Shown here: positions 1 through 64,000 of the stretch, one piece after another | Position numbering within the stretch: the first letter of the stretch is position 1 | Layout: the number at the start of each line of letters is the position of its first letter | Origin: Candidatus Latescibacterota bacterium | GTDB lineage: Bacteria; Latescibacterota; UBA2968 | Length of the DNA stretch: 64,000 nt | Direction of reading: 5' to 3' | Assembly: GCA_965208125.1 (NCBI GenBank) | Contig: OZ242320.1 | Span: 1,824,001-1,888,000 of the forward strand | The notes under the pieces: model-generated | The model's database searches: none | Told to the model about the DNA's origin: nothing | Seen by the model: the letters and a program-made list of their open reading frames with translations, nothing else | Translations under genes and position numbers: made by a program

Positions 1-306
1 CTCTTCTTTAGAATTAAGAAATCGGTCAATGTACTGTTCAAGTAGCTCCAAATCTTCTGTGAGGGATCCATATAAACGGTCGTCAAAGTCAAAGATAGTT
101 TCTTTTTGGGCTGGTGGGAGGTCTGGATCTGGTACAAGATCGTCAATTGAGCATCCTATGGTATAAGCCCATTGTTTCAATAGATCAATAGGGATATCTC
201 CGCTGGCCTCATATCTGGATACCCGGGCCTGAGTAATCTTAAGAGCTTCCGCAAGGTCCTTTTGCTTTAATCCCGATTCTTTTCGAAGGTCTGCTAGATT
301 CTTCAT
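1..306 (-). CDS. XRE/Cro-family HTH protein, N-terminal part (continues beyond window start)
   Basis: Not in ORF track. Hand translation from ATG at 306 (RBS AAGGAG upstream) gives MKNLADLRKESGLKQKDLAEALKITQARVSRYEASGDIPIDLLKQWAYTIGCSIDDLV..., an HTH_3 pattern. The frame stays open to base 1, so it is probably a multidomain fusion. Confidence 0.85.
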   Translation of the reverse strand, partial: MKNLADLRKESGLKQKDLAEALKITQARVSRYEASGDIPIDLLKQWAYTIGCSIDDLVPDPDLPPAQKETIFDFDDRLYGSLTEDLELLEQYIDRFLNSKEE

Positions 307-365
307 AATTAAGTCTCCTTTTGGGTACGTTGTACCATCTGCGAAGATGGCACAACGTGGAAAAA

Positions 366-674
366 TTACCTACCAGCCTTTCGACCACCACCGCCAGCTC
401 TTTGGTTCAGTGGAGGATTATGCTGGACAATCTTGGCTTGCTCATGGACACGGCGAGTTGTAGATGTACTTCTGCCATCCGCTCTCTGCCAGGCAAAAGT
501 ATGGGTCTCACGCGGTGCCAGGCCCGTACGACGATGTTCTCCAATTCTGCGATTCAGGTTCACAGTTTCCCCAAAGTAATCCACCTTGCCACTTTCATTA
601 TTGATGGCACGATAGAATCCGGGGGCATTGGGCGGCTCTTGCGTAGAGGGCCGCCCGCGTTTAGTAATGGCCAT
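366..674 (-). CDS. Small stand-alone GIY-YIG nuclease-like protein
   Basis: PGFY...DYFGETVNLNRRIGEH...E...NPPLN matches the GIY-YIG motif order; RBS TAGGAGG upstream. Confidence 0.75.
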   Translation of the reverse strand: MAITKRGRPSTQEPPNAPGFYRAINNESGKVDYFGETVNLNRRIGEHRRTGLAPRETHTFAWQRADGRSTSTTRRVHEQAKIVQHNPPLNQRAGGGGRKAGR

Positions 675-704
675 AAAAGACCTCCTAAAAAAGGATTGAG
701 ATTG

Positions 705-934
705 TGGGCTACCAGTTGCTCCGGTAGCCCGTGACTTACCGGCAGTTATACCGCCATCGCGGCGAAGTGCTGTCCGACGGTGATCAAAACCGTAGCGATG
801 ACGCTGTACAACACTTTGAGCAGTAGTGCGTGCATAGCTTTCTCCTTTTGGTTACGCTGGCTGTCCGAACAGGAAGAGCCAGAAAAGATGAGAGTTATGG
901 GCTACCAGTTTCTCCAGTAGCCCACGACTTACCG
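705..934 (-). repeat. Two 37-nt direct repeats (705-741, 898-934), each forming a GGGCUAC-GUAGCCC hairpin
   Basis: tgggctaccagttgctccggtagcccgtgacttaccg vs tgggctaccagtttctccagtagcccacgacttaccg, 33/37 identical; each lies just downstream of a micro-peptide stop codon. Confidence 0.9.
746..835 (-). CDS. 29-aa hydrophobic micro-peptide (copy 2)
   Basis: Hand translation MHALLLKVLYSVIATVLITVGQHFAAMAV*; RBS AAGGAG; paralogous to 935-1039. Confidence 0.7.
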   Translation of the reverse strand: MHALLLKVLYSVIATVLITVGQHFAAMAV

Positions 935-1039
935 CTACTGTGGCGGACGTCTATCTGCCATCGACGCGACGTGCTGCCCTATGGCCACTATGGCCGCGGC
1001 GAGAGCACTATACAGCACTTTTTTCCCAAGTGCTTTCAT
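935..1039 (-). CDS. 34-aa hydrophobic micro-peptide (copy 1)
   Basis: Hand translation MKALGKKVLYSALAAAIVAIGQHVASMADRRPPQ*; RBS AAGGAGG; shares KVLYS...GQH...MA with copy 2. Confidence 0.7.
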   Translation of the reverse strand: MKALGKKVLYSALAAAIVAIGQHVASMADRRPPQ

Positions 1040-1103
1040 GATTTTCCTCCTTTGCTATGCCCGCTACGCATTTCTGCGGGAAAAATGAAATGTGATTTCC
1101 CAT

Positions 1104-1132
1104 AAAGTAATATTGAAATTTTATTTTGTCAA
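1104..1132 (-). promoter_or_regulatory. Putative sigma70 promoter for the peptide-peptide-GIY-YIG-XRE operon
   Basis: Minus strand TTGACA (1132-1127), 17-nt spacer, TACTTT (1109-1104), in an AT-rich divergent intergenic region. Confidence 0.55.
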
Positions 1133-1431
1133 GTTATTTTTATTAATAATTGAGAAAAATTTATTGATTTAATCCTTAAAGCATAATCCCTACTTAATAT
1201 AAACGATAATTGATGGTTAATCGGATTACGGTGCGCCCACAATGTATTTTCCAATCACAAAACCCCGCGTTATTCGTTTCAGAGGGCGCACTCTTATTGA
1301 TGTTATGCCCGCCCGCAGGTCTTCAAAAGATATGCGACACCCCAAAGCGCAAGGATGTCTAAATGTCTGCGGGCGGTCAGCACTGGTGTTGGCCGTTGGG
1401 TTCAGGCTGTTGCTTCTTTCAGGAGGTTGTC

Positions 1432-2251
1432 ATGTCAGGTTCGTCGTTTGTGGTTCCGTCGGCTGTGTTCTCGGGGTTGTCCGCTCTGTCTGGCCCCGTG
1501 GCTGTTGTGGGGTCGCGTTCTTTGCCGTCTGCGGCGTTGCTTTCGGTTGCTCGGTTCGGTCGTTGGGTGGGTCGTTCTCGTCCGCTCTGGTCCGGTGGGG
1601 CGTTGGGCGTTGATAGCGCTGCGTCTGCTGGTGCTCTGGCGCAGGGTGGTCAGGTGTGCTGGTGGTTGCCGGCTGGGTTTGGCGAGTTGGCCGCTGGGTC
1701 TTCGTCGCCTGTTGTTCGTGGCCCGGGTGGGGTCTTTCCCGTCTCGGCGCCCCGTCAGTTGGCTCGTTCTGTTCGGTGTGTTGCCTGGTCGGGTGGGCCG
1801 TCTTCCGCTTCTGTGCCTTTCAGCGAGCGGTTGTTCCAGCGGTCGGTTTCGCTTCTTCTCTCGCTTCGTGGTGCGGGTGGTGGGTCTGTGGTCTGCTTCA
1901 TCTCTCAGGTTGCTCTTTCGGCTCGGCGTGGTGGGTCCTGGTTCACTGTCCGTCGTGCTTTGGGGCTTGGGTTCCGGCCTGGCCGCGTCGTTGTTCGTTG
2001 TGCTCGTTGGGCCTGGCGGTTTTTCGCTTTTGTCGCCGGGGGCTGTGGTGTCCGCCTTTTTCGCTCCCTCTTCTTCTCAGCAGTCTCTCTTCACTCCCGA
2101 GCAGCTCGTGGGTGCGCGTCCGTCTCTCTTCCCGCCGGTGTCTCCTTCTGGGTCCCGTCGCGATCCGCATGGCGAGCGGTTTGATTCTCAGTCCGTGTGT
2201 GGGCCGTTGTCTCAGGCGTTCTGGCTCGGTTTCCGGTTCAGGTCTGGTTAG
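1432..2251 (+). CDS. DprA/SMF-like (SLOG superfamily) protein, extremely adenine-poor, probable frameshift near 1987
   Basis: RBS AGGAGG then ATG 1432; VAVVGSR, SGGALGVDSAA and GGSWFTVRRA are the DprA/SLOG Rossmann motifs. This frame stops at 2184, but another frame (ending 2251) carries a more plausible tail, SLFVVLVGPGG...QQSLF. Confidence 0.7.
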
Positions 2252-2418
2252 GGTTTCTGGCCCTTCGGCCGCGGTCCATGTGTCGCATGTATGGCGATAA
2301 TTATGCGTGCATTTGTCGCCTTCTATACGTCAGTTGTCCACAAAAAGATACCGCGCTCCCGATAGCAGGAACGCGGCACTGAGTTGTTTTAGGGAATTAT
2401 ATCCAATGTTAGCCAATA

Positions 2419-3230
2419 TCAAAACTGTGATTCTTTTGCTTTTTTGGTTCTTTCAGCTTCCCTTTTTTCGCTTTGGGAACTCCTATGCTGCCAATAGCCT
2501 TGAAAACGGTATTCAAGTTCTAATTGGTTGAAATCTCCAACTCTTTTAAAGGAGAGGCGAATTTCTTTAAGTTGCCATTTGTTATCCGCATCAAAATCGG
2601 ATTTTCTCCAAAGTTCACTATCGGAATCTTGCGCCACGCGTACCTGTTCAGCCTGATCAAAAATAAACATACCCGGTATCTTCAGCCCGAACCCCTCTTT
2701 ACCATACTTCCTTCTTATACTAATCGTAAGAATTAAGTTTGCCTGGTCTATTGCCTGCTCAAGCTGTCGCAGAGTCGGGAAAAGGATTTCCCTCCTACTA
2801 CTGCTTACTGTTGGAGCGGCATCCCTGCCGCGATCACCCAATTTCGAGAACCTAATGCAAGATTTCTATATCTGATTAGTATTAGAATGTCGCGTATTTC
2901 CCAATACTTCAATCTTGGGTTATCAATCTCCCATTCCAAACGGACGGCCAGAAGTCCACTCTTTGGCAAAATTTCAAAATTTATGTACTTGGCATCCTTT
3001 GGCATTTTGGGATTTCGGACATAAAAAGATTCAAGCCCGAATACCGTCGTGCCCCCGAGGTTCTCAATAGTGCCAAAGTCCAAAGCGCGAATTTCATCAA
3101 TAGTCATCCCCTTCTTGAGTCCAAAAATATCTGCGTCTCTGGCGTCGCCATACGCCAGAGTGAACACACAGACCACCCAAATTGAAATTGTCCACGCAAG
3201 ACCTATACGTTTCAACAGTGAAACCTTCAT
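2419..3230 (-). pseudogene. Exported hypothetical protein split by a 162-bp insertion
   Basis: Signal-peptide-like N-terminus and FGLKKGMT motif. Removing 2719-2880 plus one AT copy joins ORFs 2805-3281 and 2419-2841 in frame (...WEIRDILIRRKYGKEG...), giving ~215 aa. Confidence 0.75.
2719..2880. mobile_element. MITE-like insertion carrying REP-like palindromes
   Basis: Ends ACTAATC...GATTAGT flanked by AT on both sides. Internal motifs gtcgggaaaaggatttccctcctac and gagcggcatccctgccgcgat also occur, partly, at 37372-37456. Confidence 0.75.
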
Positions 3231-3556
3231 AGCTATTTCTCTTATTCGCATAGCGATTCCAACCACGTCCATGCCAAGCATCTTTCCAGATAGACGGTAT
3301 CAAATGTGGCATTTGATGGCAGTGCGCTTGGTCGGGTAAGCCACACCTTGCAGTGTGCCGTGTTCTATTCGATCACCTCAACCGCCATTTCGATCATTGC
3401 GTCACCTGTTGGCATCCTCCACCACAGTCCCACCGTCAGCCCTTGGGCATTTTTCTGTTCGGTTGCCTTGATATACCAGTCCGAAGGCGTCAAGGCGACG
3501 TGGGCGGAATTACCCGCTTTATTGCACTTTTTGGGGATAACCCGCCTGGAGCTTCA

Positions 3557-4714
3557 TCAACTTGTCCAACCGGCAGGATCACTATCGGATAGACAGGAGA
3601 AAAACTGGACATGTCCGCAGTGGTCACAGACAAAGACCTTAAAGGATTGGCTTCCCTTTGGTTCCAACCCAAAATTGCTTATAGCAATGGGATTTCCTCT
3701 ATTTATAGCCAGTTTGTAAATCCCGAAACCACAAACTCTGCATGGGCGACGTACAGTATCGCTCATTCGATCACCGCCAAGTTTCAAGACTTCGAGGAGG
3801 ACGTCAATCTCGTAGAGCAAGATCCTCGCATTTTTGAGGCAATCCCGTTCACGTTCAACAATGCATTTATCAAGCAAACCATTGAGAAGTCTCATTTCAG
3901 GTCTGCCGGGGAACATTGCCTCAATATTGTTCCCTGGTTCGCGGTGATACCAAAGATGTAAAAACGGCTTGCCCGATACTATTGCCCAGATGACTTTACC
4001 CAATGAAAATACATCGAAACTGGGGTTTATATCTTCTATGCGCCTGCGCATAGCCCATGGTGGCATCCAGTCGGTACTTCCCACGTTTTCAAGGGTGCCA
4101 CTGATTCTCGTATGTCCTGGATCCTCAAAGAACACGAGACCAAAGTCGCCGAGTACCAATTGTTCGTTCTCATCTACAAAAATGTTCTCTGGCTTGATGT
4201 CGCGATGAACGATTTGCTTTTCGTGTAAGGAGGCAACCCCTTCAACGATCGGTCGAATTGCAGTGAGGGCATGTTTTACTTGTCCGGTGTACCGATCAGA
4301 CCTGTTTTTCAAGGTTCCTTTTGGATAGTATTTCGAGACGAACCACTTTTCCTCAAAGTTGAGATCCACAACCTCCAGAAGGTTTGGGTGGTCGGCTTGC
4401 TGCATAGCTTCCAACTCGCGTTTTAGCCGTTCCTCTGCATCATCGAAATTCTGGGCTTCATCCGGCGAGTGTAGAATTTTGAGCGCACCGTGATTCACAG
4501 GGTTTTCAGCCTGCACAATTTCGGAAATGATTTTTCGCATCAACTTCATTGCCTTCGGGGCATTGTATAGTTGACCGGCCTGTTGGACTGCCTCAAATAA
4601 AGTATCCGCAAGGTCGTCCAAAGGGACCTCATGCTTATCCAAGACACGGATGACCTTCCCCTGTCCACCTTCACCAATCTCTTCAATTTCCTCCCAACGA
4701 TTTTCGTATTTCAT
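3557..4714 (-). CDS. Hanks-type Ser/Thr protein kinase with C-terminal Zn-ribbon
   Basis: GEGGQGKV, ALK, HRDIKPENI, DFG, DVFSLG; C-terminal CRVC...CDHC. Confidence 0.92.
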   Translation of the reverse strand: MKYENRWEEIEEIGEGGQGKVIRVLDKHEVPLDDLADTLFEAVQQAGQLYNAPKAMKLMRKIISEIVQAENPVNHGALKILHSPDEAQNFDDAEERLKRELEAMQQADHPNLLEVVDLNFEEKWFVSKYYPKGTLKNRSDRYTGQVKHALTAIRPIVEGVASLHEKQIVHRDIKPENIFVDENEQLVLGDFGLVFFEDPGHTRISGTLENVGSTDWMPPWAMRRRIEDINPSFDVFSLGKVIWAIVSGKPFLHLWYHREPGNNIEAMFPGRPEMRLLNGLLDKCIVERERDCLKNARILLYEIDVLLEVLKLGGDRMSDTVRRPCRVCGFGIYKLAINRGNPIAISNFGLEPKGSQSFKVFVCDHCGHVQFFSCLSDSDPAGWTS

Positions 4715-4980
4715 TTACGGCCCTCCTATTTTGTCTTGTCAGATGACACTCATTACTGAGACAGACTATGAACGAGAAAGATATGCAGTGGATCTCGCCC
4801 GTCGATGTTCCGAGCAGGCCGACTCGAGTCGAGAAATTGAACGATCAGAGTAGTAAACTGAATGCCGATGATCCAGCGTTGGCCGACCGCAACACTGCTC
4901 TCGATATTGATCAAGCGCGTGTTCATCTGCTCGACAATCCCCTCAACGCGAGAAAGACGTGCATCAAACTATAGAGTCGT

Positions 4981-5331
4981 TCATTTTTTGATCTTGATAA
5001 CGACAATATAAGGAAGCCCATCATTGTTTGGCACAAATTCAGCCCTGTATTTGTGAGGATTCTGCCATGACCAGGGTATTCCCCCACCTTCATTTTCCAT
5101 CCATTGTTTGAATTTGTCTGGACAGTCTGTGAACTTAAATGACGGGTCATGACTCCAGTTTAAAATAGATTTTAGAACAAGGGGAGTTTCATCATTTTTG
5201 GGAAGCCAGAAATTAACTTCCCGAAGATCCTTTAAATAATCGATAATCCTGTTTCTGTTGGTAATAGCAAAGAAATAACTGTTGCCGCTTCCGCGAGCCG
5301 TTAATTCGATCCTCTTACTTATGTTAGTCAT
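4981..5331 (-). CDS. Hypothetical protein
   Basis: 116-aa ORF with GAGGAGG RBS, co-oriented with neighbours. Confidence 0.6.
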   Translation of the reverse strand: MTNISKRIELTARGSGNSYFFAITNRNRIIDYLKDLREVNFWLPKNDETPLVLKSILNWSHDPSFKFTDCPDKFKQWMENEGGGIPWSWQNPHKYRAEFVPNNDGLPYIVVIKIKK

Positions 5332-5422
5332 TAGAGCCTCCTCGCTGGCTACGGGTTTTTTATCCGAGTTTGATGAGAATGAGCATGCCGGGCGTCGGTG
5401 ATTAGCATTATGTATTTTTGAG

Positions 5423-6028
5423 TCAGAGATCCTTCAATTCCTCCTCGCAGATACAAAAAAAGTCTTCAATCTCATAAGGCTCAAGATTGCTCGAAATTGG
5501 CTCTGGTATGTCCTCAATTGATAATGATTTTTGTCTGTGATTTAGCCCAAGAGCCTTTGCACCGATCTTCGCCCCACTGTGCAGATAGATGACCTTCGGA
5601 TATAAGCCAAGTTTTGCCCCAATTCTCAGTGAGATGTCATAAATAGTCAGACAGCCAATGTCTGGGACAGTTATTATTATGCTATACACAAGTTCTCTTA
5701 AATCTTCAAAGTTTTTGCACATTTTGATTTTATCCTGAACACCAAGGAGTCTCCTCGCTGATTCATCAAGCGCAGACTGGGTTCTTCTTTTTTGGTGTGC
5801 ATGTCGTTTCCCATCAGGCCGGAGGCTGAGTGCGGCAATTCTAATCGCATCATTTAGAGTCTGATGATCATAATATCTGAAGTATTCCTTCATTCTATCC
5901 CTGTGTTCGTCAATGTAATAGAAGACAAGAGCACCAAGAGTCAAATCTCTTTGCCCTCTATTCTTGGAACTACAATTGAACGCCTCAACAGGCTTGGACG
6001 TTGAGCAATCCATATCATCAAAATTCAT
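5423..6028 (-). CDS. Hypothetical protein, possible HhH-like DNA-binding/modification fold
   Basis: RBS AAGGAG before ATG 6028; VPDIGCLTIYDISLRIG resembles a helix-hairpin-helix motif. Confidence 0.55.
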   Translation of the reverse strand: MNFDDMDCSTSKPVEAFNCSSKNRGQRDLTLGALVFYYIDEHRDRMKEYFRYYDHQTLNDAIRIAALSLRPDGKRHAHQKRRTQSALDESARRLLGVQDKIKMCKNFEDLRELVYSIIITVPDIGCLTIYDISLRIGAKLGLYPKVIYLHSGAKIGAKALGLNHRQKSLSIEDIPEPISSNLEPYEIEDFFCICEEELKDL

Positions 6029-6273
6029 TTTCAACTCCTTTACATGTTTTGAAAACGTTTCACCAAAACAAAAAGTGTAGCAACGATGAAAGTTTGTCAA
6101 CCGCATTTCAACAACTTGCCAGAGATTGCTTTTTCTGACTTAAAATCTCCACATGCGTTTTTTTTCGCGCTATCAATATATATTACAGGTTGCCAATTGC
6201 ACAGGACTTGCGTTTCTTGTTCCTAGACCGGCAGCGCAAGTCTCCCAACTATAACCTGAAGAAAGGAGAAACA

Positions 6274-7176
6274 ATGAACGAACAAACGACAAATCCACGC
6301 ATCATCATTGATGCAAGCTATATTCGCGAGACGAGCAATGGTGAGCCGTTTCGTACTATATGTGAACAAGGTGGGCGCATCGTGATTACTGATACCCTAA
6401 TATGGGAACTTGTTACCGCTGATCCCCCACAATTGCGTCCATCAATGAAGAAACTGAAGGCGAGTGTGGATACTATCGAAATCTGGAAACATGTACATGT
6501 GATGTGGAGGGAAGAACTTAAAATGAGCTGCCCTTACGGCGATCCATTGTCTCCCGAAGTAACAGCACTCTGGCAAACATATATAGAAACAGAAGATGCT
6601 TCAATGCTTCGACCTCTTGAAGCACCAAGTGAGCAAGAAAAGCAAACAAGAGAAGATAAGTCTATAATTGAATTCTTTCAACAACTTGCATGTAATTTTT
6701 CACTATCTGAGAAGTACCGGAAAAAAATCGAAAATCAGCCAAGCAATAAAGAAGAAGTCGTGCATCATTGCTTTAACTTCGTCAATGATCCAGATAATAT
6801 CCGGTCAATAGGAATACGTACTATTATCAAAGTGGCGGTGGAGGAAGGTTTAGATGTCTTAGTAACCCCTGAGGACGTGGATGATACTTGGGTTTTATGG
6901 CATTTCGCTAAATCGCTTCTTGTCATATTCTGCGACAGCTTACGACGAGGTGAAAACGCGCTTAAGGAAATACCCCCCGGATTAGAAAAACGTCTAAAAA
7001 ACACAGGACAAGATTTAAACTATTTGACTGAATTGGCATTTGCAGATGCTCTTGCCTCTTTCGATAAGCGCGAGATGTCTTACTATCGAAAGTGGATGTT
7101 TGACGATGCAAAACCGCGACTGCGTTCACTTAAACGAGACAAAATCGTTCGTTTTATGGAGGAACTCAACGCCTGA
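6274..7176 (+). CDS. Hypothetical protein with PIN-like acidic signature
   Basis: RBS AAAGGAG; IIIDAS near the N-terminus, TLIWEL, and C-terminal QD...ASFD spacing typical of PIN folds. Confidence 0.55.
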   Translation: MNEQTTNPRIIIDASYIRETSNGEPFRTICEQGGRIVITDTLIWELVTADPPQLRPSMKKLKASVDTIEIWKHVHVMWREELKMSCPYGDPLSPEVTALWQTYIETEDASMLRPLEAPSEQEKQTREDKSIIEFFQQLACNFSLSEKYRKKIENQPSNKEEVVHHCFNFVNDPDNIRSIGIRTIIKVAVEEGLDVLVTPEDVDDTWVLWHFAKSLLVIFCDSLRRGENALKEIPPGLEKRLKNTGQDLNYLTELAFADALASFDKREMSYYRKWMFDDAKPRLRSLKRDKIVRFMEELNA

Positions 7177-7209
7177 AGGTTATTAAGTCTCTAAAAATCT
7201 CGATTACAG

Positions 7210-7250
7210 AAAAAAGACCGTTGATCAGTTGTGATTGACGGTCTTTCCTT
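7210..7250. terminator. Probable bidirectional intrinsic terminator
   Basis: aaaaaagaccgttgatc...gattgacggtctttcctt hairpin between convergent genes. Confidence 0.6.
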
Positions 7251-7287
7251 GTCCGTGTAAGAAACCATAAATGTTCACGGGACTGAA

Positions 7288-8394
7288 TTAGTCGCTCCGT
7301 TGTATTCTTTCGAGAAACCCGATATGCACCTGCTTCACTTGATCCAAAAATTCGCTAAATTCGCTCACATTCATTTCCTTAAGATTCGCAGTATCAATTG
7401 ATCCGACGGTGCATTCATTACCCCTCCTCATTTGAACTTTTCCGGTACAAAGTCCTTCTTGTTGGCGGGCTTCTTTGAAGCGATTTCGGTATTCATGTAC
7501 CACATCATAGTTTTCCCCGGCGTTGTTAAGGGAAATCATCAGCCGCAGCGGTTTCCATGAATCAAGTCGCCAATATAGATGCTTTGAGAACCAGTACTGC
7601 GTCCACGCACTACCACCCACATTTTTCCCCCTACCCAAGCCGTTCCAAATCCACTCCCAGTCTGGCTCCCTGGACAATTTGTCGGAGATAAAGTGCTCCC
7701 ATTCGCCATCCACGTTTCTCAGCACCTTACGGAGCTTCCGCATGAACTCCCATTGCACATAGTCTTGGTCAAGGTCCCATATCTCTTGGGCCTCGGCTCT
7801 CTTTTGTATCTTGTCGTTCAGATATTCTGTATACTGGCGCAGAATCTCGTTTTCCCGAATTGCATCCTGATGACAGTCGAGGAAATTTCTCAGATCTTTC
7901 GCTGCAAACAAGAAATATTTGTTCTTCTTAACGGCCCATCTTTCATCATTGAACACATACCCAGTCTTGAAATAGACAGGCTTAATTAGATCTTCTTTCT
8001 CTGCATCCTGACTGATAGAATCCAGATATCGTGCCAGTTGGTTACTGTGATCCCGCGTGTTTATTTTGTCTTCAATGAGGAAAGAGACCTTCTTCCCATC
8101 TACTCTGGCCTGGAAGTACACATCGATCTGATTGTACTGAGTGTAGGGCTTTCCCACATCGCTCACTTCGCAAGGCCCATTGTAGGGAGGAGCTATTCGC
8201 TTGCCGTCGGGGTCCAACACTGGAATGTCCCTGGTCCCATTCAATGCGCCTGCTCGAAAGAGCACGCGAACGAATGCCAACCCACACTTCTGGAGATTGC
8301 CAGTGGCCTCGGTGGCACAAGCAACAAGCCAGCAGATAAATGCGTCCTGCGAGAGTTCGCTTGTAGCGTAAGAGAAGATATTAGGAGTACTCAT
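7288..8394 (-). CDS. PD-(D/E)XK nuclease family protein
   Basis: PNIFSYATSELSQDAFICWL N-terminus, IDVYF...FLIEDK...QLARY nuclease motif. Confidence 0.85.
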   Translation of the reverse strand: MSTPNIFSYATSELSQDAFICWLVACATEATGNLQKCGLAFVRVLFRAGALNGTRDIPVLDPDGKRIAPPYNGPCEVSDVGKPYTQYNQIDVYFQARVDGKKVSFLIEDKINTRDHSNQLARYLDSISQDAEKEDLIKPVYFKTGYVFNDERWAVKKNKYFLFAAKDLRNFLDCHQDAIRENEILRQYTEYLNDKIQKRAEAQEIWDLDQDYVQWEFMRKLRKVLRNVDGEWEHFISDKLSREPDWEWIWNGLGRGKNVGGSAWTQYWFSKHLYWRLDSWKPLRLMISLNNAGENYDVVHEYRNRFKEARQQEGLCTGKVQMRRGNECTVGSIDTANLKEMNVSEFSEFLDQVKQVHIGFLERIQRSD

Positions 8395-8579
8395 GAAACC
8401 CTCCCTATTGTCGATGTCTTTCTGCGGATGATTGTCTTGGCAAAGGGCGACCGCCATCGCTCTTTACTGCCCAACGCTTATAAGCCTGAAAAACGGCAAA
8501 GTTCAGTATGAAAAATATCTATACCTTTTATAAATCAATACTTCGGACAGTTTTAGGTGTAGAGATTCTTTGAAATCAA

Positions 8580-9434
8580 TTATCTCCAATTCGTTTCGAA
8601 TATTTTGCATCCACCATTTCCAAGGCCCTCTATCGTTCCCACTTCTCTGAAAGATGCAGGTAGATCGCGTTTGTCCCCCTGGTCAGCCCCCCAGAACTTT
8701 GGACGCATAGCAGGCGACGCTCTTTGTATTGCACGGGGAAGCATTCCTTGTTTGAAGTCGTGCGTAGAGTCCCAAGACATAGAGAAGCCTCCGACTCTTA
8801 CAGCAAAAAAAATCTCAATTGGTATCTTATATTTCTGAAATATTTGCTCAAATATTAGTAGGTTTTCCGCTGCTACAAAAACTACGGGAAAAGACACTTG
8901 TTCTGAGTTGAAGCTAAGACGAAATAAAAAATAAACCAGATGCCAATCGTTATCAGGGACTGAATGAATTGATGACGACCAAGTTTCGTATGTTTTTTGG
9001 AAATTATTACGCTCATTATCTCCCCACAATTTCCATGGTATCATTTGATCGATAAATGCTTCACCATTTCCTACGAAATGCCGATAATCTCCATCCAAAT
9101 TACAATAAAATGGTGATCCTTCAACAAAATCGGCTGAACCTCTCCATACTCGTACGGGGCGATGATCAAGTTTTTGATACACATTTTTTAAACTATTAAG
9201 GTGATTGGGGTCATAATCGGACATAACCAAAATCGTATTCTGCAATTGTCTGGAAAGAAAATTCGGTACCTTACCAAGTGCTTTAGCAGCTATCATTGGA
9301 TATATATCCAGTCCAGATGAGGCATCCCAGACGATTTGATAGCGAGTGTTGATAGCTTCTGTCTTTATTTCATTCCATCTATCGCGGTCAGCACAGTTTA
9401 CAACGGTGATCTTCTCGAATAAATTTTTAATCAT
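8580..9434 (-). CDS. Hypothetical protein
   Basis: 284-aa ORF with RBS AAGGAG; no family recognised. Confidence 0.65.
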   Translation of the reverse strand: MIKNLFEKITVVNCADRDRWNEIKTEAINTRYQIVWDASSGLDIYPMIAAKALGKVPNFLSRQLQNTILVMSDYDPNHLNSLKNVYQKLDHRPVRVWRGSADFVEGSPFYCNLDGDYRHFVGNGEAFIDQMIPWKLWGDNERNNFQKTYETWSSSIHSVPDNDWHLVYFLFRLSFNSEQVSFPVVFVAAENLLIFEQIFQKYKIPIEIFFAVRVGGFSMSWDSTHDFKQGMLPRAIQRASPAMRPKFWGADQGDKRDLPASFREVGTIEGLGNGGCKIFETNWR

Positions 9435-9936
9435 TATATTCTCCTTTTTAGGTCGGGGTTATCCCCTGCCTAATGGTCAAGGGATGTTCTTGAGTTCCTC
9501 CGCGAGTTCCACAAGAGTATTCGGTACATTTTCATCTCCTCCAAGCACTTCTTCCCCTAGGTCGAAATTAGGATTTTTGAATAATTGAAGACCGATCAAA
9601 AAATGTCCGAACCATTAATAAATAAAATAGGCTACACCTATATCAATCAAGAACGTGATCTTTTCAACATTCGCATTATATAGTATGCCCCAACCCTCGC
9701 CAGCAGAACCCTGATCGCTTCCCTATACCCTCCCTAATAAAAACACCTGAATCCTGTCCTCGAAAGAAGCCCCCAACCCCACAAAACCTCTGTCGCTTCT
9801 CGATCATCTTACCGGTGGAAATTCCCAAATCCTTTTCTTATATGAAGCCCCCAACCCTTGCCAGCAAAACAAGAAGCACCAGCTACCCCACCCCATGCCG
9901 ATCTTACCCGTTGAGGGCAATCTTCGGCGAGAATTT

Positions 9937-10106
9937 ACGGTCACTGTCAAGAGGGGCAAGAACGTTCAAAACACAACAAAGTCCGGCGTCTTCGTGCTCC
10001 AAGCGGGGGCGCCATTTTTTTCGGTTCCCTTACGCCCCACCACCCCCCAACCCCAGGCTACGCCCAAAAAAAACGCCGCGGTGCTGCCACTCTTGACAGT
10101 GACCGT
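9937..10106 (+). promoter_or_regulatory. Long inverted repeat containing TTGACA (ssDNA/Frpo-like promoter candidate)
   Basis: acggtcactgtcaagaggggca (9937-9958) pairs 21/22 with tgccactcttgacagtgaccgt (10085-10106); TTGACA at 10093-10098. Confidence 0.6.
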
Positions 10107-10262
10107 GTGTAAAAAGTGTATTTAAAATCTGTCTGGAAAAGGCAGAACACCATAAAGGCAGATGGCTAATCCGTCAGTCGCCCTTCTTTGCTTTCCAATC
10201 GGGAAGTGAGGAAGGGCGTTTTCGTTGCTGGCGGATGGCTGTCATTTCACAGGAGGTTGGTT

Positions 10263-10505
10263 ATGCAGTCTGTCCGTTGTCTTACCGTTGGTCGTCGTTC
10301 TCGCCGGTGCTATATCGATCTTTCGACCCGTGATATGTACGGCAAGGTCGTTTATGACAAGATGAAGTCTGTTGATAATTCTTGTCCATTGCTCAGACTC
10401 TCTGGGCATTGGCTGGCTGAGGCTGGCTTTGAGATGGGCGATAAGGTGAAGGTTGAGGTCTCAAAAGGTCAGTTGGTTATCAAATTGAAAGGAGGATCGG
10501 CATGA
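10263..10505 (+). CDS. symE: SymE-family type I toxin (AbrB-like fold)
   Basis: RBS AGGAGG; CPLLRLSGHWLAEAGFEMGDKVKVEVSKGQLVI is the SymE consensus. Confidence 0.85.
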   Translation: MQSVRCLTVGRRSRRCYIDLSTRDMYGKVVYDKMKSVDNSCPLLRLSGHWLAEAGFEMGDKVKVEVSKGQLVIKLKGGSA

Positions 10506-10606
10506 TGTTGTTCTATTCAGGTGTTCATTGGGATTCTGGTGTTGAAAAAGTTAGTCAGCAAGCTGTACGCAATGGATCTATTACCCCGAATAAGGAGGTT
10601 GAAGAT

Positions 10607-10762
10607 ATGGCTGCTAAAAAGCGTGATAATGGCAAGTCCCCATTGTTTGTTGTGGGTGATAAAGAAGCGAAGTTTAGTATTGCCCATGCGATGGCAAAGG
10701 GCTATCGCATAACCCTGGATGGTGATGGGAATTTAGTATCTCAATTTAAGACCCAAAAATGA
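10607..10762 (+). CDS. Small hypothetical protein, possibly truncated
   Basis: Strong RBS TAAGGAGG before ATG 10607; overlaps the 3' end of the opposing gene. Confidence 0.4.
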   Translation: MAAKKRDNGKSPLFVVGDKEAKFSIAHAMAKGYRITLDGDGNLVSQFKTQK

Positions 10763-11419
10763 TCTTATTTTTTTAATAGATGACCGTAGCAATCTTTTTA
10801 ACTGGCCTTTGGAAGTTCGTCTTCTATTTCGCTCTTCCTCTGTTAGATAGCCAGGTCCCGGTTCATCGAACATAGTGGTACGACCGTATTCCCTTGTAAT
10901 CCAATGATTCATTGTGTACTTGTTGCCCAGGGAATCATAACATTGGGGACGAAATCTTGCTGGTTGATCGTTCTCCTCAACTCGTAGCATTTCTACAACT
11001 TCTGTTTCATTATACAGTATTTGCATACTGTCACCGTACCCGAATCGTCGTGGCAAGGTAGAGTCTGGTAATTCACCATCCTCGGATTCGGTTATGGGTG
11101 AAATGATAACAATGGGTGCATTTAACCAATTACTGTCTTCTGGGATTCCTAATTCGAGATCGAAAGAAGTAATTGTAACTTCAAAAAAGCTTTCATTTCT
11201 GATAGAAAAGCCGACGTAGCGAGTGCCATTGTTGAACTTAGTATATGGCGTTATTATTATTTTTGGTTCTGTATTTCGTTCTTCCGCCTCTTTTAATAAT
11301 TGGGCTTGCTTTTTTGTATTTCGTGCTTGAGAATAGGCAGAACACGCAATGATAATTGTCAGGATTATCATTATGAATTCGTCTAATTCTACGGTATCAA
11401 AGAGTTCTAAAAGTTCCAT
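10733..11419 (-). CDS. Hypothetical protein with N-terminal transmembrane helix
   Basis: FIMIILTIIIACSAY hydrophobic segment followed by a soluble domain. Confidence 0.7.
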   Translation of the reverse strand: MELLELFDTVELDEFIMIILTIIIACSAYSQARNTKKQAQLLKEAEERNTEPKIIITPYTKFNNGTRYVGFSIRNESFFEVTITSFDLELGIPEDSNWLNAPIVIISPITESEDGELPDSTLPRRFGYGDSMQILYNETEVVEMLRVEENDQPARFRPQCYDSLGNKYTMNHWITREYGRTTMFDEPGPGYLTEEERNRRRTSKGQLKRLLRSSIKKIRSFLGLKLRY

Positions 11420-11500
11420 ATTGTTATCCTTAGAAATGGCTCAATGAGGCTTGCCTATAAGGGCAACCTGAGACCGACATGTGCTTTCTCTTTCCGGTAC

Positions 11501-11782
11501 TCATACCACTGCCTCCATATAGGGCCGCATCACATTGGTCATCCGACAGACTTGTGCGAAATGATAGAGGTTATCCAGAGAGGCTTTCCGTTCTCGAATG
11601 CAGTCTCGCAGGCTCTCAATAGCCACATCCAGACCGATCTTGTTCCGGTATTTAAAGCAGTCCGCCACGGTCTTGGCCGGATTGTATATCCGCACCTGGA
11701 TATGTTCAATGGTATGTGTTTCAATGCCCTCATCAAAGGCAGGCCCTGAAAAACGAGCAAACCGAATCTGCAGCCCATCCAC
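11501..11782 (-). pseudogene. AbiEi-family (type IV TA) antitoxin, C-terminal fragment
   Basis: IYNPAKTVADCFKYRNKIGLDVAIESLR...MRPYMEAV; the N-terminal HTH is absent and no intact AbiEii follows. Confidence 0.8.
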
Positions 11783-12070
11783 AGCCTTCCTGATGTTACA
11801 AATTGTCGATATTTATATATATACGTTTTCAGGCAAAAGTGCCATACTTTAAAACAAATAACTGTCGCGGAAAGTACTGTGACCTACAAGTCTTTTCTGA
11901 TGGGTAGTCCATTGACAAAACACCCTGAATTGGATATGATATTTTCATCACCACACGAATAAAATATCTTGAAAATTTTTGTGACTATTAAAAGCCCTGG
12001 CGGACAAATTTTCTTCAAGGGAGTTTGATGGCAACCGTCGGAGCTTTTTTTATAAAAAGAGGACTGTGTT

Positions 12071-13150
12071 TTGCTCGGGAAATTTACCAAACTTAATCTA
12101 TTCATATGCAGGTGGCGGAGGTCAAAAAATTCGCTGCTCAACGACAAAGTGCTTATCGAAGAAGCTCTCGGGGATTCGAATAGGCAGACATTTTGGTGTC
12201 GATCAAATCGCTTATTGATCTACCAGCTATCGGAGGCTGACGTAAAGCTCCTAAACGAAGTAATTGAGCAGACGACGCCTAAGTTAAAACCTTCCCAAAT
12301 CTATGCCATACCAGCTTCAAAGATCACCGAATGGTTCTGCGTGTTCGACATTGAACAAGCGAAATGTCACATAATCTACGTCCATTACGTGGACTATCGA
12401 TCCAGACAGACAAACATTAGAGAGGTGGTAAGATTCTCAAAGGAGTGTCATTCGCCGTGTCGAGCGGAAAAGCTTAGGCTTACTACGCCCTCGTACTATT
12501 GGGATCAAGAGAACCTACGGTCAGGAATCGCGGATCCCGATGAAAACACGCTGAGAAAGGATACCACACCTTTGATACGCGATCTTGCTCGTATTCCATA
12601 TGGCAGCAGCTTTAAATCAAAAGCTGTATTCTCGTCCTCCACCGAACCCTGGTTGTACTGCACATCCCATTTCCCTCTTCTTAGTATGTATAGGAAGCTC
12701 AAAATCAGGGTCTCAGATGAATATGATTACGATGCCGCGACGAAGATTGAAGATGTTAATGCTTTCGCGATGTGGTTGGGGATTGACTATGCGTTGCAGA
12801 TCGACAAAGGCAAATACCAGAATCTGGACGGTCTCAATCCGTGGGCTTCCTTGGCAATTAACGTCTCTCCGGACTTGAAACAACTGGGAGACTTAGAAAA
12901 AAACATCGACACAGTCGTACATGTTTATCACGGCCCCGTTCACTACGAGGATGAAGCGGGCATTATTGCCACAAATGACGATTTGGTGGATATCTACGTT
13001 CCCGAGAGAGCTTGTTTTACAAAGCGGACGGAATTCGAGGATCAAAGCGAATACCGCTTCGCGATATCGACGCCCGAAACTCCGGAAGACAAGTTTCTTT
13101 GGTTGGATGTATCTGAGGAACTTCAGCAACTCACGTCCCCAATGTGGTAG
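12071..13150 (+). CDS. Hypothetical protein (start uncertain)
   Basis: Long ORF with HGPVHY...FTKRTEFEDQSEYRF tail, a K..F..Q.E.R pattern seen in DUF2971/ART-like proteins (low confidence). Confidence 0.6.
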   Translation: MLGKFTKLNLFICRWRRSKNSLLNDKVLIEEALGDSNRQTFWCRSNRLLIYQLSEADVKLLNEVIEQTTPKLKPSQIYAIPASKITEWFCVFDIEQAKCHIIYVHYVDYRSRQTNIREVVRFSKECHSPCRAEKLRLTTPSYYWDQENLRSGIADPDENTLRKDTTPLIRDLARIPYGSSFKSKAVFSSSTEPWLYCTSHFPLLSMYRKLKIRVSDEYDYDAATKIEDVNAFAMWLGIDYALQIDKGKYQNLDGLNPWASLAINVSPDLKQLGDLEKNIDTVVHVYHGPVHYEDEAGIIATNDDLVDIYVPERACFTKRTEFEDQSEYRFAISTPETPEDKFLWLDVSEELQQLTSPMW

Positions 13151-13430
13151 GAACCTGCGTGGAAAACCTACGAGATGATAAAAAATAAGGGCTTCTTAAA
13201 GAGATTGATTAGATTTGCCTTTCCCCGATGTTTTCTGTATCCCTGCTCCACCGCCTATCCCTATCTGCCTTGCCTGGCGATGCAATTGACTTTTTTCTTT
13301 TCCTGCGGTACTTTCCTGAGTGAACTGGCTGGGCAATGCATCCACGATGCCGGGCACATCGGGCTGATTGCATTCGCGCCGTTATTGAAATATTATTCAT
13401 CGTGCATCGTTAAATTGGAGTCTATGCGAT

Positions 13431-13676
13431 ATGGAAAATGGAAATTATCGAGGCAGGATTGCGGTTGATCCCCAAATTCATTTTGGTAAGCCTTGTGTTG
13501 CTGGAACACGGATCCCCATGGTCGATGTTCTCGAATTGGTGCGTGAGGGAATCTCGTTTAAGACGATCCTCTCTGATTATTTTCCCGACCTCCAAGAAGA
13601 CGACATTCGCGCGTGCATCCATTATGCGATAGACGTAGTGCAGATCGAAGATATTCATATTTCAGAGGTGAGATAG
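13431..13676 (+). CDS. DUF433 family antitoxin-like protein
   Basis: DPQIHFGKPCVAGTRIP...FPDLQEDDIRACIHYA. Confidence 0.9.
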   Translation: MENGNYRGRIAVDPQIHFGKPCVAGTRIPMVDVLELVREGISFKTILSDYFPDLQEDDIRACIHYAIDVVQIEDIHISEVR

Positions 13677-13719
13677 GTAATAGATGTCACTCGCCAGCCA
13701 TTTATCATTATGTTAACGC

Positions 13720-14001
13720 ATGATCAAGAGTTTTGCAGACAAGCGCACCGCAGCTATCTTTGCGGGCCATACTGTTCGCGGCCTGCCTCTGCAACTCCAG
13801 CAACGAGCGCGGGCGAAGCTTCTGGCAATTGATGCTGCTAATCGGCTCAACGACCTGCTTACTCCACCTGGCAATCGTCTCGAGGCTTTGCGAGCTGATC
13901 GTAGAGGGCAATACAGTATTCGCATCAATAACCGATGGCGTATCTGCTTCGTTTGGCGCGATGGTGAATCGTGGGAAGTCGAGATCGTTGATTATCATTG
14001 A
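13720..14001 (+). CDS. higB: HigB (RelE/ParE family) toxin
   Basis: MIKSFADK...PPGNRLEAL...GQYSIRINNRWRICF...VEIVDYH. Confidence 0.93.
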   Translation: MIKSFADKRTAAIFAGHTVRGLPLQLQQRARAKLLAIDAANRLNDLLTPPGNRLEALRADRRGQYSIRINNRWRICFVWRDGESWEVEIVDYH

Positions 14002-14012
14002 GGAGATAAAAG

Positions 14013-14372
14013 ATGACCATTAAACGCGAAGAACTGGACCGGCGAAAGGTTGACTTCTCAGAAGTCACAACCGGACAGCTACTGTCTCCGGTACATCCTG
14101 GCGAGATCCTGCGCGATGAGTTCCTTATTCCGATGAATCTCAGTGTGGCTCGCCTTGCTCAAGGGATCAAGGTTTCGGAAAAGGACTTAGACGCTATCGT
14201 GCGTGGAATTAATGGAATTACAATCGATACCGCGCTACGCCTTGGTCACTACTTTGGCATGACGCCTGAGTTCTGGATCAATCTTCAGACCCGCTACGAT
14301 CTCGATGTCGCCGAGCACACGGTACGTCGCCAAATTGAGCGGGAGATAGAACCGCTGATTGCATCTCCGTAG
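14013..14372 (+). CDS. higA: HigA antitoxin
   Basis: PVHPGEILRDEFL...DTALRLGHYFGMTPEFWINLQ, directly after higB. Confidence 0.93.
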   Translation: MTIKREELDRRKVDFSEVTTGQLLSPVHPGEILRDEFLIPMNLSVARLAQGIKVSEKDLDAIVRGINGITIDTALRLGHYFGMTPEFWINLQTRYDLDVAEHTVRRQIEREIEPLIASP

Positions 14373-14733
14373 CAGGACAGGCTGGCACAACATAATGTGC
14401 AAAGTTGATCCGCACAGGCACCGTAATGATTCTATACGGCATCAAGGGGGTCTCTGTATTGCTGAACTTGAAAGCTGGTCTGTAGTTGCTCCCCTTTCAT
14501 CTGCGTAAAACACTCAAATGAACTGGCTATTGCCAGTTGTACCCCACTCATTCGCGTTTTTTCTGTGGTTGCTTTCCCCTAAAGTTAAAAGCAACCTCCC
14601 CCATCCGATTGACGACGTGCTAAACAGATTACGGGTCGTATGCTGCGCGTCAAATGTTGACAGACATCCAAAAGGGGCTATATTTCCCATGTGCTGGGAA
14701 GTTGTGGAATAAGCAAGTATCGGAGAATCGAAA

Positions 14734-15177
14734 ATGAATACGCAAAATATAGAAACCATTGAAGGTACCGAACCATGTCTAATTGATGAGAAACAGGCGA
14801 AAGAATTGATCGAGGCAAATACCCAAGAGATGGAAGACCTGGAAGGCCTGCTAACTTCCTCTCAACTTGTCGCCCTCGCTGGCCTCAATCACCACCAGGT
14901 TGTTCACGACTGGCTGAAGAAAGGGCATATAGTCGGATGGAAAAATGCCAGGCACGATTATGTCTTTCCTGCTGGACAATTCGACAAACACGGACAGCCT
15001 ATCAAAAGGCTTGATCGTATTACCCAGCTATTCGATGACGCCTATGAAATGTGGTATTGGCTTACAGCACCAAACGACGCGCTTGATGGAGCGGAACCAC
15101 TTGCCCTTCTTCACAAGGGAGAAGTCGCTCGTGTTAAGGCTGCCGCCAAAGGATACCTCCAGGGTGACTTTGGGTGA
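14734..15177 (+). CDS. Xre/MbcA/ParS-type antitoxin
   Basis: FPAGQF...WLTAPNDALDGAEPLALL C-terminal motif; overlaps the RES gene. Confidence 0.8.
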   Translation: MNTQNIETIEGTEPCLIDEKQAKELIEANTQEMEDLEGLLTSSQLVALAGLNHHQVVHDWLKKGHIVGWKNARHDYVFPAGQFDKHGQPIKRLDRITQLFDDAYEMWYWLTAPNDALDGAEPLALLHKGEVARVKAAAKGYLQGDFG

Positions 15178-15480
15178 TGGCCAGCTATGTCGATCTTATA
15201 GGGCGTATTGAAGCACAGATTCGCACGTTCCGGATTGCGTTGATGTTCCGTATCATTAACCAACGCCACGCCGCCACACCGCTTAATGCTATTCCTGCGC
15301 CGAGCAGATTCAGCGATCCGGCCGGGAATTATGCCGTGCTGTACGGTGCCGCATTGGTGCTGCGCCATTTTTGATCGGGCGTTCGATAAATTGGATACGC
15401 TGGCAGTCAGTCCATTGACTCAACACGCCGATCTTTGGAACGCTCTGAACGACTATGACATCACATTGGCAAGACCATAA
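15174..15480 (+). pseudogene. RES-domain toxin with large internal deletion/frameshift
   Basis: N-terminal PSRFSDPAGNYAVLYGA jumps near 15352 into another frame carrying the C-terminal CAIFDRA...; the catalytic middle is missing. Confidence 0.75.
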
Positions 15481-15873
15481 ACCTGGCGTATCATGATGGA
15501 GCCAGATATTTTCAAACAATACAAAAGCCCGTTGATCATTATTGATCGACGGGCTTTCTTTTCTCTTTTCATTGACGCCAGCGCACCACAGGCATATAAG
15601 ATATTTTGGGATGCATTGGCTGAATAAATACAATAACGCGCGGTACCTACGTCAATTTCTCTTGGAACTGGCGATAAATTATGATGTCGCCATTATTGTC
15701 ACCCAAAAGCGAAAGTGAATCAGCCATGCTGGGACAAGTGTTGACAGATATCCGAAGAACGCTTTTTATAAAAACTTCTGAGAATATTCACTTGAAACCC
15801 GTGAGAATTAAAACCGGTTTCGGGTGGAAGGGATTTAACGAAATATTAAACGCCAATGGTAAGGAAAAAACTA

Positions 15874-18861
15874 ATGCGTAAACGGATTCTGGTCATCCTG
15901 TCAACATTCACGCTTTTGGTACACCCGCTGACTCTTTTGGCACAAAATAGCTTCTCTCTTTCGCTGGATGTAAATAGTACTACGGGCGATCAAGCTGCCA
16001 CGTCTATTAATGTGTCCGCAGATGGGGTTGTGACCATACAGATCTTTGGCAAAGATATTCAGAATGCGAATGGACTCGCTGTGCGTTTTGAATACAATGC
16101 CACACAGATTGTTTACGAAGGATTTGAGACAGGTGATGTGTTGCCCAATGCACAAACACTCACAGAACAGGGTACAAATCCGACTTTTGTGGAGATTAGC
16201 ATTGTGTCTTTTGGTGGTCAAGCCACGGTCAACAACGGTCTTGTGGGCACGATTCGTTTTCGCACGTTGGCTGCGTTTTCGGGCACTTCGATTCGGTTGG
16301 TGCGTGCTGATCTTGGCCGGGGTGGGCAAATTGAAAGCGCGACCTTGAATTTGCGCGTTGCGTTACGGTTACAACTTACATCGGACTTTAATGGCGATGG
16401 TCGAGTTGGCTTTGCCGACTTTTTGGCGTTTGCAGATCAGTTCGGGTCACGTAGGGGCGATGGGACGTATGAAGCCAGATATGATCTGGACAGCAACGGC
16501 GTAATTGGATTCTCCGATTTTCTGATCTTTGGTAATAGCTTTGGCAAAGAGGTATCTTCCCCTACCAGCGGTGGCGATGCGATGCAGGTTGTTATTCCAG
16601 ATGGGAATCTGCGCGCTGTTATTGAGGATAGCCTCGGTAAGGTGCGCGGTACACCGATCACCAGAGCAGAGATGGCGACCTTGACGAGACTTGAGGTGCC
16701 GAACAAGAATATTAGCGATTTGACCGGCCTTGAGTTTGCAACTGGGCTGACGAGACTTGATCTTGGTGAAGAGGTGGTGAATGGGTTGGGCAACAACAGC
16801 AATGAAATATCCAACCTCTCGTCTCTTTCAGGCTTGAACAACCTGACATATCTAAATCTTCGCAGGAACGAGATATCAGATGTATCCACACTCTCTAACT
16901 TAACCAACCTGACATATTTGAATCTTTCTTTGAACAAGATATCAGATGTATCCGCACTATCTAACTTAACCAATCTGACATATCTGAGTTTTTCTTTTAA
17001 CGAGATTTCAGATGTGTCCGTGGTATCTAACTTAACCAACCTGACAACGCTGGCTTTTGGCAGCAACGAGATTTCAGATTCAGATGTGTCCGTGGTATCT
17101 AACTTAACCAACCTGACAACGCTGTGGCTTTACAGCAACAATATCTCGGATATATCCGCACTATCTAACTTGACTAACCTGACAACGCTGTATCTTTACG
17201 ACAACAATATCTCGGATATCTCGCCACTACCAGGATTGACTAAACTGGATTCGCTGTGGCTTGGCAACAACAGCATCTCGGATATATCGCCCCTATCAGA
17301 ATTGACTAATCTGGAATCGCTGGATCTTTCCAACAACAGCATCTCGGATGTATCCGCGCTATCTAACTTAACCAATCTGACAACGCTGTGGCTTTATGAC
17401 AACAATATCTCGGATGTATCGCCCCTGTCAGGATTGGCTAACCTGGAATTGCTGGATCTTGACGATAATAGCATCTCGAATATCTCGCCCCTGTCAGAAT
17501 TGACTAACTTGAAAAGACTGTATCTTGACAACAACAGCATCTCAGATATTGCGCCATTGGTCGCAAACATGGGATTGAGTGAAGGAGATAATGTTAATGT
17601 GAAGGGCAACCCGCTAAGTGACACATCGCTCGACACGCACATTCCAGCCCTTCAGGGCAGAGAGATTGAGATTTCTTTTGATCCACTGCGAGTAAGTGAC
17701 TTTTCATTGCCAGTAGGCATCCCAGATGCGAACCTGCGTGCTGTCATTGAAGATAGTCTCGACAAGGCGAGCGGTGCGCCTATCACCAGGGGTGAGATGG
17801 TAACCATAACTCGCCTTGTGGCACGGAATGCGAACATTAGTGACTTGACTGGCCTTGAGTTTGCGACCAGTCTGGAATGGTTATCTCTTTCCTCTAACAG
17901 CATCTCGGATGTGTCTGCACTGTCCGGCTTGACCAATCTGCGAATTCTGAGTCTTTCCAGCAACAGCATCTCGGATGTGTCTGCACTGTCCAGCTTGACC
18001 AGTCTGGAATGGTTATCTCTTTCCTCTAACAGCATCTCGGATGTGTCTGTACTGTCCGGCTTGACGAGCTTGGAATCGCTTTATCTTTACAACAACTTCA
18101 TTTCAGATGTGTCTGCGCTATCAGGCTTGACCAGTCTGAGAACGCTGGATCTTGACTACAATGCGATCTTAGATGTGTCTGCGCTATCAGGCTTGACCAG
18201 TCTGGAATGGCTGGATCTTGCAAACAACTTCATTTCGGATGTGTCTGCGCTATCAGACTTGACCAGTCTGGAATGGTTATCTCTTTCCTCTAACAGCATC
18301 TCGGATGTGTCTGCACTGTCCGGCTTGACCAGTCTGAGAACGCTGGATCTTCAGTCTAACACCGTCTCAGACCTCTCGCCTCTCTCAGGTCTGCCTAACC
18401 TGAGAGAGATTTGGCTTGCTGGAAACACCTTCTCGGATATCACACCCCTGTCAGGCTTAACCAACTTGACAGTGCTAGATCTTCAGAGCCTCGGTATCTC
18501 GGACATCTCTCTACTGTCAGGATTGACTAACCTGGAAACGTTGCATCTTAACAACAACAGCATCTCGGACATCATCCCATTGGCAGGCTTAACCAATCTG
18601 GAAAAGTTGACACTTCGCAACAATGCCATCTCGAACATTGGCCCCCTGGTCGCAAATACGGGATTGGGTAGTGGCGATGAGGTTGACTTGAGGAACAACC
18701 CATTGAGTGCCGATTCAATCAACCGATACATTCCATTTCTTCAGAGCAGAGGAATCACGGTAATATTTAGCGCGTCGAAATCCGCGGTGGTGAAGGAAGA
18801 ACGGGACATAACCCCTGTGGTAGAGGAATGGAAAACAGACGACTATATTTACCACAGATGA
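15874..18861 (+). CDS. Secreted cohesin + EF-hand/dockerin-like + internalin-like LRR protein
   Basis: Signal peptide; cohesin-like Ig domain; DFNGDGRVGFADF and DLDSNGVIGFSDF; two blocks of 22-aa LxxLxLxxNxISDxSxLS repeats. Confidence 0.9.
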   Translation: MRKRILVILSTFTLLVHPLTLLAQNSFSLSLDVNSTTGDQAATSINVSADGVVTIQIFGKDIQNANGLAVRFEYNATQIVYEGFETGDVLPNAQTLTEQGTNPTFVEISIVSFGGQATVNNGLVGTIRFRTLAAFSGTSIRLVRADLGRGGQIESATLNLRVALRLQLTSDFNGDGRVGFADFLAFADQFGSRRGDGTYEARYDLDSNGVIGFSDFLIFGNSFGKEVSSPTSGGDAMQVVIPDGNLRAVIEDSLGKVRGTPITRAEMATLTRLEVPNKNISDLTGLEFATGLTRLDLGEEVVNGLGNNSNEISNLSSLSGLNNLTYLNLRRNEISDVSTLSNLTNLTYLNLSLNKISDVSALSNLTNLTYLSFSFNEISDVSVVSNLTNLTTLAFGSNEISDSDVSVVSNLTNLTTLWLYSNNISDISALSNLTNLTTLYLYDNNISDISPLPGLTKLDSLWLGNNSISDISPLSELTNLESLDLSNNSISDVSALSNLTNLTTLWLYDNNISDVSPLSGLANLELLDLDDNSISNISPLSELTNLKRLYLDNNSISDIAPLVANMGLSEGDNVNVKGNPLSDTSLDTHIPALQGREIEISFDPLRVSDFSLPVGIPDANLRAVIEDSLDKASGAPITRGEMVTITRLVARNANISDLTGLEFATSLEWLSLSSNSISDVSALSGLTNLRILSLSSNSISDVSALSSLTSLEWLSLSSNSISDVSVLSGLTSLESLYLYNNFISDVSALSGLTSLRTLDLDYNAILDVSALSGLTSLEWLDLANNFISDVSALSDLTSLEWLSLSSNSISDVSALSGLTSLRTLDLQSNTVSDLSPLSGLPNLREIWLAGNTFSDITPLSGLTNLTVLDLQSLGISDISLLSGLTNLETLHLNNNSISDIIPLAGLTNLEKLTLRNNAISNIGPLVANTGLGSGDEVDLRNNPLSADSINRYIPFLQSRGITVIFSASKSAVVKEERDITPVVEEWKTDDYIYHR

Positions 18862-19000
18862 ATGATCAAGGTGAAGGACGTGATCAACCAAAAAGCGAGT
18901 CTCTCCACCAAAGCAGAGATGTGGTAAAGCTATAGTCCTTTTAGGAAGGAACCGAGGGCTGCTCACTCTCCACTGTGATCTCCCCTAGGAGGTAGCTATT

Positions 19001-19312
19001 ATGCCTATAATGCCCCCAATTCATCCGGGAGAAATCCTGCTCGAGGAATTTCTCCAGCCTCTGAGTATTAGCCAGTATCGTCTGGCAAAGGATATTTCAG
19101 TGCCTCCTCGGCGGATTAACGAGATTGTGCATGGCAAACGCGCTATCTCGGCAGATACAGCGCTACGGCTGGCGCGCTACTTTGGGACCACAGATCAATT
19201 CTGGCTCAATCTGCAGACGCGCTACAATTTGGAGTTGGAGAAAGACCGCCTCGGTGAGCGATTGGAGGTTGAAGTGCGCGTTTTAGAGCGTCAAGTATTG
19301 ACAGATACCTGA
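19001..19312 (+). CDS. higA: HigA-family antitoxin (orphan)
   Basis: PPIHPGEILLEEFL...RRINEIVHGKRAISADTALRL; no toxin upstream. Confidence 0.9.
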   Translation: MPIMPPIHPGEILLEEFLQPLSISQYRLAKDISVPPRRINEIVHGKRAISADTALRLARYFGTTDQFWLNLQTRYNLELEKDRLGERLEVEVRVLERQVLTDT

Positions 19313-19332
19313 CAGGGGCTATATTTCTTTAT

Positions 19333-19665
19333 ATGCTAATTGCAAAAATTCCTGATGATGCCCTTGTAGTTCGTGGCGGTAAAAACCGACCAGAAGACAT
19401 TCGACGTGGAAGCGGAACACATCCAAGTGGGATCACAGGCATATCAGTAGAAAGTGGTGAAGGTGTATCTATTTCTGAATTGGCAAGGACGATTCCACAT
19501 GGACAAGTTGGCGTGACAACCGTTGGTGAAATCCGAAAAGCTGGCGGTGATGTGGTGCGAACTTCTGGGCGAAGCCCTTTTCATGCGACATTAACTGGAC
19601 TTACGCCCGAGCAAGTTAGTGAACTTTTTGTGCCAACAATTCCAAATCCCGCACGGGAGAATTAA
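19333..19665 (+). CDS. Small putative toxin domain protein
   Basis: VVRGG...GISV...HATL; resembles polymorphic-toxin C-terminal domains (inference). Confidence 0.55.
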   Translation: MLIAKIPDDALVVRGGKNRPEDIRRGSGTHPSGITGISVESGEGVSISELARTIPHGQVGVTTVGEIRKAGGDVVRTSGRSPFHATLTGLTPEQVSELFVPTIPNPAREN

Positions 19666-19667
19666 AA

Positions 19668-19940
19668 ATGAACAAACCAAGAATATTCGCGGACTTTCAC
19701 AATGCGGATGTAAAAGGCAGGGTGCGTTTGAACTGCGCTGGGACCGTGGAAGACCTTGCATGTCAGAAAATGGTTCTAAAAGAAGGGCAATCACTGATCC
19801 TTTACAGCGAAGATTTAGAAGTTGATGGTGTGGTTCGATACTCTCAAAAAGAAAATTTGTGGGTTGCTATGATTGATTGGGATGCCATTCGAGAGGTTGC
19901 CCCTGTAGTCTCTCAAACAGAACACCACAGCCCAGTTTGA
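19668..19940 (+). CDS. Small hypothetical protein, candidate immunity/antitoxin
   Basis: Starts 2 nt after the previous stop; ADFHNAD...GRVRL...IDWD. Confidence 0.6.
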   Translation: MNKPRIFADFHNADVKGRVRLNCAGTVEDLACQKMVLKEGQSLILYSEDLEVDGVVRYSQKENLWVAMIDWDAIREVAPVVSQTEHHSPV

Positions 19941-19974
19941 TGGCCTTTAAACCGCTCAATCGGATCTTATTTTT

Positions 19975-20017
19975 TAAAGCCCAACGGTCTTTTCTAAACC
20001 GTTGGGCTTTTATTTTT
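19975..20017 (+). terminator. Intrinsic terminator at the island's right edge
   Basis: aaagcccaacggt...accgttgggcttttattttt. Confidence 0.75.
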
Positions 20018-20150
20018 AGAGACTCAATGGTCATAACAACTGCCATTATGACTGAAATCGGGTAGCAAAATCGGCACTTCTCAGATTAAATAATGGAACC
20101 AAAATTGATATTTGGTTGTAAATAAAGTAATTAGCTGAATTTAAAATTTC

Positions 20151-20166
20151 AGGCACGGATATTGCT
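20151..20166 (+). promoter_or_regulatory. Putative sigma54 (-24/-12) promoter of lon
   Basis: AGGCACGGATATTGCT, with GG-N10-GC spacing matching TGGCACG-N4-TTGC. Confidence 0.65.
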
Positions 20167-20214
20167 TAAAAAATGGTAAAGTTGATATACCATCATTCCA
20201 AGGAGCATCTAATC

Positions 20215-22617
20215 ATGCCAAACGACAACCCCCTCACAAGCGTAAACGCAATCGAAGCGTATAGCATCCCCTCCGAATTACCCATGCTGGTGACATCTGA
20301 AGTGGTGATCTATCCCCTCATGGCCGCCCCCTTGTTATTGGAAGACGAACGCGCGGTAAAAGCCGCGCAAGCGGCAATAGACGCTGGGCACAAAGTAATC
20401 GCCATCTTTGGAGAACTGGAAGAAAGCGACGCCGAAGAAGACATCCGCCGGGAGTCCCTGTATCCCGTAGGCACGGCAATCTACATCGCGCGATCCGCGG
20501 ACATGCCCGATGGCCGCATGCAAGTGCTCGTACAGGGCATGGCGCGACTATCACTCATAGATGTATTGCGATCGCAACCTTATCCCATAGCGAAAGTTGA
20601 GAAAATAGCATCAGAAATAGAACACAACACCGAATTGGAAGCACTCGCGCGCAATATATTCGGTCAGTTCAAAAAAGCAGTGGCACTCGCCCCCAATGTA
20701 CCCAGAGAAGTCGGAGCAGCCTTAGACGCCCTCTCAGAAATAACCCACAAGGCAGACTTCATCGCCTCACAACTCAACGTGGGATTTGAAGATCAACAAA
20801 AAATATTAGCCGAGCGCAATCTGTATCGGCGACTGGAAGCCATCAATCAATTCCTCAATCGCGAAGTTGAAATTCTGGAACTGCGCGAAAAAATCAGCTC
20901 AGAAGCCGCGGGAACCATGGAAGACGCACAAAAAGAGTATTTTTTGCGCCAGCAACTGCGGGCAATTCAAGATGAACTGGGTGAAGGAGAGGATATCGGT
21001 GCCGAAATCGAAGAACTGCGCGAAAAAATCGAAGCCGCCAGCATGTCCGAAGAAGCAAAAACAGAAGCCGAACGCGAGCTAAAACGCATGGCGCGCATGC
21101 CCGAAGCCTCTGCCGAATACACCGTATCGCGCACCTATCTGGACTGGCTCGTCGAACTCCCGTGGAACAAAAAGACAAGCGATCAATTAGACATCAAAAA
21201 AGCCGAACGCGTCTTGAATGCAGACCACTATGGATTGGAAAAGCCCAAAGAACGCATCCTTGAGTACCTGTCCGTGCGCCAATTGAAAGACGACATGCGC
21301 GGACCTATCTTGTTACTGGTCGGCCCCCCGGGCACGGGCAAAACATCACTGGGCAAATCCGTGGCACGAGCACTCAACCGCGAATTTGTCAGAATGTCAT
21401 TGGGCGGCATCCGCGACGAATCGGAAATTCGAGGACACCGCCGCACCTACATCGGCGCACTGCCCGGACGCATCATACAGGGACTGCGGCGTGCCGGCAC
21501 AAAAAACCCCGTATTCATGCTGGATGAAATCGACAAACTCGGCGCAGACTTTCGCGGCGACCCCTCCGCAGCACTGCTGGAAGTCCTGGACCCGGCGCAA
21601 AACAACACCTTTGTGGATCACTATCTGGACGTCGCCTTTGACCTCTCAGAAGTCTTATTCCTCGCCACTGCCAACTCGCTCCACACAATCCCACCCGCAC
21701 TCATGGACCGAATGGAAGTACTGGAAGTCTCGGGATATACCGAAGCCGAAAAAATGGAAATCGCGCGTCGGTACCTGGTCAAACGCCAGATATTAGAACA
21801 CGGATTGACCCCCCAAAAGGCATCTTTCGACAAAGCCGCCCTGCAAGAAGTAATCCAGCACTACACCCGCGAGGCCGGGGTGCGAAATCTGGAGCGCGAA
21901 ATCGCAACCGTGACGCGCAAGATCGCCCGCAAATTTGCTCAGGGCCGCAAGCGACGCGTACACATCCATCAAAAAAACATCGCCGAATATCTGGGACCAC
22001 AAAGATTTCGCCACGAAGTAGCCGAAGAAGATCACGAGGTGGGCGTCGCCGCTGGCCTCGCCGTAACATCTACCGGTGGTGATGTCCTCTTTGTCGAAGC
22101 AACAGTCATACCCGGTAAAGGCGAGTTAAATCTAACCGGACAGGTCGGCGACGTAATGAAAGAATCTGCGCATGCGGCCATGACATACGTGCGGTCGCGC
22201 TGGCATGAACTGGGGCTAAACGCGCAGTTTAACAAAAACCAGGATGTACACGTACACGTACCTGCAGGAGCCGTACCCAAAGATGGTCCATCGGCAGGTA
22301 TTACCATGGCCACAGTCCTCGCATCGGTATTCACCAATCGGCCCGTTCGCAAAGACGTGGCAATGACAGGCGAAATTACACTGCGCGGCAAAGTACTGCC
22401 CATCGGCGGCGTACGCGATAAAGTCCTATCAGCACACCGCGCAGGTGTAAAAACAGTAATCTTACCCGAAGACAACCGCAAAGACGCACACGAAATACCC
22501 GATACAGCGCGCAAAGACATAAGGCTGGTATTTGCATCTCACATGGATCAAGTTCTGGAAACCGCCATCATGAAACGCCCCCGCAAGCCAATGGCTGAGG
22601 TGTTCAGTGTGAATTGA
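20215..22617 (+). CDS. lon: ATP-dependent Lon protease
   Basis: LON N-domain, GPPGTGKTS Walker A, LDEIDK, PKDGPSAG catalytic Ser motif. Confidence 0.98.
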   Translation: MPNDNPLTSVNAIEAYSIPSELPMLVTSEVVIYPLMAAPLLLEDERAVKAAQAAIDAGHKVIAIFGELEESDAEEDIRRESLYPVGTAIYIARSADMPDGRMQVLVQGMARLSLIDVLRSQPYPIAKVEKIASEIEHNTELEALARNIFGQFKKAVALAPNVPREVGAALDALSEITHKADFIASQLNVGFEDQQKILAERNLYRRLEAINQFLNREVEILELREKISSEAAGTMEDAQKEYFLRQQLRAIQDELGEGEDIGAEIEELREKIEAASMSEEAKTEAERELKRMARMPEASAEYTVSRTYLDWLVELPWNKKTSDQLDIKKAERVLNADHYGLEKPKERILEYLSVRQLKDDMRGPILLLVGPPGTGKTSLGKSVARALNREFVRMSLGGIRDESEIRGHRRTYIGALPGRIIQGLRRAGTKNPVFMLDEIDKLGADFRGDPSAALLEVLDPAQNNTFVDHYLDVAFDLSEVLFLATANSLHTIPPALMDRMEVLEVSGYTEAEKMEIARRYLVKRQILEHGLTPQKASFDKAALQEVIQHYTREAGVRNLEREIATVTRKIARKFAQGRKRRVHIHQKNIAEYLGPQRFRHEVAEEDHEVGVAAGLAVTSTGGDVLFVEATVIPGKGELNLTGQVGDVMKESAHAAMTYVRSRWHELGLNAQFNKNQDVHVHVPAGAVPKDGPSAGITMATVLASVFTNRPVRKDVAMTGEITLRGKVLPIGGVRDKVLSAHRAGVKTVILPEDNRKDAHEIPDTARKDIRLVFASHMDQVLETAIMKRPRKPMAEVFSVN

Positions 22618-22624
22618 TTTATTT

Positions 22625-23128
22625 TCACCCCTCAAAATACTCGACAAACTTCTCAAAAACAGGTTCCGGAACATAGCGTCTCACAACATCTTGCCAGCCA
22701 TCGGGACCCACCAGCCCTTTGATAAAACTGGAACTGATCTCTGCAATCTCTCGCGGGGGCATCAAAAAGATAGTCGTAATCGTATCGTCCAGATCACTAT
22801 TGATATAGCGCATCCTGCGTTCAAACTCATAGTCGCTCTGCGTGCGAATACCCCGCACAATATAACCTGCGCCAATACCGCGTGCGTAATTGACCAGAAA
22901 CTGATTTTCGTAACTGGCGACAACGACATTATCGAACTGCGACGTAGTCTCACAAAGCAGACCCAGCCTTTCCTCCAGTGAAAACGTATAGTCCTTATCC
23001 GGATTGATCCCAATAGCGACAACGAGCTGATCGAAGAGCTGCGCAGCCTCCTGAATAACCCACAGATGGCCGTGGGTAACGGGATCAAAGCTGGCGGCGT
23101 AAACGGCTTTTTTCATCTTATTCCTCAT
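22625..23128 (-). CDS. coaD: Phosphopantetheine adenylyltransferase
   Basis: ASFDPVTHGH, IVRGIR..SDYEFE, ISSS. Confidence 0.95.
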   Translation of the reverse strand: MRNKMKKAVYAASFDPVTHGHLWVIQEAAQLFDQLVVAIGINPDKDYTFSLEERLGLLCETTSQFDNVVVASYENQFLVNYARGIGAGYIVRGIRTQSDYEFERRMRYINSDLDDTITTIFLMPPREIAEISSSFIKGLVGPDGWQDVVRRYVPEPVFEKFVEYFEG

Positions 23129-23886
23129 GAAATATCGGTGAGTGCCCAAGCAATGAGGCCGAAAGTAATGAGTTGCGGGCGGCGGTCCTTATCCAGCAAA
23201 TAGTGGACGGGCAAGATACCTTCGCCAGATTGAACAAAGGTTTTATAAGAACCGATACCGAGTTCAACCGATCCATCGGCAACGAGCTTGTGATTGGGGT
23301 GCAAGAGAGACAGATCTTGAATCAGATCAAATGCCATTGGCAAGGAATGCCTTCCACATAGCAAAATGTGGGGGAGTATCCAATGGCTAAAGACCGGACG
23401 CGTTGCGCGGTATGTGTATGCACCATCTCGCGACTGAATATGCCCCTTGTTATTTTCCCAGCTCTCGCGCAACTCAGAAATCGGAATCGGCTCCCCCTCG
23501 GCATCGGCGCGATAAGTGTACAGCGTCCAGGATTTGAGGGTATCGTCGGGGTTGCAGATCACATCCGCCTCAAAAATAGTCGGCTCGCCGCCAATGTGAG
23601 TTTGCTGGCGGATGCAATACGTGCCGCCCTGTTCGCGCCCAATACTCACCGAGCCATACACGCTATTGGGACAAGGCGGCGGTTGCGCGGGCGCAAAGGA
23701 CCAGTTGAGGATATCGTAAGTGAGCGTAGCGCAATCGGCATCCACAATAGACGTCTGCACCGGCGTGAAACCCGAGAGAAAATCGCGGATGGGTTGAACG
23801 GCATAGGGACCGATGGTGTCAATTGCCATGGGGTCAGGCCTCATTGAGAATGGAAAGATACCAGTCGATATAGTCGCGATAGACAT
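23125..23886 (-). CDS. Hypothetical protein (start uncertain)
   Basis: ORF in the operon between the sulfatase and coaD. Confidence 0.6.
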   Translation of the reverse strand: MSIATISTGIFPFSMRPDPMAIDTIGPYAVQPIRDFLSGFTPVQTSIVDADCATLTYDILNWSFAPAQPPPCPNSVYGSVSIGREQGGTYCIRQQTHIGGEPTIFEADVICNPDDTLKSWTLYTYRADAEGEPIPISELRESWENNKGHIQSRDGAYTYRATRPVFSHWILPHILLCGRHSLPMAFDLIQDLSLLHPNHKLVADGSVELGIGSYKTFVQSGEGILPVHYLLDKDRRPQLITFGLIAWALTDIS

Positions 23887-25141
23887 TGCCGCGCTTCAGA
23901 TTACCGAGATCGATTTCTGGTTCGGGATACATTTCAATTTGGGATATGTATTCGCGAAAATGTGCCCGATGGCGCGCGACAATATCTGCACAGTGCGCTT
24001 CATCGGCGAGGTCTTGCGTTTCGAGCGGATCGTTTTGAAGATCGTAGAGACGCGTGTTATCCCGATCAATAATGCTTTTGTAGCGCGCATCGCGCACGGC
24101 AACCGATAGCCGACCAATAGAAGTTTCGCCGATGACGTAGGTGCGCCACGGGACATTGCGCCGTTCAAAAATGGGACGCCATGAACGCGCAATAGTGGTC
24201 TTGGGCAAGGGCGGTGCGCCGGCATAGTCGCATATCGTGGCGGGAATATCGACGCCGGAGATGAGATGCTCGGCATCCCGCACGCCTTCCGGAATACGCC
24301 CGGGCCACCACGCAATGGTGGGAACACGAAACGCTTCTTCCTCAAGAAAACCCTTGCTGGTATTGCTGTGAAAGCCGAGGCCATCGCCGTGGTCAGAGGC
24401 AAAAATGACGAGGGTATTGTCAGCATAAGGCGATGCGCGAAGCGCGTGCATAACGCGGCCAACTTCGGCGTCAACCATCTCGACCATGCGGTAATACTGA
24501 TAGATGTAATACTGCCAATCGCGGCGCGACCACTGGCGAGTACTGGGCCGCCCGCGCTGGGCGTATTCGTCGTCGAAATTGCCCGGAAGAGGCGGGAGAT
24601 CGCCCTCAATTTTCGATGCAAAACCGTATTTGCCCGGGCCGCCGTGGGACATCGCGGGAAAGCAGCAATCGTGCGGGTTGAGGAATCCAACGCTTAAAAA
24701 GAAGGGTTTATCAGACGTGCGATTTTTCAGATAGGCCACGGCTGATCGGGCGACATTGCCGTCGTTGAGTTCGCCCATGCCGTGCTGGGGTTGCAACACA
24801 TCAAAACTCGCGTGTAAATCGCGTCCCGTGACGTGCCATTTGCCCGTGTACACACACTCATAGTCTTCGCGGCGCAGCCACTGTCCCAGGTCCGGGATAC
24901 TGGGATCAATGGGATAGGAATTGACGACAACGCCGTGTTCTTTGGACATGCGCCCCGTGTACCAACACGCCCGCGAAGGACAGCACTGGGGCATGGCGCA
25001 GTAGGCATTGGTAAAGGTATAGCCTTCGCGCACGAGCTGGTCAATAGCAGGTGTGTGTACGTATTCGCAGCCGAGCGCAGAGATCGCATCGGCGTGCATC
25101 TGATCGACGTGTATAAAGAGAATATTGAGTTTCATAAGCAC
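23834..25141 (-). CDS. Sulfatase
   Basis: NILFIHVDQ, CCPSR formylglycine motif, GKWH, SDHG. Confidence 0.95.
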   Translation of the reverse strand: MLMKLNILFIHVDQMHADAISALGCEYVHTPAIDQLVREGYTFTNAYCAMPQCCPSRACWYTGRMSKEHGVVVNSYPIDPSIPDLGQWLRREDYECVYTGKWHVTGRDLHASFDVLQPQHGMGELNDGNVARSAVAYLKNRTSDKPFFLSVGFLNPHDCCFPAMSHGGPGKYGFASKIEGDLPPLPGNFDDEYAQRGRPSTRQWSRRDWQYYIYQYYRMVEMVDAEVGRVMHALRASPYADNTLVIFASDHGDGLGFHSNTSKGFLEEEAFRVPTIAWWPGRIPEGVRDAEHLISGVDIPATICDYAGAPPLPKTTIARSWRPIFERRNVPWRTYVIGETSIGRLSVAVRDARYKSIIDRDNTRLYDLQNDPLETQDLADEAHCADIVARHRAHFREYISQIEMYPEPEIDLGNLKRGNVYRDYIDWYLSILNEA

Positions 25142-26592
25142 TATTGTTGAGCCACGAGGCGGTCTTCATTGAGCAAATTGCCATCCACCCCAAAATGGCG
25201 AAAAATGAGAACGGGAACATTGTTTTCGCGATCCACCACACCCTCCAGAAAACCACCAATAACATTGAGATAGCGGTGCTCGGGCAGCCGCTTATCCTCA
25301 GGCCATCCACCGGCGTGCCCATCGCTGGCAGGACCACAAGAATATTCTCGCACACCAGTTTCCCCATCAACAGAGACGTATTGCCAGTGCCGGTCACCGC
25401 AAACAACCACCATATTCTTTTGTCCCGCGATAAACTGACGCAATTCATCCCCCTCATAAGAGAACACCTTGTTGGCGTGGTTGTCTTTTTTATTTTCGCG
25501 ATCAGGACCAACCACTGGCGTAGGGCTGATGAGAATGCGGAACGCGGCATCGGAACCCCGCACAGTATCTTTAAACCAGGCCTTTTGCTCCTTTCCCCAG
25601 ATGGTCTTTTCAGGCCCATCTACCATCGTATTGGGACTCCGAAAATCGCGCCCTTCAACCATCCAGATCTGCAAATCTTTTCCCCAGCGCACCGTTCGAT
25701 ACGTGCGATCACCCATCCCAACCTGCTCCCGAAAAACAGCCAGACCCTGCTCAAAGGTAAATTCCCCCATGAATGGCGTCTGTTGACCCGGCCAACAATC
25801 GTTCATCCAAGTATCGTGGTCGTCCTTAATAAAATAACTGGCAACCTCCCGGTGAAATGCGACATTGGTAGGCAGACTATACATCCGCGCCCAGTGCCAG
25901 CGCGCCAGAGGCAGGGTTTTGGCCCGGCTATCGTAATAGACAATATCGCCTGCATGCACAAAAAAATCGGGATCGCGCTTTAATATACTCGCGTAAATGC
26001 GATAGCCCCCCTCAGGTGCATCTTGATCGCCATAAGCCTGACAGGTAGAAACGTGAAAAACAACACGGGCGGACTGATCTACAGAAGGTGCCGTGCGAAA
26101 ACGTCCAGAGACCATTTGTCCATCTGCCTCAGCGCGAGCCTGCACCTCAATTTGATACCGCGTACCCGGCTCTAAATCCGTCAGCTTGATCTGCCGCGTA
26201 AAATCGAGATCGAGATCCACCGCACCCCAGGGCGTACTCTTCCAGTCATCGGACTTTTCAACAGCATACCGAACGCGCACATCCCCCAACGTACCGGGAA
26301 CCGCACCCTCAATCGTATGGATATCGGAATCATCGGGAAACAGAACAACGGGTTCCATAGTGCGTCGGCCCTGGCGCCGTTCCAATTCACCCGTCTCGGG
26401 ATTTCGATAGCGCACAGTGGGCCTGGGATGACTTTTATCCATCCGCTCGGGATTCCTGGTCAAACGCGCCCAGACAATCGCACTGGTCTGATCCACCTCG
26501 CAAATTTTAATCCCTGTAGCCTGATAAGGACCGCTACCATAGCTATTGACAAACAGTGCCAATATGCAAAAACCGGCAAATAGCGTCTTCAT
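25141..26592 (-). CDS. Alkaline phosphatase D family protein
   Basis: GDIVYYD, DDHD, GDRH motifs; signal peptide. Confidence 0.9.
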   Translation of the reverse strand: MKTLFAGFCILALFVNSYGSGPYQATGIKICEVDQTSAIVWARLTRNPERMDKSHPRPTVRYRNPETGELERRQGRRTMEPVVLFPDDSDIHTIEGAVPGTLGDVRVRYAVEKSDDWKSTPWGAVDLDLDFTRQIKLTDLEPGTRYQIEVQARAEADGQMVSGRFRTAPSVDQSARVVFHVSTCQAYGDQDAPEGGYRIYASILKRDPDFFVHAGDIVYYDSRAKTLPLARWHWARMYSLPTNVAFHREVASYFIKDDHDTWMNDCWPGQQTPFMGEFTFEQGLAVFREQVGMGDRTYRTVRWGKDLQIWMVEGRDFRSPNTMVDGPEKTIWGKEQKAWFKDTVRGSDAAFRILISPTPVVGPDRENKKDNHANKVFSYEGDELRQFIAGQKNMVVVCGDRHWQYVSVDGETGVREYSCGPASDGHAGGWPEDKRLPEHRYLNVIGGFLEGVVDRENNVPVLIFRHFGVDGNLLNEDRLVAQQ

Positions 26593-26610
26593 TCATTCTT
26601 CTCCTGTGAT

Positions 26611-29016
26611 TCACCTCGCCGCCTGGGGCAACGTATCCGTCGCCCTCTGAACACCTGATGGTTCAACAAGCACCGTCGCATCAGATGCGCTCTGCTGTTT
26701 TCGATCTACCGTGACATCCACACCAAGGGCGATACCCTTGTCCTCGTGGCGAATCTCGAGCGAGGGACCACGATCGGGATTTAACTCCCCCCGAATAATC
26801 CAATCGTCCAAACAAATCCACCCATCTCTCTGAACAGGATCTTGAAACCGCGCTTCATCTTCCCGGTCACGCACCTGAAAAACAGCGAGAAAACGCATAA
26901 TATTGCACGCCCTCTCAGGCGAAACCACGACATGCCACTGATCGGGAAAAACCGCCATATTTTTCCCCAAAAAAGTCTTATTACCCCCCCAGTTGACAGC
27001 GTGCGGATCAAAAACCGTATCGATCTCAATATGCAATTTTTGCGACCCAAAAATATTCACCTGACCGCACGCAGTACGAGTCTGCGTGTACAATCGCTGA
27101 TGGCAAACATCAACAGTAATTTCCCGATCCCCGTGTACAAGCCATTGCCAGCAAGCGTCGTGATCGGCTTCCAGATCGTCGTAAACCACCAGAACATCCG
27201 GCCTCAAAAGCACCAGATGCCGACGAAAACGCCTGAGACCCGCATCCCCATACGCCTGGGATGCATCCCCAAGCGCGTACGCCACATGTTCGCCATTGAG
27301 AAACCGGGAAATTATACCGTAGCTCTCAGCACCTCGGGGCTGACCCTTGCCATCTATGAGAACCGAATTGTGTCCCCGCGTAGCCCTGTACCATAGTTTC
27401 GAATGATCGTCACCCGCAGACGTGTAATACCCCGAATTCCTGAAAAGAGGTTCTCCCCCATAAAAAATATTAAACCCATTCTGACACTCGTGAGAATGGA
27501 GAAGCGATCCATAGGGACTGGACCGCATACCCACCATGAGATCTCGTCGGGTATTTGCGAGATCCGTATGCAGCGACACAATACCAACATCGGCAAAACA
27601 CCTGCCCTGCGGCAATGCCCTGGGCGAACGCGGGCGCGGTTTCGCCTTTTGATCTTTGAGCTTGTGCCAGATAAGCAACGGATTGCTCTCCTCTCCTGCC
27701 TCTTCCCGCCACTGCTGCACATACCACGCGGCATAAGGATCGTCAAACCGAACAGCCATATCCTCTACAAAATCGAGATGATTACCCGTCGGATGCGCCT
27801 TCAGTTCCGTACCATCGCCAAATCCATCCGACCGCGAATGGGGCGGCCATGTATAAAGCAGAAAACTGGCACTATTTTTGTACCATGCATCCTGAAAAAG
27901 ATCCACACCGCTGAGTTCTCCAATGCGCGAAGGGAGAACGAGCAGCGTCTCCACATTCGTCCCAAAATAAGAATTGCCATTTGCCCAGCCCCCATCAGCA
28001 CCTCCCATAAGAGGAAAGCGGGCAATCCACAGTTCGTACACAAAGCGCACCCATTGTGCCGCATCGGGATACTCGTGCAAAAGTGCAAAAGCAACTTCGG
28101 AAAATTCGATAAGCAAATGTTGCCAGAAATGGCTGCGAAAAACCAGCGTCTCGATCTTATTCCTCTCCTCCCTGAAAAAACGCTCTGCCCGCACAACCAT
28201 TGCCGCACGCAGGCACGCGCGCTGGGATTCCGTAAGCAGATCAAAGCAAGAATCGTAAACACCCGCCATAACCCGCATACAAGACCCATCGGCAAAATCG
28301 CTAATAACGGGATTGGTGTACCCATCCGCATCCCAATTCGCCACATGAAGCCCGCGGCGTATCGCTTCCCGAGCATAGCACTCCTCACCCGAAAGCAAAT
28401 AAGCCGGAATAAGCCACTGCACCGCCGAAGCCATACTACCCGCAAGCGCTTTACTACCCCACCTGTGAAACTTGAAAACCTGATACGCGTCTTCCCCTTT
28501 ATCCGGCGGCATAGTATCGTCTTCCAGCAGCGCATCGAGAAACTGATCCGCACGCGACGTAAACCGCTTGCTATGGCCTTTGAGATCCGCGCCTCCACCT
28601 GGCAACACCCAGAGCCGGGGATGCGTCCTCGGACAAGCCGCAATCACATCCGTAGCCGACGGAGTCTCCATGCACCGAACAGAACCAGTAATCTCAAATT
28701 CATACCTATCAGACCAGCGATAGGGACCACCATCTACTGACGTACCGTATTGCCAAAACCATACCCCAAGCGCGAGTTCTCGATGCGGATTGAACATCGC
28801 CCAGGGAAAACCCTCTTCTGCAATAGTACTGCATTCCGGAAAATCGGGATCTCGAGACAAACGAACCGCGTATCGCACATCCTCACCCCTCTCAGCGGGC
28901 CAGAGTAGTGGTGGGGGATTGCGGTCAACGCGCTTGTTATTAATCGGAAATGCCGCAATGCGCGGTTGGGCGTGGATAACTCTCATAAAAATGGACTCAC
29001 AGCTTTTGGTGATCAC
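26611..29016 (-). CDS. Heparinase II/III-like polysaccharide lyase (DUF4962)
   Basis: HPRL, GGWANG..YF, HSH..QNGF, HNSVLIDG motifs. Confidence 0.85.
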   Translation of the reverse strand: MITKSCESIFMRVIHAQPRIAAFPINNKRVDRNPPPLLWPAERGEDVRYAVRLSRDPDFPECSTIAEEGFPWAMFNPHRELALGVWFWQYGTSVDGGPYRWSDRYEFEITGSVRCMETPSATDVIAACPRTHPRLWVLPGGGADLKGHSKRFTSRADQFLDALLEDDTMPPDKGEDAYQVFKFHRWGSKALAGSMASAVQWLIPAYLLSGEECYAREAIRRGLHVANWDADGYTNPVISDFADGSCMRVMAGVYDSCFDLLTESQRACLRAAMVVRAERFFREERNKIETLVFRSHFWQHLLIEFSEVAFALLHEYPDAAQWVRFVYELWIARFPLMGGADGGWANGNSYFGTNVETLLVLPSRIGELSGVDLFQDAWYKNSASFLLYTWPPHSRSDGFGDGTELKAHPTGNHLDFVEDMAVRFDDPYAAWYVQQWREEAGEESNPLLIWHKLKDQKAKPRPRSPRALPQGRCFADVGIVSLHTDLANTRRDLMVGMRSSPYGSLLHSHECQNGFNIFYGGEPLFRNSGYYTSAGDDHSKLWYRATRGHNSVLIDGKGQPRGAESYGIISRFLNGEHVAYALGDASQAYGDAGLRRFRRHLVLLRPDVLVVYDDLEADHDACWQWLVHGDREITVDVCHQRLYTQTRTACGQVNIFGSQKLHIEIDTVFDPHAVNWGGNKTFLGKNMAVFPDQWHVVVSPERACNIMRFLAVFQVRDREDEARFQDPVQRDGWICLDDWIIRGELNPDRGPSLEIRHEDKGIALGVDVTVDRKQQSASDATVLVEPSGVQRATDTLPQAAR

Positions 29017-29155
29017 TCAAGTAGCGTTGACATAATAATCGGCACAAAGAATGAATACAAGAAGGAAATAGAGTCCCACATTGACCAGCCATAGTGATTG
29101 TGGTATATTTTTTATCCTATTTGATTCTGCAAAACTCAACAGTTCTGGTCCGATA

Positions 29156-29503
29156 GTGATTATACCCAACGCAGAACACGCCTTCGTTGATATCAGGAAA
29201 CTTAGAGATTATACGCTTAACACACAGCACCGTGTTGGGCGTCATAAGGCGCGTTTATTTAATTCTATATTGGGAATTACACAAGAAGATGTAGAGGTAT
29301 TGCGTAATATTCTGATTGAAGTCGTTCGCACACATGAGGCAATGTTGGGGACACAAGATACTCACGGACAGCGTTATGAACTGGATTTTATGATGAACTG
29401 GCAAGGACATCAAGCTCTGGTCCGGAGTGTTTGGAATATCAGACCCAGCGAGCAGCATCCTCGCCTTGTCACATGCTATCCTTTGAAGGAGAGGCAAGAA
29501 TGA
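29156..29503 (+). CDS. DUF6883-like toxin domain protein
   Basis: IPNAEHAFVDIRKLRDYTLN..H..GRHKARLF...PRLVTCY. Confidence 0.75.
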   Translation: MIIPNAEHAFVDIRKLRDYTLNTQHRVGRHKARLFNSILGITQEDVEVLRNILIEVVRTHEAMLGTQDTHGQRYELDFMMNWQGHQALVRSVWNIRPSEQHPRLVTCYPLKERQE

Positions 29504-29742
29504 CCAATGATATTCGCCTATTAGATGTGGTGGCATTAACAATTGACAAGTTGGAACATAAATTGGTACGTGGCGAAATAGGCACTGTTGTAGAATGTCA
29601 TCCTGATGATGGCTATGAAGTCGAATTTGTAGCTCAAGATGGCTACACCTATGCCCTGATAACATGTGAGGGAAAAGATCTCCTTCCATTACGCGAAAAA
29701 CGGAAAGTGTACGACACCGCAGCTATTTCTGCTGAATCGTAG
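29500..29742 (+). CDS. DUF4926 family protein
   Basis: IRLLDVVAL...LVRGEIGTVVE...YEVEF...G.TYA; ATGA-type coupling to the upstream gene. Confidence 0.85.
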   Translation: MTNDIRLLDVVALTIDKLEHKLVRGEIGTVVECHPDDGYEVEFVAQDGYTYALITCEGKDLLPLREKRKVYDTAAISAES

Positions 29743-29754
29743 TTTATTTTTTAT

Positions 29755-29970
29755 ATGAAAGTTCAAAAATTCACTCTGATTATCGCACCTGATCCGACAG
29801 AAGAAGAAGCAGATAAAATCTACGGCGTTATTGACGATGGGACACTTGCCACTATCACCGATATTCCTCAAATTCATTTTCATCGAGAAGCGACAACAAT
29901 GGATAGTGCAATTCGATCAGCAATAGCCGATGTGAAGTCTCTGGGTCTGGATGTTCTGCGCGTTGAGTGA
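29755..29970 (+). CDS. Small hypothetical protein (HicB-like antitoxin N-terminus?)
   Basis: FHREATTMDSAIRSAIADV pattern. Confidence 0.6.
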   Translation: MKVQKFTLIIAPDPTEEEADKIYGVIDDGTLATITDIPQIHFHREATTMDSAIRSAIADVKSLGLDVLRVE

Positions 29971-30020
29971 GCCAGAAGCTATCGCGTCATGGGCATAAAA
30001 ATTGGAAAGAAGAGCGAAAA

Positions 30021-30089
30021 ATGACCAATGATATTCGCCTATTAGATGTGGTGGCATTAACAATTGATAAGTTGGAACACAAGCCCTAA
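30021..30089 (+). pseudogene. Duplicated 5' fragment of the DUF4926 gene
   Basis: ~62 nt near-identical to 29500-29561, then a stop (MTNDIRLLDVVALTIDKLEHKP*). Confidence 0.85.
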
Positions 30090-30331
30090 ATACTCCACCA
30101 AAACGATGCTGTTGCTGAATTCGCCCTGTGAAAATAAACATAGGTCTTACAGAGCCTGAATTCGGACCACAAACAGCCGTTTTTCCAACCGCAGACTCAC
30201 TCTCTACCAATTCGGCAACAGCATCCAAAACGGGGTAACTCCATACGACCACCCGCAGGAGCGTCTTGTTTACTCCTTTAGGGTGTTTATTCATGTTACC
30301 AGCGAACTTTATCCTAATCTGGAAACACCCA

Positions 30332-32698
30332 ATGATCCACAACTACCTGCTTGTGGCGATTCGCAATCTCAAGCGTCACAAACTGCATTCGGCGATCAAT
30401 ATCCTCGGTTTGGCCGTTGGTATGGCGTGTTGTCTCTTAATTATACTATTTATAATAGATGAACTGAGCTATGATCACTTTCATGAGAAAGCAGATCGAA
30501 TTTATCGCATTGTAAGTGAATTTGAAAATGAGACCACTGGCGAAATGTATCAGATGGCAACAACACCCTATCTGTTAACTGAGTTGCTTAAAGAGCAATT
30601 TCCTGAAATTGAGAAAACTGTGCGCTTTTATCGCATAAACCCATCTGTACGATATGGCAACAAGCAATTTTTTGAGCGTCAATTTTGTTTTGTCGATGCC
30701 ACTGTATTTGATGTGTTTTCGTTTCCGCTGGAAAAGGGAGATCCAAAGACAGCGCTCAAAGAACCCCATTCGATTGTGATTAATACAGAGATTGCCAGGA
30801 AGTATTTCGGTGATGCAAATCCTATGGGGAAGCTACTCTGGGTAGGAGATTCGATGCCTGCGGTGAAAGTAACAGGGATATTGAAAGACACGTCAGATAA
30901 ATCGCATATTGGATTCAATGCGCTGCTGTCGATGTCTGTTTCACAGGATTTGTTTTCGAATACTACGCTTAATACCTGGCGAAATACCCAGCATACTTAT
31001 GTGTTATTGCGCAAAGGGATTTCATCTGGTGCGCTTGAAGAAAAATTAGTCGCTTTTGTAAAGCAGCTTTATAAAGCAGATGTGCCATTTTCAAAACTGA
31101 TTTTGCAGCCTATCACACTTATTCATTTACACTCAAATATCCAAGAGGAGTGGAAAGCGAATAGTTCTATAGATTTCGTGTATACTATCGGAAGTATTGC
31201 TGTATTGGTGATGGCAATTGCGTGTTTGAATTTCATGAGCTTGTCAACAGCGCGATCTATTATTCGCGCTAAAGAAATTGGCCTGCGAAAGGTGGTGGGT
31301 GCGCATCGGTGGCATTTGGTTGCTCAGTTTCTCGGCGAGTCGGTACTGTTATCCTGTATCGCCCTTTGTATCACGCTGTTATTGGTTAAATTTTCTGTGC
31401 CTTGGTTCAATAAATTGATGGCAACAAATCTACAAGTATCTTTATGGCAAGGTTGGGTTGGCTTCCCATTTTTCGTTGGTTTTTCCTTTTTTATTGGGCT
31501 TGTCGCTGGGTGTTATCCCGCTCTTGTATTGTCGAATTTCCAGCCTGTCCAAGCCTTGCAAGAACAGAAGGTTGGTCGCCGTGTGGTATTTCGCAATGCG
31601 TTGGTTGTAGTTCAATTTTGCATTTCAATTGTTATGCTGATTTGCACAGGTATAGTATTTAAACAGTTGGAATTTTTGAGATCCAAAGCATTGGGCTTTG
31701 AAAAGGAAAATATAGTGGTAATCGAACGATCAAGATTTGTACACGCTCAATTAGATGCATTCAAAGCAGAAGTATTGAAAAATCCGAATGTATTGAGAAT
31801 AGGAACGGGCCGCAATGTACCCCCCGATGACCTTGTGCGTCGATATAACGTAGTTCCTGAAGGTGGAGCGCTAAGAGAGATGGCTGTATTGATGGTAGAT
31901 CCGGATTATTTTAGAGCTCTTGGGATCGACTTAGAAATGGGACGCGATTTCTCACAGGCTCGGGCAGCAGATGCAGAGGGGGCGGTGATTCTTAATCGGG
32001 CGGCGATAGAAGAATTCGGATGGGGAGCACCATTAGGCAAAACAGTGCGTATACCGTATGTGGAGCGGCAAGGACAGGTGATAGGGGTGATCGAAGATTT
32101 TCATTTTGAGTCGCTCTATCAGGAGATTGTGCCAATGGCGTTTATTATGACGCCGCGCTGGTATAGCAAGTTTGTTGTTCGCGTTCAGTCCCAAAATATA
32201 ATGAATACGATTGAATATCTAAAACAGACTTGGGATGTATTTGTTCCGGATCGTTCGTTTGAATTCTATTTTTTGTCTAGTCGATTAGATGGGTTATATC
32301 AAGTTGAAAAAAGACGCGGACATGTTTCAGGTATTCTAACGGGATTAGCGATGTTTGTTGCTTGTTTGGGACTATTCGGTTTGGCGGCATTCACCGCAGA
32401 GCGGCGGACAAAAGAGATTGGTATTCGCAAAGTGTTGGGTGCGTCGGCGGGTAGAATTGTGATGTTACTGTCAAAGGATTTTTTGACACTGGTTATGGTC
32501 GCAAACCTCATTGCGTGGCCTGTTGCATACTGGGTCATGCGAGATTGGTTAACGAATTTTGCTTATCGTATAGATTTGCACTGGACAATTTTTGTGCTCA
32601 GTGGCGGGTTGGCGTTGCTGGTTGCATTCCTGACAGTAAGCTATCAAGCTTGGAAAACTGCTTGTACAAATCCTGTAGATGCTCTCAAAAAAGAATAG
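30332..32698 (+). CDS. ABC transporter permease (MacB/FtsX type)
   Basis: INILGLAVG, RAKEIGLRKVVGA, RTKEIGIRKVLGA, NPVDALK. Confidence 0.95.
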   Translation: MIHNYLLVAIRNLKRHKLHSAINILGLAVGMACCLLIILFIIDELSYDHFHEKADRIYRIVSEFENETTGEMYQMATTPYLLTELLKEQFPEIEKTVRFYRINPSVRYGNKQFFERQFCFVDATVFDVFSFPLEKGDPKTALKEPHSIVINTEIARKYFGDANPMGKLLWVGDSMPAVKVTGILKDTSDKSHIGFNALLSMSVSQDLFSNTTLNTWRNTQHTYVLLRKGISSGALEEKLVAFVKQLYKADVPFSKLILQPITLIHLHSNIQEEWKANSSIDFVYTIGSIAVLVMAIACLNFMSLSTARSIIRAKEIGLRKVVGAHRWHLVAQFLGESVLLSCIALCITLLLVKFSVPWFNKLMATNLQVSLWQGWVGFPFFVGFSFFIGLVAGCYPALVLSNFQPVQALQEQKVGRRVVFRNALVVVQFCISIVMLICTGIVFKQLEFLRSKALGFEKENIVVIERSRFVHAQLDAFKAEVLKNPNVLRIGTGRNVPPDDLVRRYNVVPEGGALREMAVLMVDPDYFRALGIDLEMGRDFSQARAADAEGAVILNRAAIEEFGWGAPLGKTVRIPYVERQGQVIGVIEDFHFESLYQEIVPMAFIMTPRWYSKFVVRVQSQNIMNTIEYLKQTWDVFVPDRSFEFYFLSSRLDGLYQVEKRRGHVSGILTGLAMFVACLGLFGLAAFTAERRTKEIGIRKVLGASAGRIVMLLSKDFLTLVMVANLIAWPVAYWVMRDWLTNFAYRIDLHWTIFVLSGGLALLVAFLTVSYQAWKTACTNPVDALKKE

Positions 32699-32861
32699 AA
32701 AAACAAAATCATGACATCGAACTTCTGGAGAATTGATAGAGGATGCACAAGCCATAGATGTTGCAAAGGAAAATTCAGAAGGCACAGAATGAATCTATAG
32801 CCAAAATTAGCATTTGTGTTTTTTCCGATTTTTCCGGGTGGAAGGTCATAGCACTCACTTT

Positions 32862-33275
32862 TTATTGTGTTTGGTACATCACAAAATCGCTATCGGGAGA
32901 GACTGCTTTTAGAAGTTGATCAAATTTTTCCAGAGTAGGCACTGACGTGCCCTGTTCGTAACGCGCATAAGCATTGCGGGATTGAACACCGAGGCGTTGG
33001 GCAACTTCAGATAATGACAAACCGCTTTTTTCGCGCTGGCGACGGAGCATAAGGCTAATCATTACACATGTATCTGAGGAACTAACTTCGAAAGTGCCGC
33101 GTTTTACGGAGTGAACTTTGACTGAAAATTCTGGGCGATTCACCAGCGTCTCTATCAGATCTTTGACCATAACACATGCTTCTTTTTTCGTATATCCCTG
33201 AGTCATAGCGTCGAGCATTGGGATTTCCGCAAGCCAAAATTTTCCATCCTTATAAATTTTACCTTGAAACCGCAT
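32862..33275 (-). CDS. HicB-like antitoxin with C-terminal XRE HTH (orphan)
   Basis: WLAEIPMLDAMTQG..KKEA, followed by an HTH (YARYEQG). Confidence 0.8.
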   Translation of the reverse strand: MRFQGKIYKDGKFWLAEIPMLDAMTQGYTKKEACVMVKDLIETLVNRPEFSVKVHSVKRGTFEVSSSDTCVMISLMLRRQREKSGLSLSEVAQRLGVQSRNAYARYEQGTSVPTLEKFDQLLKAVSPDSDFVMYQTQ

Positions 33276-33289
33276 GTCAATTTCTCTAT

Positions 33290-34633
33290 TCAAAACCTCA
33301 GCGTAAAAACGGTCTTTTCTTCCGGCTTGGACTGAACGCTTATCGTACCGCGATGAACGCGCATAATCTGTCTGGAAAGTGCGAGACCTATACCCGAGCC
33401 ATCGCGTTTGGTCGTAAAAAACGGAATAAAAATCCGCTCCTGCACATCTTCCAAAATACCTGGCCCATTGTCCTGCACGCGGATGACAACGCGGCCTCGT
33501 CCATCGAGTTGTGCCGAGAGATCCATGCGGGCATTGGAACGACCTGCAAGAGCTTGCACGGCATTCCGCATCAAATTGATCAACACCTGTTCGATGAGAT
33601 CGGGATCCGCGGTAAGCTCCAGCGTCCTGGGATCAATTGTCGTATGAAGAGCAATATCATTCTTATCGCATTCCCCCTGCATCAGAAACACAACGCGGGC
33701 AAAAAGCTCGGAAACCTGAAAAATTTGAAAATCGGGACGCGATATATGCGTAAGTTGGCGATACGCCTCGACAAAATGGAGCAGACCTTCGCTGCGCGAC
33801 TGAATCGTTTCCAGAGCCGTGTGAACATCGGGCAGCGTATCGGGATCAAGCGATGAGGCGTGCGCAGAATCGGGCAAAAGATCGCGCACGGTGGAAGTGA
33901 GAGAAGAAATCGGAGTAATAGAATTCATGATCTCATGGGTCAACACGCGAATCAGCTTTTGCCACGCCTCCATTTCCTGCTCTTCGAGTTCGCTCTGGAT
34001 ATTTTGAATAGACGCCAGAATAAAAGACTCGCCCCGCATCCGCAGTTCGGTCGCATAGACAATAATCTGGAGCAGTTCGTCCTCATCCTGAATTTTGACC
34101 AGCGTCTTATCGCCCGAGCGGAGTTTGAGCAGCGCCTCTGAAAACGCCTTACTAACCGTCTCCAATTCGCGCACATCGCGCATATGGGGCTTGCGAAGCA
34201 AACGCTGCGCCGCCGTATTCATCAGTTCAATCCGACCTTCGGGCGTATAGCAAATCAGACCAATGCCCACATGCTGGACAACGGTCTGGAGATACTGAAA
34301 ATTCTCTTCTCTTTCTGCGCGCGTCTTGCGAAAAGCCTCGAGCACCTCGTTAAACGCATCCTTGAGATTGTTATACGCCGACCCCAACCCGGCACCCGTA
34401 AAAGATTGGGAAAAATCCTCATAGCGAATCGCCTGCAAAAATCGCGTGAGATCGCGCTGCGTGCGCTCCACATAGTGTATAAGTGCCCAGGTCTGATAGA
34501 CCACACACGCACCAATAATAGCAAGCGTGGCGTAGTATTCACTAAAAAAAAGACAATAAAAGAAAAGACAGGTCGTGATGCACAGAAGGGCCACGCGCAA
34601 AACACATATCAGGCGAAAGTGTTTATAAGCCAT
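33290..34633 (-). CDS. Sensor histidine kinase
   Basis: LTHEIMNS H-box, NLMRNA, DNGPGI, PFFTTK..GSGIGL. Confidence 0.95.
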   Translation of the reverse strand: MAYKHFRLICVLRVALLCITTCLFFYCLFFSEYYATLAIIGACVVYQTWALIHYVERTQRDLTRFLQAIRYEDFSQSFTGAGLGSAYNNLKDAFNEVLEAFRKTRAEREENFQYLQTVVQHVGIGLICYTPEGRIELMNTAAQRLLRKPHMRDVRELETVSKAFSEALLKLRSGDKTLVKIQDEDELLQIIVYATELRMRGESFILASIQNIQSELEEQEMEAWQKLIRVLTHEIMNSITPISSLTSTVRDLLPDSAHASSLDPDTLPDVHTALETIQSRSEGLLHFVEAYRQLTHISRPDFQIFQVSELFARVVFLMQGECDKNDIALHTTIDPRTLELTADPDLIEQVLINLMRNAVQALAGRSNARMDLSAQLDGRGRVVIRVQDNGPGILEDVQERIFIPFFTTKRDGSGIGLALSRQIMRVHRGTISVQSKPEEKTVFTLRF

Positions 34634-36005
34634 GCTTTTCGAGCCTGCGATAAAGCGCGCTACGCGTGAGACCGAGTTCACGCGCTGCGTGACTGATATT
34701 GCCGCGGTGTTTTTCAATCGCCTTGCGAATAACGGTTTTCTCCACATATTCGAGATTGAAGTCATCAAAATGAATATCGTCACCTGCGGCGGGTTCGGAA
34801 ACGCTGAGAGGAAAGTCCAGCGGTTGAAGAATGCCATTTTCGTTCATAATCACAGCCCGTTCAATCGCGTGCTGCAATTCGCGGATATTGCCCGGCCATG
34901 TGTAATTTTTGAGATGCTCAAGTGCTGCTGATTGAATGGCAATACCCGGTTTATTGTATTTCTGACCGTACGTATCGAGAAACACCTCCACAAGCAGGGG
35001 AATATCGTCAAGGCGATCGCGCAGAGGCGGCAGATGGAGTTCAACAGTATTGACGCGATACAGAAGATCTTGCCGAAAATCATTGCTGGCCACCATATCG
35101 TGAATGGGCATATTGGTCGCACAGATCAGGCGCACATCAATATCGATAGGTCGGTTGGTACCCAGGCGAATAACCGTGCGGTTTTCAAGTGCCGTCAGCA
35201 GCTTGGCCTGGAGCGGCAGCGAAAGATTGCCAATTTCATCCAAAAAAAGCGTACCACCCGACGCGATTTCAAAACGCCCCGCACGGTCTTCTCTCGCATC
35301 TGTAAAAGCACCTTTTTTGTGCCCAAAAAGCTCGCTTTCAAAAAGGCTTTCTGAAACAGCACCGAGATCAACGCGGATAAACGCCTCTGCAGCACGCCGA
35401 GACCGACGGTGCAGGGCACGGGCAACAGCATCTTTCCCCGTTCCATTCTCTCCAAGGATCAGCACATTGGCGTCGGTAGCCCCCACTTTTTGAATGGTAT
35501 CAAAGACCTCGCTCATGGCGCGCGATGTACCCACCATATCGGGAAACTGACCGTCGAGATCGGCGCGAAGCTGTTCTTGTTCGGCGCGCAACTGATTGAC
35601 CTCGAGCCGCGACCGCCGCAACCGCACAGCAGAAGAAAGGGTCGCGAGCAACTTTTCATTTTGCCACGGCTTGAGCACAAAATCCGTCGCACCCTCTTTG
35701 ATCGCTTGCACAGCCGTTTCAACACCGCCATAAGCCGTAATGAGAATGACCACTGCCGAAGAATCGATCTCGAGAATGCGACTCAGCCAGTGAAACCCCT
35801 CTTTGCCCGATGTGGCATCCTGTGCAAAATTCATATCGAGCAAAATCACGTCATAAGTATCATTTTGCAGCAGACCGGGAATGCGGTTGGGATCGGCCTC
35901 GGTATCAACGCGTTCGGCATACTGCTTGAGATAGAGTTGCGCAGCCAACAAAACATCGCGGTCATCGTCAACAATGAGAATTTTGTTGAAAGATTTCGAT
36001 TCCAT
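34623..36005 (-). CDS. Sigma54-dependent NtrC-family response regulator
   Basis: Receiver domain, GENGTGK, ESELFGHKKGAFTDA, WPGNIREL, Fis HTH. Confidence 0.96.
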   Translation of the reverse strand: MESKSFNKILIVDDDRDVLLAAQLYLKQYAERVDTEADPNRIPGLLQNDTYDVILLDMNFAQDATSGKEGFHWLSRILEIDSSAVVILITAYGGVETAVQAIKEGATDFVLKPWQNEKLLATLSSAVRLRRSRLEVNQLRAEQEQLRADLDGQFPDMVGTSRAMSEVFDTIQKVGATDANVLILGENGTGKDAVARALHRRSRRAAEAFIRVDLGAVSESLFESELFGHKKGAFTDAREDRAGRFEIASGGTLFLDEIGNLSLPLQAKLLTALENRTVIRLGTNRPIDIDVRLICATNMPIHDMVASNDFRQDLLYRVNTVELHLPPLRDRLDDIPLLVEVFLDTYGQKYNKPGIAIQSAALEHLKNYTWPGNIRELQHAIERAVIMNENGILQPLDFPLSVSEPAAGDDIHFDDFNLEYVEKTVIRKAIEKHRGNISHAARELGLTRSALYRRLEKHGL

Positions 36006-36017
36006 AACAGCCTCGGA

Positions 36018-36106
36018 CGGGCGACCACAGGGGGTCGCAGGACAACCACAGGGGGTTGTCCCTACAACAAACACACTATCGTAGGGGACGGCCCCTGTGC
36101 CGTCCC
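36018..36106. repeat. REP doublet (REPIN-like) element
   Basis: GTAG-headed imperfect palindromes; near-identical inverted copy at 60083-60175. Confidence 0.85.
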
Positions 36107-36124
36107 GCTCGCTTCTCGCCCCTT

Positions 36125-37225
36125 TTATTTCCCCAGCTTGAGAATCATAATCCACATCGGTTGCTCACCCACATGATAGACCTTGAGAGGCGTGAGACCG
36201 CCCGTCTCTCTATCGATGCGATACCCGGCCATCTTGTCTGACCGTTGACCCGCTGCGAAGAGGAAATTGCCTTCGGGATCGAGATTGAAAGGACGGGGGA
36301 TAGGTTCCGTAGGCGTTTGCCCCAGTGATTCGAGAGAACCGTCATCCTGCACAGCATAGCCCGCAATGCTATTGTGCCCGCGATTGGAGATATACAGAAA
36401 CTTGCCCGAAGGATGAATGTGGATTTGGGCACAGGTATTGCGCTCTGTAAATCCCTCTGGCAGCGTTGAAAGAGTTTGGCGGGGCGCAAGCGTTCCATTA
36501 TCCGGGTTAAAATCATACACCGTAACACTGGAGCCATTTTCATTCGCAACATAAACCACATCTAAAGTCGGGTGAAACTCGTAATGCCGCGGACCTTCGC
36601 CATAAACCGCATCGACTTTCACGACCTCATTAGCAGCCAACTCGCCCGTGGTCTCATCAAAAGTAAACTGATAAATAGCATTGACCGGCATCGTATGCGG
36701 CACAAATAGGAATTGATTGGAAGGATCGGGAAAAAAGCAATGCGCGTGTTCATCCGTGGGAATCCACTGGCGATGTGGCGCGAGCACAGCACCGTTTTTG
36801 TCAATCGCATTGATGGCCACTGCGCCCTCGCCGTAATACGCAGAAAAAAGATACCGCCCGGTCTTGTCCGTACTGATATAACAAGAGCCACCATCAAAAG
36901 GCGCAGTAGAAACATGCTCGAGCGCGCCGGTTTCGGGATCAATACTGTAAGTAACGAGTTCTTTAGACTGTCGCAACGCCGCGTAGAGATATTTTTGTTG
37001 CGGATCGGTACAAAGCGGACCAATACCGCCTTTGGCGGGAAGTTCTTCAATAAGTGTGAGGTCGCCGGTATCGGGATCCATGTCATAACGCAAGAGTTTC
37101 TTGTCTTTAGAGACAGCGACGTACATGTGATACTTCATAGTTTGTTCCTTTCTATTGAATTGTTGGGCAAACAAACTGCCCGTGAACATGGCAAAGAGTA
37201 GAAAAAAAATTGTTTTCATGGCCAT
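36125..37225 (-). CDS. 6-phosphogluconolactonase-like beta-propeller lactonase
   Basis: HAH, GPRH..FHP, SNRGHNSI, PRPF. Confidence 0.9.
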   Translation of the reverse strand: MAMKTIFFLLFAMFTGSLFAQQFNRKEQTMKYHMYVAVSKDKKLLRYDMDPDTGDLTLIEELPAKGGIGPLCTDPQQKYLYAALRQSKELVTYSIDPETGALEHVSTAPFDGGSCYISTDKTGRYLFSAYYGEGAVAINAIDKNGAVLAPHRQWIPTDEHAHCFFPDPSNQFLFVPHTMPVNAIYQFTFDETTGELAANEVVKVDAVYGEGPRHYEFHPTLDVVYVANENGSSVTVYDFNPDNGTLAPRQTLSTLPEGFTERNTCAQIHIHPSGKFLYISNRGHNSIAGYAVQDDGSLESLGQTPTEPIPRPFNLDPEGNFLFAAGQRSDKMAGYRIDRETGGLTPLKVYHVGEQPMWIMILKLGK

Positions 37226-37371
37226 ACTCCAAAAAAGTGGTCGTTATTTGTCACAATATAGCATTGGATGAAACGGATAGAAAGCAGAAAGGAACACCTG
37301 CTATAGAGTGGTTCTCGATGGGCTTGACATTGTGACAAGAGCAAAGTTTATTGATCGCGGAAGAGACGTAA

Positions 37372-37456
37372 GAGCGGCATCCCTGCCGCGATGATCAGGG
37401 TCGGGGGGCGATGTACAACTGGTCGTTAGACCAGTTCAAAGGATTTCCCTCCTACA
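37372..37456. repeat. REP-like palindromes shared with the 2719-2880 insertion
   Basis: gagcggcatccctgccgcgat and aaaggatttccctcctac. Confidence 0.7.
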
Positions 37457-37528
37457 TCTCACGCACTTTGCGTTTTGTATCTTTGTGTCTTTGTGTGAGG
37501 CTATCTCACCGCCTTTAAGGAGAAAAAT

Positions 37529-38920
37529 ATGAGCAAAAAACCCAACATCCTCTTCTTTTTCACTGACGACCAGCGATTTGACACCATTCGCGCGCTGGGC
37601 AATACAGATGTGCAAACACCCGTCCTGGATCGCCTCGTAGCAGAAGGCACGACATTTACACACGCGCACATACCCGGCGGAACATCGGGCGCAATATGCA
37701 TGCCCAGCCGCGCCATGTTGCACACGGGACGCACACTCTTTCACCTCGACGGCGCGGGCCAGGGCATTCCCAATGACCACGTAATGCTGGGCGAACATCT
37801 GCAAGCCAACGGCTACCGCACCTGGGGCACGGGAAAATGGCACAATGGACCCGCTTCTTTTGCGCGCAGCTTTTCAGACGGCGCAGAGATCTTTTTCGGG
37901 GGCATGGACGACCACTGGAACGTGCCCGCATTTAATTATGACCCCACCGGCAAATACGACTCCGTACTCCTGCAGTGTCCGACTCCCAACCAATCAAACA
38001 CCTTGAAAATACGAAAAGGCGACCACGTAACCGCGGGCAAACACTCCAGCGAATTATTTGCCGAAGGTGCGATTGACTGGCTGGAAAAATACGACTCGGA
38101 CAACCCATTCTTTATGTACATCTCATTCATGGCGCCCCACGACCCGCGCACAATGCCGCAAAAATATCTCGATATGTACGACCCCGAAGACATCCCGCTC
38201 CCAGAGAACTTTATGGGCGGACATCCATTTGACAATGGCGACCTGAAAGTGCGCGATGAAGTCCTCGAAGATTTCCCTCGTGACCCCTACAAAGTCCGAC
38301 AACACATTGCCGAATACTACGCCATGATCACCCACTTAGACGCGCAGATGGGGCGCGTACTCGACACAATAAGCGCACTCGGAATGTCGGATAACACCAT
38401 CGTCGTCTTTGCCGGGGATAATGGACTCGCCGTGGGACAGCACGGACTTTTCGGCAAACAGAACATGTACGAACACAGCGTGCGCGTACCCCTGATATTT
38501 TCCGGACCGGGCGTACCCGCAGGGCAAAAACAATCCGCCTATGTGTATTTACACGATATTTTCCCAACCCTGTGCGACTTAATCGGCACCAACACACCCG
38601 ACTCTGTTGAGGGAACCAGCCTATTATCCGCACTCAACAACGGCGATGAACAGGTGCGCGACACCCTCTTCTCTGCGTACCGCGAGTGGCAACGCATGGT
38701 AAAAGACAATCGATTTAAACTAATCGAATACGCCGTAAATGGACGCCGCACAACGCAGCTATTCGATCTGGAAAACGACCCCCTGGAACTGCACAATCTC
38801 GCAGACGACAAAGCGCACGCCAGCAAAGTAGCTGACCTGCGAGAAGTACTTTTTAAATGGCGCGATGACTGGGACGATGCGAAAAGCGAATGGGGAAAAA
38901 CATTTTGGGAAGCGTTTTAA
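37529..38920 (+). CDS. Sulfatase (choline-sulfatase-like)
   Basis: PNILFFFTDDQR, CMPSR, GKWH, GKQNMYEHS. Confidence 0.95.
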   Translation: MSKKPNILFFFTDDQRFDTIRALGNTDVQTPVLDRLVAEGTTFTHAHIPGGTSGAICMPSRAMLHTGRTLFHLDGAGQGIPNDHVMLGEHLQANGYRTWGTGKWHNGPASFARSFSDGAEIFFGGMDDHWNVPAFNYDPTGKYDSVLLQCPTPNQSNTLKIRKGDHVTAGKHSSELFAEGAIDWLEKYDSDNPFFMYISFMAPHDPRTMPQKYLDMYDPEDIPLPENFMGGHPFDNGDLKVRDEVLEDFPRDPYKVRQHIAEYYAMITHLDAQMGRVLDTISALGMSDNTIVVFAGDNGLAVGQHGLFGKQNMYEHSVRVPLIFSGPGVPAGQKQSAYVYLHDIFPTLCDLIGTNTPDSVEGTSLLSALNNGDEQVRDTLFSAYREWQRMVKDNRFKLIEYAVNGRRTTQLFDLENDPLELHNLADDKAHASKVADLREVLFKWRDDWDDAKSEWGKTFWEAF

Positions 38921-38926
38921 AAACAA

Positions 38927-39015
38927 GCTATCAGCGGTCAGCAGTCAAGAAAACAAGCGAGATATTGCCTTTGGGTGGCTGGGCGGGAGACTGATAGCTG
39001 ATGGCTGAAAGCTGA
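38927..39015. repeat. Inverted heptamer short tandem repeats
   Basis: gctatcagcggtcagcagtca ... ctgatagctgatggctgaaagctga. Confidence 0.6.
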
Positions 39016-39036
39016 TCGCTTAGAAAGGAGACGACC

Positions 39037-39882
39037 ATGGATGCTTCATGTCTGGCGCATAGCTTGAGAGAAGAAGAGCGATTGCAGTTTGAACGCGATG
39101 GGTATCTGATTGTCGAAAATGCTCTCGACCCCGACCACGCCGCGCGCCTGTGCGCCGTGGTCGATCGCGTGGATGCCGAAATGCGCCCCAAACAAGGCGT
39201 GGATAAGCTCGGACGCTTGAGCGTCAGAGACTTTATCGGCCTCGACTGGGAATTTGTCGAACTGGTAGATTGGCCCAGGACCATTGCAAAAGTATGGGAC
39301 ATTTTGAGCTGGAACTTGCAAATCTATCACTCGCACCTCAACGTCACCCCCCCGGTATCAAACGGAAGTGGTGGAAAGAATCTGCGCTGGCATCAAGACA
39401 GTGCCCTGCTCAATCAGGAATTAGAAACAGATCCCCGCCCCCGCATCTCAATCAAAGTGGCATACTTCTTAACGGACTGCAGCGAAGATGGCCGGGGCAA
39501 CTTTTACATTATACCGGGCAGTCATTTGACCAACGACTACGACTTTCCCAATGGCGACCGCACATCCGAACCCAAAGATGCAATACCCGTGCTCGTCAAG
39601 CCGGGAACAGCCGTATTTTTTGACCGCAGACTCTGGCACTCGGTAAGCGCAAATTACTGGACAGAAGCGCGTCTGGCACTCTTTTACGGATATAGCTATC
39701 GCTGGTTCCGTCCCCGCGATGACGTAACGATGGATCACTGGTGGGACCGGTTAGATCCCATCCGCAAACAATTATTTGGCAACGCGCCAACCGGCGGGTA
39801 TGGTTTCACCTCTCCCACTGACGAAGATGTGCCCTTGCGCGGATGGCTATCTGAACACCTGGGCGAAGAAGCTGTGGCATAG
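39037..39882 (+). CDS. Phytanoyl-CoA dioxygenase (PhyH) family protein
   Basis: FERDGYL, WHQD, PGSH, LWH. Confidence 0.92.
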   Translation: MDASCLAHSLREEERLQFERDGYLIVENALDPDHAARLCAVVDRVDAEMRPKQGVDKLGRLSVRDFIGLDWEFVELVDWPRTIAKVWDILSWNLQIYHSHLNVTPPVSNGSGGKNLRWHQDSALLNQELETDPRPRISIKVAYFLTDCSEDGRGNFYIIPGSHLTNDYDFPNGDRTSEPKDAIPVLVKPGTAVFFDRRLWHSVSANYWTEARLALFYGYSYRWFRPRDDVTMDHWWDRLDPIRKQLFGNAPTGGYGFTSPTDEDVPLRGWLSEHLGEEAVA

Positions 39883-39883
39883 T

Positions 39884-40072
39884 ATGAGGATCGGATTATG
39901 GAATGGGAACCCATCTTTCACGATTTTACATTCGGCGAATCCGAACGCCGAGAAATGGTGCGTGGTATATGCCTATCGCAATCCCGGCCTGCCGTCAAAT
40001 GCGCGATGGATATCCGAGGAATACGAAAAACGGCGCGTCCCTGGCGCCGAAGGCTTGTTGAGCCTTTATTAA
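39884..40072 (+). pseudogene. Possible C-terminal remnant of a second PhyH-like gene
   Basis: ILHSANPN...VVYAYR resembles the distal His motif of PhyH enzymes. Confidence 0.35.
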
Positions 40073-40087
40073 CCAGAAAGGAAAAAT

Positions 40088-40753
40088 ATGAACATCTTAC
40101 TCCTGCGGCATTCAGCTGGTTTTGAACACAGCTATTTGCCCGACGCAGAAGTGGCTCTGAAAGCAATCGGCAAAGAGAACGGGTGGCGCGTTTTAACCAC
40201 GCACAGGTTGGACCGCATTTCCGCTGAGAACCTGGAAAAATTTGACATCCTCGCATTTGCGACAACCGGAAACCTGCCCTTTACCGATGAGCAAAAAACC
40301 GCGATCCTGAACTTTGTCCGCAACGGCAAATCATTCTTCGGCATACACAACGCAACCGACACCTGCTATGACTGGCCCGAATACGGCGAAATGCTCGGCG
40401 GATGGTTCAACGGCCATCCCTGGCACCATGAAGTGGGGATCATTGTCGAAGACACCAATCACCCCGCGACAAAAATGCTGGGCGACTATTTTCGGGTAAC
40501 AGATGAAATCTACACATTCAAAAATTACGACCGCAACAAGACCCATATCCTGATGCGGATCGACAACGAAACCGTAGATCTGGAAAAAGGCAACCGCGAA
40601 GATAACGACTACGCCATGGGCTGGTGCCACGAATACGGCAAAGGCCGCGTCATGTACACCGCCCTGGGACATCCCGATGCCCTGTGGCACGAAGACTGGT
40701 TCCACGCGCACATCACGGGATGTATCAAATGGGCTGCAAGGTTGGAGGATTAA
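40088..40753 (+). CDS. ThuA domain protein
   Basis: GFEH, GIHNATD, GHPW, DEIY, YTALGH. Confidence 0.9.
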   Translation: MNILLLRHSAGFEHSYLPDAEVALKAIGKENGWRVLTTHRLDRISAENLEKFDILAFATTGNLPFTDEQKTAILNFVRNGKSFFGIHNATDTCYDWPEYGEMLGGWFNGHPWHHEVGIIVEDTNHPATKMLGDYFRVTDEIYTFKNYDRNKTHILMRIDNETVDLEKGNREDNDYAMGWCHEYGKGRVMYTALGHPDALWHEDWFHAHITGCIKWAARLED

Positions 40754-40754
40754 A

Positions 40755-41720
40755 ATGCCAAAATTTGTATTCATGCCGCCGCAGGACGACCTCAAGCGCG
40801 CATTCGCCGTCCGCCTGTCGGACGAACTCCCCGAATACGACGTCCTATCGCCCGAAACCGACGAAGACGCCATAGAGGCAATACGCGATGCCGACGCCGC
40901 ATTCGGCTGGATACCGCCCGATGCACTCGCCGTCGCCAAAAAACTCGCCTGGCTGCACAATCCAGACGCCGGTCCCTTCTTCGGCTACTACTACAAAGAA
41001 CTGACCAAACACCCGCTAACCATCACAAATCCCCGCGGCATATACTTCGACCACATATCCCACCACATCCTCATGTTCCTGCTCGCACTGGCGCGCGGGC
41101 TACCGTGGTACATAGACGCACAGCGGCGCAGAATATGGGACAAAAACGCGCGCAAATCCCCGTACATAGACCTCGCTGGCGCAACAGCCCTCATCAACGG
41201 CGTGGGCGGCATCGGACACGAGACAGCCCGCCTGTGCAATGAACTGGGAATGACCGTCATCGGCATCGAACCCCGGCCCGAGTACGAACTGCCCTACGTC
41301 GAATTCCACACCCCGGACGAAATTGACACAGTTCTGCCACTCGCGGACTTTGTGATCACAACCGTCCCACACACACCTGAAACCGAAGGCATGTTCGACG
41401 CACGGCGCTTCACCCTGATGAAACCCTCGGCGTACTTCATCAACATCGGACGCGGCAAAGTATGCAAAATAGACGACCTCGCCAACGCCATCGAATCCGG
41501 CACAATAGCGGGCGCCGGTCTCGACGTATTCGAACAAGAACCCCTGCCCTCCGACCACAAGCTATGGGGCTTGCCCAACGTACTGATAACCCCCCACATT
41601 GCCGTCAGAGACGCCGGCAACATAAACGAGCGACGCTACGAAATACTCATCGACAACGCCCGTCGCTTTCTCGAGGGTGAAGAACTGACCAATGTCGTGG
41701 ATAAATCAAAATGGTACTAG
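40755..41720 (+). CDS. D-2-hydroxyacid dehydrogenase
   Basis: GVGGIG, INIGRG, LDVFEQEPLP, TPHIA. Confidence 0.93.
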   Translation: MPKFVFMPPQDDLKRAFAVRLSDELPEYDVLSPETDEDAIEAIRDADAAFGWIPPDALAVAKKLAWLHNPDAGPFFGYYYKELTKHPLTITNPRGIYFDHISHHILMFLLALARGLPWYIDAQRRRIWDKNARKSPYIDLAGATALINGVGGIGHETARLCNELGMTVIGIEPRPEYELPYVEFHTPDEIDTVLPLADFVITTVPHTPETEGMFDARRFTLMKPSAYFINIGRGKVCKIDDLANAIESGTIAGAGLDVFEQEPLPSDHKLWGLPNVLITPHIAVRDAGNINERRYEILIDNARRFLEGEELTNVVDKSKWY

Positions 41721-41721
41721 T

Positions 41722-42618
41722 CTATCCCAACCCCTTTAGATGTGTGCGCGCGCGGTACAAATACCCATCTATAGCCGTGACATAGAGCGACTGCAAATCT
41801 TCATCGCCAAAGGCGCAATTGGTCGGATTAATGGGAAAAGGATGTGCTCCGAGTATCTCTCCATCGGGCGCAAAAACGTAAATCATCGGACCGGGACCGC
41901 TATCCGGCCAACCCGCACTCGCGACAATATTGAGATCCGCATCCAGCCTCATACCATCTATACCCCGATGGGCACCAAAATCGTGCAGCACCTCACAAGC
42001 ACCCAGCGACCCATCTTCCGCAATCGGATACGCGCGCAATTCCCGAGGCGTCTCGGGGAGATAATCGCTCTGCGCCACATACAGGGTCTTCATATCCGGC
42101 GTAACAATCAGACCATTGGGCTTTGTCGTATCAAAAGTCACCCGCACAGTCGCGTACGTCCCATCGTCCTGGGGATCAGCCCGATACACCGACTCGTGAC
42201 CGATATCCATACATGACTTATCATCGCCATATCTCGGATCCGTGAACCAGACCCGGCCCTTTGCATCCACCACGAGATCATTGGGACTGTTGAAACGGTT
42301 CCCTTCAAAATTGTCGGAAATCACAGTCGTTGAGCCATCTCTTTCATACCGTGCAATGCGACGCCCAGGACCATCCACGAATCTGTCACCACTCGGATCA
42401 AAAGTCCCCTCTGCGCCATAGACCCGACCCTCAGCATCAGTAGTCAGCCCATTTGCCCGATTCGTACCCGTGCGCCACTCGTCGCAAACACCCGTCCTGT
42501 GATCGTAGCGCATCGCGCGATCCCCCGGCATATCTGTAAACAACAGCACATCACCCACCCACACCGGACCCTCGGTAAAACCAAACGGACCCGCCACCTG
42601 TTCAAAATTCCATTCCAT
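41722..42618 (-). CDS. SMP-30/gluconolactonase family protein
   Basis: FTEGPVW, NSPND, PNG, DGM, TNCAFG. Confidence 0.93.
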   Translation of the reverse strand: MEWNFEQVAGPFGFTEGPVWVGDVLLFTDMPGDRAMRYDHRTGVCDEWRTGTNRANGLTTDAEGRVYGAEGTFDPSGDRFVDGPGRRIARYERDGSTTVISDNFEGNRFNSPNDLVVDAKGRVWFTDPRYGDDKSCMDIGHESVYRADPQDDGTYATVRVTFDTTKPNGLIVTPDMKTLYVAQSDYLPETPRELRAYPIAEDGSLGACEVLHDFGAHRGIDGMRLDADLNIVASAGWPDSGPGPMIYVFAPDGEILGAHPFPINPTNCAFGDEDLQSLYVTAIDGYLYRARTHLKGLG

Positions 42619-42689
42619 AAAACGCTCCTTTGCTTCTCAATAAAATTACTCAATTTCGCCCCCAACATACGCCATTGCTCGCGTGAAGG

Positions 42690-42762
42690 GAAGTGAGAAG
42701 TGTGAGGTGAGAAGTGTGAAGGGAAAAGCAACCACAGATTAACACAGATAAACACAGATAAA
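42690..42762. repeat. Short intergenic tandem repeats (7-mer gaagtga-like, 9-mer acacagata-like)
   Basis: Related tracts at ~49051-49070, ~54378-54404 and 59208-59310. Confidence 0.6.
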
Positions 42763-42800
42763 AGGCAAAAACAACCGCAAGATCAAACTTTCAAACGACG

Positions 42801-42861
42801 TGGTGTTAAGCTGCGATCCAGTGTTTGCAAATGTAGGGGCGGTGCCCCTGTGTCCACCCGT
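42801..42861 (+). repeat. Left ~60-bp inverted repeat with GTAG REP
   Basis: Reverse complement of 48971-49030 with 5 substitutions and 1 indel. Confidence 0.9.
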
Positions 42862-42953
42862 ATCTATTGGCAAAGTGAGGGGTGGCGCGATTTCGCATGA
42901 TTCCGTACATTGATGCATGCATGCTTTGCAATATCGACCACCCTATATAAACA

Positions 42954-43937
42954 ATGAAAATCGAAAAACCACCATACACAATCACGCCGGACATTCTCTT
43001 TCGCATTGAAGAAATCGGTGAAGCGATTGGTCGCGCAACGGGCATCTCGCAGGACTTGCGCCTGCGACGAATCAACCGCATCCTCACGATTCGTGGATCC
43101 CTCGCCATTGAAGGCAATATCCTCAGCGAAGAACAGGTCTCCACAATACTCGACGGCAAGCCTGTCATAGCACCACTCAGAGACATACAGGAAGCCCGTA
43201 ACGCCATCAAAGCCTACGATCAATACCAGCAGTGGAATCCCGCCAGCGAAGCCGACCTATTGCGCGCTCACGAAATTCTGATGATCGGTCTATTAGATGC
43301 GCCCGGACAATATCGCCGCAGAGACATTGGCGTGATGGGCGGAGGCGAAGTCCATCACATCGGCCCGCCCCCCAGTCGCGTACCGCAACTCATGGCAAAC
43401 TTGCTGGCCTGGCTGGGCAGCACCGATGAACACCCGCTAATTGCCAGTTCGGTTTTTCACTACGAATTTGAGTTCATTCACCCCTTTGAGGATGGCAACG
43501 GACGAATGGGAAGGCTCTGGCAAACCCTGATACTGACCCGCTGGAAACCCCTGTTCGCCCACATCCCCGTAGAAAGTCTGGTCCATGCCAGACAAAGCGA
43601 CTACTACAAAGCCATCAGACAGAGTTCGTCAGAGGGCGAAAGCACGCCATTCATTGCATTCATGCTGGAAATTATTCTGGATGCTCTCCAGGTAACCGAT
43701 CAAGTAACCGATCAAGTAACCGACCAGGTAGCGCGGCTACTCACCGCCTTGCGAACAGGACCAAAAACCACCGCCGAACTCATGACGGAACTGGGCCTAT
43801 CGCACCGTCCCACATTCCGCAACAACTACATTCGCCCGGCAATCTCCGCAGGACTCGTGGAAATGACACGCCCCGAAGCACCCACCGCGAGAAACCAAAA
43901 ATATCGTCTCACCGCACGCGGAAGGGAGATGCAATAA
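42954..43937 (+). CDS. Fic family protein with C-terminal HTH
   Basis: SLAIEGN inhibitory motif, HPFEDGNGRMGR, (QVTD)3 linker, P.A.NQKYRLT tail. Confidence 0.95.
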   Translation: MKIEKPPYTITPDILFRIEEIGEAIGRATGISQDLRLRRINRILTIRGSLAIEGNILSEEQVSTILDGKPVIAPLRDIQEARNAIKAYDQYQQWNPASEADLLRAHEILMIGLLDAPGQYRRRDIGVMGGGEVHHIGPPPSRVPQLMANLLAWLGSTDEHPLIASSVFHYEFEFIHPFEDGNGRMGRLWQTLILTRWKPLFAHIPVESLVHARQSDYYKAIRQSSSEGESTPFIAFMLEIILDALQVTDQVTDQVTDQVARLLTALRTGPKTTAELMTELGLSHRPTFRNNYIRPAISAGLVEMTRPEAPTARNQKYRLTARGREMQ

Positions 43938-44021
43938 GCGTCAAAGTTTAAGTAGATTTGTGTTGCTTGTCGAAAGTGCTGAATAATTCCACCTTTTTTA
44001 TCTTTGTTCTGCCTTCGGCGA

Positions 44022-44053
44022 CCGACTTTTTGTCAGCAGCCACAAAAAGTCGG
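44022..44053. other. Perfect 12-bp hairpin within a structured intergenic element
   Basis: CCGACTTTTTGT/ACAAAAAGTCGG. Confidence 0.7.
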
Positions 44054-44251
44054 CAAAAAAGGCCGCTCTCAAACGCCGAGAGGCTGGCACAGCGCAAATC
44101 GCTTCTATGGTAATACACCATCCAGTGGCCTTCACAGTCGGGCTGCCATAAGGATGTTCTCTGCGAGACGGTCTCACGCGCTGTGTGTAATGACTTTGTC
44201 TAATCGCGTTTTGTAATGGATCATTTTGTAAGTAAGTGGAGAATTTTTAGT

Positions 44252-44911
44252 ATGAAACAGAACCAGCAAAATGATAAACAAAAACCAAAAACAATTACAT
44301 TAAGACAATTTCTTCGCTATTTCGAAGAACAACGAAATCGAAAGTTTTGTTTTATTTTAGGGGCCGGCGCATCCAAAAGCTCCGGCATTCCCACCGGCGC
44401 AGAATTAGCATTTCAATGGCTCAATGAGATTGAAGAAGACCTGGACAAAGATCAGTTTGAAGCATGGCTCGAAGAGGAGCGCATTGATAAAAATGATCCC
44501 GCCAGTTTTTATCCCCAAATTTTTGCCAAGCGCTTTGAGGTCGATCATCAGGGAGGCTATGATTTTTTTGAGAAGATTATGGATAAAGCAGAACCAAGCT
44601 GTGGTTATTCATTCCTGGCAGAGATCCTGGCACAAGGAACGCACGATATTGTTATCACAACCAATTTTGACAGCTTGACCGAAGATGCGCTTTTCATTTA
44701 CACAGCAAAAAAGCCGTTAGTAATCGGACATGCGGATTTGGCAGGTTTTATCAATATCCAGCTACAACGACCACAGGTTATCAAGGTTCACCACGACCTC
44801 TTTTTTTCACCGCAAAACACAGAGGATGAAACAGGGCATATTGATGAAAAACTGGAACGGGGTTTACAGGATATTTTTAAATCTTATATCTCGATTGTAA
44901 TTGGCTTATGA
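44252..44911 (+). pseudogene. SIR2-like (SIR2_2) NADase domain, C-terminally truncated
   Basis: FILGAGASKSSGIP, ITTNFD, IKVH; stops at IVIG-L where G-Y-G would be expected. Confidence 0.8.
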
Positions 44912-46371
44912 ACAAAAAAACACTCTCCAACATAACCGCCCTTGGCGAAGGTTTTACCACAGAGTTCAAACGCTCCATGTCCTCTAACCTGGGCCGTGAA
45001 ATCTGTGCCTTTGCGAACGCCACCGGCGGCGTCATACTTATCGGCGTAACAGACGGTGGCGAAGTTGTTGGTGTAGCGAACCACAACAAGCTGAAGTCGC
45101 AAGTCCAGTCCATCGCACGATCAGCGGATCCGCCGATAGCAGTGGAAACGGAATCTGTCAATGGCGTACTCTGCATCACAATACCAGAGCAACATGGCAA
45201 GCCCTACGCCTTTGGCGGCAAGTATTACATCCGCGAAGGCGCGAGTTCGCAACAAATGTCACGCGATGAAATCCGCGAATTCTTTTTTAAGGAAGGACTC
45301 ATTCGATTCGACAAAACACCATGCCATAACTTCAAAATAGATAAAGACCTGACGCCAGAAGCCTGGGCGCGGTTCGCCAAGCGGGCGCATATTCCCGATG
45401 GAATGGACCCAATCGTGGCATTGGAAAACCTGCACCTGCTCGAAGGTGGGATCATGACCCATGCTGGCGCGTGGCTATTAGCGGAAGACATCACACGTTA
45501 CACATTGACAGCGGGTGTGACCTGCGCGGTTCTTCGCGGCATAAACAATACACATATCATCGATCTCAAGAACTTCACGGGCGATATATGTTCCATCTAC
45601 GATGACTGTATAGCCTACATGCAGGCGAAATTGAACACAGCCCTGATTCCCCATGCTCGCGGACGGGATGAACGGCTCGAACTGCCTGAAGACGCACTCC
45701 GCGAGGCAATGGTCAACGCCATCGCACATCGAGACTACCGATCCAACGCTAACGTGCAGGTACACATATTCCATGATCGACTGGAAATCGTCACACCGGG
45801 TGGGTTGCCAGCGGGAATGCGGGAAGAAGATTTGGGAATCAGAAGCGTGCCGCGGAATCCACTTCTATTCGGAATGTTCCATCGCATGGGAATGGTAGAA
45901 CAGATCGGCAGCGGCATCCGGCGCATTCGACAGGAGTGCCGTGACTACGGGGTAGAGGAACCCGTGATTGAGGTCTCGGATAACTGGGTAGTCACGACAT
46001 TCAAACGGCAGGTTGAACATGGTGGGCAGATAACCCCGCATGTCACCGAACAAGTGCCCTACAGATACCCGACAATTCCAGAGCAAGTCAAGACTAAGCC
46101 AGAGTCACAGCCAGAGTCACAGCCAGAGTCACGCCGAGCAAGCCTTGAACAGAGAGTTTTATCACTTGTTATCCAAGCTCCCCTGTCGAAATCGTCCATC
46201 TCAACTGGTCTGGGTCAAAAAACCGTGTCAGGACAGCTCAACAAGGTGATTCGCGCATTGAGAAAAGACGGATTGATCAAATATACGATTCCAGAAAAAC
46301 CTGGAAGCCGATTGCAGAAATACCAAATTACGGAAAACGGCAGAAACAGATTGACAGAGTTGGTAAATTGA
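44908..46371 (+). CDS. AlbA_2/Schlafen-like + RecG C-terminal-like (HATPase_c_4) + HTH protein
   Basis: GEGFTTEFK, ICAFANATGG, REAMVNAIAHRDY, PRNPLL, EQIGSGI, P.S..QKY.IT tail. Confidence 0.92.
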   Translation: MNKKTLSNITALGEGFTTEFKRSMSSNLGREICAFANATGGVILIGVTDGGEVVGVANHNKLKSQVQSIARSADPPIAVETESVNGVLCITIPEQHGKPYAFGGKYYIREGASSQQMSRDEIREFFFKEGLIRFDKTPCHNFKIDKDLTPEAWARFAKRAHIPDGMDPIVALENLHLLEGGIMTHAGAWLLAEDITRYTLTAGVTCAVLRGINNTHIIDLKNFTGDICSIYDDCIAYMQAKLNTALIPHARGRDERLELPEDALREAMVNAIAHRDYRSNANVQVHIFHDRLEIVTPGGLPAGMREEDLGIRSVPRNPLLFGMFHRMGMVEQIGSGIRRIRQECRDYGVEEPVIEVSDNWVVTTFKRQVEHGGQITPHVTEQVPYRYPTIPEQVKTKPESQPESQPESRRASLEQRVLSLVIQAPLSKSSISTGLGQKTVSGQLNKVIRALRKDGLIKYTIPEKPGSRLQKYQITENGRNRLTELVN

Positions 46372-46384
46372 TGTGGAAAAATGC

Positions 46385-46918
46385 ATGAAGGATAAGAAAA
46401 TCATTATCATCGCGGGACCAAACGGAGCGGGCAAAACAACCTTTGGGCAGGAGTATTTGCCCAACGAAGCGGATTGCCCTATTTTCGTCAATGCCGACCT
46501 GATAGCAGCGGGGCTATCTCCCTTTCGTCCTGCTGACGCGGCCATCCGCGCCGGGCGGCTGATGATGGAAGAAATTGACAACCACGCCCGTGCAGGCAGA
46601 AATTTCGCTATTGAAACGACGCTATCCGGCCGGGGTTATGTGAGAAGGATCCGTCAATGGCGCGCTGATGGTTACACAGTAAAGCTCATATTTCTGTCTC
46701 TTGCAACGCCCGAAGAAGCGCTCACGCGCGTAAAATCGCGCGTAAGTCAGGGCGGACATGATGTTCCAGAAGCCGTTATACGTCGTCGTTTTCACGCGGG
46801 CTTGCGGAACTTTCAGGACATTTATCGACATTGCGTTGACGATTGGTTTTTGTATAATAACAGCGGCACAATACCCATCCTTCTGGAGAAGAAAAACGAT
46901 GATGAAACAACCGTCTGA
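46385..46918 (+). CDS. Zeta-toxin-like P-loop ATPase/kinase
   Basis: IIAGPNGAGKTT, FVNADLIA, ETTLSG, RV..GGH.VP. Confidence 0.9.
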   Translation: MKDKKIIIIAGPNGAGKTTFGQEYLPNEADCPIFVNADLIAAGLSPFRPADAAIRAGRLMMEEIDNHARAGRNFAIETTLSGRGYVRRIRQWRADGYTVKLIFLSLATPEEALTRVKSRVSQGGHDVPEAVIRRRFHAGLRNFQDIYRHCVDDWFLYNNSGTIPILLEKKNDDETTV

Positions 46919-47090
46919 AAAAGAGCTAACAAAGCCCCACAGCGATGAAGAAGGCGTGACAGCCGCGCTCATACGCGCCGCCAAACGCGCACACCTGATC
47001 GCGCATCAAACCGGCACTAAAGTTGTGGTCATGCGCGATGGCAAAGTCGTAGAAATTGAACCAGACCCGGAGATGTACAACGACATTTGA
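46899..47090 (+). CDS. Small partner (putative antitoxin) of the zeta-like ATPase
   Basis: ALIRAAKRA...GTKVVVMRDGKVVEIEP, overlapping the ATPase stop. Confidence 0.75.
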   Translation: MMKQPSEKELTKPHSDEEGVTAALIRAAKRAHLIAHQTGTKVVVMRDGKVVEIEPDPEMYNDI

Positions 47091-47219
47091 GATAGAGCAT
47101 TTCTGCCCATATAGATGTGCAGGGGTGGCATAACTTCGCCTGATTCGCTACATTTATTGCGTAGTAGCATTTTAAATACGCCATCTATTACTGGAGGGGA
47201 GGGATGGAGGAGAGGGATA

Positions 47220-47903
47220 ATGTTAACGACGAAGAGGATTGTGTGTCTGGCAAACTCGCGAAAACTATCTGGCCGGTGCATCGCCGGACGGGAGCTTGTT
47301 GCTGGTTTACCGGGGCGCTGGATTCGCCCTGTGAGTGCCCGCGAACATCAAGAGGTATCGGAGTATGAACGTCAATACAAAGACGGAAGCGACCCCAAGC
47401 CACTGGATATCCTGGACATTCCATTGGAAAAACATCAACCCAGGGATTACCAGCAAGAGAACTGGCTACTTGATCCGGAGTATTATTGGAGAAAAGTTGC
47501 AAAATACTCGTGGAATAACCTGCAAAAATTATCCGAAACAGGGGGGACCTTGTGGCGAAATGAAGATAGCTCCTACAGTGGGAAAAACGATCGAATCTCG
47601 CTACAACAAGCAAAGGACGAAACAAGCTCCCTGAAATTGATCCACATCGATAAACTGAGCCTGCGCGTATTTGCGCCGGGCGAGGCTTTCGGAAATTCGA
47701 AGCGCCGCGTACAGGGACAGTTCCGTTTTGGCTATCACTCCTACGCTCTATGGATCACTGATCCTGACATTGAAAGAGCTTATCTCAAACGTGAAGATGG
47801 CAATTATAACCTGGGTGACTGTTATTTGACAATCAGTTTGGGTGAACCACATGACTCGTATTGCTACAAGCTGATTGCCGCCGTAATGGAGAAACCGCGA
47901 TGA
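47220..47903 (+). CDS. Dual OB-fold domain protein
   Basis: IVCLANSRK..GRCIAG...WIRPVS...QQENW...ITDP...LTISLG...YKLIAAV, recognised from memory as the dual-OB family. Confidence 0.75.
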   Translation: MLTTKRIVCLANSRKLSGRCIAGRELVAGLPGRWIRPVSAREHQEVSEYERQYKDGSDPKPLDILDIPLEKHQPRDYQQENWLLDPEYYWRKVAKYSWNNLQKLSETGGTLWRNEDSSYSGKNDRISLQQAKDETSSLKLIHIDKLSLRVFAPGEAFGNSKRRVQGQFRFGYHSYALWITDPDIERAYLKREDGNYNLGDCYLTISLGEPHDSYCYKLIAAVMEKPR

Positions 47904-48496
47904 CAGAAACGAGAATATTCACCGTGGGACACTCGACGCACGCGCTTGAGGATTTCGTCTCCCTCCTGAAACAACATGGCGTGGATGCCATTGCAGACGT
48001 AAGGTCAGTTCCATACAGCCGCTGGCAACCACAATTCAATCGCGAAGATCTGGCGGAGACCCTGAAAGCCCGGGGTATTGCCTATGTATTCCTCGGCGAG
48101 GAACTCGGCGCACGCAGTGACGACCCACAATGCTACGAGAACGGCCGGGTGCAGTATCGCGCGCTCGCCGAAACTCCTCTTTTTCAATCCGGAATAAAGC
48201 GTGTCTGGGACGGAAGCAGGCACAGGCGCATTGCCTTAATGTGTGCGGAAAAGGATCCCCTGGACTGCCATCGGACAATTCTAGTCGCTCGCGAATTGGT
48301 GGCAAGTGGAGTAGATGTCACACACATTCTTGAGGATGGATCACTGGAACCACACGACGAGACCCTGAAACGCCTCTCTGAGCAGTTGCGACTGCCAGCA
48401 CAGGATCTGTTTCTCACCGCTGATGAATTGGAGGACCGGGCATACGCGGCACAGGAACAGCGTATTGCGTATGTTGAGAAGGAGACTGCACAATGA
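47900..48496 (+). CDS. DUF488 family protein
   Basis: IFTVGHS, DVRSVPYS, LMCAEKDPLDCHR; ATGA overlap. Confidence 0.92.
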   Translation: MTETRIFTVGHSTHALEDFVSLLKQHGVDAIADVRSVPYSRWQPQFNREDLAETLKARGIAYVFLGEELGARSDDPQCYENGRVQYRALAETPLFQSGIKRVWDGSRHRRIALMCAEKDPLDCHRTILVARELVASGVDVTHILEDGSLEPHDETLKRLSEQLRLPAQDLFLTADELEDRAYAAQEQRIAYVEKETAQ

Positions 48497-48930
48497 AAAT
48501 TTTCACCATTGGCTTCACCAAAAAGAGCGCGGAACAGTTCTTCGACAACTTGCAAACAGCAGGCGTCAAGCGGGTCGTTGATGTGCGACTCAATAACGTA
48601 TCCCAGTTGTCTGGATTCGCAAAAAAAAATGATCTTGCCTACTTTCTAAAACAGATTTGCGGCATGGAGTACACGCATCTGCCGAGCTTGGCACCGACAA
48701 AGGACATACTGGACGCCTATAAGAAAAAGCGCGGCAGTTGGGAGACTTATGAACGCGACTTTATCGATCTCATGGCCGCCCGGAAAATAGAAAACGAGAT
48801 TGAGCAGGAAACCCTTGAAGATGCATGCCTGCTGTGCAGCGAGGACAAACCCCATTACTGCCACAGACGTCTGGTAGCCGAGTATCTACGAGAATACTGG
48901 GGGAATATTGAAATCAAGCACCTGGGATAG
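48493..48930 (+). CDS. DUF488 family protein (second subtype)
   Basis: IFTIGFTKK, DVRLNN.SQLSGFAK, LLCSEDKPHYCHR; ATGA overlap. Confidence 0.92.
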   Translation: MKIFTIGFTKKSAEQFFDNLQTAGVKRVVDVRLNNVSQLSGFAKKNDLAYFLKQICGMEYTHLPSLAPTKDILDAYKKKRGSWETYERDFIDLMAARKIENEIEQETLEDACLLCSEDKPHYCHRRLVAEYLREYWGNIEIKHLG

Positions 48931-48970
48931 AAGTAGCCGACCAAGTAGCGCAGTTACTCACTGACAATAC

Positions 48971-49030
48971 ACGGGCGGGCACGGGGGCCCGCCCCTACAT
49001 TTGCAAACACTGGATCGCGGCTCAACACCA
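48971..49030 (-). repeat. Right ~60-bp inverted repeat with GTAG REP
   Basis: Inverted partner of 42801-42861. Confidence 0.9.
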
Positions 49031-49070
49031 TGCCGCGATGACAGCCTTTCTTTACACTTCACACTTCACC

Positions 49071-50369
49071 ATGCCCAAAACCACCAACCGAAAAACCATC
49101 ATCTCGTGGATGATGTATGACTTTGCAAACTCGTCTTTTGCCAACAACGTCACCACATTTATCTACGCGGCGTTCTTTACCAAAGTCATCGCTGAAAATG
49201 AAATCATAGGCACCGCCTTATGGTCTCGCGGCGTCGGCATTATCATGCTCGTCGTCGCACTGCTATCGCCACCCCTCGGCGCGCTATCTGACCAGGGCGG
49301 GTATCGCAAACGCTTTTTAATATTCTTCACATTCCTCGCCGTCATCTTCACCGCACTGCTCTATTTCCCACAACAAGGACAAGCAATCTATGCATTGACC
49401 CTCTACATCATCGCCTGTATCTGCTTTGAAATGGGCATCGTATTTTACAACGCCTTCTTGCCCGACATTGCCCCGCCCGAACGCATCGGTCGCATATCGG
49501 GACAGGCCTGGGGCGTGGGATATTTCGGAGGCCTGCTCTCAATGGCCGTCCTCATGATCGGTTTCGTATCCGCAGAAACCCCGTGGTTTGGCCTCACCAA
49601 AGAAACCCATGCACACATCCGGGCGACAAACATCGGCGTGGCAATCTGGTTTGCCATCTTCAGCCTCCCAGCCCTCTTCTATTTACCCCAAACACCTGCG
49701 CGACAAACCGACGGCAAACTAAGTCTGGCTGCATCCTACCGGCGCATCCTGCAAACCTTCCGCGAACTCCAGCGCTACCGGGAAATCTTCAAACTACTGC
49801 TCGCGCGCCTCGTCTATAACGACGGCCTCATCACCGTCTTTGCGTTTGGCGGCATTTATGCGGTAGGCACTTATGGATTCACATTTGAAGAAGTCCTCTT
49901 CTTCGGCATCATCGTCAACATCGCAGCCGGCATCGGTGCCTGGTGTTTTGGATACCTGGACGACCGCCTGGGCGGCAAACTCACCATCCAGATCACCCTC
50001 GTCGGATTCGTCATCGCAACGATCATTGCCGTCGTACCCCAGGAAAAAATCTGGTTCTGGGTCGCGGGCATTCTCGTCGGCCTATTTGCCGGTCCCAACC
50101 AATCGGCCAGCCGGTCGCTCATGGGGCGTTTCGTCCCCGAAAACAAAGAAACCGAATTCTACGGCTTCTACGCCTTCTCGGGAAAAGCCACCGCATTTCT
50201 CGGCCCCCTCCTCATGGGCGTCATCACACAAGCCTCTGGATCCCAGCGTTACGGCATGGCAACCGTGGGCCTGTTCTTCATCATAGGCGGCCTCCTCTTG
50301 CGCACCATTGACGAACAAAAAGGCATCCGCATGGCGCGTGAAAAAACGCCATCGGAAACAGACGCCTGA
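49071..50369 (+). CDS. MFS transporter (UMF1/ATG22-like)
   Basis: WMMYDFANS, YNAFLP, QSASRS, many TM helices. Confidence 0.92.
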   Translation: MPKTTNRKTIISWMMYDFANSSFANNVTTFIYAAFFTKVIAENEIIGTALWSRGVGIIMLVVALLSPPLGALSDQGGYRKRFLIFFTFLAVIFTALLYFPQQGQAIYALTLYIIACICFEMGIVFYNAFLPDIAPPERIGRISGQAWGVGYFGGLLSMAVLMIGFVSAETPWFGLTKETHAHIRATNIGVAIWFAIFSLPALFYLPQTPARQTDGKLSLAASYRRILQTFRELQRYREIFKLLLARLVYNDGLITVFAFGGIYAVGTYGFTFEEVLFFGIIVNIAAGIGAWCFGYLDDRLGGKLTIQITLVGFVIATIIAVVPQEKIWFWVAGILVGLFAGPNQSASRSLMGRFVPENKETEFYGFYAFSGKATAFLGPLLMGVITQASGSQRYGMATVGLFFIIGGLLLRTIDEQKGIRMAREKTPSETDA

Positions 50370-50412
50370 CGCTGGATCACCCACCCGAAATCCTTCAAAA
50401 TAGAAATTTCCC

Positions 50413-50455
50413 TTGACAACTTCTTGTCATATTGTCATATTTTACTATGACAATA
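50413..50455 (+). promoter_or_regulatory. Promoter with overlapping palindromic operator (GntR/YtrA candidate)
   Basis: TTGACA 50413-50418; perfect TATTGTCATA-N6-TATGACAATA at 50430-50455. Confidence 0.7.
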
Positions 50456-50501
50456 ATATAATGTGTAAAAACTACCCGTCGTTTACACAAAGGAGACGAA
50501 C

Positions 50502-52073
50502 ATGAAACGCTTCTATCTGTTGATCTCATGTATCGCCATTGTCTTCATATCCACCCAAAACACCCGGGTCCTTGCTCAAGAAACGACGAAGCCATCCAGA
50601 CCCACTCTGAAAGTTGTAGCCTCTCCAACAGACGCCATCATCGCCATATCTTACACTATTCCCGAATCTTCTTTTGTCAACCTGAGCATATCGGGCACGG
50701 TTGGCGGCGTAATTGCCATCCCCGTATATGAGCCTCGTATCCCAGGGGAATACACAGTCAAACTCAATAAGAACCATTGGCCGCAAGAGGTCTATACCAT
50801 CTCCGTTGTTTTAAACCATGATCGGAAAAGGCGCAGAGCCAGACGCTTTACCCATCATGCGCCCGACAGGCAAATAGCTTCAGATGAACAACTTCAGCAA
50901 GTATGGATCCAGGCTATATCAAGCATGAGATTTGATCCCGAAACTTCCGTAAAACACTGGGAAACACTGCTCGAAAACACAGATTATGAAAATCGCGGCG
51001 CGGCATTTCTCTATTCTTGCGGACCATTGCTGAAAGTGGCGGATAGTATGCGCGTGCATGCTCAGATAGACAGCGCGGTAAAGTGGGTCCCCCGTTCCAG
51101 TGTTTATAAAGTTATCGCCAGGATCATGAACGGTCAGGAAGTACCGTCCTCGTATGGCGATGTGAAATTATACCCATCTACCGCACTGAAATACGCAAAG
51201 AAAGCAATCGCTTCTGCCGATGATATTCCCCTACCGCACCGCAACCATGCCCTTTGCGACTACTATCGCGTTTTGGGACATTCTTATCTCGCTGCAGAGC
51301 AACCCAATGACGCAGAGATAGCATTTCAGAAAGTACTGTCCCTCTTCGGAGAACTTCCTGAGCATCACACACTTGTAAAAAATAAATGGGATGGTATCGT
51401 CTTAAAAGACCTGGGAATGGTAAAAACGCTCAAACGCGATTACGATGGCGCACTGCAATTATATTCAGATGCACTTGTCAAAAATCCTTGGGATACCGAC
51501 CTCTGGAATATGCTTCAGCGCGTTTACACCCTTCGGCATGGCACGGACGAAGGGTATCGCGCATTTGCGACGCGCCTCGAACAGAGACTTCCCTCAAAAA
51601 ACAAGGCAGATACACGCTCAATTATCGGCAGGGATTTTCCAGATTTCTCATTGAAAACCATCGAAGGCGAAACCATTAACTTTGCCGATTTGAAGGGCCA
51701 GGTCGTCGTCGTGAACTTCTGGGGATCCTGGTGCGGGCCGTGCATTCCAGAACTGTCGAAGTTAGAAAAAATCCATAGCGAATATAGCGATGCGCCCGTC
51801 AAAGTAATCGCCATCCACGACATGTTCAGACGGGGAATCTTCAAAGATTATTTATCTACGATCCAAAAAATTGCAGAACAGACGAACATCTCCTTTCCAA
51901 TGCTTTACGACACAAAGGAAGTAAACATAGCAGGCAGGAGTGATATTCGGCATACGCCAACGACACTCATAATAGATAAGGAAGGCAAAATTCAATATGA
52001 GGAAATGGGTTATGTTGAGACCCGGTTCTTACCCCAGGTAAAGGCAATAATCGAAAAACTGATCGCTGGATAA
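50502..52073 (+). CDS. Exported TPR + TlpA-like redoxin protein
   Basis: Signal peptide, TPR-like helices, NFWGSWCGPC. Confidence 0.85.
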   Translation: MKRFYLLISCIAIVFISTQNTRVLAQETTKPSRPTLKVVASPTDAIIAISYTIPESSFVNLSISGTVGGVIAIPVYEPRIPGEYTVKLNKNHWPQEVYTISVVLNHDRKRRRARRFTHHAPDRQIASDEQLQQVWIQAISSMRFDPETSVKHWETLLENTDYENRGAAFLYSCGPLLKVADSMRVHAQIDSAVKWVPRSSVYKVIARIMNGQEVPSSYGDVKLYPSTALKYAKKAIASADDIPLPHRNHALCDYYRVLGHSYLAAEQPNDAEIAFQKVLSLFGELPEHHTLVKNKWDGIVLKDLGMVKTLKRDYDGALQLYSDALVKNPWDTDLWNMLQRVYTLRHGTDEGYRAFATRLEQRLPSKNKADTRSIIGRDFPDFSLKTIEGETINFADLKGQVVVVNFWGSWCGPCIPELSKLEKIHSEYSDAPVKVIAIHDMFRRGIFKDYLSTIQKIAEQTNISFPMLYDTKEVNIAGRSDIRHTPTTLIIDKEGKIQYEEMGYVETRFLPQVKAIIEKLIAG

Positions 52074-52103
52074 AAAACCAATTCCAGAAGTGAGGAATAG
52101 TCG

Positions 52104-52487
52104 ATGAATTTTGAATTAGACCCCAGAAGTGGTATCCCTTTCTATCGCCAGATCATTGACCAGATTCGTTATGGCATTGCTGCTGGCAAATTGAACGTAG
52201 GTGACCAACTGCCCACCGTTCGCGCTCTGGCCGTAGAACTCAAGGTCAATCTCAACACCATCAGCAAAGCCTATCGGGAACTGGAAATTAAAAACATTCT
52301 GGAAACCCAGCAGGGTTCAGGAACGTTTATCGCGCCAGTAAAAGTAGAGATTCCCGACAACGAAAAAGAAAAAAAGCTGACTGGTATATGCAACGAATTC
52401 CAGAGCATTGCCTCGGCCTACGGATTCAACCTTGCAGACTTGATCAAAGAACTACAACAACGACAAGGAGCAAATCATGAACGCTAA
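52104..52487 (+). CDS. GntR family (YtrA subfamily) regulator
   Basis: PFYRQI...LPTVRALA...NTISKAYRELE...GSGTF. Confidence 0.93.
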   Translation: MNFELDPRSGIPFYRQIIDQIRYGIAAGKLNVGDQLPTVRALAVELKVNLNTISKAYRELEIKNILETQQGSGTFIAPVKVEIPDNEKEKKLTGICNEFQSIASAYGFNLADLIKELQQRQGANHER

Positions 52488-53388
52488 AATTCCTCTGAAC
52501 AAGCATATCAATCTCGTCTCGATCTTCATTTTCCTCATCCTCACACTGGCAAACGCAATCCTGTTCTATACGGACCTGATTTCTTTAACCATTGCCCTGA
52601 TCGGACTGGCTGCTACGCTATTCATTGCCGCCACATTGAAAATCTCTGACCAGTGGGAAAAAGCCGTGGTCTTGCGTATGGGAAAATTTATTGGATTAAA
52701 AGGTCCGGGTTGGTTTCTCATCATTCCCATCATCGACCGGGTCGATAAATATATCGACCAGCGAGTCCGGGTTACTGACATTAGAGCCGACTCTACCCTG
52801 ACAAAAGACACTGTCCCGGTCAATGTCGATGCCGTCGTCTATTGGACCGTGTGGGATGCTGAAAAAGCCGCCCTCGAAGTTCAGGAATATGAATACGCCG
52901 TTTCACTCGTCTCCCGGACTGGTCTGCGCGACATCATCGGCAAACACGAATTGGCAGATCTCCTGCAAAATCGAGAAAAGATCGCCGAGGCATTGCAACA
53001 GGCCCTCGACGAAACGACCAGTTCCTGGGGTATCACCTGTCAAAGTGTAGGCATCAAAGACATTGTTATACCAAACGACCTTGCAGACGCCATGAGCAAG
53101 CAAGCCCAGGCAGAAAGAGAACGCCAGGCCCGGATCATCCTGGGCACAGCCGAAACCGAAATCTCAGAAAAATTCTCTCAGGCCAGCGAAAACTACCACA
53201 ATAATCCCGTTGCCCTGCAACTGCGCGGTATGAACATGCTCTTTGAAGGACTCAAAGAAAAAGGATCTCTGGTAATCGTACCGAGTTCTGCCCTGGAATC
53301 GATGAACCTGGGGGCCATTGGTGGACTGACAGCCCTTGCCGAGCAAAACACAAACGAAACGCCCGACCCGACTGAAAAAACGGCTTAA
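52477..53388 (+). CDS. SPFH/stomatin (slipin) family protein
   Basis: WEKAVVLRMG, TKDTVPVNVDAV, QAQAERERQAR. Confidence 0.92.
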   Translation: MNAKIPLNKHINLVSIFIFLILTLANAILFYTDLISLTIALIGLAATLFIAATLKISDQWEKAVVLRMGKFIGLKGPGWFLIIPIIDRVDKYIDQRVRVTDIRADSTLTKDTVPVNVDAVVYWTVWDAEKAALEVQEYEYAVSLVSRTGLRDIIGKHELADLLQNREKIAEALQQALDETTSSWGITCQSVGIKDIVIPNDLADAMSKQAQAERERQARIILGTAETEISEKFSQASENYHNNPVALQLRGMNMLFEGLKEKGSLVIVPSSALESMNLGAIGGLTALAEQNTNETPDPTEKTA

Positions 53389-53403
53389 ACGCCATCAGGA
53401 ACA

Positions 53404-53431
53404 AAAAAAGCCGCTCAAACGAGCGGCTTTT
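53404..53431. terminator. Bidirectional terminator
   Basis: aaaagccgctc-aaac-gagcggctttt. Confidence 0.8.
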
Positions 53432-53448
53432 GCATTAGGAAAGCTGAA

Positions 53449-54279
53449 TCACTCCACTCGAAAAACCACAGAATCCGCGGCCATAGAAGCGAACAACCCA
53501 ATCCCCCCCTTCACATGAAACTGCGGCTCATCCAACGCCGCCTCATCCTGCGCGCTCGAAATCAAATAATCGCCGTAATTCCCATCCAGCGCATAGACCG
53601 CAAATGAATATATACCATAATACGAAAACTGTCTCGGATTCAGGGTCAACGAGCGCCCCTGCAAAAAACGCCATTGATCTGCCCGGGCAATACTATCCCG
53701 CAGTGCGCCCAGCCCCGTGGTATCCGCTGCGCCACCAAAACCCCCACCAAATCTTCCAAACTGAGTCGCCAGCGGAATTTGCTCCAAAAGCTCCACAGAC
53801 TTGCGCGTCGTAACATACCCCCCCTTTGTCTCCCCCTCCCAGGTAACCCGATACGCATCGCCGCCAATCAGCAACGAAGACGCACCTGAAACTTGCGGTG
53901 CAACCGGCACAGTCGTCTGCGCTGTCGCCGTACCCAACCCCGTCGTAACAGACAGATGATAGGTCTTACCCGACTCAACAATCAGATCCGGTTGCTCGTA
54001 ATAACCCGGCCTATCCACCACAGGTGACAACTCGTACGACACCTCATCCACCTCAATCGTCACCAGCGCATCGGACAGCGCACTCGCCTCCCGATCATAC
54101 ACACTGGAAAGCGGCATCGTTGTACCCACAAACAAATCGGACACAGGACTCCCCGCCCGCAAATAACCCTCGATATAAACCGTCTCTCGAAACTCCCCCA
54201 ATGACTCAGTCGGCGCCGTGCTACAACCCCCAGCACCAAGACCGAGAACAAAACAAAATATCCATTGTACCTTTTTCAT
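53449..54279 (-). CDS. DUF4249-like lipoprotein
   Basis: Lipobox-like GGC, C-terminal HVKGGIGLFAS; downstream of the TonB receptor. Confidence 0.75.
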   Translation of the reverse strand: MKKVQWIFCFVLGLGAGGCSTAPTESLGEFRETVYIEGYLRAGSPVSDLFVGTTMPLSSVYDREASALSDALVTIEVDEVSYELSPVVDRPGYYEQPDLIVESGKTYHLSVTTGLGTATAQTTVPVAPQVSGASSLLIGGDAYRVTWEGETKGGYVTTRKSVELLEQIPLATQFGRFGGGFGGAADTTGLGALRDSIARADQWRFLQGRSLTLNPRQFSYYGIYSFAVYALDGNYGDYLISSAQDEAALDEPQFHVKGGIGLFASMAADSVVFRVE

Positions 54280-54321
54280 CACAAACTCCTCTGCATTAAT
54301 ATCGCAATAACGGGCAACCAC

Positions 54322-54352
54322 GTGGGAGGGCGGGTTTAAAACCCGCCCCTAC
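54322..54352 (-). repeat. Single REP palindrome
   Basis: gggcgggtttaaaacccgcccctac. Confidence 0.7.
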
Positions 54353-54403
54353 AATCAGACGAATGATTTTTCACCCTATGTTTTATCTGTGTCCATCTGC
54401 GGA

Positions 54404-56848
54404 TCACATATTAAAACGAAAACCAACACTCGGCAAAATCGGCTGAAGAAGCACATCCTGCACCTGAATCTCCGGCTCAGTCGCATCAAACGAGCGATAC
54501 CACACATTGCGTCGATTATAGACATTGAACACACTGAACACCAACTGCCCACCAACACTACCCCACCTGAAATCGCGCGTAATACCCAGATCCATGCGGT
54601 GATAAGCCGGCAACCGATAGGCATTCTTTTCCGACACATGCACATAGGGAATGGACTGTCCCGTCGGCTGCTGCACCTCATAGCGCGCCTCCGGAAGCGT
54701 ATATGCCTGCCCCGTGCCATAAACCCAATTGGCATTCAAATTCCAGCCCCTGCCCAGATAATAATCCGTCACAACAGAAACATCGTGTCGCCGGTCGTAC
54801 TTTGGCGGAAACGGATTGCCCTGGTTCAAAGCGTCAAAAGTGTGCTCTGTCTTACTCAACGTATAGCCAATCCAACCCTTCAAACGCCCCTCTGTCTTGC
54901 GAAGCAAAAACTCGCCACCATAAGATCTTCCCGAACCCGTGGCGAACAAATCAGACAGCGGCGTCGAATCACTCAGACGAACCTGGGACTGAAACTCCAC
55001 CAGATCATCCATATCCTTATAATAAAACTCCAGATCAATCTGCCAGGCATCACCCGGCGTCAACATAAGGCCAAACGCATTGTGAACAGCTTTGCCAGGT
55101 GTCAAAGTCTCATCCACCGGCAGCCACATATCCGTCGTATAAGTATTGGCCTCAATCGAAATCAAATTGACAAACTGGTGATAAATGCCCCAACCGCCCT
55201 TAAACGCGATCCTATCATCCAATTGAAACAACCCCGCCACGCGCGGAGACCATCGGGTATAATTGCCACTCTGGAAATGACTCACGCGCACCCCAGGCGT
55301 CAACTCCAGACGCCCCCAGCGCATCGTATGCTCGAGAAAACCCGTCTGATAAAAAGACGACGTATTAATCTCTGACCGGATCGAATCTCCCACGCCCTGC
55401 TTGTAAAAAGCGTCATACGATGTAAACTGGGCACCTGCGCGCGTCGTGTGAAAAGGACCCGAATAGAGATCAAACGTCAACTTTGCCGTCAAATCATTCA
55501 ACTCATTATTGCGATTCAATCCAAAACCGCGCCGCCCGCCTCCACCTTCCCCGGTCTGCCCGCTATTGGCAGCCTCGTTTTGATTGGTCGCAACATCAAA
55601 ATTGGATATATAACGACTCGCCGAAACCTGCACATTGCCGATCAAATTATCCGTGTATAGATGCAACCACTTAAACCGCGCAATCCGATTGCCCCAATCC
55701 ATAAGCTGATCGCGCGTCTGCTCTCGAAAAGACGGCAGCGACAGATTGAGCGCATCATTGCCCATATATCCACTCACCGAAACCCGGTCATTGTCAGACA
55801 CATCCAAATTGAACTTGAAATTTGTATCGTAGAACCCGTAATCCTGCCCAAAATCGCTCGTCTGCTGCTGAAAATTGAACCGCGCCTGCCCAAAGCGTCC
55901 CCCGCCTTGCCGTCCAAAGCCACCACCCCCAAATCCCCCCGGCCCACCGCCAGTAACCGGACCCGCGCCAATTGTGCCAATGCGCGTACTGAACATTTCA
56001 TCCACGATATGTTCAAAAAGAGGTGAATTTAAAACCTCTTGATACGTGCGCCGCCCCGAAAACATCCACGAACCGAGATCGCCCACAGGCCCGCCAACCG
56101 TCAACCCCGCACTGATCAAATCCATGGACGCCCGCGCATCAAAAGACTTTCTGTTGCCATCCAAATTTGTAATATCCAGCACACTCGACAGACGGTCGCC
56201 ATACCGCGCGGGAAACGTCCCCTTAATCAGTGTGACATCCTTCAATGCATCGGGATTAAACGTGCTAAAAAACCCAAACAAATGATTCGGATTATAGACC
56301 ACCACATCATCCAGCAGAATCAAATTTTGCCCCGGCGTGCCCCCGCGCACATACAAACCCGCGGAATTTTCACTCGCAGCCTGCACGCCTGGAAGCAATT
56401 GAATCCCGCGCATCAAATCGGGCTGACCCACCGTTGGAATGCGCGCTAACTCCGTCACCCGCGTACCAAATGCACTCACAGGCGTCACCTCAGTCGGCGC
56501 CACGCGCTCGCCTATGGCCTCAATCTCTTCCCTCATCAATTCCGCAGGCTCCAACTCAATCACAATCCGCGCAGTCTCACCCTGTATAACCACGACCTGA
56601 ACAGACCGGCTCTCATAGCCGATATAACTCGCCGAAACCCTGTGCAAACCCGGCGACAGATTCCCAATGACAAAATAACCGGCCTTATCTGTCGTAATAC
56701 CAATACTCAAACTATCGATCACAACATTGGCATTCGGCAACGTCTCGCCATTGGAAGCATCGCGCACCGTACCTCGCACCGCACCCTGACCATAAGCCTG
56801 TGTACTGATGGCAACACATACTAAAAACAACTGCACAATTCTCTTCAT
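54404..56848 (-). CDS. TonB-dependent receptor
   Basis: CarboxypepD_reg-like N-terminus, LPGV, VRGG...NLILLD, NVYN, terminal RF. Confidence 0.93.
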   Translation of the reverse strand: MKRIVQLFLVCVAISTQAYGQGAVRGTVRDASNGETLPNANVVIDSLSIGITTDKAGYFVIGNLSPGLHRVSASYIGYESRSVQVVVIQGETARIVIELEPAELMREEIEAIGERVAPTEVTPVSAFGTRVTELARIPTVGQPDLMRGIQLLPGVQAASENSAGLYVRGGTPGQNLILLDDVVVYNPNHLFGFFSTFNPDALKDVTLIKGTFPARYGDRLSSVLDITNLDGNRKSFDARASMDLISAGLTVGGPVGDLGSWMFSGRRTYQEVLNSPLFEHIVDEMFSTRIGTIGAGPVTGGGPGGFGGGGFGRQGGGRFGQARFNFQQQTSDFGQDYGFYDTNFKFNLDVSDNDRVSVSGYMGNDALNLSLPSFREQTRDQLMDWGNRIARFKWLHLYTDNLIGNVQVSASRYISNFDVATNQNEAANSGQTGEGGGGRRGFGLNRNNELNDLTAKLTFDLYSGPFHTTRAGAQFTSYDAFYKQGVGDSIRSEINTSSFYQTGFLEHTMRWGRLELTPGVRVSHFQSGNYTRWSPRVAGLFQLDDRIAFKGGWGIYHQFVNLISIEANTYTTDMWLPVDETLTPGKAVHNAFGLMLTPGDAWQIDLEFYYKDMDDLVEFQSQVRLSDSTPLSDLFATGSGRSYGGEFLLRKTEGRLKGWIGYTLSKTEHTFDALNQGNPFPPKYDRRHDVSVVTDYYLGRGWNLNANWVYGTGQAYTLPEARYEVQQPTGQSIPYVHVSEKNAYRLPAYHRMDLGITRDFRWGSVGGQLVFSVFNVYNRRNVWYRSFDATEPEIQVQDVLLQPILPSVGFRFNM

Positions 56849-56983
56849 GGTCTCTCCTTTTCCCCTCCCAGGACAGTGTGAAATAATCCTCCCTTCTGAC
56901 ATTTATTAGATTCACAGAAAGACCTTCCCGTTCCCCATTTTCTGTATGAAAATTGTTAAGATTCTGTTAAAGTCTGTAAAACA

Positions 56984-57014
56984 AAACGCGCCCATTGTTC
57001 AATGGACGCGCTTT
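56984..57014 (-). terminator. Probable terminator
   Basis: aacgcgcccattg...caatggacgcgctt hairpin with an A-tract. Confidence 0.55.
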
Positions 57015-57038
57015 ATCGTTCAAGATGTAAAACTGCTC

Positions 57039-57842
57039 TTAGACCGTCGTCTGCAACTCTTTCAAATAACTCAGCGTATCGCGGATACTCGCCTCTGTCG
57101 TATCTGACGCGCCCTTCTCCACACACAGCGGACCTGCGTAATCTGCCGCATTCAGAATTTCCAAACACGTCTTCAAATCATACCCCATAGCTTTCCCATC
57201 CCGCTCCCACGCCTGCACCCCATCGTCACTGTAATTAAACACCTTAACATGGCATGAAAACGCGCGCGGTGCCAGCACGCGCATCCCCGCCTCCCAATCG
57301 CCATCGGGAAAATTTGCCGTATCTGGACAGGTACCAAACCAATCGGAATCCACCCCATCCAGAATCCGCTGCAAATTATCAGAAGACGACGACACACCCC
57401 CGTGATTCTCCACCAGCAGCTTCACATCCGCCTGCTCGCCCACAGCCACCAGTTCCCGATACCCCTCAATCACCCGGCTCATCGCCCCATCATCATCCGC
57501 GTGACCCGTATTAATCCGTATCGCCTCAGAACCCACAGCCGACGCCGTGTAAAACCACTGCTTCAACGCCTCCAGATCCGTGCGCCGCACAGCCTCATCA
57601 TCACCTGCAATATTGCCCATATCCACCGCGATATTGCGCACCGAAAGTCCATTATCAGCCAACCGATTCCGAAGCTCATTCAAATACCTCGCATCCTGAG
57701 ACTCAAAAAACCGCGAACACAACTCCACCGTCTCCACCCCATGCGCGGCACACACCTCGGGAAAATCGAGCAAAGTCAGCGACTTCTCCCGCAAAATTTC
57801 ACCACTGAGCACCCATCCGGCAATACCGACTTCGAGATCCAT
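57039..57842 (-). CDS. Sugar phosphate isomerase/epimerase (AP endonuclease 2 TIM barrel)
   Basis: VENHGG, PDTANF, CHVK, CVE. Confidence 0.88.
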   Translation of the reverse strand: MDLEVGIAGWVLSGEILREKSLTLLDFPEVCAAHGVETVELCSRFFESQDARYLNELRNRLADNGLSVRNIAVDMGNIAGDDEAVRRTDLEALKQWFYTASAVGSEAIRINTGHADDDGAMSRVIEGYRELVAVGEQADVKLLVENHGGVSSSSDNLQRILDGVDSDWFGTCPDTANFPDGDWEAGMRVLAPRAFSCHVKVFNYSDDGVQAWERDGKAMGYDLKTCLEILNAADYAGPLCVEKGASDTTEASIRDTLSYLKELQTTV

Positions 57843-57941
57843 AGTCATTTCTCCTTTCATTGATACTATCGACACATTTGCCCCAAACACCTATATTTAC
57901 CATGTTATATCACATGCCCCCACAACACAAGGAGGTTTTGC

Positions 57942-59207
57942 GTGGAATCCGTTATCGGCATCATCTTAGGCGGTGGCGCGGGGTCACGCCTCTATCCCCT
58001 GACCAAATACCGCTCCAAACCCGCCGTTCCCATCGGCGGCAAATATCGCCTCATCGACATACCCATCAGCAACTGCCTGCACTCGGGCCTCACACGCATC
58101 TACGCCCTCACCCAATTCAACTCCGCCTCTCTCAACCGCCACATCGCCCAAACCTATCGCTTCGACGCCTTTTCAAACGGCTTTGTCGAAATCCTCGCCG
58201 CCGAACAAACCGAAGACCGCCTCGACTGGTATCAGGGCACAGCAGACGCGGTTCGCCAGCAACTCCGCCACTTCCTATCCTACCAGATAGATCAATACCT
58301 CATCCTCTCTGGCGACCACCTCTACCGCATGAACTACCGGGACTTCATCGCCGAACACCGCGAAAAAGGCGCAGACCTCACCATCGCAGTCAAACCCGTC
58401 ACACGAGAAATCGCGCCCGAACTCGGCATCCTCAAAGTAGATGACTCCGGACGCATCATCGACTTCGTAGAAAAACCGCAAACCGACGCCGAACTGGACG
58501 ACCTCAAACTCGACCCCGCACCTGGCAGCAACCCCGACGAAGCGTACATGGCCTCAATGGGCATATACGTCTTTGAAAAAGACAGCCTGAGAACACTCCT
58601 CGCGGAAAACAGCGGCGACGACTTTGGCAAACACATCATCCCCGCCGCCATCCACAGCCACAACGTCTATGCCCACCGATTCGAGGGATACTGGGAAGAC
58701 ATCGGCACCATCCGCGCCTTCTACGAAGCCAACCTCGCGCTCACAACCCCGGCGCCCCTCTTCACCTTTTATCAACCCGGCGCCCCCATCTACACCCACC
58801 CGCGCTACCTCGCCGCGACCAAACTGGATGGATGCCACCTCAAACAATGCAAAATCGGCGACGGCTCCGACATACAAGACGCAGAAATCGAGCATTCTGT
58901 CATCGGTATCCGCAGCATCGTTGGTCCCCGCGTCAATCTCACCAACACCGTCATGATGGGCGCTGACTTTTACGAAACCCCCGAAGACAGAAAACGCAAC
59001 CAACAAAAAGGCATCCCAAACGTAGGCATCGGTCCGGGATGCGTAATCGACAACGCAATCATCGACAAAAACGCGCGCATTGGGGAAAACGTCACCATCC
59101 TGAACGCAAAAAACATCCGCGAAGCAGAACGCGACGCCTACGCCATCCGAGACGGCATCGTCGTCATCACCAAAGACGCCATCATTCCTTCAGGGACAGT
59201 GATTTAG
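57942..59207 (+). CDS. glgC: Glucose-1-phosphate adenylyltransferase
   Basis: LGGGAGSRLYPLT..RSKPAVP.GGKYRLID, WYQGTADAV, ASMGIY, YWEDIGT. Confidence 0.97.
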   Translation: MESVIGIILGGGAGSRLYPLTKYRSKPAVPIGGKYRLIDIPISNCLHSGLTRIYALTQFNSASLNRHIAQTYRFDAFSNGFVEILAAEQTEDRLDWYQGTADAVRQQLRHFLSYQIDQYLILSGDHLYRMNYRDFIAEHREKGADLTIAVKPVTREIAPELGILKVDDSGRIIDFVEKPQTDAELDDLKLDPAPGSNPDEAYMASMGIYVFEKDSLRTLLAENSGDDFGKHIIPAAIHSHNVYAHRFEGYWEDIGTIRAFYEANLALTTPAPLFTFYQPGAPIYTHPRYLAATKLDGCHLKQCKIGDGSDIQDAEIEHSVIGIRSIVGPRVNLTNTVMMGADFYETPEDRKRNQQKGIPNVGIGPGCVIDNAIIDKNARIGENVTILNAKNIREAERDAYAIRDGIVVITKDAIIPSGTVI

Positions 59208-59300
59208 GAAGTAAGAAGTAAGAAGTGAGAAGTGAGAAAACCACCCAACACCACCCCAGGGCGGGTGCTTTTTCACCTTTCACCCTTCACACTTCCTACT

Positions 59301-60092
59301 TCACACTTCACCCTGCTTTTGTGCAAACAGCCAGTCCCATACATTTTCGGTTTTGTCGCACTGATCGCTGGCAAAATGCGTGATAAATCCGCGTTGTGGG
59401 TCATCGCCTGTGTACGCAAATCCGTAAGCACTGGCATTGTGTCCCACGTCTTTTAATTCCGTATATTTGGTATTGGCATTCAGCGCGTTCAGCTGGCGAA
59501 AAGCGTCCCGGGTCAAGTCAACGGGTACGACTGCATCGGCATCGCCGTGAAATGTCCAGATGGGAACTTCTACAATACGGCTGATGTCATTCCAGGGTTC
59601 GCATCCGCCAGCAGAGGGAATCGCGGCAGCAAAACGACCGGGTTGTGCGCAGATAGCGTTCCAGGTACCAAAACCACCCATGGAATGCCCCAGCACATAG
59701 ATGCGGTCCTGATCAATTGGAAATTCATCGCATATCGCGTCCAGCAGATCAAAGGCTCTACCCAAATCACCCACTGAGAGATCATCACCCCGATCCAGCA
59801 ACCGCTTAACGCGCGCTTGCCAGATACCCGAGAGCGAGTCGATATATTCCTGTGTGACCTCGGGCATGGAATTGGGCACCAGCCAGCGCAGGGGCGTTTG
59901 AGGTGCAAGCACGAAGCAGGGATATTTGCGGCGATGTGTTTCATCTGCCAGTGGTGATTCGTTCCAGTGGCGCAGATTTTTTATATTATCCGTGCCCTTA
60001 CCTCCCGCACCGTGCAAGCTGAAGATAAGGGGATACGCTTTATCGGGATGATCTGCGATATCAATAGGTCTGAGGGAATAATGGGACGGCAC
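59301..60092 (-). CDS. Alpha/beta hydrolase (phospholipase/peptidase-like), 5' end apparently lost at a REP element
   Basis: LHGAGG, GHSMGG nucleophile elbow, HGDAD, H; the first codons lie inside the REP. Confidence 0.8.
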   Translation of the reverse strand: MPSHYSLRPIDIADHPDKAYPLIFSLHGAGGKGTDNIKNLRHWNESPLADETHRRKYPCFVLAPQTPLRWLVPNSMPEVTQEYIDSLSGIWQARVKRLLDRGDDLSVGDLGRAFDLLDAICDEFPIDQDRIYVLGHSMGGFGTWNAICAQPGRFAAAIPSAGGCEPWNDISRIVEVPIWTFHGDADAVVPVDLTRDAFRQLNALNANTKYTELKDVGHNASAYGFAYTGDDPQRGFITHFASDQCDKTENVWDWLFAQKQGEV

Positions 60093-60175
60093 AGGGGCCG
60101 TCCCCTACAATGATGTTGTGGTTTGTTGTAGGGACAACCCCCTGTGGTTGTCCTGCGACCCCCTGTGGTCGCCCG
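60083..60175. repeat. REP doublet (REPIN-like), inverted copy of 36018-36106
   Basis: Arms essentially identical; the spacer differs. Confidence 0.85.
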
Positions 60176-60190
60176 CTGACCGCTATGATT

Positions 60191-60643
60191 TCAAGTGGTA
60201 TTTTTACACAGATAAAGACCCAGGTCTTTATCTGCCTCTTCCTCTAACAGACCAACCTGCACGGGAATATCCGCATCTTTGAGAATTTGAATACCGCGCC
60301 CTTGATTCTTGGGATGCGGGTCAATGAGTGCGACAAAAACATCCCGGACTTTTCTCTCTACAAGTGCCTGAGCGCAAGAAGGCGTGCGCCCGTGAAAAGA
60401 ACACGGCTCCAGAGTGACAAATGCCGTGACATCTTTTAGCGATCCCTCTACTTGCGCGAGAGCCATTGCCTCTGCGTGAAATTGACCCGGCGGATTGGTA
60501 TAACCCCGGGCAATAATTTTGCCTTCTCGCACCAGCACACACCCGACCGGTGGATTGGGCAAACACTTGGGAAGTGCTCTTCTGCCTTCCACGAGCGCGG
60601 CGGTCATGAAGTTTTCCAATTCAATTTGCGAATAATTGGACAT
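60191..60643 (-). CDS. RibD-like deaminase, deaminase domain only
   Basis: PNPPVGC, HAE, TLEPCSFHGRTPSC; no reductase domain. Confidence 0.85.
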   Translation of the reverse strand: MSNYSQIELENFMTAALVEGRRALPKCLPNPPVGCVLVREGKIIARGYTNPPGQFHAEAMALAQVEGSLKDVTAFVTLEPCSFHGRTPSCAQALVERKVRDVFVALIDPHPKNQGRGIQILKDADIPVQVGLLEEEADKDLGLYLCKNTT

Positions 60644-60659
60644 TGGACATACCTGACGC

Positions 60660-60700
60660 GAAAAACGCCCCGGCACAGCGATGCTGGGGCGTTCTCTTTT
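60660..60700. terminator. Probable terminator
   Basis: aacgccccggca...tgctggggcgtt with flanking A/T runs. Confidence 0.6.
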
Positions 60701-60714
60701 TGAACTGACTCCGT

Positions 60715-62016
60715 TTACTCCTCACCATACCCAATACAATACAAATGCGTCGCCGTCCGAATAAAAAGCTGTGACCCGGATGACACGGGCGATGACAGCG
60801 TGTACGTGCCATCCAGTTCATTCGTACCCAAAACCTCAAATTTTGGACCCGCGGCCAGAACAGTCGTCACGGCATATTCATTCAGCAAAAACAACTTGCC
60901 ATCAGCCAGATGGGGTGACGCGCTCACAATACCCTGCGTCGTCCGCTCAGGACCCCAAACCACAGCCCCGGTCTTTGCGTCCAGACACATCGCCAGCCCG
61001 CGATCATCAACCATATAAAAATACTTCCCATCACTCGTCGGCGTAGGCACATCCGGCGCAGCAGCACCCTCCCACTTCCACACCACATTGTCGGAAACAT
61101 CGCCCGTGCCACCAGCCGCCAGTGCCAGCAAGGGCCGTTGCCGGGTCGGCGCATAAATCATATCGCCGACCACCACGGGAGACGCCACAATCCGATAATT
61201 GCCCCTCCGACCGGGATTCAACCCATTTGCCCGCCAGACCTCACGCCCCGTATCCGGATCGTGTCCCGTCACACAATCCCCACCCGTAATAACAATCTGC
61301 GTCTTGCCATCGCGATTCAAAAGCGTGGGCGTCGTGTACGAATCGGGAGACTCTCGAATAGCATCTGTCGGACGCTCCTTGCGCCAGACCTCCTTCCCAC
61401 TACTGGCATCCAGCGCGAAGACATACGAAGGATCATCCGTACGCATCCCGTGAAGCACCTGAAGAATGAGCTTGCCATCGTACAGAATCGGCGAAGACGC
61501 ATACCCGAAAAGCAGGCCAAATCTGCCGTAATCCTTTTGAATATCGCGCGACCAGATCGCCTTTCCATCCACATCCAGACACGTCACAACCCCATTGCCC
61601 GTAACCACCCACACATGCGCCCCATCCGTAATGGGTGACGGCGACGTAGTATTGTGCTTGCGCCGCAGCACATTGCCCTCATCCAACTTATAGCGCCAGA
61701 GTTCACTCCCGTCTATCCTCGACAAACACAAAATATAAATCTCCGATCCTCCCGGTTCCCGTTCCTCTGGCCTCTGTGCAGGCGACGGCGACATCAGAAA
61801 AATGCGATCTTCCCAGATAACGGGCGTACTCCCGCTCCACGAAGGCAACTCCGCCTTCCAGATAATATTCTCTTCCAAACTCCAGGACGCGGGCAAATTC
61901 TTAGCCGTACTGGCCCCATCTTGCTGCGGACCCCGCCACTGCGGCCAGTTATCCGCTTGAACACCCAGCGGAACAAGTGCCAGAATACAAACCATACGAA
62001 CAATATGACGAATCAT
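60715..62016 (-). CDS. PQQ-binding-like beta-propeller (BamB-like) protein
   Basis: NWPQWRGP, repeated S/TP motifs and G..W. Confidence 0.9.
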   Translation of the reverse strand: MIRHIVRMVCILALVPLGVQADNWPQWRGPQQDGASTAKNLPASWSLEENIIWKAELPSWSGSTPVIWEDRIFLMSPSPAQRPEEREPGGSEIYILCLSRIDGSELWRYKLDEGNVLRRKHNTTSPSPITDGAHVWVVTGNGVVTCLDVDGKAIWSRDIQKDYGRFGLLFGYASSPILYDGKLILQVLHGMRTDDPSYVFALDASSGKEVWRKERPTDAIRESPDSYTTPTLLNRDGKTQIVITGGDCVTGHDPDTGREVWRANGLNPGRRGNYRIVASPVVVGDMIYAPTRQRPLLALAAGGTGDVSDNVVWKWEGAAAPDVPTPTSDGKYFYMVDDRGLAMCLDAKTGAVVWGPERTTQGIVSASPHLADGKLFLLNEYAVTTVLAAGPKFEVLGTNELDGTYTLSSPVSSGSQLFIRTATHLYCIGYGEE

Positions 62017-62126
62017 AGAAATTCCTCCTCAATAGTGTGATTTTCGACTTGTTTTTCACCCAATTTGACAGATATTTCCCCTTGATTGTTCCTGCCATCC
62101 TTCAGCGTTAAGATAGAAAGGCTCAC

Positions 62127-63548
62127 ATGCAACGGCAACCCAATATTTTGCTCTTCATCACCGATCAACAGCGCTCCGACACCATGGCGTGTTACGGCAA
62201 CGACTGGATCCAGGCATCGAACATGAACGCCCTCGCCAACGAAAGCTTTGTCTTCGAAAACCCCTATTGCGCGCAACCCGTCTGCACGCCATCGCGCGCA
62301 ACCCTCGTAACGGGACTGTATCCACACGCCGCCAGAATGACCAAAAACAACATCCTGCTCGATCCAGAAATCAAATCCATCGCAGAAATGACGTCAAACG
62401 ATTACCACAAAGCCTACTACGGTAAATGGCACCTGGGCAAAGAAACAACGCGACAACACGGATTTGACGAATGGCTACCCGTCGCTGAACTGCCCTGGGT
62501 CATCGACCACCCGGACACACCCTATCACCAGTTCCTGGTGGAAAATGGAATCGAACCAGATAAAACAACAGAAGCCGGACACCGCGTATTCTCCGGACAA
62601 TTGCGCGCAGACTTGCCCGAACACCTCTCCATGGTATCCTTTCTATGTGACGAAGCCACCCGCTTTTTGATGGCAGAGCGAGACAAACCATTCATGCTAC
62701 AGGTCCACTGCTTCGAACCACACCCACCCGTCTCGGGACCGATGAAACATGTACACGACCCCAACAAAATGCCCGTAGGTCCCGCATTCACGCGCTATCC
62801 CAAGGGCGCATCGCTATTTAACAGACTGAGGGCAGAACGCAATATACAACCCGATGCAACCCCCGAAGAACAACGCGCTGCAGAAGCAAAACTCCGAAAA
62901 TTCCGCGCCGAATACTACGGCACCGTCACACTCGTAGATCGCGCCCTCGGCAGACTGATGGACGCCCTTGAAAAATCGGGCCACGCCGACAACACCATAG
63001 TCGTATTCAGCTCTGACCACGGCGAAATGGCAGGCGACCAGGGCATGCGGGAAAAACGCGCATTCTACGAACCCTCTGCCAAAGTCCCCCTCATGATGCG
63101 GATACCCCATCTCGGGCGCGAACACCGAATGATCCCCGGCAACATCGGCCATATCGATCTCGTCCCCACCTTATTAGACCTCATGGGACAACCCGTGCCC
63201 GATCACCTGCAAGGCACCAGCCGCGTACCCGTCCTCGAAGGCAGGGAAACACTCGACAATAACGACGTCTTCATCCAGTGGAACGGACTGGGAGATCGCA
63301 ACCTCGGCTCACCGCAAATCAACTTAATCGCCACCCTCCCCTGGCGCGCAATCGTAACAGCCGACCGATGGAAACTCAACCTGTGCGCGGGCGACCAATG
63401 CGAATTATTCGACCTGAACAGCGACCCCCATGAACTCACAAACCTGTTCGACGAACCTGTACACAGAGACCGCATACGCAAAATGGCGGCAAAAATTCGC
63501 CTCTGGCAACATGAAACGGACGACGACGCGCCATTACCTACAGTGTAA
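62127..63548 (+). CDS. Sulfatase
   Basis: PNILLFITDQQR, CTPSR, GKWHLG, SDHG. Confidence 0.95.
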   Translation: MQRQPNILLFITDQQRSDTMACYGNDWIQASNMNALANESFVFENPYCAQPVCTPSRATLVTGLYPHAARMTKNNILLDPEIKSIAEMTSNDYHKAYYGKWHLGKETTRQHGFDEWLPVAELPWVIDHPDTPYHQFLVENGIEPDKTTEAGHRVFSGQLRADLPEHLSMVSFLCDEATRFLMAERDKPFMLQVHCFEPHPPVSGPMKHVHDPNKMPVGPAFTRYPKGASLFNRLRAERNIQPDATPEEQRAAEAKLRKFRAEYYGTVTLVDRALGRLMDALEKSGHADNTIVVFSSDHGEMAGDQGMREKRAFYEPSAKVPLMMRIPHLGREHRMIPGNIGHIDLVPTLLDLMGQPVPDHLQGTSRVPVLEGRETLDNNDVFIQWNGLGDRNLGSPQINLIATLPWRAIVTADRWKLNLCAGDQCELFDLNSDPHELTNLFDEPVHRDRIRKMAAKIRLWQHETDDDAPLPTV

Positions 63549-63564
63549 GCTCAGGAGAAATTTC

Positions 63565-64000
63565 ATGAACACAATCAAAAAGCGAACCGTTGGCCAAACA
63601 GGCCTCGAAGTAACCGAAATGGGCATGGGCGGCGCACCCATAGGTGATCTATTCGAACTCGTAAGCGAAACACAGGCGCAAGACACCTTACAAGCCGCAT
63701 GGGATGCGGGCATTCGATATTTCGACACCGCCCCCTTTTACGGCTATGGCAAAAGCGAGCATCGCTTCGGACATTTCTTGCGACAACAAAACAGAGAAGA
63801 ATTTGCCATCTCCACCAAAGTCGGACGCGTATTAAAAGCCACGCGCGACCTCAAAACATTTGACAAAGACATGTGGATCGGCGGCTTGCCCTTTGAATAC
63901 GCCTTTGACTACAGCTATGACGGCATCATGCGATCTTATGAAGACAGCCTCCAGCGACTGAGCTTACACGCCGTAGAACTCCTCCTCATACACGACCCCG
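63565..64000 (+). CDS. Aldo/keto reductase (partial, runs off window)
   Basis: Hand translation: MNTIKKRTVGQTGLEVTEMGMGGAPIG...GIRYFDTAPFYGYGKSE...STKVGR. Confidence 0.92.
   Translation, partial: MNTIKKRTVGQTGLEVTEMGMGGAPIGDLFELVSETQAQDTLQAAWDAGIRYFDTAPFYGYGKSEHRFGHFLRQQNREEFAISTKVGRVLKATRDLKTFDKDMWIGGLPFEYAFDYSYDGIMRSYEDSLQRLSLHAVELLLIHDP

Follow-up and report, generated by a model that had tools for sequence, protein, structure and literature searches.

Peptides of about 30 residues that form a single helix and bind a larger membrane protein are known in KdpF, AcrZ, and MgrB, and they are often encoded by the first cistron of the operon of their partner. In the type I arrays ldr/rdl, ibs/sib, and zor/orz, short hydrophobic peptides occur with structured RNA around them, and tandem paralogous copies are typical of the ldr, ibs, and zor toxins. 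Stem-loops between cistrons stabilize single segments of an mRNA in the puf operon of Rhodobacter and, as REP elements, in malEFG. The upstream cistrons of puf encode small single-helix peptides that are needed in excess over the downstream proteins.

The window analyzed here (64,000 nt of contig OZ242320.1 of a Candidatus Latescibacterota bacterium) contains a locus with likenesses to each of these systems. On its minus strand, the order is a promoter, the micro-peptide gene pepA, hairpin A, the micro-peptide gene pepB, hairpin B, a GIY-YIG nuclease gene, hairpin C, and a gene for an HTH-dynamin protein. On balance, and with modest confidence, we read the locus as paralogous membrane micro-peptides that, together with intercistronic hairpins for stabilization or processing, would head a GIY-YIG/HTH-dynamin operon in a setting resembling a defense island. 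An earlier note on this DNA had described two minus-strand ORFs with ribosome-binding sites and a shared motif, forming with their hairpins a duplicated unit at the head of a GIY-YIG/HTH operon; coordinates, sequences, order, and the leading position of the unit are all borne out. The small-protein family is new, and so is the arrangement of the parts, which are of known kinds; within the reach of the analysis, all this is restricted to a single lineage of bacteria associated with sponges. Sponge metagenome runs contain this stretch, and we found nothing in the literature on this type of operon.

The sigma-70-like promoter region (1104..1146, minus strand) is AT-rich and is supported by the sequence and by a promoter scan. 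It has TTGACA at 1132-1127, a 17-nt spacer, and TACTTT at 1109-1104; the scan's own minus-strand match is TTAATA/TAAAAT (1146-1118). The promoter claimed earlier thus keeps its TTGACA, but the −10 element is weak and the match overall only moderate. The TTGACA and a downstream ATATTA are preserved at the orthologous locus of a related genome, G013, where the promoter block is 77% identical to positions 1353-1126 of the window. We infer that pepA, pepB, and the GIY-YIG and dynamin genes are cotranscribed from one promoter.

The gene pepA (1039-935, minus strand) encodes 34 aa, MKALGKKVLYSALAAAIVAIGQHVASMADRRPPQ, a predicted single-pass membrane peptide, and is preceded by GGAGG at 1050-1046. 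Its paralogue pepB (835-746, minus strand) encodes 29 aa, MHALLLKVLYSVIATVLITVGQHFAAMAV, with AAGGAG at 847-842. In a fold of 441 nt, both Shine–Dalgarno sites are strong and unsequestered. The ORFs had been called unannotated, but both exact peptides are already in a public protein collection (pepA as P0001 and pepB as P0002; sources NCBI and ENA). Each ORF forms, with its ribosome-binding site and 3′ stem-loop, a unit of ~200 nt; the two units can be aligned over ~200 nt, and on this alignment the unit is duplicated in tandem. Between the two copies, the 37-nt block of the hairpin is identical at 33 of 37 positions and the coding part at 64%.

The two ORFs are very short, and no homologue was found in the 167 other genomes of the phylum searched with the peptide profile (best non-self match E 0.013, within long ORFs). 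Both points would suit a duplicated untranslated leader in which the frames are open by chance, an explanation that is hardly credible against the pattern of substitution. The peptides are identical at 15 of 28 residues despite 30 differences in 84 nt; these differences fall 12, 4, and 14 times on codon positions 1, 2, and 3, respectively, and eight codons differ synonymously only. The NG86 estimates are dN 0.35 and dS 1.21 (dN/dS 0.29). When 30 random substitutions were put into pepA in 20000 runs, 9619 results were free of stops, of which 186 reached the observed identity and 3 the observed BLOSUM score. The strong, correctly spaced ribosome-binding sites also speak against chance frames, as does the existence of a third homologue.

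This homologue was obtained with a peptide HMM built from pepA and pepB and searched against 1.84 billion representative proteins. At E ≤ 1e-3 there are three matches, namely pepA, pepB, and P0003 (30 aa, from another assembly, E 7.6e-8, 63% identical to pepA). P0003 has the same start, register, and length as pepA and pepB, the end being nearly the same, and the alignment of the three has 11 invariant columns, including LY and GQH. The earlier claim that the peptides are conserved beyond their DNA is upheld by the dN/dS ratio, by the simulations (3 of 9619), and by P0003. At the level of the sequences, these comparisons show purifying selection on pepA and pepB, and we conclude that the two are in all probability genuine genes of a new small-protein family.

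Pfam and NCBIfam gave no family for the peptides at E ≤ 10, there is no match to a toxin family of the PADLOC type, and in the Atlas the peptides match unnamed clusters only (scores ≤ 0.84). We did not observe a match to pepA in the phage collection. The back-translated peptide motif gave one match each in genome_contigs and metagenome_contigs and none in viral_contigs; both matches are located inside long unrelated ORFs and were rejected as chance. The best 19-aa Kyte–Doolittle windows score 1.58 in pepA and 2.14 in pepB, with P0003 also within 1.6-2.1, and we infer that pepA and pepB insert in the membrane as single-pass peptides. The hydrophobic core extends over only ~13 residues, with a charged N-terminus before it and G-Q-H-V-A-S after it, and the peptides could equally be read as signal-peptide-like.

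Hairpin A (923-899, minus strand), located 11 nt past the pepA stop, has a 10-bp stem with two G·U pairs and a 5-nt loop. Hairpin B (730-706, minus strand) has a 10-bp stem with one G·U pair, also with a 5-nt loop; it is located 15 nt past the pepB stop, and the ribosome-binding site of the GIY-YIG gene lies ~20 nt downstream. The pattern matches twice in the window versus zero times expected from shuffles. The single substitution between the two stems (C-G to U·G) preserves the pairing, as the earlier note had observed for its two 37-nt blocks set 193 nt apart, and the covariation has as its basis two copies and this one stem substitution. Hairpin A folds at −18.7 kcal/mol in the sense orientation (z −5.7) versus −12.6 in the antisense; for hairpin B, the values are −19.3 (z −5.5) versus −15.8. 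The sense fold is better by 3.5–6 kcal/mol because the stems contain G·U pairs; with two copies and one stem substitution, this bias toward the sense strand argues for a role as RNA and against a role as DNA palindrome.

The two near-identical imperfect palindromes precede genes for an HTH protein and a nuclease, and it could be imagined that these 25-bp inverted repeats act as DNA, either as operators for the HTH or as recognition or cleavage sites for the GIY-YIG enzyme, with the ORFs being secondary. The break of homology at the edge of hairpin B in two metagenome relatives (see below) would fit a site of recombination or cleavage, and the GIY-YIG family itself appears mobile, with remnants, a split copy, and varied contexts. 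We nevertheless regard such a role as very unlikely. A G·U pair is an A·C mismatch on the other strand, which makes the symmetry RNA-like; the promoter is 180-400 nt upstream of the repeats; in G013 and G003, the HTH-dynamin orthologues occur without the repeat; and the peptides are themselves selected. Repeats dispersed in the genome (REP or MITE type) were considered separately and ruled out. The pattern of hairpins A and B has two copies in the 5.75 Mb of the host genome at ≤5 substitutions, and the covariance model of the hairpin (R1) finds only these two across the 21 genomes of the genus, with none in the 20 congeners. The covariance-model check proposed in the earlier note thus gives a locus-specific element. 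The exact pattern gave no match in metagenome_contigs, and Rfam none at E ≤ 1 for positions 1-3000 of the window.

U-runs begin 13-14 nt past the stems of A and B and do not directly adjoin them. The terminator scan, which calls a canonical terminator at 2379-2348, calls neither hairpin because of this distance. As canonical intrinsic terminators, A and B were rejected: a GC-rich stem-loop is present but an adjoining U-tract is not, in agreement with the earlier note. The stops of the ORFs lie 11-15 nt before the stems, and a ribosome that terminates there would come into contact with the hairpin base. With the U-runs farther on, one could think of leader peptides and of translation-coupled attenuators controlling read-through into the GIY-YIG and dynamin genes. 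We strongly doubt this explanation, since the scan calls neither hairpin, the 441-nt fold offers no conspicuous alternative pairing that could serve as antiterminator, and the hydrophobic core and GQH are kept across three sequences, whereas leader peptides are normally not conserved over their full length.

The gap between the GIY-YIG gene and the dynamin gene contains hairpin C (358-327, minus strand; 14-bp stem, ΔG −23.6, z −6.4). Its sequence is unrelated to those of A and B, and a weaker 9-bp version occurs in G013. In congeners, two GIY-YIG paralogues are each preceded by a separate stem of 14-15 bp, located immediately upstream of the ribosome-binding site, and in these stems two base pairs are changed compensatorily. 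The earlier note had tied the hairpin to the peptides; with a third, different hairpin before the dynamin gene and with the stems of the other GIY-YIG paralogues, that tie does not hold. The hairpins are not peculiar to the peptides, and the comparisons point to hairpins before cistrons as a general habit. Since a stable stem devoid of a U-tract is present in every intercistronic gap of the operon, the likeliest role of the hairpins is in processing or stabilizing the RNA, by which they would set the abundance of the segments; a role as terminators, operators, or mobile repeats is improbable.

The GIY-YIG gene (674-366, minus strand; AGGAGG at 686-681) encodes 102 aa with a basic GGGGR tail. 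The match to Pfam PF01541 (GIY-YIG) is at 23.8 bits versus a cut-off of 22.6 bits and covers profile positions 3-34 only. Across eight aligned members of the family, Y21, R22, Y33, G35, R43, E78, and N90 are invariant; among these, we take Y21, Y33, R43, E78, and N90 to be the catalytic set of GIY-YIG. The family is present in 8 of 20 congeners and in none of 147 other genomes of the phylum, and the host genome contains a second copy. The 3′ remnants seen in G013 and G016, the G004 copy that is split into two, and the variety of contexts all suggest that the gene is mobile. A pepA-like ORF within 1.5 kb was observed at none of 10 other GIY-YIG loci. Two loci of paralogues do have a small hydrophobic ORF directly downstream, and hhalign gives no relationship between these ORFs and the profile of pepA, pepB, and P0003 (probability 0.6%). 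A search of viral_contigs with the GIY-YIG alignment gave 23 pattern matches, none confirmed, and the phage collection gave no match to the protein.

The HTH-dynamin gene runs off the start of the window, which holds its first 102 codons (1..306, minus strand); the whole gene is at L002:8096-10306. The protein, the last of the operon, has 736 aa and consists of an N-terminal HTH of the XRE type (HTH_3), a Dynamin_N domain (E 1.6e-10), and a LeoBC-like C-terminal part (PADLOC LeoBC, E 7e-11, residues 412-723). The translation displays a glycine-rich hydrophobic segment near the C-terminus. Of the XRE fusion announced in the earlier note, the HTH fusion stands now that the gene is read to its end, but the protein is a dynamin-like GTPase with a LeoBC-like C-terminus and no plain XRE regulator. 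The host genome has only this one dynamin match, and no LeoA partner is present among the eight neighboring proteins scanned against PADLOC. In the protein database, fusions of HTH and dynamin form 85 clusters at E ≤ 1e-10. The neighbors include an XRE-M78 gene similar to RmrA, a kinase with likeness to mad6 and PD-T4-6, and a DprA-type gene like PsyrA and ShosA, so that, by content, the neighborhood looks like a defense island.

Such surroundings (the LeoBC-like dynamin included) would also be appropriate for peptides that act as membrane toxins, type I-like or of abortive infection; as small pore-forming effectors, they would be restrained by structured RNA or by the proteins encoded downstream until a phage attacks. 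As in type I toxins, pepA and pepB are small hydrophobic peptides (34 and 29 aa, with the hydropathy windows given above); they have charged ends and occur as tandem paralogues. We still consider this explanation, which the earlier note had entertained in the form of type I-like toxins, to be unlikely. The consensus scan finds neither an antisense promoter nor a terminator over the peptide genes; no plus-strand promoter reads into 746-1039, and the only nearby plus-strand site resembling a promoter, at 1113-1140, points away. The two ORFs have one common promoter and exposed, strong Shine–Dalgarno sites, and they match no toxin family in Pfam, NCBIfam, or of the PADLOC type, nor any named cluster of the Atlas.

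The DprA-like neighbor is an object of its own. It is part of an adenine-poor element (1233-2391 in the window) that adjoins the operon upstream and encodes a DprA/PsyrA/ShosA-like protein. ShosTA is the subject of PMC11961720. The plus strand of the element has 26 A in 841 nt, with the consequence that all six frames are free of stops. The frame of the N-terminal part is not that of the C-terminal part, and the copy of the window is thus frameshifted. The host genome has one further adenine-poor region, which is a copy with 94% identity. G011, G017, and G056 contain homologues that are likewise poor in A (2-9 A per 100 nt), with the one in G056 coming from a different family (61% amino acid identity). 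The adenine-poor family comprises 32 database clusters, in which 2-20% of the residues need an A-containing codon, versus 44% in ordinary ORFs of the window. At four-fold sites of the G056 homologue, A occurs 15 times in 219, and the dN/dS between it and the window copy is 0.22. With A collapsed to G, the genome was searched for an unmutated parent copy, and none was found; nor was an RVT_1 reverse transcriptase. In sponge metagenomes, the depths of contigs matching the element sum to 70-720 versus 3-15 for the flanks, a sum that is not a copy number. The avoidance of adenine on the coding strand is therefore conserved throughout a family that codes for protein and is under selection, and it does not go back to a single event of hypermutation. 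We found nothing in the literature on adenine-avoiding bacterial genes, and this DprA-like family is a more surprising object than the peptide cassette.

Among 60 relatives, good matches to the dynamin gene are found in three congeners: G013 (65%), G001 (59%, broken), and G003 (54%). Within ~6 kb of the dynamin gene, all three are devoid of the peptides and the hairpin, and none has the GIY-YIG gene in full. In G013, 56 nt stand in place of 718 nt of the window, and these 56 nt link the promoter block to what is left of the GIY-YIG gene, its last 45 nt. Most simply, G013 would have lost the block of peptides, hairpins, and GIY-YIG gene by deletion from an ancestral operon. The block is accessory, gained and lost, given that the dynamin gene is able to remain where the block is absent. 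With three dynamin orthologues devoid of peptides, a partnership between peptides and dynamin is not obligatory. Of 60 pattern matches from a search for related loci that started from the dynamin protein, none was confirmed.

Metagenome contigs were taken from four runs of four studies. In run X4, from a separate study, contigs are ~89-90% identical to the window over 940-1071, which covers pepA, and over 618-797, which covers the end of pepB, hairpin B, and the start of the GIY-YIG gene. In X1 and X5, the relatives match the GIY-YIG and dynamin genes at 83-89% identity, and, for contigs of at least 80% likeness, the homology stops at 737-740, the 5′ edge of the block of hairpin B. P0003 and the GIY-YIG homologue P0039 (75% identical) both come from contigs of 36,547 nt. 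Similarly, the GIY-YIG homologue P0038 and the dynamin homologue P0059 both have source contigs of 63,046 nt, and P0040 (GIY-YIG) and P0060 (dynamin) both of 91,945 nt; the two dynamin homologues are 68-69% identical. These equal contig sizes, which form the whole basis, suggest that the linkages between peptide and GIY-YIG and between GIY-YIG and dynamin recur in other assemblies. The expandable array proposed in the earlier note does not appear: two is the only copy state seen for the unit of peptide and hairpin, and the relatives either are without the cassette or have their homology broken at the edge of hairpin B.

In the reading that we favor, that of membrane micro-peptides and stabilizer or processing hairpins at the head of the operon, a unit of ~200 nt, consisting of a peptide ORF with its ribosome-binding site and the stem-loop 3′ of it, would have been duplicated in tandem. 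One sigma-70-like promoter would transcribe pepA and pepB as first cistrons, and the transcript would run on through the genes of the GIY-YIG nuclease and of the HTH-dynamin-like GTPase. The stem-loops would protect the flanking segments of the mRNA and, in this way, set the ratio of peptide to enzyme. The block of peptides, hairpins, and GIY-YIG gene would be gained and lost. The peptides might then work at the membrane alongside the dynamin-like protein, which they would assist or modulate in the manner of KdpF or AcrZ, a function that we propose tentatively, by analogy; possibly, they are effectors. It seems rather unlikely that the peptides, the GIY-YIG protein, and the HTH-dynamin constitute a single undescribed four-gene anti-phage system linked to the membrane, in which the peptides would be sensors or pore-forming effectors controlled by the dynamin, the hairpins would fix the ratio of peptide to enzyme, and the unit would be a dosage module of variable copy number.

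If the peptides do work with the HTH-dynamin, they would offer a handle on a well-populated, uncharacterized family (the 85 clusters above) and would bear on how dynamin-like defense proteins of bacteria engage membranes. The locus adds a small-protein family from uncultured sponge symbionts and is, by itself, one lineage-specific accessory cassette.

The comparison with the known systems is as follows. Like KdpF, AcrZ, and MgrB, pepA and pepB have about 30 residues with a single helix (predicted here) and are the first cistrons of an operon. They have no sequence relationship to these peptides; here, there are two tandem paralogues, and the candidate partner is a dynamin-like GTPase. With the ldr/rdl, ibs/sib, and zor/orz arrays, the locus shares short hydrophobic peptides in tandem together with structured RNA. 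In contrast to those arrays, no antisense RNA gene is detected, a single promoter and exposed ribosome-binding sites are present, the copies are apparently cotranscribed with enzymes, and there is no family match. The likeness to puf and malEFG is in a hairpin without a U-tract between cistrons, predicted here to be stable; the sequences are unrelated, and the hairpin of this locus is not a dispersed repeat. With Eleos, the anti-phage system of dynamin-like proteins LeoA and LeoBC, the common features are the Dynamin_N and LeoBC matches of the last gene. The locus differs from Eleos in that no LeoA-like second dynamin occurs among the neighbors scanned, and in that the dynamin-like protein starts with an XRE-type HTH and is encoded downstream from a GIY-YIG gene and two micro-peptide genes.

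Nucleotides 1233-2391 of the window (plus strand), adjoining the operon of the micro-peptide genes pepA and pepB on its upstream side, form a DprA/PsyrA/ShosA-like gene of adenine-poor composition: 26 of 841 nt on the plus strand are A and, because of this, stop codons are absent from all six frames. The A-poor body is bracketed by a 9-nt inverted repeat (ATGCGACAC / GTGTCGCAT) and the window copy carries a frameshift. A second copy occurs in the same genome at 1726047-1726963 (locus L003), and a 120-nt "head" (window 1234-1353) is common to that copy and to the relative G013. In sponge metagenome runs, the summed contig depth for the element is high (a summed depth being distinct from a copy number).

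Low A is observed also in the homologues of three relatives (G011, G017, and G056). Residues requiring A amount to 2-20% in 32 database clusters of the family vs. 44% in the ordinary ORFs of the window, and A is shunned at four-fold sites as well. With the G056 homologue, dN/dS is 0.22. Neither a parent copy of the gene nor an RVT_1 reverse transcriptase is found in the genome that the window comes from. One could imagine a single-stranded RNA or DNA form immune to an adenine-directed enzyme or, alternatively, a mutational process specific to adenine.

The family of 102-aa GIY-YIG proteins that have a GGGGR tail (window 366-674, minus strand; loci L026-L038; a second copy in the same genome at L034:1501-1809) is restricted to this genus among the 168 genomes of the phylum searched. 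The family looks mobile: its copies occupy varied contexts, with 3′ remnants in G013 and G016, a copy in two pieces in G004, and, near some copies, putative IS1595-like transposase ORFs (assigned by reading translations). At L034 and L029, a conserved hydrophobic ORF of 28-31 aa with a strong ribosome-binding site, without relationship to pepA or pepB, lies directly 3′ of the GIY-YIG paralogue. Two other paralogues have a 14-15-bp hairpin immediately 5′ of the ribosome-binding site (approximately L030:1442-1476 and L032:1442-1475), with two compensatory base-pair changes between the two genomes.

A Ser/Thr protein kinase (window 3557-4714, minus strand) is similar to two PADLOC models, mad6 (E 3e-39) and PD-T4-6. 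Flanked by ORFs without known family (2419-2841, 2805-3281, 4981-5331, and 5423-6106), it supports a defence-island setting. On the other side, an XRE-HTH + M78 peptidase gene (L002:6428-7504, or window -3572 to -2496, plus strand; PADLOC RmrA models, E 1.2e-47) is convergent with the HTH-dynamin gene, and the 590-nt gap following it contains no obvious toxin ORF.

The HTH-dynamin gene (L002:8096-10306, minus strand; window 1-306 holds its first 102 codons) encodes 736 aa, joining an XRE-type HTH to a dynamin GTPase domain; a further part of the protein is LeoBC-like and includes a glycine-rich hydrophobic segment. At E ≤ 1e-10, such fusions account for 85 clusters in the protein database, some of which bear the label of Gemmatimonadetes MAGs. 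None of the 8 neighbouring proteins scanned against PADLOC is a LeoA partner, and the fusion may be a form of dynamin-type defence, so far undescribed, that consists of one gene.

Follow-up and report, generated by a model that had tools for sequence, protein, structure and literature searches.

Organization of the Locus

In the window (the whole stretch of 64,000 nt that was analysed), the plus strand carries a copy of a small unit centred on a gene for a DprA-like (SLOG-fold) protein. The copy begins with the remnant of an upstream element (1232..1353), composed of a clade-specific 5′ segment and of the 5′ arm of a long hairpin, which aligned at 92–95% identity with positions 9634–9755 of locus L004, with 9665–9786 of L005, and with L001. 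Based on alignment A7, on which the hairpin helices were defined, the remnant includes the 5′ arm of helix H1 (1308–1319), the complement of a –10-like box (about 1327–1332) and, ending at about 1353, the 5′ arm of H2, a second helix. The copy has lost the core of the hairpin (some 150 nt, comprising the loop and the 3′ arm of H2), and two short CGCAAG repeats border the deletion, which was called on alignment A2, against L004, L005 and L007.

The A-poor zone begins with a 5′ untranslated stretch (1366..1431, plus strand) that contains the 3′ arm of H1 (about 1366–1376), a stem-loop termed H3 and a Shine–Dalgarno sequence, AGGAGG (1421–1426). The gene itself then begins in the correct frame (1432..1982, plus strand; codons 1 to about 184); these codons include the GSR and SGGALGVD motifs and encode a product 98% identical to residues 1–185 of P0005, an intact family protein of 273 aa. 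Pairwise alignments with L004 and with a paralogue in the same genome placed a +1 insertion (a frameshift) within 1981..1985, near 1983, and a 3-nt in-frame deletion occurs after it, at about 2011. The match to P0005 is split over two frames: the frame starting at ATG-1432 ends at a TGA (2184), and the C-terminal part of the gene lies in the shifted frame (1985..2251, plus strand; the frame of ORF 1355–2251, with a TAG stop at 2249–2251). The product of this second part corresponds to residues 179–273 of P0005, with 90% identity, and carries the conserved RRDPHGERFDSQS..GPLSQ.FWLG tail (alignment A1). The preliminary description had treated 1432–2251 as one gene; the stretch is indeed coding, but given the insertion near 1983 it is not one intact frame here.

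Beyond the stop codon there is an A-free 3′ tail (2252..2277, plus strand) with a small GGCC-CTTC-GGCC hairpin at 2259–2270; the first A after the stop is at 2278. The 3′ flank (2278..2391, plus strand) has a normal composition, is still conserved in the close clade and is where the shared unit ends, homology extending to 2338 with L004, 2391 with L005, 2325 with L007 and 2279 with the paralogue. Judging from these alignments, the window copy is a decayed member of the family, with the hairpin core deleted and a +1 frameshift in the gene. The paralogue, for its part, is missing the first 26 codons.

The base composition of the stretch is extreme. Our counts reproduced exactly those given at the outset, namely 17 A in the 720 nt of 1441–2160 (2.4%) and none in the 175 nt of 1438–1612. 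There are 27 A in the 820 nt of 1432–2251 (3.3%) and 30 in 1383–2270, the mean A content across the window being 26.8%; given the genome A fraction of 0.244, the probability of finding 17 or fewer A in 720 nt is 1.4e-62. The lowest 500-nt windows contained 2.2% A, as compared to minima of 13.8–15% for C, G and T. Throughout the genome (5,747,750 bases), 300-nt windows with less than 6% of any base occurred in two places only, both A-poor on the plus strand: the stretch described here and its paralogue, which lies about 98 kb upstream, is the only other copy in the genome and is equally A-poor. It is no assembly artefact, a possibility raised in the preliminary description; the feature was found again in the contigs of numerous assemblies made independently of each other.

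Among the first 184 codons, 14 contain A, and 11 of these require it (M, D, Q five times, E twice, I and T), in line with the original remark that the few A's fall mostly where they are needed; A is dispensable in the other three (TCA, and AGC twice). No stop codon can occur on a strand that lacks A, and the three plus frames are accordingly all open across the A-poor stretch. A-free stretches were also seen to be open in six frames, which explains the chimeric and antisense proteins proposed by gene callers; several family entries are frameshifted chimeras of this type (P0003, P0009, P0013 and P0030).

The Encoded Protein

The translation of the window copy carries VAVVGSR, SGGALGVD and GGSWFT (reported as GGSW.T) and is devoid of K, N and Y, exactly as first described. 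The Pfam DprA model (PF02481) matched this protein with an E of 3e-6 and 27.0 bits, and P0005 with 26.1 bits; both scores are under the cut-off of 29.6 bits, and for this reason we file the protein as DprA-like rather than as DprA. All 13 aligned members matched the model at E ≤ 0.01 (best E 2.7e-8), while a Pfam search with the other two plus frames returned no match. In alignment A1, eleven residues are invariant (G27, S28, R29, S54, G55, G56, A57, G59, D61, G167 and G168). They fall in the conserved core motifs of DprA, i.e., the GSR strand, the start of the SG.A.G.D helix and the GG(S/T) loop, and the family motifs align with the motif of Streptococcus pneumoniae DprA. A search of the PDB with the family profile retrieved DprA 3uqz (E 0.026).

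An AF2 model of P0005, built on alignment A1, had a pTM of 0.66 and an overall pLDDT of 64.6, with values of 70–95 over most of residues 10–215 and below 50 in the C-terminal tail. When this model was compared to known structures by VIA-align, the Moco carrier protein (MCP 2iz5, Z 13.3) was tied with DprA (3maj and 4ljr; Z 12.4, rmsd 3.4–3.6, 155–156 residues aligned), and lower scores were obtained for ShosA (8zva, Z 11.3) and LOG (Z 10.8); the best 37 rows were all SLOG proteins. Foldseek matched the model to the SLOG fold with an E of 5e-4. On the strength of this model, the family protein is a member of the SLOG superfamily with a predicted Rossmann-like fold, so that the early assignment as DprA/SLOG-like finds support in Pfam, Foldseek, VIA-align and AF2 alike.

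In all 11 pairs compared, dN/dS was 0.17–0.33, in one frame. This purifying selection, together with the Pfam DprA matches, the SLOG-fold model and the silence of the other frames, leads us to conclude that we are dealing with a genuine accessory gene, which codes for a small DprA-like protein. Overlapping genes as the reason for the open frames were ruled out, because synonymous sites diverge freely, up to saturation, implying that no second frame is constrained. The host also possesses a canonical DprA of 365 aa, encoded by a gene of normal composition (21.3% A at fourfold sites).

One could still suppose that the A-poverty reflects selection on the protein (e.g., for a lysine-free or low-complexity sequence), or that the frame is not a gene and is open simply due to a stop-free strand. 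The three open plus frames and the gene-caller chimeras would agree with such a view, as would the lack of K, N and Y in the proteins of the close clade. However, these three amino acids are present in the proteins of the distant clade, whose genes are A-poor nonetheless, and a dN/dS of about 0.2 in one frame only, the DprA motifs and the SLOG fold all speak for a gene. Moreover, fourfold sites and the 5′UTR are A-poor too, which excludes protein selection as the cause. As far as sequences can tell, this explanation is largely refuted already, and we consider it scarcely credible.

Adenine Avoidance across the Family

At 14 loci of the family, the A content of the gene was 0.2–8.6%, versus 17.4–26.3% in the flanks, and the depletion was gene-specific in all loci profiled. 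At fourfold-degenerate sites, A amounted to 0–6.2% in 13 of the 14 loci, as compared to 21.6% in the host (3861 sites); the remaining locus, L016, gave 10.1% and is read out of frame. Between clades, dS reached 1.6–2.6, i.e., synonymous saturation, and when L004 was compared with L005, A was involved in just 3 of 31 differences at fourfold sites. A is kept in codons for conserved D, E, Q and H residues, which require it (19 of 280 alignment columns).

The A-poor body reaches from about 65–90 nt 5′ of the start codon, which is GTG in seven of the 10 intact loci, to shortly beyond the stop. In these 10 loci, A accounted for 6.5% of the 5′UTR (44 of 680 nt) and 2.9% of the first 300 nt of the CDS, and for 19.2% of the hairpin (420 of 2189 nt). 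Since the A-poor zone begins upstream of the start codon, the constraint acts on the nucleic acid and not on codons. The sequences thus compared show that nucleic-acid-level avoidance of A has persisted through saturating synonymous divergence. The preliminary description had proposed that selection acts on nucleotide composition, and such a constraint proved common to the homologues, as attested by fourfold sites, 5′UTR and saturated dS. Homologues with normal A content, which the preliminary description had named as a refutation, were limited to P0042 and P0044, the most distant relatives, whose composition was estimated through an amino-acid proxy; the 14 loci are A-poor.

Other features of the composition are not shared. 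Fourfold sites of the close clade contain 43% T, 40% G, 16% C and 1% A; in the distant clade, fourfold C is 21–37% in 10 loci (excluding the frameshifted L016), and L020 is rich in C+T, G making up 22% of its fourfold sites. Loss of A is, in these alignments, the only composition trait common to all loci. GT-richness as the target (reflecting, e.g., a RecA preference) was ruled out by the C+T-rich L020. The orientation with respect to replication gave no pattern either, the GC skews of the flanks being mixed in sign.

These data also bear on whether the A's were removed by a mutational process targeted to the gene, such as retroelement-type adenine mutagenesis or deamination of an exposed strand, rather than by selection. 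The G+T-rich fourfold sites of the close clade go in the direction expected from deamination of the sense strand, and the rare A differences are mostly A/G. However, C is not depleted in the distant clade, L020 is C+T-rich and A loss alone is universal; strand deamination was ruled out because of these compositions. Spontaneous deamination removes C faster than A. A mutational process is also hard to reconcile with A being kept exactly at conserved D, E, Q and H codons. With regard to a possible agent, no reverse transcriptase (PF00078) was found in the genome (96% complete, single contig), nor is there a conserved neighbour that could serve as a candidate. Retroelement mutagenesis, including a diversity-generating retroelement, was discarded in view of the missing reverse transcriptase and of the other copy being equally A-poor. 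Overall, we regard a mutational origin as very unlikely.

Distribution and Genomic Context

The gene is accessory and patchily distributed: the family occurs sporadically, in 4 of 168 genomes of the phylum, and the gene is absent from 18 of 21 complete genomes of the genus. Small in size (about 1.2–1.5 kb), the unit is found in unrelated contexts, its neighbours being ordinary chromosomal genes that differ at every locus. No gene family was common beside the unit across clades, and Pfam scans of 20 neighbours returned unrelated functions. RNase-type toxins are encoded near some copies (a SymE-like gene at four loci, PIN at L006).

The suggestion that the gene belongs to a mobile element fits its accessory, patchy occurrence, but searches for VirB4, a coupling protein and a MOB relaxase found none in this genome, no integrase was detected within about 140 kb, and the unit had no match in IMG/VR, PLSDB or a phage collection; because of these results, no known source of ssDNA transfer can be linked to the unit. 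A position in a leading region near oriT, which had also been put forward, found no support, with conjugation genes missing and different neighbours at each locus. ComEC and a canonical DprA are present in the host; both are near-universal. As for DarT-type attack on thymidine, invoked in the preliminary description, DarT genes turned out to be widespread in the phylum (found in 44 of 168 genomes, versus none of 14 controls), but none is present in this genome and they occur in one of the four carrier genomes.

A Conserved Hairpin Precedes the Gene

Intact members are preceded by a conserved hairpin of 190–275 nt, almost purely Watson–Crick. It comprises 43 pairs, with 91.6% of the cells paired, as compared to 39–51% when the partners were slid; 11 of the 43 pairs show compensatory changes, a number reached by none of 500 shuffles, and 422 cells are Watson–Crick pairs versus 5 G·T. 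As single-stranded DNA, the minus strand gave folding energies of –77.1, –62.5 and –56.1 kcal/mol (z –6.0, –5.1 and –4.0). The hairpin was found solely with this gene among the 168 phylum genomes. Two 27-nt matches to the leader elsewhere (E 5e-4 to 8e-4) were taken as chance. By eye, conservation in alignment A3 starts at the base of the hairpin.

At aligned places in the non-template arm, TTGC occurs in 11 of 11 loci and TAnnnT in 10 of 11. When the minus strand is in its hairpin form, these elements are part of –35/–10-like boxes that point into the gene: TTGCGT, a spacer of 14–15 nt, and TATCTT or TAAATT. Each box has 3–4 of 6 consensus matches, and the spacer is short, the usual –35/–10 distance being 16–18 nt. 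The sigma specificity of this phylum may differ from the usual consensus. In the sequence rows, read by eye, the template side of the bubble facing TAnnnT varies between loci. Thus, a search for ssDNA promoters, as initially recommended, brought to light a conserved hairpin with correctly oriented promoter-like boxes, from which we infer a promoter role.

The untranslated region downstream contains H3, a stem-loop with compensatory changes and an invariant G·U pair, and the 3′ arm of H1 is able to pair either upstream (forming H1) or downstream (forming H3). The helices of the hairpin could form in RNA too. A leader peptide was considered and rejected: a small ORF exists in the close clade, but the similarity to distant loci crosses frame changes and stops, and for the same reason we take the upstream segment to be conserved as nucleic acid. 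Rfam returned no match at E ≤ 1 in positions 1–3000 of the window; in L004 (8500–11198) there was a chance-level match (E 0.62), and a known RNA family was accordingly dismissed. A sigma-70 promoter scan detected no site in the L012 and L006 units and one site in L004, upstream of the close-clade leader.

Two contigs that originate from RNA libraries (two studies) span part of the hairpin together with the gene (X17, 9628–10175, and X18, 9853–10122, in L004 coordinates). If they derive from RNA, some transcripts may start upstream of the predicted start; otherwise they may represent DNA carry-over. In four metatranscriptome runs (three studies), pieces of the unit appear as low-depth contigs, in which strand, ends and level are unreadable and the material may be DNA.

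Possible Significance of the Hairpin and of the Base Purge

The reading we lean towards, tentatively, is that of an ssDNA hairpin promoter coupled to an A-free accessory gene for a DprA-like protein, whose template is T-free. The minus (template) strand would fold into the hairpin and act as an ssDNA promoter, the folded form setting the –35-like TTGC.. box in a duplex and leaving the –10-like box, TAnnnT, inside a bubble that is conserved; transcription would be predicted to start at the hairpin base, exactly at the onset of the A-poor zone. When the unit becomes single-stranded, after DNA uptake, upon transfer or at gaps, host RNA polymerase could engage and copy the T-free template into an A-free mRNA, the product being, by analogy, a protein of the ssDNA-binding, RecA-loading type. 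Furthermore, with a T-free template, this first gene could escape attacks on ssDNA that are directed at thymine, for example by DarT, whose possible relevance is suggested by the frequency of DarT genes in the phylum. A hairpin promoter alone would leave the missing base unexplained, because the genes transcribed from F-type ssDNA promoters have an ordinary composition.

Alternatively, selection might act on the mRNA: an A-free message could resist A-dependent RNases or RNA-modifying toxins, or be elongated under ATP depletion, with the upstream element serving as a regulatory RNA leader. The inclusion of untranslated ends in the A-poor zone would agree with a transcript-level constraint of any kind, the invariant G·U and compensatory changes make H3 an RNA-type helix, the alternative pairing of the H1 3′ arm is switch-like, and the RNA-library contigs span leader and gene. 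The RNase-type toxins near some copies also accord with this possibility, as does the folding energy of the sense RNA (–0.38 kcal/mol per nt, versus –0.24 to –0.34 for host genes). On the other hand, the leader itself has 19% A, so that an mRNA including it would not be A-free; the scarcity of G·U in the long hairpin (5 versus 422) is unusual for a functional RNA; nothing is conserved upstream of the hairpin base (alignment A3, by eye); the simple scan gave no promoter in two distant-clade units; and no particular RNase is conserved beside the gene. Selection on the message is therefore, in our opinion, a doubtful but serious contender.

The DNA or transcript could also be selected for some other reason (loss of all palindromic or bipartite restriction or methylation sites with A or T, a special DNA structure, avoidance of protein binding), the hairpin being unrelated, for instance a site of recombination or priming. 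As the strand is A-free, no palindrome with A or T in it can exist in the unit, and the presence of so small a unit in unrelated contexts is what a self-contained module would show. In addition, the template strand as ssDNA has a folding energy of –0.10 kcal/mol per nt, little structure for a G+C content of 63% and resembling host genes of 43–49% G+C. However, we found no specific support for such a reason, and escaping restriction requires less than the removal of every A. In particular, the A-poor zone begins right at the base of the hairpin, suggesting that hairpin and purge are linked, and we deem an unrelated cause unlikely.

An extension of the ssDNA-promoter reading is that the unit (some 1.3 kb) works as a single-strand-first cassette, complete in itself, with counter-defence through the base purge. 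The unit would enter the cell as ssDNA, by natural transformation or another transfer route; its promoter would exist only in the single-stranded minus strand; the template without thymine would be immune to ADP-ribosylation by DarT, and the mRNA would be without adenine; finally, its own DprA-like recombination mediator would promote rescue or integration of the cassette. We view this extension as speculative and rather improbable. Avoidance of SSB as the reason for a T-free template was dropped, since SSB is reported to stimulate Frpo transcription (PMC11541004).

A family that keeps one base out of a whole transcription unit shows that base content as such can be a target of selection, and the purge of A was maintained across saturating divergence, the price being an unusual amino-acid composition. 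If hairpin and purge are truly linked, ssDNA promoters would reach beyond conjugative plasmids, into hardly studied phyla; attackers of incoming ssDNA would become directly testable by comparing native and recoded alleles, and base-purged genes would provide a simple genome-wide search criterion for more units. Should the cassette reading be true, a whole-gene base purge would be a new kind of counter-defence, written in nucleotide composition.

Comparison with Known Systems

The literature, with subscription journals outside coverage, yielded no description of a prokaryotic gene lacking a base, and for a base-purged gene family behind a hairpin we found no prokaryotic precedent in the literature searched. 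At the protein level, the closest relatives are DprA/Smf proteins (PF02481), with which the family has the Rossmann-like SLOG fold in common (Z 12.4 with the proteins of Rhodopseudomonas palustris and Helicobacter pylori, and 11.5 between the family model and S. pneumoniae DprA) and to which its GSR and SG.A.G.D motifs align. In contrast to DprA, the family protein consists of the core domain only, followed by an unrelated conserved C-terminal tail; it scores under the Pfam cut-off, and its binding to ssDNA is a prediction by analogy. We know of no DprA with a base-purged gene. All four proteins submitted to PADLOC gave partial matches to PsyrA of PsyrTA, over the GSR..SGGA.G.D core (E 1.8e-10 to 6.4e-7), and weaker ones to ShosA of ShosTA (Z 11.3 to structure 8zva); these matches span about 55–70 residues only and, unlike PsyrTA and ShosTA, the family has no conserved adjoining toxin gene.

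With respect to composition, avoidance of target sites (restriction sites, or the engineered ACA-less mRNAs that resist MazF) is a case in which nuclease escape shapes sequence. Such avoidance removes short motifs, whereas the family purges a whole base over a transcription unit of about 900 nt. ALREX, the A-poor signal-sequence coding regions of eukaryotes, resembles the family in that A is depleted at the nucleic-acid level inside a CDS but, according to the reports (PMC3635865, PMC2100147), it differs in being eukaryotic, in involving tracts of tens of nucleotides and in serving nuclear export, and is unrelated to bacteria or to whole genes.

The upstream element is best compared with the Frpo/ssi and ssp ssDNA promoters of conjugative plasmids. 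The family unit lies outside conjugative elements, with no plasmid matches and no oriT leading region, its boxes are weak and their spacer is 14–15 nt. Furthermore, a study of leading-region composition (PMC13478746) reports no base purge for the genes behind Frpo, and the words "adenine" and "thymine" do not occur in it. Nevertheless, judging by published descriptions (PMC12672017, PMC11541004, PMC13478746), the predicted promoter resembles them: a large, GC-rich, imperfect hairpin precedes an early-type gene, candidate –35/–10-like boxes would be rebuilt by the stem and point into that gene, and the folding energy of the ssDNA reaches –77 kcal/mol in the family. The architecture of the family hairpin thus matches what has been published on ssDNA promoters, which are large stem-loops reconstituting –35 and –10 boxes (PMC12672017 and PMC11541004).

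An adenine-poor gene encodes a DprA-like protein

Upon direct recount, the adenine numbers of the preliminary description proved exact: there are only 17 A in the 720 nt between 1441 and 2160 and none at all in 1438–1612 (the full 1432–2251 segment, hereafter the A-free gene, has 27). The window has a mean A content of 26.8%, and C, G and T never fall below 13.8% in any 500-nt stretch. At the A fraction of the genome, a 720-nt segment would have 17 A or fewer with a probability of 1.4e-62. When the entire genome (5.75 Mb, a single contig) was examined over 300 nt at a time, a base fell below 6% in just two places, here and at a paralogue located ~98 kb upstream (93.7% identity over 766 nt). 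The A-poor character of the gene is real. Every stop codon (TAA, TAG, TGA) contains A, so that the three + frames all stay open over this segment; the antisense frames are likewise open, which explains the antisense "ORF families" encountered among the loci.

The frame starting at ATG 1432 encodes the motifs VAVVGSR, SGGALGVD and GGSWFT and gives a sub-threshold match to Pfam DprA (E 3e-6, 27 bits, with a cut-off of 29.6), while no Pfam match was obtained for the other two + frames. Searching 5.8 billion proteins yielded 29 relatives; a profile search of 1.84 billion representatives returned 23 at E ≤ 1e-10, and generic DprA proteins came only after a gap. Pfam DprA was matched by 13 out of 13 aligned family members. 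The AlphaFold model of the family protein (pTM 0.66) was well predicted in its core, but not in the C-terminal 60 residues, and by structure comparison (Foldseek E 5e-4) it matched SLOG-fold proteins only, with Z-scores of 13.3 for a Moco carrier protein, 12.4 for three DprA structures, 11.3 for ShosA and ~10.8 for LOG. The dN/dS ratios (Nei–Gojobori) were 0.17–0.33 in all 11 pairs, meaning that the ATG-1432 frame is translated and that purifying selection acts on it. This is a real gene, and its product is DprA-like, as had been proposed from its motifs; both HMM and structure prediction agree with that assignment. Since the curated Pfam cut-off is missed, we class the protein as a DprA-like member of the SLOG superfamily and not as a DprA itself; the canonical DprA of the host is encoded at a separate locus (365 aa, 24.6% A).

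The most conserved part of the protein across clades is a C-terminal tail, RRDPHGER(F/Y)D.Q..SGPLSQ.FWLG (residues ~215–273 of P0005, an intact 273-aa family protein; window ~2079–2248), in which most of the remaining adenines are also found. In this tail the pLDDT of the model is <50, and there was no match to any family. The linker contains a QSLF / QLSLPL motif, which presumably resembles a sliding-clamp-binding peptide.

Adenine loss across the family

DNA was collected for 14 family loci, from genome and metagenome contigs (two of them, L010 and L011, have an identical gene sequence and are not independent). Sense-strand A amounted to 0.2–8.6% in the gene and 17.4–26.3% in the flanks, and the depletion ended at the gene borders in every locus profiled. 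At fourfold sites, A was 0–6.2% in 13 of the 14 loci and 10.1% in L016, where the frame is lost, as compared to a host value of 21.6% (3861 sites in 14 ORFs). A single A is found in 486 nt of L020, which at 49% identity is the most divergent locus. Between clades dS is saturated (1.6–2.6), yet A is still excluded; between L004 and L005, both of the close clade, 3 of 31 fourfold differences involve A. Codons containing A are kept at 19 of 280 alignment columns, mostly at conserved D, E and Q. The purge is therefore family-wide, gene-specific and maintained despite saturating divergence.

The preliminary description had made its case depend on the A content of homologues. All 14 loci with DNA are A-poor, whereas P0042 and P0044, both peripheral relatives (E 6e-24 and 6e-18; 33% and 29% identity), are normal as judged by their share of A-requiring residues (0.37 and 0.33, respectively, vs 0.01–0.13 in A-poor members). 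Going by this amino-acid share, the purge appears to have arisen inside a family of small DprA-like proteins.

Composition otherwise differs: the close clade is rich in G+T, the distant clade in G+C and L020 in C+T, and loss of A is the only composition trait universal in the family. This is evidence against two candidate explanations, deamination of an exposed strand and GT-richness as a target. No reverse transcriptase was found in the genome.

In 10 intact loci the A fraction drops stepwise, from 19.2% in the upstream hairpin (420/2189), to 6.5% in the 64–89 nt between the hairpin 3' base and the start codon (44/680), to 2.9% over the gene's first 300 nt (87/3000). The start codon is GTG in 7 of these loci; in the window, the first A past the stop codon lies 27 nt downstream. 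With the untranslated 5' stretch A-poor too, the purge acts on nucleic acid, not on codons, which bears out the earlier suggestion of selection on nucleotide composition.

The A-free gene opposes the local strand skew of the host genome, as previously remarked. The host core genome (window 20000–64000) shows a very strong strand asymmetry at fourfold sites, with 4–7% T and 44–52% C in + strand ORFs (e.g., 20173–22617, 37529–38920 and 62127–63548) and 9–11% A and 37–46% G in – strand ORFs, so that one base can drop below 10% at silent sites even in ordinary genes.

A conserved hairpin precedes the gene

The non-coding DNA upstream of the gene is conserved in all clades and forms a long imperfect hairpin. 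Over 43 hairpin pairs, 91.6% of the alignment cells can pair, vs 39–51% when the partners are slid. Compensatory changes occur at 11 pairs, a number reached in none of 500 shuffles, and L020, read by eye, carries compensatory versions of the two longest helices. The pairs are almost all Watson–Crick (422 cells, vs 5 G.T and 9 A.C), whereas H3, the next helix downstream, in the A-poor 5'UTR, has an invariant G.U and more wobble pairs. From this contrast in pairing we take the long hairpin to act as DNA and H3 as RNA. The unit is conserved from the hairpin base onwards, and in the distant clade no conserved sequence was seen upstream of it (alignment read by eye). Among 168 genomes, the hairpin was found only with the A-free gene; this conserved, DNA-type hairpin is part of the unit.

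Folded as ssDNA, the minus strand gave –77.1, –62.5 and –56.1 kcal/mol (z –6.0 to –4.0). The arm that would serve as non-template strand in a minus-strand hairpin contains TTGC.. in 11 of 11 loci, followed after 14–15 nt by TAnnnT (TATCTT or TAAATT) in 10 of 11. TAnnnT sits in an internal bubble, whose opposite, template side varies freely (rows read by eye); the basal helix starts 7–8 nt after TAnnnT, and so does the A-poor zone.

The best mechanism we can offer, albeit tentatively, is that the minus-strand hairpin would be an ssDNA promoter, which would drive a thymine-free template, whose product would be an ssDNA-handling protein. Counting against a promoter, two contigs from RNA libraries run from part of the hairpin into the gene, and the hairpin helices could equally form in RNA. 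It seems less likely to us that the A-free mRNA is the selected object, and rather improbable that the purge has some other reason at the nucleic-acid level.

Decayed copies

As compared to P0005, which represents a cluster of 47 sequences, the window copy (+ strand) has a +1 insertion near 1983, a 3-nt deletion near 2011 and a shifted C-terminus, in a frame ending at TAG 2249–2251; in addition, its upstream hairpin core is deleted between two CGCAAG repeats. The frameshift near 1983 may be a long-read indel error; the leader deletion is a real difference. The paralogue lacks its first 26 codons, and both copies are decayed.

In L007 (4490–10001), an insertion of 5.3 kb lies in the C-rich loop of the hairpin, and the gene is internally deleted (window 1770 joins 2222). 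In L011 (~1760–1870), A-rich DNA of ~100 nt is inserted directly behind the start codon. Frameshifted versions are common in database entries (P0003, P0009, P0013, P0030) and also occur at L016. As no stop codon is possible without A, they are still long ORFs and, together with the open antisense frames, lead gene callers to report chimeric proteins.

Distribution and genomic context

The family is sporadic (4/168 phylum genomes, 3/21 genus genomes), with named relatives in MAGs of Latescibacterota, Poribacteria and Zixibacteria and related sequence in runs of 12 studies, sponge metagenomes included. Its neighbours are ordinary genes, different at every locus, and include a sigma factor and a lanthipeptide synthetase, a DnaA_N-HTH protein and a CoiA-like protein, PIN/Phd, LacI and a TonB receptor, and two-component proteins. 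The genome has no VirB4, coupling protein or MOB relaxase, no integrase lies near the A-free gene, and plasmid and phage collections gave no matches; hence the leading region near oriT envisaged by the preliminary description is not supported here. ComEC and canonical DprA are present, so that DNA uptake may be a source of ssDNA. Only at L005 do the neighbours point, if faintly, to uptake of DNA or to an episome: here the unit is flanked by a CoiA-like protein of competence type (10998–12185, –) and an HTH_36 + DnaA N-terminal-domain protein (8179–9543, +), a make-up known from plasmid and phage replication initiators.

The idea of protection from DarT, a thymidine-directed ssDNA ADP-ribosyltransferase, fared unevenly. 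DarT is unusually frequent in the phylum (44/168 genomes, some with two copies, and 10/21 in the genus, vs 0/14 controls), but lacking in this genome and in 3 of the 4 genomes that carry the A-free gene.

Window 9815–10096 and 10188–10505 (+) contain a SymE-like toxin gene (Pfam SymE_toxin, E 7e-14) together with a small ORF upstream; these are conserved near both A-free copies here and also in L005 and L007, and were not found beside distant-clade members. The core genome begins with Lon at 20173, and the DNA in front of it (window 1–20000) is a variable island, which encodes a putative HTH protein (1–306, –), a GIY-YIG-like protein (366–674, –), a protein whose translation contains a presumably kinase-type HRDIKPEN motif (3557–4714, –), a PD-(D/E)XK protein (7288–8457, –), HTH/Xre proteins and a 1001-aa leucine-rich-repeat protein with a dockerin-like stretch (15856–18861).

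Comparison with known systems

We found no description, in the literature searched, of a prokaryotic gene lacking a base; the nearest analogy is with the short adenine-poor tracts in eukaryotic signal-sequence coding regions. According to published accounts, ssDNA promoters are large stem-loops that rebuild –35/–10 boxes and are active only in single-stranded DNA (PMC12672017, PMC11541004, PMC13478746). The hairpin of the A-free unit resembles this architecture, as a large stem-loop with putative –35/–10-like boxes; the weakness of these boxes and their short spacer speak against a promoter.
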